From a virus (Duplodnaviria > Caudoviricetes): a DNA stretch of 37,948 bases. The stretch's first letter is position 1. The number at the start of each line of letters is the position of its first letter. Location: the IMG/VR virus record IMGVR_UViG_3300014872_000006, positions 1-37,948 of that record. The stretch is one strand, 5' to 3'. Below the pieces are notes generated by a model. That model was not told where the DNA came from. It saw only the letters and a program-made list of their open reading frames with translations, and ran no database searches. Made by a program: the position numbers and the translations under genes. This document shows positions 1-37,948 of this stretch, piece by piece.

Positions 1-95
1 AGCTCCATGATGGCGTCGAGCTTCTCTTGCATGATCGCCCACGGCATCGACTGCACGGCTTTCATGATCCCGGGGATCTTGAGTCGCATCGTCAT
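1..95 (-). CDS. S49-family head maturation protease (lambda gpC-like), N-terminal part only; runs off the window
   Basis: Not in the ORF track. Translates as MTMRLKIPGIMKAVQSMPWAIMQEKLDAIME; PWAI..EKL..I is typical of phage S49 N-termini. GAGGAG RBS; directly follows the portal. Confidence 0.7.
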   Translation of the reverse strand, partial: MTMRLKIPGIMKAVQSMPWAIMQEKLDAIME

Positions 96-105
96 CGGCT
101 ACTCC

Positions 106-1671
106 TCAGTTCCGTTCCGCATGTACGAGACGATGGTTGCCGTTGCGCTTCGCCGGCTGTTCGTCATCGTCGTCGTAAAGCGCGCGTGCAAACGCGGCAT
201 CCGATGCTGTCGGAGCCGGCGAGATCGGCACGCCGTATTCCTCCGACAGTTCCTTCTCGTGACGCAGTTCCTCGAGGGTTTCTTCGAAGTCGCGGCCCTG
301 CTCGCCAGCTAGGCGCGTACGGCTGTCGAGTCCCAGCTCGAGCATTTTCTCCGCCGCGAGCGCGTCCTTCAGCGGATCCACCCATTGCCATCCACGCGGC
401 TGCCACACGTGCTCGAGATACTCGCGGTAGTCGTAGGAAGGCAGCTTGAGCCCACCTACCGTCACGGACCACTTGAGCCATTCCGGGTAGATCAGCTCGT
501 GCAGGTGCTCGATCGTGTGCACCTGGGCGAGACGCCAGCGATCGCGCTCGGTGATGAGGCCCGCGCGGATCGAGCTGTAGTTCACGCCCTCGAGGTCATT
601 GGCCAGCGTGTTGTAGCTGACTCCGTAGCCGGAGGCCTGCGTGCGGAGTTGTGATTTGACGAAGTCTGGATAGCCCGCGGCCGGATAGTCCGGCTCCCAG
701 GGGTGCAGATCGTAGCCGGTGATGTCCTCGAACGTGCCAGGCGATGCGTCCATGGTGAGCGGGCCATCATTACCCGGCGCGTCCGGATCATCCTCTTCAT
801 CGTTCTTGCGGGAGAAGAAACCCATCTTCGACGCGCCGACGCGGCACGCCACGAGATACGCTTCCTGGAAGCCGTTCAGCATTCGCGATGAGATGATGAC
901 CGGCGCTGCCCACGGCACGCCGCGCGTCTGACCCGGCCGTTCCACCATGAACAGGTGGATCATCTGATCGGCCGGAATGCGGATTCGCTCGCGGTCGAAG
1001 CGTGAGTCGGATGGGTGCGAGGACCAGCAGTGGTAGGCTACCGCTGCGCCCCACTTGTCGATCTCGATGCCGAGCCGGATTTCGTTAACACCGCGGCTCG
1101 CCGGCCGGTTGTAGTCGATGTCCAGTTGATCCGGATCCAGCAGTTGCAGCGCGAAGCCGTACGCGTTGTCGAATCCCGGCAGCATGCGCACAAGCGCTTC
1201 GCCATCCTGCGCCTCTGTCCGCACGGCGAGCTGCTGGATGCCAATCCAGGACAACCGCCGATCCGCGGATGCACACTTCGGCTTTCCCCACTCGTGCCAC
1301 GCGGCCTCGATCGTTCGGTTGATGAGTTTGTCGGGCTTGTCATCGAACCCGCGGACTCGCGCCTGCAGCCCGATCCCCCATGGTCCGATGACGTTCTCTT
1401 CCACCAGGCCGAGGAACCGCTTGCCATACGCGTCGTTGCGGCCGATCTCGCGCGCGCGGGCGCGCAGTTTCTTCAGGTCACCGCGGATCTCCTGGCTGGC
1501 GGATCGCAGCTGAGCCAGCGTCCAGTCGGCGGTAAGCCGGTTCTCGACAGCGCCGCTGAATGAGTTTGCACGACGCTTGACATGGACGTGCCGTTGCGGG
1601 AACGGACTGCCCAGCCACCACGATTTGAATGCGGCCGCTGCGCCTCGCAGGCCTGAGTCACGGCGCGACAA
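106..1671 (-). CDS. Phage portal protein, lambda gpB family
   Basis: LRARAREIGRND, DGEALVR, RPGQTRGVPW, VNYSSIRAG and WQWVDPLKD motifs; lies between terL and the protease. Confidence 0.95.
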   Translation of the reverse strand: MSRRDSGLRGAAAAFKSWWLGSPFPQRHVHVKRRANSFSGAVENRLTADWTLAQLRSASQEIRGDLKKLRARAREIGRNDAYGKRFLGLVEENVIGPWGIGLQARVRGFDDKPDKLINRTIEAAWHEWGKPKCASADRRLSWIGIQQLAVRTEAQDGEALVRMLPGFDNAYGFALQLLDPDQLDIDYNRPASRGVNEIRLGIEIDKWGAAVAYHCWSSHPSDSRFDRERIRIPADQMIHLFMVERPGQTRGVPWAAPVIISSRMLNGFQEAYLVACRVGASKMGFFSRKNDEEDDPDAPGNDGPLTMDASPGTFEDITGYDLHPWEPDYPAAGYPDFVKSQLRTQASGYGVSYNTLANDLEGVNYSSIRAGLITERDRWRLAQVHTIEHLHELIYPEWLKWSVTVGGLKLPSYDYREYLEHVWQPRGWQWVDPLKDALAAEKMLELGLDSRTRLAGEQGRDFEETLEELRHEKELSEEYGVPISPAPTASDAAFARALYDDDDEQPAKRNGNHRLVHAERN

Positions 1672-2200
1672 ATGTCACCTCGACAGACCGGCCTAGGCGC
1701 CCGGGACTCCGTTGCCTCCGCACTCGTCGCTCCCACTTCGTAAGCTCGGTCGACAGCTCCGTGAACTTGATCTTGTTTACCATTCGAGTCTCGACCTGGT
1801 AGCTCTCGACGTCTGCGATTGCGCGGCCTTCCAGGCGGGCACGCAGCACGTCGACCATACGCTCGGCGTGCGTCTTCTCGTTGACGGCGGTAGACGGATT
1901 GCGCCTGACCTCGATCGCGCCTTCTTCCGCCGTGACCCGGTCTGCGCCCCTCGTGAAGTAGATCGCCCAACGGTAGGCGCCCTCCGCTATCACGAACGCA
2001 GAGGCCGGAACCTTGAACTTGTACGTGTCGCCTGCAGTGGTTACGTGCCCGGCCAGCGAAGTGAAGTCGGTGCCTCCTCTCAGGATTAGCGTTGGAGTCC
2101 ACGCATCAGCGACAGGAAAATCCGAGTTCGAATAGTCGAACTCGAGCGTATCGCCGGAAACGATCTGCGCCGGAACGCCGATCGGGATCGCGCGGCTCAA
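1658..2200 (-). CDS. Head completion / head-tail joining protein (gpW position)
   Basis: TTG start at 2200 with GGGAGA RBS; C-terminal SYQVETRMVNKI..EL resembles the proteins found between terL and portal in lambda-like phages. Confidence 0.6.
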   Translation of the reverse strand: MSRAIPIGVPAQIVSGDTLEFDYSNSDFPVADAWTPTLILRGGTDFTSLAGHVTTAGDTYKFKVPASAFVIAEGAYRWAIYFTRGADRVTAEEGAIEVRRNPSTAVNEKTHAERMVDVLRARLEGRAIADVESYQVETRMVNKIKFTELSTELTKWERRVRRQRSPGRLGRSVEVTFVAP

Positions 2201-2224
2201 GGCGTCGGTCTCCCAAGAAATGAC

Positions 2225-2268
2225 AAAAGGGGCCGTGCCCACCAGGTGCTGCCGGTGAACATGACCCC
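2225..2268 (-). terminator. Intrinsic terminator-like hairpin between terL and the head genes
   Basis: Minus strand GGGGTCATGTTCACCGG-CAGCAC-CTGGTGGGCACGGCCCC (17-bp imperfect stem) followed by TTTT. Confidence 0.5.
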
Positions 2269-2291
2269 GTCGGGGTGCAAACTCTGGTTCC

Positions 2292-2321
2292 AAGCTACGT
2301 GAAACGCCGTGTGCAAGTCAA
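2292..2321 (-). promoter_or_regulatory. Candidate sigma70-type late promoter
   Basis: TTGACT-N18-TAGCTT on the minus strand in the gap after terL. Confidence 0.4.
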
Positions 2322-2337
2322 CGACCACTCCCACTAC

Positions 2338-4203
2338 CTACCAGCGATTGACCCAGCTCGAGGGCCGCGACGTACGCCGTGATCTGGCCTGCTGGGGCAC
2401 CGTATTCGGCGCTTCCGGTTCATCCGGGTCGTCCTCTTCGACCTCGATCGTTTTCAGCCGCTCTTCCATCTCCGCGCACAACCGGTTGAGCTTCGGCGCA
2501 AGTCCTACGAACGCTCCCAGAGCCAGGACGCGACAATCGAGCGCTTCGTTGCGCACGCCGTCCGGCTTGACCCAGATGCGCGTCGGGAAGCCGCGCGTGT
2601 AACGCGTGACAACCTTTTCTGAAGTCAGCTGCGCGAAATAATCCTCGTCGTAGCGATCGGGGAAGTGGCAGTATCCCGTGCCGTGCTCCTGGAGCTGCAG
2701 ACGGGCATACACGAGCGCCTTCGCCGTATCGACGCCGAGCGGGAAGAGCGGGACCTTCGCTTTGTTGTTCCGCGACGGCTTGCCCATGATGAGCCGTCCG
2801 GGCCCGCCCATACCCTTGGTCGCCCAGACCTTCCTGCCCCAGCGCTCCTTGCAGAACTTGTACACGGCCTGCGTATGGTGGCCACCCGAGTCGATGCAGG
2901 TGGCACGGATGGGCAGTTGGATTCCCGCGGGATGCGCGAACGTGCCGCGCAGTTCGGTATCGAGGTCCTTCCAGAGCGCCGGCGCTGATGGATCCCCGTT
3001 GAGCACGCGGTAGTCGATCGACCAGGTCTCTTCATCGCGGCCCCACCCCACAATCTCCAACTCGAAGCGATCGTCCTGCACGTCGACGCCAGCAGTGATC
3101 ACGACCACGCCGTGCGGCAGCGGCTCGGCTTCATAATTCTCGCGCCGCTCCAGCAGGCCGGTCTTGTCGATCGAGAGCGCCTTTTCTTTCCACGTCTCAC
3201 CGAGCGACAGGTTCACGAACGACTTTAGCTTCTCCGGTCGTTTCTGCGCGCGCAGCCATTTGCGCACAATCTTTTCGAGTGGCGCCATGAGCGACACCAT
3301 CGCGGGTGCGTGGAATCCAGCGATGCCTTCGAAGGCGCGCTCAGCACGCCACTCTCCGTGCGTGATGTTCCGGTACCGCTCGCCATCAGACCAGGGCGAG
3401 CCGCAGTCCCTGCACACGTACACGGCCGACGCTGCGTTGCCGGAGTCCCAGTGCACCTGCGACCAGGTGAGAGGCTGCCAGTGCGTGCAGTGGTGGCAGG
3501 GCACGTACCACCGGCGCCGATCGCTCGCGTCATACTCCTCGCTGATGCGGCTCAGGCCTTCCGTGGTAGGCGTGCTCGACTTGTAGATTTTGCGACGGCG
3601 GAACCGCTCGGTGCGCTCTTCAGCCAGCGCCACGGGATCGCCCTCGCCATCCACATCCTCGGGGTATCCGTCGATTTCATCCAGGTGCAGATAACAGATG
3701 GGCATGGACCTCAGTGTGGCCGCCGAGTTCGCGCCGCCAATGATCAGCACGCCGCCCGGAAATTCCTTGAGGTCTAGCGTGTTGCCGCCGTCCTTACTGC
3801 GCGGCGCCACGATCTTGCGGCGCAGGATCCCATCCTTCGCGTTCTCGATGAGCGGTGCCACACGCTGCCGGCTGTAGCGTGTGCCGACCATAGTGGTGGG
3901 CTGCACGACCAGCATCGGGCCTGGCGTCTGGTCGACGACGTAGCCGATCCAGTTGAGCCCGGCCTCGGTCGCACCAATCTGCGCGGCCTTCACGAAGACA
4001 ACGGTGTGTGCCGGGTGGGAAGGGGAGAGACAGTCCATGATTTCGCGGAGATGCGGCACTCGGTCGGTGCGCCACGGTCCCGGCTCGGGCGATTCCTTCG
4101 AGGTCAGCACGCGATATTCATCCGCCCAGGATGAGACGGTGCGCTCCGGATCCGGCCGCATTGCGATGGCAGCCGAGCGGTACAGGCCTGCGACGGGGTT
4201 CAC
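2338..4203 (-). CDS. terL: Terminase large subunit, lambda gpA family
   Basis: PGPWRTDRVP, KAAQIGATE, LDEIDGY, SSTPT, CxxC and AGVDVQDDR..RNEALDC motifs. GTG start at 4203 overlaps the terS stop. Confidence 0.95.
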   Translation of the reverse strand: MNPVAGLYRSAAIAMRPDPERTVSSWADEYRVLTSKESPEPGPWRTDRVPHLREIMDCLSPSHPAHTVVFVKAAQIGATEAGLNWIGYVVDQTPGPMLVVQPTTMVGTRYSRQRVAPLIENAKDGILRRKIVAPRSKDGGNTLDLKEFPGGVLIIGGANSAATLRSMPICYLHLDEIDGYPEDVDGEGDPVALAEERTERFRRRKIYKSSTPTTEGLSRISEEYDASDRRRWYVPCHHCTHWQPLTWSQVHWDSGNAASAVYVCRDCGSPWSDGERYRNITHGEWRAERAFEGIAGFHAPAMVSLMAPLEKIVRKWLRAQKRPEKLKSFVNLSLGETWKEKALSIDKTGLLERRENYEAEPLPHGVVVITAGVDVQDDRFELEIVGWGRDEETWSIDYRVLNGDPSAPALWKDLDTELRGTFAHPAGIQLPIRATCIDSGGHHTQAVYKFCKERWGRKVWATKGMGGPGRLIMGKPSRNNKAKVPLFPLGVDTAKALVYARLQLQEHGTGYCHFPDRYDEDYFAQLTSEKVVTRYTRGFPTRIWVKPDGVRNEALDCRVLALGAFVGLAPKLNRLCAEMEERLKTIEVEEDDPDEPEAPNTVPQQARSRRTSRPSSWVNRW

Positions 4204-4781
4204 GCCGCGGCCTCCGGCGGTGCGTCCAGCTTCTCGAGCTCTTCCGCGGCAGCCAGCGCGTCGAGGTCGTGAGCGATCGCGTCCAGCACGTTCCGTAACT
4301 CGCGCGTCAGCATCCCGTGCAGCGCCGCGGGATCCGTTTCCAGCGCGAGCGGATCCGCCAGCCGGTCCGCCAGGCCCAACGTGCGATCGCGCACGATGCG
4401 CAGCGTCTTGAACCACGCGGCCCGAGTCACGTCCGCATCGACCACTTTGCCGAGTTCACGCTCAAGCTCCAGCTCTTTCAGCTTGGCCTTGATCGTCTCG
4501 TGATCGATGCGCGCGGCCGTGAGCGATCGCTGCTGGCCGGACGCTTCGGTCTCTGCCGGCGGCTTGTCTGCGGGCGCCTTGGCCGCAGCTCTGCGATTGG
4601 TGTTGGCTGCCCACGCCTGATCCGCCACTTCCACGTCGATCTTGCCGTCCGGATCGCGCTTGATGCGGCCTTCCTTGATGGCCTGGAGTACCGTCGGATG
4701 GGCGCAACCGCGGTGACGGGCGTACGCGCGCACGCCCAGACGCAGCTTCTTGCCTCTGCCTCGCTTATCGCCGGTAGGCAA
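4200..4781 (-). CDS. terS: Terminase small subunit (Nu1-like)
   Basis: N-terminal RAYARHRG..V..AIKEGRI..DGKID HTH, then AKLKELELERELGKVV; immediately upstream of terL. Confidence 0.85.
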   Translation of the reverse strand: MPTGDKRGRGKKLRLGVRAYARHRGCAHPTVLQAIKEGRIKRDPDGKIDVEVADQAWAANTNRRAAAKAPADKPPAETEASGQQRSLTAARIDHETIKAKLKELELERELGKVVDADVTRAAWFKTLRIVRDRTLGLADRLADPLALETDPAALHGMLTRELRNVLDAIAHDLDALAAAEELEKLDAPPEAAA

Positions 4782-4809
4782 TTTTCAGAACCTCAGACGA
4801 GCCAGGCAT

Positions 4810-4855
4810 TGGAGTCGTGCGAACCCCATGAGAATTTTGGCTGGATGGGACCCGC
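4810..4855 (-). other. Candidate cos site (cosQ/cosN-like)
   Basis: Minus strand CGGGTCCCATCC..ATGGGGTTCGCACGACTCC just upstream of terS resembles lambda CGGGTCCTTTCC..ACGGGGCGGCGACCT. Confidence 0.45.
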
Positions 4856-4864
4856 TCGTTTGTC

Positions 4865-5540
4865 TCAGCATACGTGCCCATGAAGCGCCGCATGACAATC
4901 GGCACAAAAGCCATTCCACGCGAAGCGGATACTCGTAATTATCATGGTGAGCATGCAGGCGGTGACGAGGTGGCTTGTGTCCGCAGTCAGAGCAGGCTGC
5001 GGGTCGCGTCACCCAGCCGAGTTGGGTCCCGTGGCTGACCTTGTGCCTGGCCTGCTTCTCGGTCATTCCTGGGCAATGGAGATCAGCACTCCAGAGAAGG
5101 GGGCGGATGGCTTCAGCTATCGAGTGATTCAGTTCACGCTGCAGCCGGAGTTCGATTCGTCGAGCAGCTCTGAAGGCAAGGCGATCATCGCGCGTCCGAT
5201 GGGTGCAGCCAATTCGCGCTACACGCCTTGACCTCTCAGCTTGCCTACCTTCCGTCGATCGTGAGGGCAGTCTCGCGTGACATGCCTTGCACCAGGTCTG
5301 GTATCCGTCAGTGCCGGTCTTGGTCTTACTGAAGTCGGCGATCCCCTTCAGCACCCCGCATTTAGTGCACAGCTTGGCCAGCGTCTGGGTCTTGGTACGC
5401 GCCACGCGCTGTCGATATTTGCACTGCTCACATGTGTGTGAGCGATACCTTGCTTCGACGAGTCTAAACGACTCCAGTGGCTTGGCTTGTCGACACGCTC
5501 GGCACACCCTCAGATCGGCAACCGGTTCAGTTGCAGTCAT
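4865..5540 (-). pseudogene. Zn-binding HNH-type endonuclease with a 1-nt frameshift near the C-terminus
   Basis: Multiple CxxC motifs and HAHHDNYEYPLRVEWL. Removing one T from CTTTT (4906-4910) gives the canonical WLCADCHAALH with a stop at 4865. ATG at 5540 with GGGAGAG RBS. Confidence 0.7.
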
Positions 5541-5615
5541 TCGCGCTCTCCCTGCGGATTCATTTCGCCGACTTACAACGATTGCACCGCTAACCGCGAT
5601 CAAACAACACTTGGC

Positions 5616-5951
5616 TCAGCCTCTCAATTGTTGCGCTGTTACGATCATGTCAAGTTCCTCCAGGAGTGTGCGCGGATCGACGTCGCGATCTTTCGCGATC
5701 GTGGCTTGTTCGGGCGAGAGGTGCACAACGGCGCAGAGTTCGGAGTAGAGGCCAATCACGTAATTCCACTGCGCACACGTCGTCCGATTTCTGTTCGTGC
5801 CTCTTCGTCGACCGCAGTGAATCAGAACTGCGCCGCCCGGCTTGGTACGTACTCGATGCCTATGCGATGACAGCACGCTGCCGCACCCAGAACACACGGG
5901 CGCTTCTGCAGGGCAGAGCGCAATGAGCGGCAACCGGTTGATCACCATCAC
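5616..5951 (-). CDS. Hypothetical zinc-ribbon protein
   Basis: CSGC and later C..C pairs; start overlaps the upstream stop. Confidence 0.55.
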   Translation of the reverse strand: MMVINRLPLIALCPAEAPVCSGCGSVLSSHRHRVRTKPGGAVLIHCGRRRGTNRNRTTCAQWNYVIGLYSELCAVVHLSPEQATIAKDRDVDPRTLLEELDMIVTAQQLRG

Positions 5952-6214
5952 CCGTGCGGTCCAGGCAAGACCAGCCCACCACTCCGAAGGATTCGGCTCG
6001 AGCTCATGCCCGCCTGGCGTGCGGCATCGAGAGCCGTATCCAGCAGCTCGGGCTCGCGCACACGGGCCGAGACGCGAAGGCGATACACCTTGCCGTCGTG
6101 TTCAATAAATAGCGGCACGAGCTTGCCGGTCCTGTTGTCCGTCAGGGTCACCACGCCGGGCGTGAACGTCTCGCGCTCGCCCTGCGCCTCAGCATTCCGT
6201 TTCGCTTCACCCAT
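5948..6214 (-). CDS. Hypothetical protein
   Basis: Coupled ORF in the operon; MGEAKR start is common in phage proteins. Confidence 0.6.
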   Translation of the reverse strand: MGEAKRNAEAQGERETFTPGVVTLTDNRTGKLVPLFIEHDGKVYRLRVSARVREPELLDTALDAARQAGMSSSRILRSGGLVLPGPHG

Positions 6215-6386
6215 TTATTGGTCTTTCCCTCGGGCGCAGACATAGCACGCACATCCACACGCCAATGTATTTGCGCAGCGGCCGGTGATCGAGACACTGG
6301 CAGACGCGTCGACGTTTCTGGTATTCCCGCTCACGATCGCGGAGCTTCTGCAAGGCCTCGACATGGTTGATATGCTCAGATAGCAC
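6207..6386 (-). CDS. Small Cys-rich hypothetical protein (59 aa, not in the ORF track)
   Basis: GTG start with GGAGG RBS; VLSEHINHVEALQKLRDREREYQKRRRVCQCLDH..WMCVLCLRPRERPING; overlaps both neighbours. Confidence 0.55.
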   Translation of the reverse strand: MLSEHINHVEALQKLRDREREYQKRRRVCQCLDHRPLRKYIGVWMCVLCLRPRERPING

Positions 6387-6849
6387 GACGCCCTCCGTTC
6401 AGTGTGTCGTGAGCGACCACGGCCACAGCCAGAGCCGACCATGCATCACCCGAGACACCGTGCGTCGGCCCAGGATCCTTCTTCGTCCCTGGCGCCCCCA
6501 GCATATCAATGAGCGCCTGCCGGATGTTGGCGTCTTTCGCACGCGGGGTCTTGCACAGGTGCATCTTCACGTCGTGCCGGTAGACCAGCAGCACGTCGTC
6601 GGGCCGCGCGCTCGCCTGCTGGAAACGGCCGATCCAGCGGACCGTCTCAAAGACTTCCTTGCCGACCGCCATGCCGAAACTCGCCACCATCTCGATTGCG
6701 ATCACCGCGACTGACGTGCGCACCACGCGCAACAAATCGTGATTATCCCTCTTGCCAGCTTCAACCACCTTGCCGTCGCGAAAATAGACGTATCCCGATT
6801 CGACAGGGCCTGGATCTATCGCCAGGATCAACGGGTTCAACGGGTTCAT
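6376..6849 (-). CDS. RuvC-like Holliday junction resolvase
   Basis: ILAIDPG..SG, IAIE, VK..LC...AKD and D.WSALAVA RNase H-fold motifs. Confidence 0.85.
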   Translation of the reverse strand: MNPLNPLILAIDPGPVESGYVYFRDGKVVEAGKRDNHDLLRVVRTSVAVIAIEMVASFGMAVGKEVFETVRWIGRFQQASARPDDVLLVYRHDVKMHLCKTPRAKDANIRQALIDMLGAPGTKKDPGPTHGVSGDAWSALAVAVVAHDTLNGGRRAI

Positions 6850-6868
6850 CGTTTCAAAAGGGCGGGGA

Positions 6869-7384
6869 TCATTCCTCACCGCCCGGGCAGAGGATGGAGA
6901 AAGCCTGGCCCTGCAGTGAGAGCAGAACGCTGCGCGGCGTGCGTTTGATTGTGAGCTCGATCCGGAATGACCCGTCAGGATTGGGCGTCGCCTCCCATGT
7001 GCCGATCTCGGATTGGATGGTGCAGCCGACAGCTTTGCCTGAGGGTTTTGCGCGGGTGGCCTGGTCCTTGTTCGGCACAGGCGATTTCATCGGAACCTCA
7101 GCAGCCTTCGGCGCCGGTACGGTGTCGCCATTGGCATGCCGCGGCTGGATTGGGACCGGAGTGGTGGCCATTTCCGTGTGCAGTTTGGCGTAGCGCCAGT
7201 AGACAGTGTACCAGGTCGCCGACGTCAGGCTCACCCCGAATTGCTTCTTGATCTCCTCAAACACCTTCGACCCGCGGGCGCCATCGCGGCAACGCTTCAA
7301 GGCGATCTGTTTGATCTGTTCGCGCAACTCCGGCGTCAGCAGGTGCGGCCGCGCCTCCCTCATGTACTCCGGCATGTTGCTCAC
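6869..7384 (-). CDS. Hypothetical putative DNA-binding protein
   Basis: wHTH-like N-terminus (VFEEIKKQFGVSLT), Pro/Lys linker and a small beta-rich C-domain. Confidence 0.6.
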   Translation of the reverse strand: MSNMPEYMREARPHLLTPELREQIKQIALKRCRDGARGSKVFEEIKKQFGVSLTSATWYTVYWRYAKLHTEMATTPVPIQPRHANGDTVPAPKAAEVPMKSPVPNKDQATRAKPSGKAVGCTIQSEIGTWEATPNPDGSFRIELTIKRTPRSVLLSLQGQAFSILCPGGEE

Positions 7385-7587
7385 AGCTTCCCCCGCTTCA
7401 GCTCCACCACGTTATTCCGATCGGAATGGGCGAGCTCTTCGCGCTCCAGCTGCTGCGCGAGGTCAGCGCGATCGAGCCGGCGAAGCTCAGCGCACACGTG
7501 CTCGACGCGCAGCCGGCGCAGGATGTCGGCCATGCGTTGGCGGGGCGGGGAAGGCCAGGGCGCGCGGATGAACTGGAAGATCCGCAT
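7381..7587 (-). CDS. Hypothetical protein
   Basis: Coupled start and stop overlaps in the operon. Confidence 0.55.
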   Translation of the reverse strand: MRIFQFIRAPWPSPPRQRMADILRRLRVEHVCAELRRLDRADLAQQLEREELAHSDRNNVVELKRGKL

Positions 7588-7829
7588 CAGTTACGCAGCC
7601 ATGCGTCGACGTCCTCATGATCGACCACGTACCTGATGGCCTCGGTGCGCTCTTTTTCGTACGCGGATAGCCTGGCCACGTCGCCGGAGTGCCTGAATCG
7701 CCGCCATGCATCGGATACGCGCCGCTGCAGTGTCGTCGGCAGGATCTTCCAGTGCGGTTGACACATCAGCCGGTCGCCGAAGATCTCGCGATCGCAACCG
7801 GGAATCGAACAGTGGTGGAGCTCGATCAT
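7587..7829 (-). CDS. Phage zinc-binding hypothetical protein
   Basis: C..PGC..LMC..HW..LP motif common in small phage proteins. Confidence 0.65.
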   Translation of the reverse strand: MIELHHCSIPGCDREIFGDRLMCQPHWKILPTTLQRRVSDAWRRFRHSGDVARLSAYEKERTEAIRYVVDHEDVDAWLRN

Positions 7830-8185
7830 TCGGACCTCCGCGGCTCGCTCAGCATCATGGCGATGCCACGAGCACTCTCAACGTGGCGGCGCTCCCAGTT
7901 CTGGATTCCGAAATGCCTGGCGAAGGTGTCGACCTCCTGCTCGAATTTCACGACGCCCTCGGGTGTGGCGGGTCTGCTGGAGCGTGCAATGCGCACCACA
8001 CGTCTGTCGGAGCGGCCGAGCGCGACGAGTGCGCCGCTTGGCAGAATGCGATAGACAGGCTCACTGGTTGTCTCTTCGAGCATCAGCTCGGCATTCAGCA
8101 CGTTCCACAGCGTGAACAAGGTGCCTCCGGACCAGCGTTTTTCTGGTTTGCACTTGTTGAAGTCGGGGTGAGTGGTGCGGCTCAT
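7826..8185 (-). CDS. Hypothetical protein
   Basis: ATG at 8185 overlaps the DnaB stop (ATGA). Confidence 0.6.
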   Translation of the reverse strand: MSRTTHPDFNKCKPEKRWSGGTLFTLWNVLNAELMLEETTSEPVYRILPSGALVALGRSDRRVVRIARSSRPATPEGVVKFEQEVDTFARHFGIQNWERRHVESARGIAMMLSEPRRSE

Positions 8186-9558
8186 CCTGCGTTGCTCCAG
8201 TTCTCGAAGCGCACGCATTCCTTGCGGAAGTACAGGTCGACAGATCCAGTGGGGCCATTGCGCTGCTTCGCGATGATCAGCTCGGCCTTGTTGCGCAGGT
8301 CCTCGGTGCGCTGGTCTTTGCCTTTGCCTGTGGTGCGCGATTCGCCGTGGTAGTACTCGGGGCGGAACAGGAAGCAGACGACATCGGCGTCCTGTTCGAG
8401 GCTGCCGGACTCACGCAGATCGGAGAGCTGCGGGCGCTTGTCGCCGCGCTTCTCGACTTCGCGGGAGAGCTGGGAGAGAGCGAGGACCGGCAGGCCTGCT
8501 TCCTTTGCGATCGACTTGAGGCCGCGCGAAATCCCGCTGACCTCCTGCGTGCGGTTCTCGCCGGTTGCGCTCATCAGCTGCACGTAGTCCACGACAACCA
8601 GCGCGAGCTCGGGATGTTCAGCCTTCAGCCGGCGCACCCGAGCACGCAGCTGGGTGATGCCAATGTCGCCCTGCTCGTCGATGTAGATCGGCGCCGTGTT
8701 GAAGTGGCCGGCGGCCTGGGCGAGGCGCACGTAGTCGTCGTCCCGGAGCTGGCCGTTCAACAGGCGGGACAGGTCGACCATGGCTTCGGCGCACAGCATG
8801 CGCTGGATCAACTGCCTGCGAGTCATCTCGAGCGAGAACACGGCCACCGGCAGTTGCGCGCTGATAGCGGCGTGCACGGCGATCCCCAACGCACAGGCGG
8901 TCTTCCCCATGCTCGGCCGGGCCGCGATGATCACCAGATCGCCCTTCTGAAAACCGCCGGTCATGCGATTCAGGTCGAGCAGGCCGGTGTCGAGCCCGGT
9001 GATGCCGCCTTTTGCAGCCTGCAGTCGCTCGATGTCTTCGAACGTCGGATACAGATCGTGCTTGACCCAAACCGGGCCCTGGCCAACGTCATCACGGACA
9101 GCGTTGAATACGGCCTGGCCAGCAGCGTCCATGACCTGGGGAATGCTGCGATCCCCCGGCTCGTAGCCGAGCTGCACGACGGTCGTGCCCGCTACGATCA
9201 GCCGACGCAGCTGTGCACGTTCCCGGACGACCTTGGCGTGGTAGGTGACGTGCGCTGCAGTCGGAACCGCGTCGAGCAACTCGGACAGGAATTCGTGGCC
9301 GCCGACGGTCTCCAGTTCGTCGTTCTTCTGCAGCTCCTCCCTGACCGTGACCGGATCGATGATTTCGCCGCGGGTGAACAGGCGCAGCATGACGCGGAAC
9401 ATCCGCCGGTGCCGCTCCACGTAGAACATGGCGTCGTCGACCAGCTCGATCGCCTTCGCAACGGCTTCGCCATCGATCAGCATGGCGCCCAGCACGCTGA
9501 TCTCGGCCTCCGGTGCGTATGGCGGCTGCCGGTCAGGGAACGTCAGCTCTTCGCGCAT
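8182..9558 (-). CDS. dnaB: Replicative DNA helicase DnaB
   Basis: PP..PEAE.SVLGAML, AARPSMGKT, FSLEM, VVDYVQL, LSQLSR and DLRESGSLEQDAD motifs. Confidence 0.97.
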   Translation of the reverse strand: MREELTFPDRQPPYAPEAEISVLGAMLIDGEAVAKAIELVDDAMFYVERHRRMFRVMLRLFTRGEIIDPVTVREELQKNDELETVGGHEFLSELLDAVPTAAHVTYHAKVVRERAQLRRLIVAGTTVVQLGYEPGDRSIPQVMDAAGQAVFNAVRDDVGQGPVWVKHDLYPTFEDIERLQAAKGGITGLDTGLLDLNRMTGGFQKGDLVIIAARPSMGKTACALGIAVHAAISAQLPVAVFSLEMTRRQLIQRMLCAEAMVDLSRLLNGQLRDDDYVRLAQAAGHFNTAPIYIDEQGDIGITQLRARVRRLKAEHPELALVVVDYVQLMSATGENRTQEVSGISRGLKSIAKEAGLPVLALSQLSREVEKRGDKRPQLSDLRESGSLEQDADVVCFLFRPEYYHGESRTTGKGKDQRTEDLRNKAELIIAKQRNGPTGSVDLYFRKECVRFENWSNAG

Positions 9559-9559
9559 C

Positions 9560-10579
9560 TCAGCGGGCCGGGCCAATGGTCACCTCCGTGCGTTGCAGGC
9601 CATGAGAGCCTCGTGCATCGCGTTGCTGCTGTTTGCGCCAGGCGCCGAGGCAGGTCTGGACGCGGTCTCCTCGGCCCTTGACGTAAAACAGGCGCATGGT
9701 GAGCTCGTCGTTCTTATCCAAGCGGAGTTCTCGGCGGGCCACTCGGATTACGCCGGCCAGCTCTTCGACTGTGAGCCTGAACTTGGCCTGCAGTTCATCG
9801 CAGACGGTGAGATCGCGACCCATGCTCCACGGCCCAACCTGTTCTGCTACCTTCGGCGGCTTGCTCCCGCGCCAGAGATGCTCGCGGATTAGCGGCGCCC
9901 ATATGGCGTGAGCGTCGATCGGTTGGGGATCGCCAGCAGGTTCGGATTGCGATAGCAAATTTCCGGGGCTTGCCCCGATTGATTTATCAATCGCTTCTGT
10001 TTTCTGTTTTGGTTCAGGAGATGGTTCTGGCTCAGGAGATGGATTTGCCAAACCGTTCCCGGAACCGTTTGCCGAACGGTTCTCCGAACGGTTCTCAACC
10101 CGTTCAGTTTGTTGGACTTGCACCGCAGTCCCGAGTCGCGACCTGATGGCGTCCGCAAGGATCGAGTAAAAGGGCGCGCCCTTCGCCGTTGTTGCCGGTC
10201 CGTATCGTTCGGTCGCCTGAAGTAGTGCGTTGAAGCACACCGGGCTGAACGGAAGGGCCATGAATTCCGAACGGGCGTACGTCACCACGTTCGGGTTTTC
10301 CATCTCGTTGTGTTTCAGGTGCCGCTTGATCATGACCAGGCGCATGGCTGAATCCCAGACGATGCGTCGGGCGTCATTGAGCAGCTGCAGCGAATCACGA
10401 GCAGAGGCCGCTTCGATCTGCACATCGGCGGCGATGTACAGCGGGTCGAGCGCGTAACAACCAATCCGGTTCTGGTGCTTGCATGTGAGCAGATAGATCC
10501 ACGTGTCCCTGGTCTCGCGAGGCCACGCGCGGAACCGCTCATCGTCCCAGAGCTGCCGCTCAACCTTGCTATAGGCCAT
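9560..10579 (-). CDS. Phage replication initiator / replisome organizer
   Basis: YSKV...LW.D..F...R..WIYLLT N-terminal wHTH and PEPEPSPEP linker; directly upstream of dnaB. Confidence 0.75.
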   Translation of the reverse strand: MAYSKVERQLWDDERFRAWPRETRDTWIYLLTCKHQNRIGCYALDPLYIAADVQIEAASARDSLQLLNDARRIVWDSAMRLVMIKRHLKHNEMENPNVVTYARSEFMALPFSPVCFNALLQATERYGPATTAKGAPFYSILADAIRSRLGTAVQVQQTERVENRSENRSANGSGNGLANPSPEPEPSPEPKQKTEAIDKSIGASPGNLLSQSEPAGDPQPIDAHAIWAPLIREHLWRGSKPPKVAEQVGPWSMGRDLTVCDELQAKFRLTVEELAGVIRVARRELRLDKNDELTMRLFYVKGRGDRVQTCLGAWRKQQQRDARGSHGLQRTEVTIGPAR

Positions 10580-11159
10580 CGATCCCAACGTCGGGTTTGC
10601 CGTTTACTTCCGGAGACGCCAGCAGGCCTGCGATCGCCGCAATTCTCTGCTGGTGTTCACCAGCTAGCTGAAGGCGCTCGGCCCATTCCGCCGTCAAATC
10701 CTCTCTGCAAGTCGAGTGATCAAAGTGGAGGAAGGTTTCAGCGCTTACCTCAACCTCAATGTTGAGGCTAACAAACCCAACACGGTAGTCGATGCCACTT
10801 ACGCAAAGCGCAGCTTCGTGGCTGATTGCTGGTGCGACGAGCAAGCCCTGGATTTCGACATAATCTTCAGCGTTTTCTTCCAGCAGGTCTTTCGCTTCGC
10901 CCAATGCTCCCATGTAAGACAGCAACTGCGTCACCTCGGAGGTTTCTATTCGGTCTTTCTTGATCTCAATAACCACAATCTCCAGAAAACTTCCACCGCC
11001 GTCCCCATAGCGTCTGTGAGCCCCGGCTAGGACGTCGAGGACCCCACCGTTTGCAAGGCTCATTTGGCGGCCAATCACAAAGGTGCCTTTCCCTGCTACT
11101 GATTCGATGTTGTTGCAGACCCAGTCTTCAAGGTCCTTCTCAAGAAATTCGACGTGCAT
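10569..11159 (-). CDS. NucS/DUF91-like PD-(D/E)XK endonuclease
   Basis: LEKDLEDWV..GRQ..G.LDVLA..VVIEIKK..QLLSYM..GLLVAP; ATG at 11159 with GGAGG RBS. Confidence 0.75.
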   Translation of the reverse strand: MHVEFLEKDLEDWVCNNIESVAGKGTFVIGRQMSLANGGVLDVLAGAHRRYGDGGGSFLEIVVIEIKKDRIETSEVTQLLSYMGALGEAKDLLEENAEDYVEIQGLLVAPAISHEAALCVSGIDYRVGFVSLNIEVEVSAETFLHFDHSTCREDLTAEWAERLQLAGEHQQRIAAIAGLLASPEVNGKPDVGIDGL

Positions 11160-11170
11160 CGCCCCACCTC

Positions 11171-11899
11171 CTACACGTTCAGCAGTTCGAGCTGTGCGGC
11201 TGCGCTCTCCAGCGCCTTGGCAGAATGACCGTCGGTACTGAACCGCTCGGATTCTGACCGCAGCCCGTACAGCGTGATGACGTCGGCAAAGTCCTCGAAG
11301 TCGTGCGTGCGCAGCTGGACCGTGTTGTTGTCCCCTGCCTGCAGGTGCTCGAGCTCGTGGTGGATGAGCCGTTGGCGATCCTTGTCGGTAAGAGTGCACC
11401 ACTGAAGGAAGTCGAGCGTGATGAGCGCGTCGTATTCGGTCAGGTATCGCATTTTGCCGGGCAGCTTGGCAGCGGTACCCAGGCGGCCGCGTCCATTTAC
11501 AGGTGTGATCTTCTTGGCCATGACAATGGCGATACGTCGACCCGCCAGGTCGCGGCGGTACCGCTCGAGCACGAACGCCGTGATGTGCTCCGCTTCCGGG
11601 TGAGTCATGAAGTCGCTGGTCTCCTGCCAGTCCCCATTCTTCAAGCGCTCGGCGGGCGAGAGCCATTCCAGCTCCAGATCCAGGAGCAGGCCGGAGTCGT
11701 TTTCCATGAGGTCGAGCCGGCTCCTGTTCTTGCGCCCCTCGTTCGTTGCGGGATCAAGCGCGTTGCCGGCTTCCATGACTGCGCGCAGCCGGGCAATGCG
11801 TTCAGCGGTGGTGCGCTCGCTCGGTGGGTAGATGCGTGTTTCGTGGATCTTTGCAGCGAAGATCGGATCGCTGATTGCCAATACCAGCAACTTCACCAT
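11171..11899 (-). CDS. Putative phage metallopeptidase (HExxH)
   Basis: LG.AAK..YD.LI.L...W..L...R..LIHHELEH..HDFEDF..V...YG; AGGAGG RBS before ATG 11899. Confidence 0.8.
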   Translation of the reverse strand: MVKLLVLAISDPIFAAKIHETRIYPPSERTTAERIARLRAVMEAGNALDPATNEGRKNRSRLDLMENDSGLLLDLELEWLSPAERLKNGDWQETSDFMTHPEAEHITAFVLERYRRDLAGRRIAIVMAKKITPVNGRGRLGTAAKLPGKMRYLTEYDALITLDFLQWCTLTDKDRQRLIHHELEHLQAGDNNTVQLRTHDFEDFADVITLYGLRSESERFSTDGHSAKALESAAAQLELLNV

Positions 11900-11927
11900 T
11901 GCTACCTCCTGCGGAAGGTGATGGCCA

Positions 11928-12380
11928 TCATTGGCCTCGCATGCATGCCGGGCAGAGACACTCAGCCCAGGTTGGTTGCCATGTTGTTCGGAGATCTTCA
12001 GTGAGCTCGACCAGGACGCCGTAGCTGTAGACCAGGGAGTCACGAAAGCCGTGCGAGTAGTCAGGGTTGCCCAGGGCCGGATCCCAAATGGGTCGACCGC
12101 AATAACCAACAACCGAATGCCCGCGCGATCGCGTGCCGTAGTTGATCAGGTGCCATCCAGCGGGCTGCACAACCTTGGTGACCTCAGGCTCCAGCTCGAC
12201 GTAGACCTGCTCGTGGTGTTTGGAGAGCCACGTGTTGATGGTGTTGATCCAGGATCCGCCGGCAGCTTCGATCGCGCGGTAGTCAGGCACACGCCCGATC
12301 GGGATCTCGAGGATGCTCGCCCAGCAAGCCGCCATGCAGTTGCCGCGGCCGTTCGCGTTCGTCTGCCGGACCGGGATCAT
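11928..12380 (-). CDS. Hypothetical protein with a papain/C39-like Cys-His-Asp pattern
   Basis: Q..GNCMAAC.ASIL, HSVV and WDP motifs. Confidence 0.55.
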   Translation of the reverse strand: MIPVRQTNANGRGNCMAACWASILEIPIGRVPDYRAIEAAGGSWINTINTWLSKHHEQVYVELEPEVTKVVQPAGWHLINYGTRSRGHSVVGYCGRPIWDPALGNPDYSHGFRDSLVYSYGVLVELTEDLRTTWQPTWAECLCPACMRGQ

Positions 12381-14194
12381 CAGTCCAGCCCTTCAGGAAA
12401 GAGCAGGTCCGTGGCTGCGACATGCGTTTTCGACACGTCGCGCATGAGACCAGGCGTGCGCAAGTCGCTCAGGTAATTCCGGAACGTCCCGGTTGTGTGC
12501 GAAATGTTGATCGCGGCGCCGAGCTCCTCGCGACTGATCGGGTCGGGATACGCGTCGATCAGCACACGCAGCATGTTCGACTGCGTGCCTCCGAGCTTGT
12601 TGAACCAGATCGCGTGAAGAGTGTCGTGGTCCGGCACATCGATGTCGGCCGCCTCGAGCATACCCAGGTCGGTGAGCGCGAGCCGATTGCCGGACCGGTC
12701 CTCGATCAGCCCAGCTCTGCGCAAGTCGCTCAGGTAATTGCGGAACGTGCCCGTGCTGGCGGAGATATCGCACCAGCCAGCAACGGTCGTGCGCTCCGCT
12801 TCCTCGACTCCCAGCGTGTGCAGCGCACCGAGAGCGTCGAGCATCTTGCGCGGAGTGGATCCGAGCGCGGCGCGCGCACCTGTCGCTGATTGAGGTTCGC
12901 CTGACGCGCTCCCACTTTGCCTACTTCCGCGTGGCACCGACGAGCGGTGGTGACTGCTTCGCGTGTCAGGCGCTGTATGCGTTGGTGTCGCGTGACCGTT
13001 CGTTGCCTTTGGTACCGCGGCCGCGACGTCCTGGAGCTCAAACTGCGTAAGGGGCACGATTTGACTCAGCAACGCCCCAACCTTCGTCAGGCGCTTGCCG
13101 AGGTCGCCGATCTGCCCGCGCAGTTGCTTCTCGCGTTTCGCCTGCTCAAGGACCAATGCGCGTGCGTGCTCGACATCCCCGCGCATTTGCTTCTTTGCGT
13201 CAGCGACCGCCAACTCGATCGCCCGACTGGCTACGACGTTCGATACCTGCGCTCCGGGCCGTTCCAACTCGCGAATTCGGCGCTGCATGCGTCCGACCTG
13301 TTCGCGCAGCTCGGACTCGGTCTTCGCTTCCTCCTCGGCACGCTTTGCCAGGTCGTGCAGCTGCGTGATGACCTTCTGCACGGCCGCGGGTGGCGGCGGC
13401 GCCGGCGGTGCGATCGCGCCTGGTTGCGGATGAGTGGTGACGATTGGACCCGATCGGACCTTTACGACGGTGCGCGAGATCGCAGGACCGAACGCGTAGA
13501 ACTCGCCCGGCTCCAGGTCGCGGAGCTGCAGCCGCGCCTCTTTGTCCATGCCGAGCTCGTCGCCGGCGCGCTTCAGGTCGACATCGAGCCCAGTGCGGCC
13601 GATCAGTTTGTTGAGCTGCTCGGCTGCGGCATCCTTGTGCAGTTTGCTGATGCGCTGCGTGGCCAGCACCGCGGCAAACCCGCGTTTGCGTCCCTGCGTG
13701 CAGAGTGCGATCGCCGCTTCGGTTGATTCCGCCTCGCCGGAGCCGCGCTCCGGGATGAAGACGTGCGCCTCATCGATCACGACCAGCAGCGGCCGCCAAA
13801 GTGAGCGCGGCAGGTGCATCAGCTCTTCGAGGAACAGGCGAACGAAACGCCGGCGTTGATCCAGCGGCAGGTCGTACAGATCGATGACAGCGGATGCGCT
13901 CAGCTCGAGAAGCCGGCGCGCGAGCAGCTTCGCGGTCTTCGGTTCGGCCGGCACGTCACCATCGCGACCGGCCAAGAGGTAGCCAAACCTCTCGCGCAGC
14001 GTGGCAAACTCGCCTTCGGGGTCGAGCACGATCTGCTGGATCCGGCCGTGGGTCTGCTCGAGCAGGTAACGCAGCATGCGGCTCTTGCCGCCACCGCTGT
14101 TGGCCTGGATGAGCAACCGGGATGCGACCAGCTGGTTCAGGTCGACCCGCACGCCGCCGTCGCCGGGGTGGAAGAGAATGGGTGGCGCCGTCAT
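12380..14194 (-). CDS. HerA/DUF87-like P-loop ATPase with coiled coil and two C-terminal wHTH repeats
   Basis: ANSGGGKS (Walker A), LDPEGE, VIDEAH (Walker B), GRKRG..ATQR; duplicated TGTFRNYLSDLR. Confidence 0.85.
   Translation of the reverse strand: MTAPPILFHPGDGGVRVDLNQLVASRLLIQANSGGGKSRMLRYLLEQTHGRIQQIVLDPEGEFATLRERFGYLLAGRDGDVPAEPKTAKLLARRLLELSASAVIDLYDLPLDQRRRFVRLFLEELMHLPRSLWRPLLVVIDEAHVFIPERGSGEAESTEAAIALCTQGRKRGFAAVLATQRISKLHKDAAAEQLNKLIGRTGLDVDLKRAGDELGMDKEARLQLRDLEPGEFYAFGPAISRTVVKVRSGPIVTTHPQPGAIAPPAPPPPAAVQKVITQLHDLAKRAEEEAKTESELREQVGRMQRRIRELERPGAQVSNVVASRAIELAVADAKKQMRGDVEHARALVLEQAKREKQLRGQIGDLGKRLTKVGALLSQIVPLTQFELQDVAAAVPKATNGHATPTHTAPDTRSSHHRSSVPRGSRQSGSASGEPQSATGARAALGSTPRKMLDALGALHTLGVEEAERTTVAGWCDISASTGTFRNYLSDLRRAGLIEDRSGNRLALTDLGMLEAADIDVPDHDTLHAIWFNKLGGTQSNMLRVLIDAYPDPISREELGAAINISHTTGTFRNYLSDLRTPGLMRDVSKTHVAATDLLFPEGLD
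12457..12748. repeat. Intragenic direct repeat (31 bp, 1 mismatch, 261 bp apart)
   Basis: TGCGCAAGTCGCTCAGGTAATT(C/G)CGGAACGT at 12457 and 12718. Confidence 0.85.
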
Positions 14195-14382
14195 CGACGT
14201 GCCGCCTTTCGCCCGGCCCACTCATTCTTCCGGCGCCGCGTCCGCTTTTTCACGGCCGCGCGGAACCGCTCACCCAGCAGCTTGCCGCGGCCCTGGTCGT
14301 CGGTGATGGACCGCGCGTGACGCTCGCCAGGCCTACCGACGTAGAGGGTGGCCTTCTTTTTGACCTTCTTTAGCAGGCTCAT
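14191..14382 (-). CDS. Small basic hypothetical protein
   Basis: Lys/Arg-rich; stop overlaps the HerA start. Confidence 0.55.
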   Translation of the reverse strand: MSLLKKVKKKATLYVGRPGERHARSITDDQGRGKLLGERFRAAVKKRTRRRKNEWAGRKAARR

Positions 14383-14403
14383 ACCGCACCTGCCTCGATG
14401 GCA

Positions 14404-14612
14404 TGTTGGGAAATGTGTACATTTCGGGGCACCTTTCGGGTGCGCCGATCAGTACGGAGGGCGAATAGAGGGTGGCCGGAGTCGCCGCTAACTACTGATT
14501 TGGCAAGGAATGCAGGTTTTAGAGGGTTGCATCTTGCACTCCTACAAGATATGTAAAGGTTAGCCCGGCCCAACACGTTTCCGGGGGTGTGTTGGGAAAA
14601 CTGTACTTTCGG
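14404..14612. other. Candidate attP site (arm repeats plus core)
   Basis: Downstream of int. Direct repeats TGTTGGGAAA-N2-TGTAC(A)TTTCGG at 14404 and 14590, an inverted CCCAACAC at 14569, and a core-like ATCTTG-N8-CAAGAT at 14531-14550. Confidence 0.6.
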
Positions 14613-14631
14613 TGTAGCGATCGGCCTCATC

Positions 14632-15894
14632 TTAAACCAGTGCCTCATCCATTGCCGCGTCCGCCCGCGCCTCGTCTTCCGCGATGGCATGCGCGTAGGT
14701 GTCCAGGAGTACTGCCGGTGTATCTCCGAGCCGCTTGGCCGCGGTTGTGATCGGTACGTTCTTGCTCAGCATCCAAGTGGCGCAGGTGTGCCGGAGCGAG
14801 TGCAGCGTGAGCGACTTCGCATCGCCGCGGCCGTACGGCAGGTCAGCTGCCACGAAGCAGCTCTGCACCCATATCGTTGCCGTCTGGTCGCTGATCGGCG
14901 AGTCACGGTGCAGCGATCGGAAGAAAAACTTCTCGCCGGCATAGGCCACCGCGTGGTGCTCGAATAGCGGGCGCAGCCTGGTCGGGATCGGCACATCGCG
15001 CACGCTGTTCTCCGTTTTCGCCGTCCACTTGTGCTCGCCCTTCCGGTCCTGGATCCGCAGCCGCGGCCGGGCACCGTTCAGGATCACATCGTCGACGGTG
15101 CGCAGGTACATGATCTCACGCCGGCGCAGCCCGAGGATGCCGGCGGCCAGGAAGGCCGCATACCGTGTCCCTGCGACCTCGTCGTGGTTGATCAGGTGCT
15201 TCCATTGAGCAGGCGTCAGGAACGCGTGGCGCGTCTTCCTGCGCTTCGGCACACGGGCCCGCTTCCATGGGTTGCGCGTCACTGAGGCCATTGCCTGCGC
15301 CTTCTCGGCGGCCTCTGCCTCCTGCTCGATCACCATGTTCCACAGCGCGCGGTACGCCTTGCGGGCCGTGGACTGCGTCTGGGCCGCCCAGGGTGCGCCG
15401 CCTGTCGTTTCCTTCGGCTCGTGCAGGAACTTCTCGGCGGCTTCAATGGTCAGCTGCGCCATCGGGTGGTCAGCGCCGAGGCTGCGCTCGAGCTGGGCCA
15501 GCACGTACTGGTAGTCCTTCACCGACTGATCAGCCAGCGTTGCACGGGCGCGCTGCATGAAGCGCTCGATCGCCGCACCGAGCCGGGTGCCGTCCGCGGT
15601 GATCCGTTTGATCCTGGCGTAGTCGCCCTCCCGCACGGCACGCGAGATGTCCGAGATGTCCAGCTCGCTTCGCCGCCAGCGTTCGATCACCGACCAGTCG
15701 CCGCGCTCGGCCATGGTGTTTAGCGCGCTCGCGTACGCGATGGCCACGTCTTCGCGGTCGCGGCCAACCCGCAATGATTTGACAATGCGGCCGCCTTCGA
15801 GCCGCGCATGCTCACGCTCGTAGTAGGCGGCTCCGCGGCGCCACCGTAGACCGGCGGTCACAGCCTGAGGCCTGCGGCGTTTCTTACGCGGCAT
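14632..15894 (-). CDS. int: Tyrosine recombinase / integrase
   Basis: GLRRREI (R), AKTENS (K), HSLRH, LGD and TYAH (Y) catalytic motifs. Confidence 0.92.
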   Translation of the reverse strand: MPRKKRRRPQAVTAGLRWRRGAAYYEREHARLEGGRIVKSLRVGRDREDVAIAYASALNTMAERGDWSVIERWRRSELDISDISRAVREGDYARIKRITADGTRLGAAIERFMQRARATLADQSVKDYQYVLAQLERSLGADHPMAQLTIEAAEKFLHEPKETTGGAPWAAQTQSTARKAYRALWNMVIEQEAEAAEKAQAMASVTRNPWKRARVPKRRKTRHAFLTPAQWKHLINHDEVAGTRYAAFLAAGILGLRRREIMYLRTVDDVILNGARPRLRIQDRKGEHKWTAKTENSVRDVPIPTRLRPLFEHHAVAYAGEKFFFRSLHRDSPISDQTATIWVQSCFVAADLPYGRGDAKSLTLHSLRHTCATWMLSKNVPITTAAKRLGDTPAVLLDTYAHAIAEDEARADAAMDEALV

Positions 15895-16123
15895 TCGCTG
15901 CTTTCCTCGTGCGCCGAGCTTCAAACTCATCCAACCACTCGTCCTTGAACCGCCAGTCGGGTCGGGTTTCGCCGGGCTTCCGGCTCGCGTCGAACGCAGT
16001 GAGCTCGCCGGCGCCTATCCATTCATAGATCTGGTCATCACCAACGCCACCCAGGCGGGCGGCCGCCTCGCGAGTCGTGCGCCAGAGATAGAGCGCCTCC
16101 TGGCGTTTACCTTCACGCGGCAC
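15884..16123 (-). CDS. xis: Excisionase-like HTH protein
   Basis: TTREAAARLG....IYEWI..GEL.A...WRF...LDEF; AGGAGG RBS, GTG start; overlaps int. Confidence 0.8.
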   Translation of the reverse strand: MPREGKRQEALYLWRTTREAAARLGGVGDDQIYEWIGAGELTAFDASRKPGETRPDWRFKDEWLDEFEARRTRKAANAA

Positions 16124-16997
16124 GTTTCCTCCTGCGTGCGGTGATCTGACGGAACTCGTAGTCATCGATGCCGAACGCATCCTGCAGTACTTCAGCCGCG
16201 CAGCCATACGCCGCGGCCATCCGGATCTCCTTCACGTCGTCTGCTGAGAGCTGCGGCGCCGCCGGTACCGGAATCGGCGCCGTGCGCCCGGTCGCGAGAT
16301 TTACGAAAGCACCGCGATGCTCGAGCTCGCCTTTCAGGAACAGGCGGGACAGGAGAGCGAGCGCATGATTGGCCAGCAACTGGTTGACGAACGGCGCCTG
16401 GCGGGTCAGCGCCTCGAGGGCGCTGCAGCTCGGCAGCTGGTCATCATCCAGCGTGTTGGCAGGATCGACCAGCTCGGGCCATTCTTCCGCGGCCGTCGGC
16501 AGCCGGCGTGAGGTCGAGTGCTCTGACAGAGGCTGTCCCAGCAGGAACTGGCCATCATCTGCGCGGTTGCCGATGTCCAGCCAGTAGTCCGACGAGGTGT
16601 TGGTAGCCACCTGGTGGATGATCGATCGCGCGGCGCGCGTGTCGACGCAGCCGATCAGAATGCAGTTGCGCCACCACACGAGCTTCTCGTGTTTGGGGTT
16701 CAGATGCATCCCGATCGCGCTCCAGCTCAAACCCCAGAACGTGTTGATGCGCGTGACCAGCGTTACGGCCTTGTTCAGCCCAACGTCGGAGATAGAGAAC
16801 GGCTGTCTAACACAGTTGGCCGGCGTGATCTCGTCGCCATCGTAGACCGTCACATTCAGCCCGTGCGGATGGCCGCGCGCGATCAAAGCGTGGTGCAGGT
16901 ACACGAGCCCGCTCACGATCGCGGAACCGGTACCGCCGCAGCCTATCACGCGTACGTTGATCTCACGCTCGAGGAATTTCGCGGGGAGCCTATGCAT
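16113..16997 (-). CDS. PRTRC system ThiF (E1-like) protein with C-terminal HTH-like extension
   Basis: VIGCGGTGS, DGD.I..AN.VRQ.F...DVG.NKA..L..RIN, GCVDT..AR, YWLD.GN and PSCS..EAL.RQ..FVN motifs. Confidence 0.92.
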   Translation of the reverse strand: MHRLPAKFLEREINVRVIGCGGTGSAIVSGLVYLHHALIARGHPHGLNVTVYDGDEITPANCVRQPFSISDVGLNKAVTLVTRINTFWGLSWSAIGMHLNPKHEKLVWWRNCILIGCVDTRAARSIIHQVATNTSSDYWLDIGNRADDGQFLLGQPLSEHSTSRRLPTAAEEWPELVDPANTLDDDQLPSCSALEALTRQAPFVNQLLANHALALLSRLFLKGELEHRGAFVNLATGRTAPIPVPAAPQLSADDVKEIRMAAAYGCAAEVLQDAFGIDDYEFRQITARRRKRAA

Positions 16998-17733
16998 CGC
17001 CGGCCTTCCCCTCGATGAAGCGCTGCAGCGTTTGCCTGGCCAAGACCAGGCTGTCAGTCGGGAACGATTTCTTGTTGCCGCGCGGCCCGGCGAGCGCGCG
17101 CCACAGTCCGATCACGCCACCCTTGTGTGAAGTCGAGGCCTTCGCGGAGAACTGATCGAATACGTGCGTGAACTCGGCTGCGAAATAGCCGTCCTCCCAT
17201 TCCGCAAGGGAGGATGTGTTCAGCACCTCCGGCTTCTTCATGGTACCCTGGCAGACCAATCCCTCGCTGTTCGTGTTCCAGAACGGCGCCTTGAAGAGCG
17301 GCGTCTTTGCCCCGGGCCGCTTCGATTCCTTCAGCGCGCGGATATGGATCTCCCGGCCGGCGGCGCGCCACACGAGCGCGGGCAGCGGGAAGTGTTTGCC
17401 CGACACCTTGCCCAGTTCGGACTCTTTCCGGAAGAACAGCGGCCGCGTGCACGCCGGCGTCCACCACACCACGATGTGCGGCGTGCGGCAAAGCACCGTC
17501 TCAGGCAGGATCTCCGGCTTCAGCTTCTCGCCGAGGCCGTGGGCGAGCTCCTGAAGGAATGACATCGTGACCAGCTGCCCGGCCGCCAGCCGCGGCGCGC
17601 GACCATCACGACCCATCACACCGTGGACGGTGGCGTAGGTGCCGCCGCCGAGCGGCGAGTAGTTCTCGTAGACCAGGATGGCATGCTTGAGCCGCAGCTC
17701 ACTCGACTGGCCGATCCGCACATTCGCGTTCAT
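16990..17733 (-). CDS. PRTRC system protein B (prokaryotic E2 family D)
   Basis: VWWTP...R.LFF, P.PALVW, L..APFWN....G.VC.G and WE..YF...FTH motifs. Confidence 0.9.
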   Translation of the reverse strand: MNANVRIGQSSELRLKHAILVYENYSPLGGGTYATVHGVMGRDGRAPRLAAGQLVTMSFLQELAHGLGEKLKPEILPETVLCRTPHIVVWWTPACTRPLFFRKESELGKVSGKHFPLPALVWRAAGREIHIRALKESKRPGAKTPLFKAPFWNTNSEGLVCQGTMKKPEVLNTSSLAEWEDGYFAAEFTHVFDQFSAKASTSHKGGVIGLWRALAGPRGNKKSFPTDSLVLARQTLQRFIEGKAGDA

Positions 17734-18872
17734 ACCGTCACCAGCACATTCACGAGCGCGGCCGGATCAGCTACCGTGGGCAGACTGTCGATCAACCGTT
17801 TCGTCATGCCCAGCACGCGGCAGGCCTGCACGACCAGGTCATGCGCACGTCGCACGGAATCGAGATCGGTAATGTCGAACCGGACTACATACGAGGGTGC
17901 CGCGTCCTCACCCGCCTGCGATCGCTCCCAGCAATACTGATCGTACACTCCATCCAGCGTGTCGCCAGCGTCGATGCCCAGATAGAAGCCGGGCCAGGGC
18001 GGCATCACATCCATGTCGTATAGCTGGTCCATCACCTTTTCATTGTCCCTCTGCAGGCCTCGGGTGGCATCGAGGAGCGCGAGCAGGTCCGTAAAGAGGC
18101 GTAACGCGGTCGGGTCCTGGATCCTGCAAAGCCGGTCACGGAGTGTGCGCAGCGAGTAGGGCTTGCGATGCAGCGACGCCGGTACCATCTGCTTCACCCG
18201 CGCGTCCATCTCCTCGAAGCTCAACGCGTCCACGTCCAGCTTGCTGTCCTCCGCATCGAGCAGGAATCCCACGGCCAGCTCTACGCACCCGTCATTCTCG
18301 ATGCTGTGCCAGCTGTACGCCCAGGTGACCGAATACATGGCGCGCAGCAGCAGCTCGTGGAACGTGACGGGGAAACGCGGATCCACGCGATCGAGCAGCC
18401 GGATCGTGTTGCCGAGGTGGACAGGCACGTACGCGCCCGCGAAGACCACGATGTAAAAGAGGTTCGGGTGCTCCGACTCCTCGTCGCCGCGCGAGAACGC
18501 GGCCACCAGGTCGTGCAGGAGCATGGCATCGAGCGAGTTGACGCGAGGGAGATCGCCGTAGCCCTCGCTGATCCAGCGCTGCAGCGTGCGTTCGATGAAC
18601 TTCAGCGGGTTCTTCTTCGAGCGCACCCAGTCATCAGCCGTTGCCACGCTGGCGAGCATGAGCGCACGGGTGCAACGCAGCACTTCGCGATCGCCACCGC
18701 GCAGCTGCAGACGGCCGTCGACACCGCGCAGGCTGGGAAGCGCTACACCGGTGGCAGGAGCGATCCCGCAGGCGGCAACAACCGGGTCTGGTCCTGGCCG
18801 AACCGATTGCGGGCGCCCAATGCCCTCAACAGCAGATTCGCCGCTTTGCGCGGCTCGGGCTGCGATTGCCAT
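17730..18872 (-). CDS. PRTRC system protein F-like
   Basis: Position between C and B, size and N-terminal ALPSL motif; start uncertain. Confidence 0.7.
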   Translation of the reverse strand: MAIAARAAQSGESAVEGIGRPQSVRPGPDPVVAACGIAPATGVALPSLRGVDGRLQLRGGDREVLRCTRALMLASVATADDWVRSKKNPLKFIERTLQRWISEGYGDLPRVNSLDAMLLHDLVAAFSRGDEESEHPNLFYIVVFAGAYVPVHLGNTIRLLDRVDPRFPVTFHELLLRAMYSVTWAYSWHSIENDGCVELAVGFLLDAEDSKLDVDALSFEEMDARVKQMVPASLHRKPYSLRTLRDRLCRIQDPTALRLFTDLLALLDATRGLQRDNEKVMDQLYDMDVMPPWPGFYLGIDAGDTLDGVYDQYCWERSQAGEDAAPSYVVRFDITDLDSVRRAHDLVVQACRVLGMTKRLIDSLPTVADPAALVNVLVTV

Positions 18873-18956
18873 TCCTCGATCAGCCTTTCCTGCGCGGATT
18901 GGCCGATTCCGGCTTCCGCGCGATCGAGGTCGTCGAGTACTCGCTGCGTCGCGTCA

Positions 18957-19148
18957 TCAACCTTTGGCTCCGACGGCGCGTGCGAACGTGAAGATCTGGT
19001 CTTCGCCCGATTTCCTCGGGCCCGTGACGCTGGCATTGGCGAGCTCCGGGTGCGTGACGGAATGGAGATCACGCACCTGCTCCGGCTTCATGGCCGGATC
19101 CGGGTCGTTCAGCTCCATTCCGTTGTACATGAACTTCCTGGCCATCAT
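18957..19148 (-). CDS. PRTRC system protein C (prokaryotic ubiquitin-like, Prok_Ub)
   Basis: RKF.YNG.EL.DPDP.M.PEQV...S..HPELANA.V.GP..F....VGAKG, ending in an exposed Gly. Confidence 0.92.
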   Translation of the reverse strand: MMARKFMYNGMELNDPDPAMKPEQVRDLHSVTHPELANASVTGPRKSGEDQIFTFARAVGAKG

Positions 19149-20761
19149 GCCTCCGCGGGCGCGTTCACGCCCAGCAGGTTGGTGACGTATGCTGGCAGCC
19201 GCGCAAGCAGCTGCGCCTCCAGCTCCGCGGCCGTGCCGCTGACCGTGAGTGGGGCGATCTGTTGTTTGGATTGGATCTGCTTGGGCGTGACCACGATGCA
19301 GATGGTCTCGCTCGGTTGGGCCAGGCGCGCGATGGCCAGTGTGACGCTGCAGTCATCCAGCAGCGGCAGCAGCGCACCGATGAATCCACCGACTGACGGC
19401 TCCTCGCCACCCTCGGCGACTAACTCACGGTCTGCGGCCAGTGCGGAGCGGGCAACTTCAGCTGAGGGCTCGCATCTGCTGCACACGCCGAGGCCTCGCT
19501 CCCGGTCGACCGCCGTCCATACGCAGCCGCCGACGCATGCTTCCGAATCCTTGCAACCGCAGTAGATGCAGACCGCCTCGGCTACTTCAGCTGCATGTGC
19601 GTCGATGTGCATTGGTGTGTCTGAATGCGCAGGCTCGGCCGGAACCTCGGGCTCGCGAACCGCGAACCCGAGTGCGGAGTCATCAGGTGCCGGCTCTTCA
19701 ACTACCGCATGCTCCACCTCCTTTTCCGCTGTGGGAGTGGCCTGCGCTGCCTGCTCTTCGATGTCCTCCTGCTTGAAACGTTTCTTGCCGGCTGGCTTCT
19801 TCGCTTTACGCTGCGCGGCCTGCAGCTCCTTCAGCCGCTTCTCGATCGCAGACACGCGCTTCTTCTGCCCGATCTTCTTCCTCACGACCTTCAGCACGGC
19901 GTTGCAATCCTCGATCGTGGCGTTGTTCAGCGCGCCCTTGAAGCTCGAGGCCTCGATCTTGTGATTGGTCAGCGCATTGACCCGCTGTTTGCTCTGGTCT
20001 ACGCCGGGCGCCTTCTTCGCTGGCGCCGCTGCCGCTGCGCCCTTCGCCATCGTTTCCTGTACCGGCGCCGGCGCGCTATAGATCTCGGCCAGCTTGGTCA
20101 CCATGGGCCCGAGCCACACACGCGTGACCGGCTCACGCGCATCCGCGCGCGCATTGATCTGCGTCAGCAGCGTGCGGAAGAATCGATAGCGGATGGACGG
20201 CTCCTCCTTTGCCCAGCGCACCAGCTGATCGCGGGCCAGCGACCAGGCGAGCACGCCGGCGTCGATCAGCTCGCGCACCTCGTCCGGCAGCTGCAGCAGC
20301 GAGAGCATGTTCGCCACGTGCGACTGGTCGCGGCCGATGCGGCGCCCGATCTCCGACTGCGTGATGTCGGGCTCGTACTCGAAGTACTTCGCGTAGCCGG
20401 CAGCCTCCTCGAGGGCGGTCAGGTCATTGCGCCCGAGGTTCTCGATCAGCGCGATCGTCAGGCACTGCGCCGGCGTCAGGTTGACCAGGCGCACGGGCAG
20501 GCGCGCACCGGGCACGCGGCTCGCGCCGCGCCAGCGGGACTCACCGCTGATGATGAGGGCCCTGCCGCCGTTCGCCGGTTGCTGCGCGACCAGGTTCTGC
20601 AGCACGCCCACCTCGGCGATCGACGCGGCCAGCTCGGCGATCTTCGCCTCAACGAAATTCCGGCGCGGCTGCCACGGCCCGGGCTCGAGCTGGTCGGGAT
20701 CGTGCATGACGATGCCGCTGTCGTCGCTGCGCTCCCAGTCGAGCATCAGCTGGCCGCTCAT
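19145..20761 (-). CDS. parB: ParB-family protein fused to a Cys-rich Zn module and a C-terminal PRTRC protein E domain
   Basis: QPRR.F..I.ELA.SI...GVLQ..SGESRWR..ALIENL.R.DLT.LEEA plus HTH; CIYCGC..AC.GGC.W..CSRC; F...L.PLL..IVVTP..PLTVSGTAAELE..L. Confidence 0.85.
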   Translation of the reverse strand: MSGQLMLDWERSDDSGIVMHDPDQLEPGPWQPRRNFVEAKIAELAASIAEVGVLQNLVAQQPANGGRALIISGESRWRGASRVPGARLPVRLVNLTPAQCLTIALIENLGRNDLTALEEAAGYAKYFEYEPDITQSEIGRRIGRDQSHVANMLSLLQLPDEVRELIDAGVLAWSLARDQLVRWAKEEPSIRYRFFRTLLTQINARADAREPVTRVWLGPMVTKLAEIYSAPAPVQETMAKGAAAAAPAKKAPGVDQSKQRVNALTNHKIEASSFKGALNNATIEDCNAVLKVVRKKIGQKKRVSAIEKRLKELQAAQRKAKKPAGKKRFKQEDIEEQAAQATPTAEKEVEHAVVEEPAPDDSALGFAVREPEVPAEPAHSDTPMHIDAHAAEVAEAVCIYCGCKDSEACVGGCVWTAVDRERGLGVCSRCEPSAEVARSALAADRELVAEGGEEPSVGGFIGALLPLLDDCSVTLAIARLAQPSETICIVVTPKQIQSKQQIAPLTVSGTAAELEAQLLARLPAYVTNLLGVNAPAEA

Positions 20762-21180
20762 GGCTGTGTGCCGTTCTGCGCTACCGTGACTCTCTCAGCA
20801 CCGTCGCGGGACGCCAGTACTGCACCGACCGCGGCGACAATGGCGCCGCCCCACTTCGGCTCCAGGTCGATGCTCAGCGCAATGCGCATCTTGCCGTTGC
20901 TGAGGCTGGTGAAGCTGAGCGGCGTGTCGAGCTCGGCCACCTCGGGCATGTGCGGCTCAACGTGTGCGGGCTCTGTGCCGTTCTCGCGAAGCTTCCGCAG
21001 CCGCCGCCAGACGACAGGGTCGCCGACGGTGATCTTGAACTTCCTGGCCAGGCGATCCTGGACGGCTCCCGTCTTGACCCTGGGATCCGCCGCGAACATC
21101 TCGGCCACGACCTGGTCGATGATGACGGCCTGGTGCTTGGGCAGCCGTTGGCCCCTCTTCATGTTTGGAGGGAATGCCAT
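20758..21180 (-). CDS. Hypothetical putative DNA-binding protein
   Basis: GAGGA RBS before ATG 21180; same architecture as 6869-7384. Confidence 0.6.
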   Translation of the reverse strand: MAFPPNMKRGQRLPKHQAVIIDQVVAEMFAADPRVKTGAVQDRLARKFKITVGDPVVWRRLRKLRENGTEPAHVEPHMPEVAELDTPLSFTSLSNGKMRIALSIDLEPKWGGAIVAAVGAVLASRDGAERVTVAQNGTQP

Positions 21181-21193
21181 GTCATGTCCTCGC

Positions 21194-21496
21194 TCAGTAG
21201 AGTGTCGATTCCGATCGAAATACTTCGTCGAATTCCTGCTGCTGCACCCGCCCCAGCACCATCCGGATCGTGTGTGCGTGTTTCCATGTGCGCGCGTGGC
21301 CATGCCGGCCGAACAGCTGCAGGAGCAGCTTTGCCTTCGCGCGTTCCACGGTCTTCGCTGCCACACCGGCCCGGCCCTTTCGCTGCAGTGACGCTGCGTT
21401 GAAGCACTCCAGCCGGAACGCCCGCAGCAACCGACCGCGCTTTTGCGGCCGAGCAGCCTTGTGCGTCAGTGTCGCGGCGTGGAGGAAGTCGCTCAC
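21194..21496 (-). CDS. Hypothetical protein
   Basis: Coupled ORF in the operon. Confidence 0.55.
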   Translation of the reverse strand: MSDFLHAATLTHKAARPQKRGRLLRAFRLECFNAASLQRKGRAGVAAKTVERAKAKLLLQLFGRHGHARTWKHAHTIRMVLGRVQQQEFDEVFRSESTLY

Positions 21497-21921
21497 GTGC
21501 GGAACCCCGAATAGCCGTCGTCCGAATAGCCGCCGTCGTCATCGACGACGTCGTCGTCATCGTTAGGGTAGCCCGCCGCCAGCGCAGGCACCGACGCCCT
21601 GGCCGCTTCCGCTTTCCGGATCACGTCCATCGCCTGCGTCAGATCCGGAACCGCAACCGGCAACGGTGTAAAGCCGTATTGCCGTGCAAGCCTGTCAGCG
21701 ACTTGCTGCGCGATCTCTTCGGTGCACGGGTGGATCGCGTAGATCGACCCGCCGCCGAAGTACTTCGTGTGCCCTGGCCGCTCGGCCGACAGCTCCGGCA
21801 CGTCGACGCGCAACATGTTCGTGCCCGCGATCGACTCCTCGGTGACGCGTCCTGCGATCTGGTGATGTCCCATCAGCTCGACCACTGCGTACGTTTCGAA
21901 CGGCCGCTTCTCAGCCTGCAT
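21493..21921 (-). CDS. Conserved phage hypothetical protein
   Basis: AVVELMGH..IAGRVTE....G..MLRVDVP..GGGSIY.I.P.TEE motif; GGAGG RBS. Confidence 0.75.
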   Translation of the reverse strand: MQAEKRPFETYAVVELMGHHQIAGRVTEESIAGTNMLRVDVPELSAERPGHTKYFGGGSIYAIHPCTEEIAQQVADRLARQYGFTPLPVAVPDLTQAMDVIRKAEAARASVPALAAGYPNDDDDVVDDDGGYSDDGYSGFRT

Positions 21922-22171
21922 TTGGCGCCTCCGCGATAACAGTTGAACGGAGAGCAGCAACCGCGCGTTGCATTTCGCGAGTGGCCCGCGCGAGCTGCTC
22001 AATTCCTTGAAGCCGGCGCATCCCGCGCCGATAAATCGTTGGATCCATGATCGGACCGCCGGCATGAGCCAGACTGATCGCGTCCAGGAACCCGTCCAGG
22101 TCCAGATTGTCAGTCAGAGTTCCGATGAACAGGAGCTGCTGCTGTGTCGTGGCATATTCTTCCGTGGTCAC
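21911..22171 (-). CDS. Hypothetical protein
   Basis: GTG start overlaps the SMC stop; GGAGG RBS. Confidence 0.6.
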   Translation of the reverse strand: MTTEEYATTQQQLLFIGTLTDNLDLDGFLDAISLAHAGGPIMDPTIYRRGMRRLQGIEQLARATREMQRAVAALRSTVIAEAPNAG

Positions 22172-24168
22172 GCTACCGCCTCCATCTCCACGCACTCGCT
22201 ACCGAGCTGATGAATCGTCCAGCCTTCCACGTCCGGGAAGGTGCAGCAGCCCGCGATGATCACGTTGCCCAGCACGTCCGACATCTTTCGCAGCCCATCC
22301 AGGAGCCAGCGCCGGCGCGTGGTGTCGATCGCTTCCGCGTTGTCGAGCAGCAGGACCGGCCAGGCCGGCTGCACCGTGGCCACCAGCGCCGCGACCAGCA
22401 CCACGGCCAGGAAGGCATCCTCGCCCGTGCTGGCGGCGTCGTAGCTGCGGAACACGCCGTCTTCCTCGAAACCAAAATCAAACGTGTCACGACCTTCACG
22501 CTCGAAAATGAACCTGAAGGTTTTTGCGGGGTCGATGGCGTAAAGCAGCTCATTGGCGCGCGACTCGACCGGCCCGACGAGCTGCTCAATCACGTGCGCG
22601 CGCAGCTTCTGCTGGTTCTGCTTCAGTGTACCGAGCGCCTCGGACTTTGCTGTGCGTTTGGCCAGCTCGTGACGTTCGCGATCGGCGCGCGCGCGGTCAG
22701 CTTCCGCCCTGCCTGCACGCTGCGCGAGCTCCTGCTCCGCGCGGATCGCATTCTGGATGGTGGTGATCCGTGCGGTTGGCGCGGCTTCGTCCTGCAGCTC
22801 CTGGATCTCGAGCGCCGGGAGCGCGTCGAAGGCCTGCTTCTCGGATATGACCTCCTCCGCGCGCACCTGCAGTAAGTCCTCCCTACGCGCGTAGTCTTCC
22901 GCATCCGCGCGCCTGCGATGCAACAAGCTGAGCACTGTGTTCGCTTCTTGGACCTCTTGCGCTGCTGCTTCGACTTCCCGTTTCAGCTGGTCGTGATCTG
23001 CGCGCATGGCCAACGCCAGCTGCGACTTGTACTCGATCTGTTCACGCAGCTTCGCGCGTACCGTATCCAGGTGACCAGTATCCGCTTCGCACGTCGGGCA
23101 GGTGTTGTGATTCGCGATCGCAGTGAGCCGTTTCTGCACCTCGACCATCTCGGTCGTTTTGCTGCCCATCAATTCGGCGAGCTGCCCGAATGCGTCCCGC
23201 TTCTTGCCTTCCTCGAGCTGGCAGGCGTGCAGATGGAGGGTGGCATTGCCGAACTCCTCGTGCGTCGGGTTCTTTGGCGCGGCGGATGCCTGAAGACGAT
23301 TGAGCGCCGCGTTTACCTCCTCGAGGCGGCAGCGAAGGACCTCGCGCATGTGCTCCCGGTGCCGCTGCTCTGTGCGGGCCCGATCGGCGCGCGAGATCGC
23401 TTCTTGCCAGCGCGTGTTCGTTTCCGTGGCAACCTGCAGGTCGGCCTGCAAAGCAGTCAGGCGGTCCGGGTCGTAGTCGACCGACTCCGTAGCAGTCCGC
23501 GCGTCCTGGTCGGCGCGCTCGGCGATCGCGACCTGCTCGCGCCGCGCCTGCTCCGCGGCGTTGAATGCTTCGGTTGTGCGCTGCAGGGCGGTGGCCAGGC
23601 CGTCCAGAATCGATTCCGACGGTTCAACGTGTTCGTCCCACAGCTTCGTGATCGCCGACTGGATGAAAGACTCGGCGCCGTCGTAGCCTAGCCAGCGCCG
23701 CCACTCCGCCACGTCGAGATTCGCGATGCTGCGCGGCAGGATCCGCAGCAGAAACTCGCGGCGCTTCTCCGCGGACAGATCCAGGAACGCGGCCAGGTCA
23801 AAGGAGGGAATAAACGCGCCAGTTTCCCGATCGATGCGCGACTGCAGTTCTTTTTCAGTTCTTTCATTTCGCGTCGGGTGGACGCGTGTGACCGTGGATG
23901 CGCCCAGCCGTCGATCGATTTCGAATCCATCCGAGAAGCCGAGCGTGATGGCCATGTCCGAGTAGCCATCGGCGAGCAGCTTCCGCGTGTCCTTCAGCGT
24001 CTTGCCCAGTGACGGCTCGTATCCCAGCACGGCCAGCCGGATCGCTTCCAGTACTGCGGATTTCCCGGCGCCGTTCGGACCTGACAGCGCGAGGAACTGG
24101 GGGACCTCCATCGCCTCGCGGTCGTGGACCTTCAGCCCGTCGATGTAGATGCGCGTGAGCCGCTTCAT
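22168..24168 (-). CDS. SMC/SbcC/Rad50-like ABC ATPase
   Basis: GPNGAGKS, long coiled coil with CPTC zinc hook, STGE signature and LLLDNAE Walker B. Confidence 0.88.
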   Translation of the reverse strand: MKRLTRIYIDGLKVHDREAMEVPQFLALSGPNGAGKSAVLEAIRLAVLGYEPSLGKTLKDTRKLLADGYSDMAITLGFSDGFEIDRRLGASTVTRVHPTRNERTEKELQSRIDRETGAFIPSFDLAAFLDLSAEKRREFLLRILPRSIANLDVAEWRRWLGYDGAESFIQSAITKLWDEHVEPSESILDGLATALQRTTEAFNAAEQARREQVAIAERADQDARTATESVDYDPDRLTALQADLQVATETNTRWQEAISRADRARTEQRHREHMREVLRCRLEEVNAALNRLQASAAPKNPTHEEFGNATLHLHACQLEEGKKRDAFGQLAELMGSKTTEMVEVQKRLTAIANHNTCPTCEADTGHLDTVRAKLREQIEYKSQLALAMRADHDQLKREVEAAAQEVQEANTVLSLLHRRRADAEDYARREDLLQVRAEEVISEKQAFDALPALEIQELQDEAAPTARITTIQNAIRAEQELAQRAGRAEADRARADRERHELAKRTAKSEALGTLKQNQQKLRAHVIEQLVGPVESRANELLYAIDPAKTFRFIFEREGRDTFDFGFEEDGVFRSYDAASTGEDAFLAVVLVAALVATVQPAWPVLLLDNAEAIDTTRRRWLLDGLRKMSDVLGNVIIAGCCTFPDVEGWTIHQLGSECVEMEAVA

Positions 24169-24347
24169 TGGTGCACCGTCGTCTGATGCTCGACAACTTC
24201 GGGATCCGACCAGTCCCAACCCCAGATCAGCCCCTCCTGGAGTGCCGCGTGCAAATTCTTGCCAAGCGCGATGCTTGCCATCACCGCCTTCACCATCAAC
24301 TCGTCGTATGTATCGGGCAGATACACGGTCAGCGCGATTTTCTTCAA
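24165..24347 (-). CDS. Hypothetical protein
   Basis: 4-nt start/stop overlaps on both sides. Confidence 0.6.
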   Translation of the reverse strand: MKKIALTVYLPDTYDELMVKAVMASIALGKNLHAALQEGLIWGWDWSDPEVVEHQTTVHQ

Positions 24348-25519
24348 AGTACTGCCTCCACTTGCTTGGACCTGCCGGTGGTCTTCTTCACGCGTGGATC
24401 CGCAACACGACGGTACTGGAACCGTGCGGTGGTGTTGGTCTCGATCACACCATCAACCGCGGCCACGGCTTGCGCCGGCAGCCGCTTCTTCAGTTTGTCC
24501 AGCTCATCCAGGTCGACGCGCCACAGTCTGTCGGATGGTTCGATGCCCTGCTCGGTGAGGACGCGCTTCAGGTCCGTGGCTGTCACCGCGCGCTCGTGAA
24601 TGGGACCGAAGCCGTAGCTGCCCTCGCCGACCTGGATGAATCCTTTCGGGTGCGTGCCGCCGAGGTAGCGCTTCAGACGCTCCTTTGCGGAGGATGCGAA
24701 GGCCTCGACCGCCACCACATCGCCGGCCAGGCGCTGCGCAGCCGCGTCATCCTCGATTGAGAGATCATCGATGGCGCGATCACGGAGCTGGCGGATGCGC
24801 GGGCACGTGTGCGTATGACTACACAGCGTGCACCAGTTGCCCGGCGTGGCCTCGAAATCGTTGTTGCGCTCGCGGTCCATCGCGGTCGCGATCTCCTGCA
24901 CCAGGTCAATCTCAACCTGCCGCAGGTCGTCGGCGGTGATCACCATCGATTGGTAGTTGTTGCTGTAGCGGACGAACCGCTTCACCAGCTCGAATTCCGT
25001 GAACGCCGGATAGTTGTGGCGGAGCAGGAGAGCGTACCGCGGCAGCTGCTTGCCCGCCTCGAACTGCTGCCGATTCTCAGGAGCCCAGGCGGTCTTCCAG
25101 TCATCAATGCGGACACGCGTCCTAGTCACACGCGAGGCCAGATCGGGTGTGCCGAAGAAGATCACCTGCTCACCCAGCACGTCGACGATCTTTTCGAGCC
25201 GCTCCTCGATCAGGAATGCGGCTTTCGGATCGATGTCGACGTCCTCGGCCAAGGACTCGGTGAACTTGCTGAGCACCTGAAGCGCGTCGAAGTACTCCAT
25301 GTCAGAGCCGCGCACGACGCGGTACGCGATTTCGTGGATGTTCAGGATGGGCGATCCGCTTACGATCTCATGGACGGCAGCGCGCACGGCTGCGTGCACG
25401 TTGGATCCACCGTGCAGCGCTGGCGATGGCATCGGCGGTGTGTGGTCGACGTACGCCTCTTTGTACGCCCAACCGCATTCGCCATAGAGCCGCAGCTGAC
25501 TGTTTCGGAAGGCCTTCAT
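24344..25519 (-). CDS. PD-(D/E)XK (RecB/AddB/Cas4-like) exonuclease
   Basis: SQL..Y..C, G..VH, G.PD..IDDWKT, QL.RYA and C-terminal C..C.....C cluster. Confidence 0.88.
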   Translation of the reverse strand: MKAFRNSQLRLYGECGWAYKEAYVDHTPPMPSPALHGGSNVHAAVRAAVHEIVSGSPILNIHEIAYRVVRGSDMEYFDALQVLSKFTESLAEDVDIDPKAAFLIEERLEKIVDVLGEQVIFFGTPDLASRVTRTRVRIDDWKTAWAPENRQQFEAGKQLPRYALLLRHNYPAFTEFELVKRFVRYSNNYQSMVITADDLRQVEIDLVQEIATAMDRERNNDFEATPGNWCTLCSHTHTCPRIRQLRDRAIDDLSIEDDAAAQRLAGDVVAVEAFASSAKERLKRYLGGTHPKGFIQVGEGSYGFGPIHERAVTATDLKRVLTEQGIEPSDRLWRVDLDELDKLKKRLPAQAVAAVDGVIETNTTARFQYRRVADPRVKKTTGRSKQVEAVL

Positions 25520-25851
25520 GACAGCGGCTCCTGCTGGCCTTCGATCCACCAGTGCTTGACGTGCGGGGCCTTGAAGTACTTCAGAGGGCCGCCGCCGCGG
25601 AGCACCGCGTAGTTCGCACTTCGCTGCACCTGGCCACTGCTGCTGCACCACATGTAGTGGTGCCAGACGATCTTCATCGCGTTGATATCGATGTAGCCGA
25701 TCGTGCGCGGGGCTGGAGTCATGATCTGCAACTCCATTATGCCATCGCCGCGGAGTGGCCCGATGTACAACTCGTCGGCCATGTTCCGCTTGCCGATCTG
25801 AGCGAACTCGATCATTCGGACCAGCTCGGTCACCGCGATGCGCAAGATCAT
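25516..25851 (-). CDS. Hypothetical protein
   Basis: ATGA overlaps at both ends. Confidence 0.55.
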   Translation of the reverse strand: MILRIAVTELVRMIEFAQIGKRNMADELYIGPLRGDGIMELQIMTPAPRTIGYIDINAMKIVWHHYMWCSSSGQVQRSANYAVLRGGGPLKYFKAPHVKHWWIEGQQEPLS

Positions 25852-26999
25852 TTCGGGAACAGCTCCAGCGCCTGGTCGGAGGCCTGCGCCGCCCGCTGCT
25901 GCGCCTGCTGTGCAGCGAGCTGCTCGCCCGCCTGCTTCCACTCGCTGGGCAGCTCGGACTCGAGTTTCAGCGCGAGCGACGAGATCTCGTCGCTGTATTT
26001 GGCGATCTGTTTGTTGATCTTGTCGGGCGTGTATTTGGCCAGCTGCAGCGCGAGCCGGCACCATTCCTCCAGCGGATGCGCCTCCTCGTCTTCGCTCACC
26101 GTCTCGTAGTCTGGATCCGACTCCGCAGTACCGGCAGCCGGATGGAATTCGGACACGATCTCCTGGCTGTCTTCCTGCTCGACTTGCTGGACTGCCTCGG
26201 CGTGTTGCTCGGGCGTGTATTCGCCGGCAGTGATCTGCAGCGCCGTGGCGCGCTGAGCCTGCGCGCGCGCCGCGATCTGGAACGCAGCCTCCATGTTGCC
26301 GCGCAGCACGAGGGAAACTGCAAAGGCCTTCGAGGTCTTGGCCTGGCCGTTCTCCTCATAGGAAACGGTGTGTGGGTAGACGATCAGCTTGAACGGGATC
26401 CAGGAGAGGATGCCAAAGTTCTTCTTGAACAGCTTCAGCGCTTCAGTGAGGGAGTTTATCGTTTCCCAGCTCGTGGTGCGGAACACGTGGAAGCCGCCGT
26501 ACACAGACGCGGCCTCGAGGAAGAAGCTGAGCACGCCGTAAGGCTTGCACTGCACCTGGCCAACCGGTCGCGGGAATGAAGTCAGCGGATAGTCGCCCTT
26601 GTGCTGCCTGAGCAGCGGACACGTGCACTGGATCTCTTTGTTGAGCACGCGATCGAACGCGCGCGCGCCGTTACCCTGGCAGCGCACCTTCGAATCCTGC
26701 CACGCGGTCAACGACGTCTTGAAGTTCTGCTCCGGCTCATCCCACAGGAACCGGATGTCGATTTCCGTGGGCGCCGGGCCGATGCGATCGTGGACACCTT
26801 TGTCGAGCAGGTAGTTGTTGTCGGCGCCGCGCACGCGTGTGCGGATCCGGAAGTGATCGTACTTTTCCGGGATGTTGAACTTCTTGCCGCCTCCCGATTT
26901 CACCTCTTTGCCTTTGCCACCGATCTTCACGTAGCCGATGCACGCCAGCTTCGGCCGCAGCACGCTCGACACGATGCCGTTGAATTCGGGCGCGCTCAC
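25848..26999 (-). CDS. Gp3-like recombination protein (RDF-like family)
   Basis: IGYVKIG.KG..PEK.DHF..CKP.G.L.F.L..GG...FRTTSW.TI..L; next to the exonuclease. Confidence 0.75.
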   Translation of the reverse strand: MSAPEFNGIVSSVLRPKLACIGYVKIGGKGKEVKSGGGKKFNIPEKYDHFRIRTRVRGADNNYLLDKGVHDRIGPAPTEIDIRFLWDEPEQNFKTSLTAWQDSKVRCQGNGARAFDRVLNKEIQCTCPLLRQHKGDYPLTSFPRPVGQVQCKPYGVLSFFLEAASVYGGFHVFRTTSWETINSLTEALKLFKKNFGILSWIPFKLIVYPHTVSYEENGQAKTSKAFAVSLVLRGNMEAAFQIAARAQAQRATALQITAGEYTPEQHAEAVQQVEQEDSQEIVSEFHPAAGTAESDPDYETVSEDEEAHPLEEWCRLALQLAKYTPDKINKQIAKYSDEISSLALKLESELPSEWKQAGEQLAAQQAQQRAAQASDQALELFPK

Positions 27000-27268
27000 G
27001 AGGCACGCTCCTGACGCTGCGAGGCTACTGCGACTGGCCAAGGCATGCGGAGGATCCGCGCCGCCTGTCGCAGCACATCGGCGGCGCTTTGCCAGACGTG
27101 AGCGAGGAGGGTAGACGTTGCGGCGCGGTCGTAGACTTGCGCGAGCTGCTCGGCATCGGCGTGCTTGACCAGGTCGGCCGCCAGGATGCCGGCGACGTAC
27201 TTCCACTGATCGCGCTCCGCCTCGGCGCGTGTCAGCTTCAGCTCGAGCTCGCGGGCGTACGGGATCAC
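26996..27268 (-). CDS. Hypothetical protein
   Basis: Coupled ORF. Confidence 0.6.
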   Translation of the reverse strand: MIPYARELELKLTRAEAERDQWKYVAGILAADLVKHADAEQLAQVYDRAATSTLLAHVWQSAADVLRQAARILRMPWPVAVASQRQERAS

Positions 27269-27747
27269 GCAGCCCCCTCGATATTGCTGTACGCAAACTG
27301 GCCAAAGCAGTCGCGCGCCGCCGTCAGGTACGCCCGGGCCGCATCCTCCTCAGAATTGAAAAGACCGAGGTACCTACTGCGTCCGTGCACTTTGATTTGA
27401 GCCTGCCACTTTTGGCACTTGCGATGCCAAGTTACGCCCTTGAGTTGCGAGCACCTTCCCTGGATCACGCGCCTGTTGCCCTGGTTGAGCGAATTGGTGC
27501 AGATGCGCAGATTCGACCGTTGATTGTTCAGTCGGTTGCCGTCGGCATGATCCACAAAAACGGTCCTGCCAGCGTTTACGACGCCCAACAGAACTCGGTG
27601 CATCAGAAGGGAGCGCGGCGCGTGATTGCTGGCGCGATAGACAGCGCCTACAGGCGAGAGTCGCCACTTCCACGTTGACAGAAACTCCAGGTCAGAATCG
27701 TCAACAAGCGCGACAGCATCCGCGTTGGTCAGCTTTATCTGCGCCAT
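27265..27747 (-). CDS. HNH-AP2 homing endonuclease
   Basis: ALVD..D..W..MHR..VDH.DGNRLNN.RSNLR..T..N plus KGV.W..KW.AQI..LG.F..EEDAARAY (AP2). Confidence 0.92.
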   Translation of the reverse strand: MAQIKLTNADAVALVDDSDLEFLSTWKWRLSPVGAVYRASNHAPRSLLMHRVLLGVVNAGRTVFVDHADGNRLNNQRSNLRICTNSLNQGNRRVIQGRCSQLKGVTWHRKCQKWQAQIKVHGRSRYLGLFNSEEDAARAYLTAARDCFGQFAYSNIEGAA

Positions 27748-27750
27748 TTT

Positions 27751-27936
27751 CTAGGCTGCCTTGCCTTTCGGCGGATCGGCCGGAGGCGTGCGTGTCACCT
27801 TGATCTCGCGATCGTCCACGCGGGTGAAAACCACCAGCTGGCGCGGGTCGCGGCGAATGAAACCGCCTGCGAACGTGGACCGGCGCGAGCTCCAGCGGCG
27901 TCCTGGTCGGGGTCTTACTTCTTCCTTGTCGCTCAT
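27751..27936 (-). CDS. Hypothetical protein
   Basis: ATG at 27936; ends 3 nt before the HNH-AP2 start. Confidence 0.5.
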   Translation of the reverse strand: MSDKEEVRPRPGRRWSSRRSTFAGGFIRRDPRQLVVFTRVDDREIKVTRTPPADPPKGKAA

Positions 27937-28045
27937 TGACTCGATACCTTGGTGCAGACAACTGCTGCCCGGTTCGCCGGGCGCGAGCGCCACTCGATCG
28001 CAATCCTTCGCGGGGCTTCGATCAGTGGCGTTTCGTTTTCCATCA

Positions 28046-28150
28046 AGCGGACGGTCGGAATCGAACCGACACCTCCGAGCTGGCCCGACGCGGAAACCTG
28101 GGGGAAACCGTCATCGTGCCCGGCGCTCTAACACCGTGAGCTACGTCCGC
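28046..28150 (-). ncRNA. tRNA-like RNA with an expanded (39-nt) anticodon loop
   Basis: Acceptor GCGGACG/CGTCCGC, D stem GCTC/GAGC, anticodon stem CCGGG/CTCGG, T arm GTCGG-TTCGATT-CCGAC. Confidence 0.8.
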
Positions 28151-28260
28151 AAAGTCGTCGGTCTCTCCCGACAGTCCTCCATTGATCCGATCGCCGGTTG
28201 CAGGAGCGGCGACTTCCCCGGAGTCATCGCGGACCGATGAAAGCCCCATCCGGTTAGCAG

Positions 28261-28332
28261 TTGCGGGGGCACGGTTCGAACGTGCGACCTCCGGGTTATG
28301 GGCCCGGCGAGCTACCACTGCTCCACCCCGCG
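28261..28332 (-). tRNA. tRNA-Met(CAT), initiator (fMet) type, no encoded CCA
   Basis: CGCGGGG/CCCCGCA with C1xA72 mismatch, three G-C pairs in the anticodon stem, loop CCCATAA, T arm GCACG-TTCGAAC-CGTGC. Confidence 0.93.
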
Positions 28333-28367
28333 AAAGCGTCGCACCGGTTTATGCGGCGCCCCTTGAC

Positions 28368-28499
28368 CTACAGATACCAATTCGTATTTCGCCGCCGACC
28401 AGTGCGTAGTGAGTCCTTGCGCTCCAGGTACCGCACCACAGCACGCTCGATCAGCGCGAACGCCGTCGCACCAGCGATGCCCGCGAGCACGTAGCTCAT
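28368..28499 (-). CDS. Small membrane protein
   Basis: MSYVLAGIAGATAFALIERAVV; ATGA overlap and GGGAG RBS. Confidence 0.55.
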   Translation of the reverse strand: MSYVLAGIAGATAFALIERAVVRYLERKDSLRTGRRRNTNWYL

Positions 28500-28702
28500 G
28501 CGTGCGTCCGCTCCCATTCCTGCTGCAGCCTGACTGCTTCCTCCGCAGCCTTCGACGGCCGCCGCTCGAACACACCGCACCGCTCCGGGATCCTGCGCGG
28601 CTTCACGCGCGCGCTGAGCTTGAGCGCTCTGACCGCGAGGTCGGCCAGCAACATCGACGTCCAGATGAGCAGCACGGCCAGGAGCATGCGGATCGCGGTC
28701 AT
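28496..28702 (-). CDS. Small membrane protein
   Basis: Hydrophobic N-terminus; GGAGG RBS and ATGA overlap. Confidence 0.6.
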   Translation of the reverse strand: MTAIRMLLAVLLIWTSMLLADLAVRALKLSARVKPRRIPERCGVFERRPSKAAEEAVRLQQEWERTHA

Positions 28703-29172
28703 TGCACCGGCCTCCACCGTCCATCAGCAGCGCAGTGCGAGCAGTAGCCGCACGCCTGCGTCTCGTGCGCTGTAGTCAGCCGTCCGCAGCGCCCGATACA
28801 AGGCTTGGCATTCGGGCACTTCGCGTGACGTACGCCGTGGCATGGGCACAGCCGGTCACAACCCCGCGTGATCTTGCGGCGCGTGTACGGTGTGCAGCGG
28901 CACGGGCGCCCATCGATGCCTGGGTGGGTCTTGGTCTCCGGATACGTGCGCTCGGTGTATTCGCTGGTCATGCTTCCCTCATCGCAGAGCATGAGGTACG
29001 CGACTTCGATTTTCCTGCGCGTCTCAGGAGCCAGATCGTGGTAAGCGAGCACCGTGCGCAGCGCACCTCTCGCGTAGCCCGAGTCGTAGGCCTCGGCGTA
29101 ATCCACCCGAAGGCTTCGCGCCTCTGCCACTTCCGCGCGCGCCTGTTCGCTCACCTTCAGGTCGACCTTCAT
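28699..29172 (-). CDS. Hypothetical protein with Cys-rich C-terminus
   Basis: GAGGG RBS; many Cys/His residues in the C-terminal half. Confidence 0.6.
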   Translation of the reverse strand: MKVDLKVSEQARAEVAEARSLRVDYAEAYDSGYARGALRTVLAYHDLAPETRRKIEVAYLMLCDEGSMTSEYTERTYPETKTHPGIDGRPCRCTPYTRRKITRGCDRLCPCHGVRHAKCPNAKPCIGRCGRLTTAHETQACGYCSHCAADGRWRPVQ

Positions 29173-29199
29173 GCGGCCCTCACGATTTCAATCACGCGG

Positions 29200-29616
29200 T
29201 CAGTGGGCGTCGCGCAGGATGATGGCGCGGGCCGCCTTGCTGTGCGCCTGCCACCGTTTCATGACTCGCTTGTGAGCCGATAGCCAGACAGAAGTACGCC
29301 AGCCCAGTGGCCCGAAGATCAGCAGCGCCATATTGACCGATACCGCGACCGGATCGACCTGGCGCTTTGGATGCTGGCCAATTGCAAGAACGGCATTAGC
29401 TCGCACGAGCTGGGGCGCGCGCTTGGCGTGACCCAGAAGTCCGCTTGGTTCATGCTGCACCGCATCCGGCTTGCGATGCAGACCCAAAGCTTTGAGAAGC
29501 TGAGCGTCGTGATCGCGCTTCACATCGGCATCGCGTTTCACGCGAACAATCCGCAGCACGACTACCAGAACGACGCCAACAGCAATCACAATGAACGGCG
29601 CCAGAAGCTCGATCAT
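29200..29616 (-). CDS. Membrane-anchored hypothetical protein containing antisense IS-derived sequence
   Basis: MIELLAPFIVIAVGVVLVVVLR TM segment; ATG overlaps the upstream stop (ATGA). Confidence 0.5.
   Translation of the reverse strand: MIELLAPFIVIAVGVVLVVVLRIVRVKRDADVKRDHDAQLLKALGLHRKPDAVQHEPSGLLGHAKRAPQLVRANAVLAIGQHPKRQVDPVAVSVNMALLIFGPLGWRTSVWLSAHKRVMKRWQAHSKAARAIILRDAH
29359..29505 (+). mobile_element. IS1595-family transposase internal fragment
   Basis: LALWMLANCKNGISSHELGRALGVTQKSAWFMLHRIRLAMQTQSFEKLS matches the IS1595 HTH region; it stops just before the expected G.VE.DE motif. Confidence 0.85.
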
Positions 29617-29759
29617 GTATTCACAGCCGTTTGATTGTTGACTTTCCGTAATGCTCGAAAACAGATTCGGCACACATCGCTGTCGTTCGTTCCACGCTTC
29701 CACCCGTTGTGACTTTCCTCTTTGGGCAGTTTTGCCGGGCCATCGTTGCCGTATGTCAT
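29613..29759 (-). CDS. Small hypothetical protein
   Basis: ATGA overlaps at both ends; CRIC motif. Confidence 0.5.
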   Translation of the reverse strand: MTYGNDGPAKLPKEESHNGWKRGTNDSDVCRICFRALRKVNNQTAVNT

Positions 29760-29974
29760 CGCGTCACTGAATCGATTGGCACAACACCGCCGCGAATGCA
29801 CGGGAACACGACGCCGTTCTGGGGATCACTCGGCGGACACACTCGCTCACGCGGCGGACCGGCTGGCCAGATAATGACGGGCTGATCGACGGGCGCACTC
29901 GGGGAGTCGCAGCCGAGCGTCAGCATGCCGGCTGTGCCCAGGACGCGGAGCAGGGCAGAGAGGAGGCGCGTCAT
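29756..29974 (-). CDS. Small lipoprotein
   Basis: Signal peptide with lipobox-like LTLG-C followed by DSPSAP. Confidence 0.65.
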   Translation of the reverse strand: MTRLLSALLRVLGTAGMLTLGCDSPSAPVDQPVIIWPAGPPRERVCPPSDPQNGVVFPCIRGGVVPIDSVTR

Positions 29975-30207
29975 GCCGCACCACGAATGTCATCGAGGAG
30001 TGCACGGATCTCGGCGTCCAGCTCAGCCTGGCGCTGCAGAGCGGCGAACATGCCCGGGGCCTGCACGATCAGCCGGGCATTCGCTTCGGCGTCTTGGTGC
30101 TCGTCGTGCACAGTGGCGATCAGTTCGCCGTCCTCGGTCGTGACCGCCGTCGCTGCGGCGCCGCGGAAGCGCGGAGCAATTCGCCAGGGGCCTGGGGTGG
30201 CGGGCAT
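29971..30207 (-). CDS. Conserved phage early protein (TPGPW..ANARLI..AP family)
   Basis: TPGPW and EANARLIVQAP motifs. Confidence 0.75.
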   Translation of the reverse strand: MPATPGPWRIAPRFRGAAATAVTTEDGELIATVHDEHQDAEANARLIVQAPGMFAALQRQAELDAEIRALLDDIRGAA

Positions 30208-30419
30208 CAGGCGATCGCCTCCGCATCGGTTGCCGGGACCGGGTGACTCTGTATCCATTCGTCGATCGTAGACCGACGGAAACGGAGCATGCGGCCGGCT
30301 TTCTCGAAGGGGATTTCTCGCCGGGACACCTTGTTGTATACCGTGCCCAGCTTCACTCCGAGGTACTCAGCAACCTCGGGCGCGGTGAGCAATCGGTCGT
30401 CTGTTGCGTTGCTTGTCAT
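30207..30419 (-). CDS. Excisionase-fold HTH (HTH_17) protein in the Cro position
   Basis: LLTAPEVAEYLGV...TVY..V..EIP..K.G..LRF.R..IDEWI; first gene of the leftward operon, divergent from the repressor. Confidence 0.85.
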   Translation of the reverse strand: MTSNATDDRLLTAPEVAEYLGVKLGTVYNKVSRREIPFEKAGRMLRFRRSTIDEWIQSHPVPATDAEAIA

Positions 30420-30455
30420 GTTCACGCTTCTTAACTTTGGTCCATGCGATACGGC

Positions 30456-30492
30456 ATGGGCCCATACTATATGGGTTGGGCTCATACGTCAA
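30456..30492 (-). promoter_or_regulatory. Leftward early promoter with overlapping operators
   Basis: TTGACG (30487-92)-N17-TAGTAT (30464-69). Palindrome ATGGGCCCAT (30456-65) and variant TTGGGCTCAT (30476-85) lie 20 bp apart. Confidence 0.7.
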
Positions 30493-30497
30493 GTGTT

Positions 30498-31205
30498 ATG
30501 AATCATGAGATAGGGGCAAGCGTGGGCGAGTGGCTCCCCAACGAATTGCTTGGCAAGCAGATACGACTACTTCGAGTCCGCCTGGGGCTTAAGCAGTCAG
30601 AATTTGCAGAGGCCCTCGGCTCCCCCAAGGGCCAGTCCGAGGTGAGCAAATGGGAGAGCGGTGAAGTACGCCCAGGTCAGGAAAAGCTGCAGGCAATCGC
30701 GCGGCTGGCTCACGTGCCGATGAGGATGTTTCAGGGTGACAACGAAGCCGAGGAGGGGGAGGAGGGCGGCCGAAAGGGCGGCCGAAAGAGCTACAATCGC
30801 GCCTACGCGCTTATCGCGCACCTCGAGGCTGAAATAGGGACCGACCGGATCGCTCTGGCTGACGCGTTCGGGATGGCCAAGGACGAATCAGAGCGGATGG
30901 CGTTCGATGCTGAGGAGCGCCAGACGGTCATCGAGTGGATGAACCGCGTCGTTCAGCGGTCTGCCGGTACCGCTATTCCCGCATTGAAGGTTACGGGCCG
31001 CAGCAGCGTCACCGGTGCGGCGGGCGTCGATTCGCGAGGATTCAAATCCGAACCCGACGCCGCTACCGCCCCACCGCCATCATCCGCAGAACTTGAGAGC
31101 GGTCATGAGGATGCTTCTGATGCAGTGCACGATGCAGAAAGTCCAGGGCCGACAACTCGTAAGGAGCGCCCTGGGCGATCAGCCGGAGGCGATCGTGGTG
31201 CTTGA
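30498..31205 (+). CDS. CI-like XRE HTH repressor (no S24 peptidase domain evident)
   Basis: IRLLR..LGLKQSEFAEALG..Q..VSKWESG..P...L..IA; divergent from the Cro-like gene. Confidence 0.85.
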   Translation: MNHEIGASVGEWLPNELLGKQIRLLRVRLGLKQSEFAEALGSPKGQSEVSKWESGEVRPGQEKLQAIARLAHVPMRMFQGDNEAEEGEEGGRKGGRKSYNRAYALIAHLEAEIGTDRIALADAFGMAKDESERMAFDAEERQTVIEWMNRVVQRSAGTAIPALKVTGRSSVTGAAGVDSRGFKSEPDAATAPPPSSAELESGHEDASDAVHDAESPGPTTRKERPGRSAGGDRGA

Positions 31206-31533
31206 TCAAAGCCTCCTCAACGCCGGCGTCCGACCACGTGGGTAGACGCGTCACCAGCTTGAACCGCCCGTGATGCAGGTGCGGGCGGTAGACGATGTTG
31301 GAGCCTTTGTCAGCGCCGATCGCGGCGATGGACCGAAGGAGATGGAACACGAAGAAGATGTCTTCATTGCACCGGGATTCAGTCGGCATCGATACCGTTA
31401 AGGGAAGACTGCAACTGCGGAGCTGCTGCGGGATTGCCTGCGAAGCTGCGCACGTCGCGACTCGGGGTCCGGGACTGTAACACGGCCCTGTGACAATGGC
31501 AAACCGCAGGAATTCTTAATAGAAACGTTTGGC

Positions 31534-31560
31534 GCATATAGGTCACGTTGACCTATATGC
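31534..31560. repeat. Perfect 12-bp inverted repeat in an intergenic region
   Basis: GCATATAGGTCA-CGT-TGACCTATATGC. Confidence 0.9.
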
Positions 31561-31615
31561 CAGCTAACCAGCATGCGCCATCTTCTTACGACCTTTCCCG
31601 AAGGCGCCCTGACAA

Positions 31616-32818
31616 ATGCGATGCCGCAAAGTCTACTTGATATTCATCGCTGCCATGCTCGGCTGCGACGCCTCGCCCAGTGAGCCTCCAGCGCCGACCC
31701 TGGTAGGCATCGCCATCACCCCTCAGCAACCGTCGATTGTGAGCGGGCTGACGCAGCAGCTCGCGGTCACTGCGTCGTACTCCAACAACTCGACGCGAGA
31801 TGTGACAAGTCTCGCGACTTTCGAGGCGACAGGTGGAACGATCACGTCAGCTGGTCTGTTCACGGCGGGCAACACGCCCGGCAGCAGCTTCGCTATTTCA
31901 GCGACGTTCGAGGGGAAAGGGGCAACCACGGCCGTCACTGTATTGGAGCCGAGCGTTACCGGCTTGGCTCTGTCACCTCCTGGCGTGGGCGTGCAGAACG
32001 CCACGACACGCCAGTTCACTGCTACCGCGACGTACAACAACAACACCGACCGGGACGTGACATTGTTCGCCACGTGGACCGCAACCGGCGGCACGATCTC
32101 GTCAGGCGGATTGTTCCGAGCCGGAAACACTCCGGGCGCTTTTGAGGTTCAGGCGGCCTTCGGAGGGCGGACTGCCACGGCGAGTGGCACGGTTACGATA
32201 GTCGTGATCGCTGTGCGGCTCGACCCTTCTACGGCCACATTGCTCGCAGCCGGGACACAGCAATTCGCGGCGAATGCGCTCTATAGCAACGGCTCGTCCC
32301 AGGTCGTCACCAACACTGCGGTCTTCGCTGGTACCGGAGGCAGCTTCTCCTCAACGACTAATGGACTCTATTCCGGCGGGAATACGACTGGCGCGTTTCA
32401 GGTGAGCGCGACGCTCAACGGCCAGATCGGGACTGCGGCGGTGAACATAGTGCCGCCTCTTACAGTCTCGATCACTGGATCCCCGCGCCTGAGGGGAGTG
32501 AGCAAGCCTAACGGCTCGTACGAGTGCCTTTACGAAATCCGAGCGACCGGTGTGGGTGGATTGCCGGAGCAATTTGCGACATGGGATGGCGGACGGCTGG
32601 ATTGGCGACTCAATGCAACCGGCGCGGTTGAAACCGACAACCTCTCGGCTGGTCAGGTCACGGAGTATTTCGGCTCGAATCGAGTTCAGTCCGGATCGAC
32701 CGTTGGGTCCAGTGCGTACGCCAGCTGGAGCGGGCCATTCAGCATCATCCACACTCTGAGATTCCTGTTGCCGACCGGCGAAATAAGAACAGGCTCCTAC
32801 ACTCTCTTCTGCGATTGA
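31616..32818 (+). CDS. Lipoprotein with three bacterial Ig-like (Big_2-type) repeats
   Basis: Lipobox MLG-C; repeated I.P...G.T.QF.ATA.Y.N....DVT..AT....GG.I...GLF.AG.T.G.F.V.A. Confidence 0.85.
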   Translation: MRCRKVYLIFIAAMLGCDASPSEPPAPTLVGIAITPQQPSIVSGLTQQLAVTASYSNNSTRDVTSLATFEATGGTITSAGLFTAGNTPGSSFAISATFEGKGATTAVTVLEPSVTGLALSPPGVGVQNATTRQFTATATYNNNTDRDVTLFATWTATGGTISSGGLFRAGNTPGAFEVQAAFGGRTATASGTVTIVVIAVRLDPSTATLLAAGTQQFAANALYSNGSSQVVTNTAVFAGTGGSFSSTTNGLYSGGNTTGAFQVSATLNGQIGTAAVNIVPPLTVSITGSPRLRGVSKPNGSYECLYEIRATGVGGLPEQFATWDGGRLDWRLNATGAVETDNLSAGQVTEYFGSNRVQSGSTVGSSAYASWSGPFSIIHTLRFLLPTGEIRTGSYTLFCD

Positions 32819-32820
32819 GC

Positions 32821-33435
32821 ATGGCGCTAACCAAATGCAGGGAGTGCGGAAGGGAAGTGAGCACCGAAGCAGTCGCGTGCCCACACTGTGGCGCGCCAGA
32901 GCCAGCTAAAAGAGCGTCTCCGAAACCGCCAATCACCGTTCGGGAACCTGAGATTCCGGCGTGGAAACGGCCGGTGCCGCTGATTGCGCTTACGGTGGTA
33001 CTCGTCGTGGTGATCACCAGCATCGCGCGATACACCGAAGAGAAGGCAGCTAAGTCAGCCCGTGACCCAGGTCGGCCCGCGTCGGATTCCGCGCTCCCTG
33101 GAGACATTACCAAAGCATTGAGTGAGCCGCTGGATAAGCACGGAACGCTTAAGCTTGAGCGAGCGTGGGAGACAGGCGAAGGCACCAGGTTCGCAACGGG
33201 CTACGCCCTGGTGAGCTATGAGAATACGACCAACAGGACCTTCCAGCAGGCGGTGACTATTCGCTGTGATGCGTTGGACACCGGCGGCGGCAAGATCGGG
33301 ACGAACACGCGCAGCTTCTTTGTGTTCAAACACGGGCCCATCCAGCCGGGTTTTCGTGGCACGGAAGAAATTCCAATTAATACTGACGGCACAGATTTCA
33401 CCAAGATGAGTTGTTGGATAGAGTCGGCCAGATAA
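32821..33435 (+). CDS. Zinc-ribbon, single-TM membrane protein
   Basis: MAL.KC.ECG..VS..A..CPHCG.P, then a TM helix and a beta-rich extracytoplasmic domain. Confidence 0.8.
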   Translation: MALTKCRECGREVSTEAVACPHCGAPEPAKRASPKPPITVREPEIPAWKRPVPLIALTVVLVVVITSIARYTEEKAAKSARDPGRPASDSALPGDITKALSEPLDKHGTLKLERAWETGEGTRFATGYALVSYENTTNRTFQQAVTIRCDALDTGGGKIGTNTRSFFVFKHGPIQPGFRGTEEIPINTDGTDFTKMSCWIESAR

Positions 33436-33464
33436 GTCCACTCTTCCCCGAAGGAGCCTTAACG

Positions 33465-33551
33465 ATGCCCGTACCTCAAAAGGTCGATCGTCGCATCCTC
33501 GAAGCCACTCAGCGCTACCGCCCCATCCTGGAACAGGCGCGCAACAACCGG
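33465..33551 (+). pseudogene. N-terminal remnant of an HsdR-N-like (restriction subunit R-like) gene
   Basis: AAGGAG RBS plus MPVPQKVDRRILEATQRYRPILEQAR; the resemblance ends abruptly. Confidence 0.4.
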
Positions 33552-33597
33552 ATGAAGATCCACGCCACGTTCGACTTCGATCATGCCGGAGGAAGTT

Positions 33598-34002
33598 ATG
33601 CTCAGGTTTTGTTTGATGCTCATGCTGCTAGGAGCAAAGGGCTTGTCCGGGCAGTCCGCCAACTCCACAGCGGAAGTCGTGCGGAAGGGCATGAGCTGCA
33701 GACAGGCCTCAACGGGACACATCGAATGCACTTATACTATCGGTCAATCCCTTGTGGTCCTGATAGCCGGTGTTGGCGAAGACGGCGCCACCATTTTCAT
33801 AGACAAAACGGAGGGGCTTAAGGGCGACTATTATGCCTCCATTTCGATGGCTCACCAATGCGTCGTGGTGAAGCCAGGAGAGAAGACCGTTAGCAAAAAG
33901 GCAGGCTTGCCGACGTTCGCCTTTATCGCTCACCGAGACGGCAAGGTATACCCTGACTGGACGCAATGCAGAGATGCCAACCTAGCGCCGCCTCGCTCGT
34001 GA
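33598..34002 (+). CDS. Secreted hypothetical protein
   Basis: GGAGGA RBS; signal peptide; four Cys in the mature part. Confidence 0.7.
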   Translation: MLRFCLMLMLLGAKGLSGQSANSTAEVVRKGMSCRQASTGHIECTYTIGQSLVVLIAGVGEDGATIFIDKTEGLKGDYYASISMAHQCVVVKPGEKTVSKKAGLPTFAFIAHRDGKVYPDWTQCRDANLAPPRS

Positions 34003-34151
34003 GAATCCTGAACCTTCCCCTCAAGGGTTCCGGCGATCGGTCCAAGCCGCGCGGGCATGGGCGAGCTGGAGTGGGCAGTGAATGACTGGTGGAATGGGTT
34101 ACGCGGAGCGGTAGAAACCAATGTGCGATTCAAGGAAGGAAGAGGTGTGCA

Positions 34152-34562
34152 GTGGAACTAAAATTCGCGATGCTCGCCGACTACGTGACCGAGACCAAGG
34201 GAGGAAAATTCATCATCGTCGGCGAGTTCGATCACATCTTCGGCACAAAAGTGCCGGCCCGGCATCAGCTAATGTTCTTGGTGGCCAGGTTTGAGGCGTC
34301 CGTTACCGAGGGGTCCGCGCACAAGCTGAAGGTTGTCCTGGTCGACGAGGACGGCAACGATCTTCCGCTGACCGTGCCCGAGTTGGATGCCAATTTCGCT
34401 GCCCAGGGGCCAGGTAAGCCTCTGAGGGCAAATGTGATTATCCAGCTTGTTAACCTCGTGTTCCCAAAATTTGGGTCGTACGAGTTTCACATTCTGATCG
34501 ACGGTCACCACAAGGCGACCATCGGTTTCGAGCTCACCAACGCCCAGCCACCGCGACGTTGA
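34152..34562 (+). CDS. DUF6941-like protein
   Basis: FAMLAD.V.....GK..IVG.FD.I..L.FP..G.YEF.ILIDG pattern; AGAGG RBS. Confidence 0.7.
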   Translation: MELKFAMLADYVTETKGGKFIIVGEFDHIFGTKVPARHQLMFLVARFEASVTEGSAHKLKVVLVDEDGNDLPLTVPELDANFAAQGPGKPLRANVIIQLVNLVFPKFGSYEFHILIDGHHKATIGFELTNAQPPRR

Positions 34563-34816
34563 CCAGGCAGCGCGCAGAGCGAATTCGGGCGGAGATGGAG
34601 TCCAACCCCAACGGCCAGCGGTTCGGGCTTCTATGTAACGTTTTGGAGGCTTTCGGGATTCGTTTGGATCGCCAGAAGGGCAGCGATTGCATTTTCAAGC
34701 ATGAGACCCTAAATGTTCGGCTGTTCATTTCGTACCATGGATCCGGCAGGGTCCATGCGGCGTATGTTGAACGCGCTGTGAAGGCAATGAACGAAGTCAA
34801 GGAACTGGGACAATGA
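34559..34816 (+). CDS. hicA: HicA-like toxin with GSD in place of GSH
   Basis: NP....F..L..VLE.FG....RQKGS[D].IFKH...G.V..AYV..A. Confidence 0.75.
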   Translation: MTRQRAERIRAEMESNPNGQRFGLLCNVLEAFGIRLDRQKGSDCIFKHETLNVRLFISYHGSGRVHAAYVERAVKAMNEVKELGQ

Positions 34817-35169
34817 CCGCTCTAGATCTGTACCTCCGGCTACCGTGGACAGTTGAATCCACCAAGCGTGTGGATGACGGCGAAGAAGCAGTAGTCTTAT
34901 CAGTACTTGAGTTGGACTTCTTGGTGGTAGGGCAGAACGAAGCGGACGCCGCCGAGAAGTTTTGGCCGGCACTATCCATGTTGCTGGAGAGCTATGTCGA
35001 GGATGGCGTGCTGCCACCCTTGCCGGAAACGGCGATGATCGTTGATCCGGTGAAGCTCGAAGAATTTGTTCAGGCGTCTGCAAAAACGGATCAGGACACA
35101 ATTTCGATTGGCGCATACTCAGCGCAACCGACAACCGTTGTCGAAGCTGCCACGTTAGCCGCAGCCTGA
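34813..35169 (+). CDS. hicB: HicB-like antitoxin
   Basis: YL.LPW......D.......V.EL......G....A......AL...LESY.E.G..PP.P; ATGA-coupled to hicA. Confidence 0.75.
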   Translation: MTALDLYLRLPWTVESTKRVDDGEEAVVLSVLELDFLVVGQNEADAAEKFWPALSMLLESYVEDGVLPPLPETAMIVDPVKLEEFVQASAKTDQDTISIGAYSAQPTTVVEAATLAAA

Positions 35170-35237
35170 CCCAGCCACCTATTTGATCGCCTCGAGCTAG
35201 CAGATACACTGAGGCCCACGCCAACCGAGAGGATGCC

Positions 35238-35429
35238 GTGGGCCTTTATCCGCCGTTCTGGGAAGACCTCTTCCGACCCTTTCCGCCCGAGCCGGTGAGA
35301 TGGGTCACGCTGCCATCCGGCGACCATGTCGCGGTGCCGGACCAGCCGCCACCGCTCGATCGGATTGAGCTGCGTGACTCGCAGCTGGCGACGAAACGGA
35401 TCTCCAACACGAGCAGAGACAAGGGTTGA
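35238..35429 (+). CDS. Hypothetical protein
   Basis: GAGAGG RBS-like sequence; stop overlaps the next start. Confidence 0.35.
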   Translation: MGLYPPFWEDLFRPFPPEPVRWVTLPSGDHVAVPDQPPPLDRIELRDSQLATKRISNTSRDKG

Positions 35430-36106
35430 GCCGGATAGATAGGGCAAAAAAGGAACTGATCGAAGGCGTAGCCGATGACCTGCGGCTTCTGCACGAAGAT
35501 TGGGGAGATGCGGCGGATGATCACACACTCCGACGCGGCAGCACGTTGTTGCGCAGACTGCTTGTAGACGCCCAGTTGCAGCGCGCCTGGAAGGGAGCCG
35601 GTTTCGAGAAGGAACCAGAGATCGAAGGAGGCACCTTAAAAGAGATATTGAAGATTGTGCCAGTGCAGGAAATTGCGCTAGCATCGGTCGGGGGTGCGAA
35701 GTACGAGGGCGGCGAGATTAGAGGATTGATGAGCCTCAACAATGAGTTAGGCAACGCCGAAGCATACGAGATGGCTCAAGCGTCGTTCGCAACAGAAAAG
35801 CTCGGGCTACGAGGGTGGACCGAGGGTGCATGCATGGTGGTCCAAGGCATTCCGGTTCCTCGAAGAGTCCTAGTCAAGTTCATTTCTAACAAGCTAGGGG
35901 GCGCCCATTTCGATGCCTCGCGCGGCGCTAGCTTGGAAGAAAGGCAGTTTGCTCTTCTGGATGAAGTGCGGGAGAGGCTTAGACTTATGGGCAAAGACGC
36001 TGTCTATTTCGAGCTGCTGTCGGTGGGGCAGACCCTGGCGGCCTCGATGGACGTGCAACGCTTCTTGGAACGCGTGGATCTCGCTACGGAACCGCCGCCT
36101 CCGTGA
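35426..36106 (+). CDS. Hypothetical accessory protein (NKxGGAHxD motif)
   Basis: 226-aa ORF; LRRLL and R..LVK.ISNKLGGAHFD motifs. Confidence 0.7.
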   Translation: MSRIDRAKKELIEGVADDLRLLHEDWGDAADDHTLRRGSTLLRRLLVDAQLQRAWKGAGFEKEPEIEGGTLKEILKIVPVQEIALASVGGAKYEGGEIRGLMSLNNELGNAEAYEMAQASFATEKLGLRGWTEGACMVVQGIPVPRRVLVKFISNKLGGAHFDASRGASLEERQFALLDEVRERLRLMGKDAVYFELLSVGQTLAASMDVQRFLERVDLATEPPPP

Positions 36107-36452
36107 CCTCGAGCTCCCATGTGTCGACCAGCGTACGACTCCCGCTCGTGTCCGCCTCCACACGCACCACGTAGGTGCCTGCTGCTTGCTCGCCAGGAGC
36201 AGCTCGAGTCTTGAACGTGCCGGAAACCAGGCCGCCTGCGATCGTCGGGCTGCCACTCACGAACTCGCTCGTCACAACCGTCCACGGCCCCACGGGCACG
36301 AAGCGGCCAGTCTCGGGATCGTAGGTCTTCGTTGCGCCACTCGTAACCACCACCACCGGGTTTGAGAGCGTCTCGCCTTCGTCGAGCTGACTCGTAAAGT
36401 CGGAGCCGTACCGATCCTCGGCGTTCGCATGCTTTGTGAGCACCTGGTGCAT
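36084..36452 (-). CDS. Probable virion fibre/tail adaptor protein
   Basis: K......Y..DF...L..GETLS...GT.Y.V....T pattern; last gene of the structural operon. Confidence 0.5.
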   Translation of the reverse strand: MHQVLTKHANAEDRYGSDFTSQLDEGETLSNPVVVVTSGATKTYDPETGRFVPVGPWTVVTSEFVSGSPTIAGGLVSGTFKTRAAPGEQAAGTYVVRVEADTSGSRTLVDTWELEVTEAAVP

Positions 36453-37267
36453 TAGGTCACCTCATGGATGGTCGGACGAGAACGCGCAGCATGCGTGCGC
36501 TCGGCTGGCGTTGTCGCGTGCCGGCGTTCGAGCGAATGGGCGCGATGAACGAAATGGACCGCCGGTGCGACCTGACTGGCCACAGACTGCAACGCCGGAA
36601 TAGCGATTGCCGCGGCGGCGCGCACGAGTACGCGACCCGCGCTCGCCATGGCGAAATGTGGGACTGCGATTTCTGCTACACCCGCGACACGCACGGCGCC
36701 GGCCGACGCCATTGTCAGGTGCGGAAGGCTGAGCGTCGCCGCGCCGGCAACGAGTAGTGCTCCCGCTGCTGTTTGCGTGAAGGGCGGAATTGTCAGCGCA
36801 GCTTGACCCGTCGCGACCTGCGTGCTCGAGCCAGTTGCCTGGAATGCAGGGATTGTGAGTGAGGCCTGGGCGAGAACACGAACAGCGCCCGCCGCTGCCA
36901 TCGTGAAGTGCGGAATGTTCTGCGTTGCAGTGCTGGCCACGCGCACAACGCCGGCGGCTGACGTGGTGAAGTGCGGGATGGTGAGGTTGGCCGCACCGGT
37001 TACGCGGACCGTTCCAGCAGCTGACTGTGTAAAGGCGGGGATCGTGCGGCTGGCCGCGCCCGCAACACGCACCTGGCCAGCGGAGGCGACAGCAAAGGCC
37101 GGTATGTTCCTGGACGCATCGCCGGCCACGCGCACCAGGCCGGAAGCCGAGCTCGAGAATGCGGGGATCGATACCGCAGCGGCGCCAACGATCCCCGCGG
37201 CCGCGATGGCCGTGGGTATCCACCGGCGCTTTGCCGGCAGGCGATACCGGCGGCCGAAAAAGCTCAC
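36452..37267 (-). CDS. Virion-type protein with ~10 tandem 21-aa Ala-rich repeats
   Basis: Repeat consensus G.A..TIP.F...AAG.VRV. Confidence 0.7.
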   Translation of the reverse strand: MSFFGRRYRLPAKRRWIPTAIAAAGIVGAAAVSIPAFSSSASGLVRVAGDASRNIPAFAVASAGQVRVAGAASRTIPAFTQSAAGTVRVTGAANLTIPHFTTSAAGVVRVASTATQNIPHFTMAAAGAVRVLAQASLTIPAFQATGSSTQVATGQAALTIPPFTQTAAGALLVAGAATLSLPHLTMASAGAVRVAGVAEIAVPHFAMASAGRVLVRAAAAIAIPALQSVASQVAPAVHFVHRAHSLERRHATTPAERTHAARSRPTIHEVT

Positions 37268-37749
37268 AACTCTTCCACGTATGCAGTGCCGGAAATCGTG
37301 GCATCATCGGCGAGCGCCGTGCCGAGCCGCACGCACAGCATCGTGTCCGCCTGGTCAACCTTCGGACCCGTACTCTGCCCATTGATTTCCGGCCACCACA
37401 GCTGCAATCCCGAGCGCACGTTGAACGTGTCGGCGTGCACTTCCACTGCGGTGCCGGTAGATGCAGGAGTCGATGCCACGGCCTCCGCGGTGAATCCGGC
37501 CGCCGCATCGCGCGGATCCACCGGCTTTGGTGTGACGGCGCTTCCGTTGCCCGACGTCGCATTGTCCGTGACGATCGAGTAGTCGATCATCTCTTCCTGC
37601 GCATCGCCTACTTCACTCTTGACTCCGATGAACAGCCCGACCAGCCGGATCGGCCGATCATCCGCAGGAGTCAGCTCGAAGAAATCATAGTCACCGTTCG
37701 CCGTCGTGAACGATGAATTGCGAAACGGCACCGTGTAGATGCGACTCAC
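37264..37749 (-). CDS. Probable virion structural protein
   Basis: Beta-rich A/T/G/S composition; GGGAG RBS; coupled to the repeat gene. Confidence 0.65.
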   Translation of the reverse strand: MSRIYTVPFRNSSFTTANGDYDFFELTPADDRPIRLVGLFIGVKSEVGDAQEEMIDYSIVTDNATSGNGSAVTPKPVDPRDAAAGFTAEAVASTPASTGTAVEVHADTFNVRSGLQLWWPEINGQSTGPKVDQADTMLCVRLGTALADDATISGTAYVEEL

Positions 37750-37764
37750 TTGCGACTCCCTGAG

Positions 37765-37947
37765 TTAGAGTGGAACTACGGACGTTGGGCGGTCACGCCG
37801 GAGCGGCGGCAAAGCGCCACCGCCACCGCCCGATGCGGCGTAATCGACATACATGCTGATCTTGTAACTCGCACTGCCTTCATTCGCCGGCCATGTACTG
37901 GGCATGTCGTTGGCGTGGGTGCGGCCGGCAAAGAAAACATCGAGCCC
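37765..37947 (-). CDS. C-terminus of a probable structural protein (runs off the window)
   Basis: Open frame GLDVFFAGRTHANDMPSTWP..SMYVDYAASGGGGG..VVPL* to TAA at 37765. Confidence 0.55.
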   Translation of the reverse strand, partial: GLDVFFAGRTHANDMPSTWPANEGSASYKISMYVDYAASGGGGGALPPLRRDRPTSVVPL

Positions 37948-37948
37948 C

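What the first reader, a model, noticed from the sequence alone, without database searches (positions are those of the whole stretch)
16113..20761. Phage-encoded PRTRC ubiquitin-like conjugation cassette coupled to xis-int
Seen: ParB-E, a Ub-like protein C ending in AKG, F, an E2-like B with its VC.G cysteine, and an E1-like ThiF with the PSCS cysteine. These form a largely overlapping run that continues directly into xis and int. Known: PRTRC cassettes are E1/E2/Ubl/JAB/ParB modules described mainly from plasmids and ICEs, with unknown function. Inference: a temperate phage expresses a near-complete Ub-like tagging pathway early in infection. It could modify phage or host proteins, influence the excision/replication decision, or counter host defence.
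Basis: partly seen in the sequence, partly recalled or inferred. Interest (0 to 1): 0.85.

Follow-up and report, generated by a model that had tools for sequence, protein, structure and literature searches.

The report
Protease-less phage ubiquitin-like tagging cassette
A temperate phage carries an intact, protease-less version of a catalogued but untested bacterial ubiquitin-like gene set (PRTRC), predicted to tag proteins and likely acting at replicating DNA; such cassettes are already known from other phages, and its place next to the integration genes is likely positional.

Summary
Observation confirmed. ThiF, B and C pass PRTRC cut-offs, F and E are divergent homologs, the named cysteines are invariant, and all genes overlap through xis-like and int. 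C ends at KG, as in 86 of 88 JAB-less cassettes; 54 of 55 JAB-bearing ones extend past KG (only 3-4 independent lineages). Phage-borne PRTRC is not new: it is in phages Dina, YO105_4 and BgVeeders33, in print for AB2, and in 57 IMG/VR contigs, 33 with int/xis downstream. The closest cassette (64-87% identical) sits before an unrelated integrase, so coupling to xis-int looks positional. Likely mechanism: ThiF Cys191 to B Cys161 to a target lysine, tethered to DNA by a ParB-E fusion with a clamp-motif-like N-terminus. Clamp genes and clamp-like E tails recur in relatives. No conjugation or binding is shown, and I found no functional study. This scan reported JAB-less phage PRTRC and the clamp lead before on other DNA. 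New variant of a known kind; interest 0.5.

The parts
19145..20761 (-). ParB-E fusion (538 aa): N-terminal clamp-motif-like QLMLDW (aa 4-9), ParB N domain plus HTH, Cys-rich segment (aa 398-430), PRTRC E domain at the C-terminus without E's usual disordered tail
   Evidence: same fusion and motif in L007 at 64% identity
18957..19148 (-). PRTRC protein C, ubiquitin-like, ends at A-K-G (no extension)
   Evidence: TIGR03738 and PF14454 above cut-off; G60, K62, G63 invariant in 14 of 14 rows
18743..19036 (-). Small uncalled gene X in the +1 frame of C; conserved core 18743-18961; start uncertain (ATG 19036 inside C is the best candidate)
   Evidence: 74% identical over 72 aa in L007 with third-position bias; 4 called relatives; family in 81 of 102 JAB-less loci; not in the protein collection as such
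17730..18872 (-). PRTRC protein F, fast-diverging, no clear known fold; first ~43 codons overlap X
16990..17733 (-). PRTRC protein B, E2-like, Cys161 and His190
   Evidence: TIGR03737 and PF14460 above cut-off; model matches E2 folds weakly but consistently
16113..16997 (-). PRTRC ThiF, E1-like: GCGGTG loop, NCVRQ, PSC191S; extra ~50-aa C-terminal helix-turn-helix-like tail
15884..16123 (-). Excisionase-like HTH gene (likely start GTG 16123 after AGGAGG); neighbour, not part of the cassette
   Evidence: (below cut-offs)
14632..15894 (-). Tyrosine integrase (likely start ATG 15894); neighbour
   Evidence: PF00589 40 bits > 27.1; motifs located
14383..14631 (.). Intergenic attP-like region with 20-nt direct repeats (14404-14423, 14590-14609) and an 8-nt inverted copy
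   Evidence: role as attP inferred; no joint seen there

Best explanation
The phage carries an intact, JAB-less PRTRC cassette that is predicted to attach its ubiquitin-like protein C to other proteins and likely does so at replicating DNA, to the phage's benefit. Shown: gene content, order, intact reading frames, invariant catalytic-type residues, and a tag that ends at its terminal glycine. Inferred by analogy with Bil and eukaryotic cascades: ThiF adenylates C Gly63 and forms a thioester at Cys191, passes C to B Cys161, and B transfers it to a target lysine. Inferred from motifs and neighbours: the ParB-E fusion tethers the machinery to DNA and, through its N-terminal QLMLDW, to the host beta sliding clamp, while F and X would select the substrate. 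Without JAB no maturation is needed and the mark would be one-way unless a host enzyme removes it. The likely target is the clamp or a clamp-associated replication/repair protein. The xis-int neighbours only share the operon.
For: Chemistry: invariant Cys191 and Cys161, near-invariant His190 and invariant Gly63. His after Cys is the 6d signature in Iyer 2006 (PMC1779556, passages). The B model (pLDDT 88) returns E2/UBC-type entries in nearly all of the top 32 rows, Z 3.0-4.8. C termini track JAB: 86 of 88 distinct JAB-less C proteins end at GxKG and none extends; 54 of 55 JAB-bearing ones extend. DUB pre-processing of a Ubl is shown for Bil (10.1101/2023.09.26.559546, passages). Clamp link: dnaN lies downstream of ThiF in 6 of 224 fetched loci and near the cassette in 2 of 8 plasmid loci. 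Short SLF/QxxL-type motifs occur in 119 of 127 distinct E tails against a shuffle mean of 4.2. The fused E has lost that tail, while QLMLDW at the N-terminus is the only match to my clamp pattern among 31 window proteins and is kept in L007. ThiF carries an HTH-like tail.
Against: No conjugate, thioester or binding is shown here or in papers found. E2 fold scores are low (best Z 4.8, rmsd 4.7; Foldseek none at E<=0.001). ThiF has no solved sequence relative at E<=0.01. The JAB/C-end pattern rests on about 4 label changes in a quick tree, and 3 of 6 JAB-bearing plasmid cassettes also end at KG, so the rule is one-way. The E-tail patterns were chosen after seeing the sequences and the rows are related; a stricter Q-x-x-L-F-type pattern matched only 21 of 133. 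QLMLDW departs from QL[SD]LF (PMC12867686, passages); the hexamer form it resembles is recalled. dnaN is absent from most loci and from this contig. None of the 57 viral loci had a hit to my ParB profile, so ParB tethering is not general.
Confidence: 0.42

Rival explanations
1. Conflict function: the cassette tags a host defence protein or a competing phage's protein (counter-defence or superinfection exclusion), the reverse use of Bil-type chemistry.
For: Characterised bacterial Ubl pathways are antiphage (PMC11601596, passages). F diverges faster than ThiF and B between the two nearest cassettes (about 50% against 72% and 71%). Protein B is a recurrent mutational hotspot tied to a DGR in a P. 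vulgatus prophage (10.64898/2026.10.01.756045, passages).
Against: The cassette lies in the recombination/replication operon, not among the plus-strand accessory genes. The same cassette is on plasmids near dnaN and ssb. This rival and the clamp model can both hold.
Confidence: 0.2
2. Not protein conjugation: ThiF makes a C-terminal thiocarboxylate or acyl-disulfide on C (ThiS/MoaD-like) for sulfur transfer or a DNA or small-molecule modification.
For: ThiF scores weakly with sulfur-carrier adenylyltransferase models. The E2 fold is distant.
Against: No cysteine desulfurase, rhodanese or cofactor gene in the contig. An invariant Cys in an E2-like partner has no role in that chemistry. Iyer 2006 notes no metabolic links for these operons.
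Confidence: 0.12
3. Partition or maintenance module for a plasmid-like prophage state.
For: ParB with GESRWRG and ENLGRNDL motifs. The attP-like region is continuous in assembled contigs. PMC13366799 proposes a partitioning role.
Against: No ParA recognised in the contig (56% complete). Integrase present. L007 is integrated beside tRNA-Gln. No ParB hit in 57 viral cassettes. Plasmid isolation of AB2 failed.
Confidence: 0.1
4. Dispensable or selfish passenger module spreading among mobile elements.
For: Patchy spread: 2 of 401 genomes in the putative host phylum, 302 of 72,556 plasmid records, 5 of 50,697 phage records for B.
Against: Frames intact and synonymous-biased divergence from L007. 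The addiction model of Iyer 2006 needs an opposing JAB, which is absent.
Confidence: 0.09
5. The cassette controls excision or the lysis-lysogeny decision by modifying Xis or Int.
For: ThiF, xis-like and int overlap without gaps. An xis-like gene follows ThiF within 76 nt in 3 of 57 viral loci.
Against: The nearest cassette precedes an integrase with no detectable similarity (best E 0.14). In most viral loci other DNA intervenes. Most of the 8 plasmid cassettes have no adjacent integrase.
Confidence: 0.07

Closest known systems
PRTRC (ParB-Related, ThiF-Related Cassette; TIGR03734-03742), operon type 6d of Iyer, Burroughs and Aravind 2006 (PMC1779556)
   Same: Order ParB, E, C, F, B, ThiF matches plasmid cassettes such as pMOL28; ThiF, B and C pass the family cut-offs; E2 Cys with downstream His.
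   Different: No JAB protein A; ParB fused to a tail-less E; ParB is not of the PRTRC ParB family by score; ThiF has an HTH-like tail; F below the family cut-off; protein D not tested.
PRTRC of phages Dina (NC_055026), YO105_4, BgVeeders33 and AB2 (PMC13366799)
   Same: Temperate-type tailed phages; cassette in the operon that runs towards int or an xis-like gene.
   Different: Dina, YO105_4 and BgVeeders33 keep JAB and have C with a 62-67-residue extension; ThiF only about 40% identical; no ParB-E fusion.
JAB-less PRTRC clade of Acidobacteriota genomes and P. aeruginosa megaplasmids
   Same: B directly followed by ThiF, C ending at KG, X between C and F; the window falls in one JAB-less clade with the Acidobacteriota rows (SH-aLRT 97).
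   Different: Those have a stand-alone E with a motif-bearing tail; some carry their own dnaN; the P. aeruginosa row is a separate lineage.
Bil (BilABCD) and Bub bacterial ubiquitination systems
   Same: Ubl plus E1 plus E2 cascade, conjugation shown experimentally. This is the 'works like' model.
   Different: Host antiphage systems with a JAB peptidase; different E1 architecture (zinc site and CYS domain in BilD; Tyr/Ser oxyesters in Bub). Not a member.

Membership tests
PRTRC / type 6d | ThiF family E1-like protein | tested here: met
   TIGR03736 264.9 > 144.75
PRTRC / type 6d | Protein B, E2-like with conserved Cys and downstream His | tested here: met
   TIGR03737 169.2 > 131.45; Cys161, His190; E2-like fold, weak
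PRTRC / type 6d | Protein C, Ubl with terminal Gly | tested here: met
   TIGR03738 92.4 > 45.95; ends AKG
PRTRC / type 6d | Protein F, fast-diverging helical protein | tested here: met
   TIGR03742 only 12.8 < 58.4 but full-length match E=1e-36 to an HMM of F rows from other loci
PRTRC / type 6d | Protein E | tested here: met
   Domain present, fused to ParB: TIGR03741 28.9 < 37.95; E=5e-11 with HMM of 128 other E rows
PRTRC / type 6d | Protein A, JAB peptidase in the operon | tested here: not met
   No room between B and ThiF (8-nt overlap); JAB HMM finds nothing in six frames, best E 4.3, and no JAMM motif. Contig is 56% complete, so a distant copy is not excluded. Hence filed as a variant.
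PRTRC / type 6d | PRTRC-family ParB | tested here: not met
   TIGR03734 61.3 < 278.6; a generic ParB (TIGR00180 106.9 > 58.45) stands in the same position
PRTRC / type 6d | Protein D | not tested
   No dedicated search; none of the 11 proteins scanned matched a D model
Ub-like conjugation systems (Bil, Bub) | ATP-dependent Ubl~E1 and Ubl~E2 intermediates and target conjugates | not testable with these tools
   Needs biochemistry
BilABCD | E1 with zinc-binding cysteines and a JAB DUB | tested here: not met
   No invariant CxxC pairs in the ThiF alignment; no JAB; BilD features
Beta-clamp clients | QL[SD]LF-type motif that binds the clamp | tested here: inconclusive

The most novel reading that the evidence does not exclude
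Temperate phages and plasmids use PRTRC to covalently tag the bacterial beta sliding clamp, or a protein riding on it, with a ubiquitin-like modifier: a bacterial counterpart of PCNA ubiquitylation, deployed by mobile elements to redirect the host replisome. In this JAB-less form the mark is one-way and a ParB-E fusion confines it to the phage's own DNA.
Probability: 0.15. Interest if true: 0.9.

Novelty: new variant of a known kind. Interest (0 to 1): 0.5.

Why it matters
Type 6d/PRTRC is a widespread bacterial E1-E2-Ubl operon class for which my searches found no functional study. The characterised relatives are host defences; PRTRC rides on phages and plasmids. This version is a minimal test system: the tag needs no protease, catalytic residues are clear, and it makes specific predictions (Cys191, Cys161, Gly63, QLMLDW, gene X). 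If it tags the clamp, it adds a new way for mobile elements to control host replication.

Tried and rejected
Direct ThiF scans of IMG/VR found nothing or little because patterns were too strict; the B profile worked. The TIGR03735 genome search of the window was blind (control rang nowhere), so JAB absence rests. Assembly error at the C stop: rejected, no indel in three DNA runs. X as a homolog of the C-terminal extensions of JAB-bearing C proteins: not shown (BLAST E 0.39; 0 of 55 extensions hit by the X profile); only position and a similar Pro-rich end suggest it. Dual-coding test for X's start inside C: uninformative. A programmed +1 frameshift at GGT-TGA cannot be excluded, but X frames vary across 81 loci (38 +1, 21 +2, 22 later) and most inspected have their own start. 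F fold: no match (Foldseek none; best VIA Z 5.2); Atlas blank. Promoter scan: 2 found, 2.5 expected. RNA run X23: scattered low-depth pieces over cassette and other regions alike, no evidence of expression. No repeated parS-like palindrome stood out. The careful tree did not finish; the quick tree is used. No supplementary files were read; those of PMC13366799 may list more phage cassettes.
Full report
Setting. The window is a whole IMG/VR record, linear and 56% complete. It is a temperate tailed phage: lambda-type portal and gpA terminase, DnaB, a repressor at 30444-31205 (+) facing a cro-like HTH gene, and one long minus-strand run of recombination genes, the cassette, xis-like, int, replication and packaging genes. 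It occurs in groundwater and freshwater-sediment runs (18 of 24 listed runs hold half the words or more, 4 may be the source). The nearest relatives of ThiF and F come from a Longimicrobiales MAG (72% and 48%), so a Gemmatimonadota host is inferred. That MAG (L007, handle G001) is flagged unpublished; the claims on conservation of X, of the ParB-E fusion and QLMLDW, on the integrase swap, the tRNA-Gln site and the host rest on it.

Observation. ThiF, B and C pass their PRTRC cut-offs; E, F and the PRTRC-type ParB do not. F matched an HMM of 61 other F rows over its full length (E=1e-36) and the E domain an HMM of 128 rows (E=5e-11). Cys191, Cys161 and Gly63 are invariant in their alignments. 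An AlphaFold2 model of B (pLDDT 88) returned E2/UBC-type entries in nearly all of the top 32 rows, at low scores (best Z 4.8, rmsd 4.7, 125 aligned). The F model (pLDDT 89) matched nothing clearly. All junctions overlap and three DNA runs show no indel.

First, no JAB protein A: B overlaps ThiF by 8 nt and a JAB HMM finds nothing in the contig. Second, a small gene X lies between C and F in C's +1 frame. It is 74% identical in L007 with substitutions biased to third positions (14, 13, 27), has 4 called relatives, and a profile of it hits 81 of 102 JAB-less loci (4 of 11 seeds were found with the window's X, 7 came from those loci). It has no start after C's stop; an ATG at 19036 with GGAG 7 nt upstream is present in both genomes. 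Third, ThiF has an HTH-like tail (TM 0.70-0.75 over about 45 residues, weak for so short a stretch).

JAB and the tag. Among 143 distinct C proteins from 158 loci holding C, B and ThiF, 54 of 55 with JAB extend past KG (one by a single residue), while 86 of 88 without JAB end at GxKG, one at RSKG and one is frameshifted. Of 8 plasmid loci, 3 of 6 with JAB end at KG, 3 extend, one JAB-less one ends at KG and one had no C in view. So an extension goes with JAB, but not the reverse. A quick tree of 48 ThiF rows needs 4 label changes, 3 forced, so this is a handful of independent events. It fits JAB as the maturation enzyme, as shown for Bil (passages).

Is the phage setting new? No. ThiF matches 7 of 50,697 phage records, 4 over 80% of its length (Dina twice, YO105_4, BgVeeders33). 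Dina's record names PRTRC A, B, C, E, F and ThiF. PMC13366799 (passages) describes the cassette in phage AB2, cites Dina and BgVeeders33, and says the function has not been studied. A bioRxiv preprint (passages) reports PRTRC B in a gut prophage. One B pattern confirmed 57 of 81 IMG/VR candidates; all 57 have C, B and ThiF hits, 54 JAB, 56 F, none ParB by my profile; many are close kin. This scan holds 36 earlier findings with these words.

Is it coupled to xis-int? Probably only by position. An integrase or xis-like hit lies downstream in 33 of 57 viral loci, mostly 1-5 kb away; an xis-like gene follows directly in 3. L007 keeps the cassette at 64-87% identity for ParB-E, C, X, B and ThiF (F 50%) but its integrase is unrelated (best E 0.14) and lies beside tRNA-Gln. 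Plasmid cassettes show the same ParB, E, C, F, B, (A), ThiF order, mostly without int.

What it may act on. Following earlier notes (e1-6079561, e1-6079551), I tested the clamp link. dnaN lies downstream of ThiF in 6 of 224 loci, many of them short, and near the cassette in 2 of 8 plasmid loci. E tails carry SLF- or QxxL-type motifs in 119 of 127 distinct sequences (shuffle mean 4.2, maximum 11; patterns chosen after inspection, rows related), but only 21 of 133 fit a stricter pattern. In this phage E has no tail, and the fusion starts with QLMLDW, the only hit to my clamp pattern in 31 window proteins, kept in L007. The consensus is QL[SD]LF (PMC12867686, passages); the six-residue form is recalled. 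The phage has no dnaN.

Mechanism and odds. Shown: parts, order, residues, mature tag. Inferred: Cys191 to Cys161 to lysine transfer (about 0.7), action at the clamp or replisome given conjugation (about 0.6), hence 0.42 overall; the clamp itself as target 0.15. Rivals: conflict function 0.2, sulfur-carrier chemistry 0.12, partition 0.1, passenger 0.09, excision control 0.07.

Literature seen: passages of PMC1779556, PMC13366799, 10.64898/2026.10.01.756045 (17), PMC11601596, 10.1101/2023.09.26.559546 (124), PMC3318190, 10.64898/2025.12.11.693706 (114), PMC12867686; search listings only for the rest (one search listed 40 of 45). None of these reports a functional test of PRTRC; the library lacks most subscription journals.

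Verdict. A real, intact PRTRC variant: JAB-less, ParB-E fused, HTH-tailed E1, with an overlooked gene X. It works like an E1-E2-Ubl cascade by inference and fails two canonical features (JAB, PRTRC-type ParB). The phage setting is known and the xis-int link looks incidental. Interest 0.5, for making an untested system class easy to test.

Noticed in passing
window 14383-14631 and 8182-14221: int and an attP-like region lie in mid-operon, upstream of the HerA-like, replication-initiator and DnaB genes on the same strand. Integration there would cut the replication and packaging genes off from the repressor-controlled promoter, so excision might switch them on.
   Followed up: partly
window 18743-19036; L225-L229, L231: An open small ORF with a Pro-rich end sits between C and the annotated F, overlapping F's start, also in canonical plasmid cassettes where it is unannotated: a possible extra PRTRC component.
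   Followed up: partly
window 16113-16268: ThiF has a ~50-aa HTH-like tail shared by 10 of 25 aligned homologs.
   Followed up: partly
window 19472-19570: Cys-rich segment (CxxC...C...CxxC) inside ParB-E, kept in L007, no Pfam match; probably zinc-binding.
   Followed up: partly
window 11171-12380: Phage metallopeptidase match (PF18894, E 3.5e-18) three genes downstream of int; not a JAB, but the only peptidase-like gene seen and a remote candidate for tag removal.
   Followed up: no
window 22168-27305: SMC/RecF-like ATPase, PD-(D/E)XK nuclease and Gp3-like recombination genes upstream of the cassette.
   Followed up: no
window 28260-28332: tRNA-Met(CAT) in the early operon; a variant in run X1 replaces 28855-29778 with 743 other bases.
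   Followed up: no
window 34559-35169: HicA/HicB-like toxin-antitoxin pair on the plus strand; phage Dina also has one.
   Followed up: no
L235 10938-15495: JAB-less cassette in G107 with two tandem F-like genes and C ending in VNG.
   Followed up: partly
10.64898/2026.10.01.756045: PRTRC protein B reported as a DGR-linked mutational hotspot in a gut prophage, a hint that B surfaces meet variable targets.
   Followed up: no
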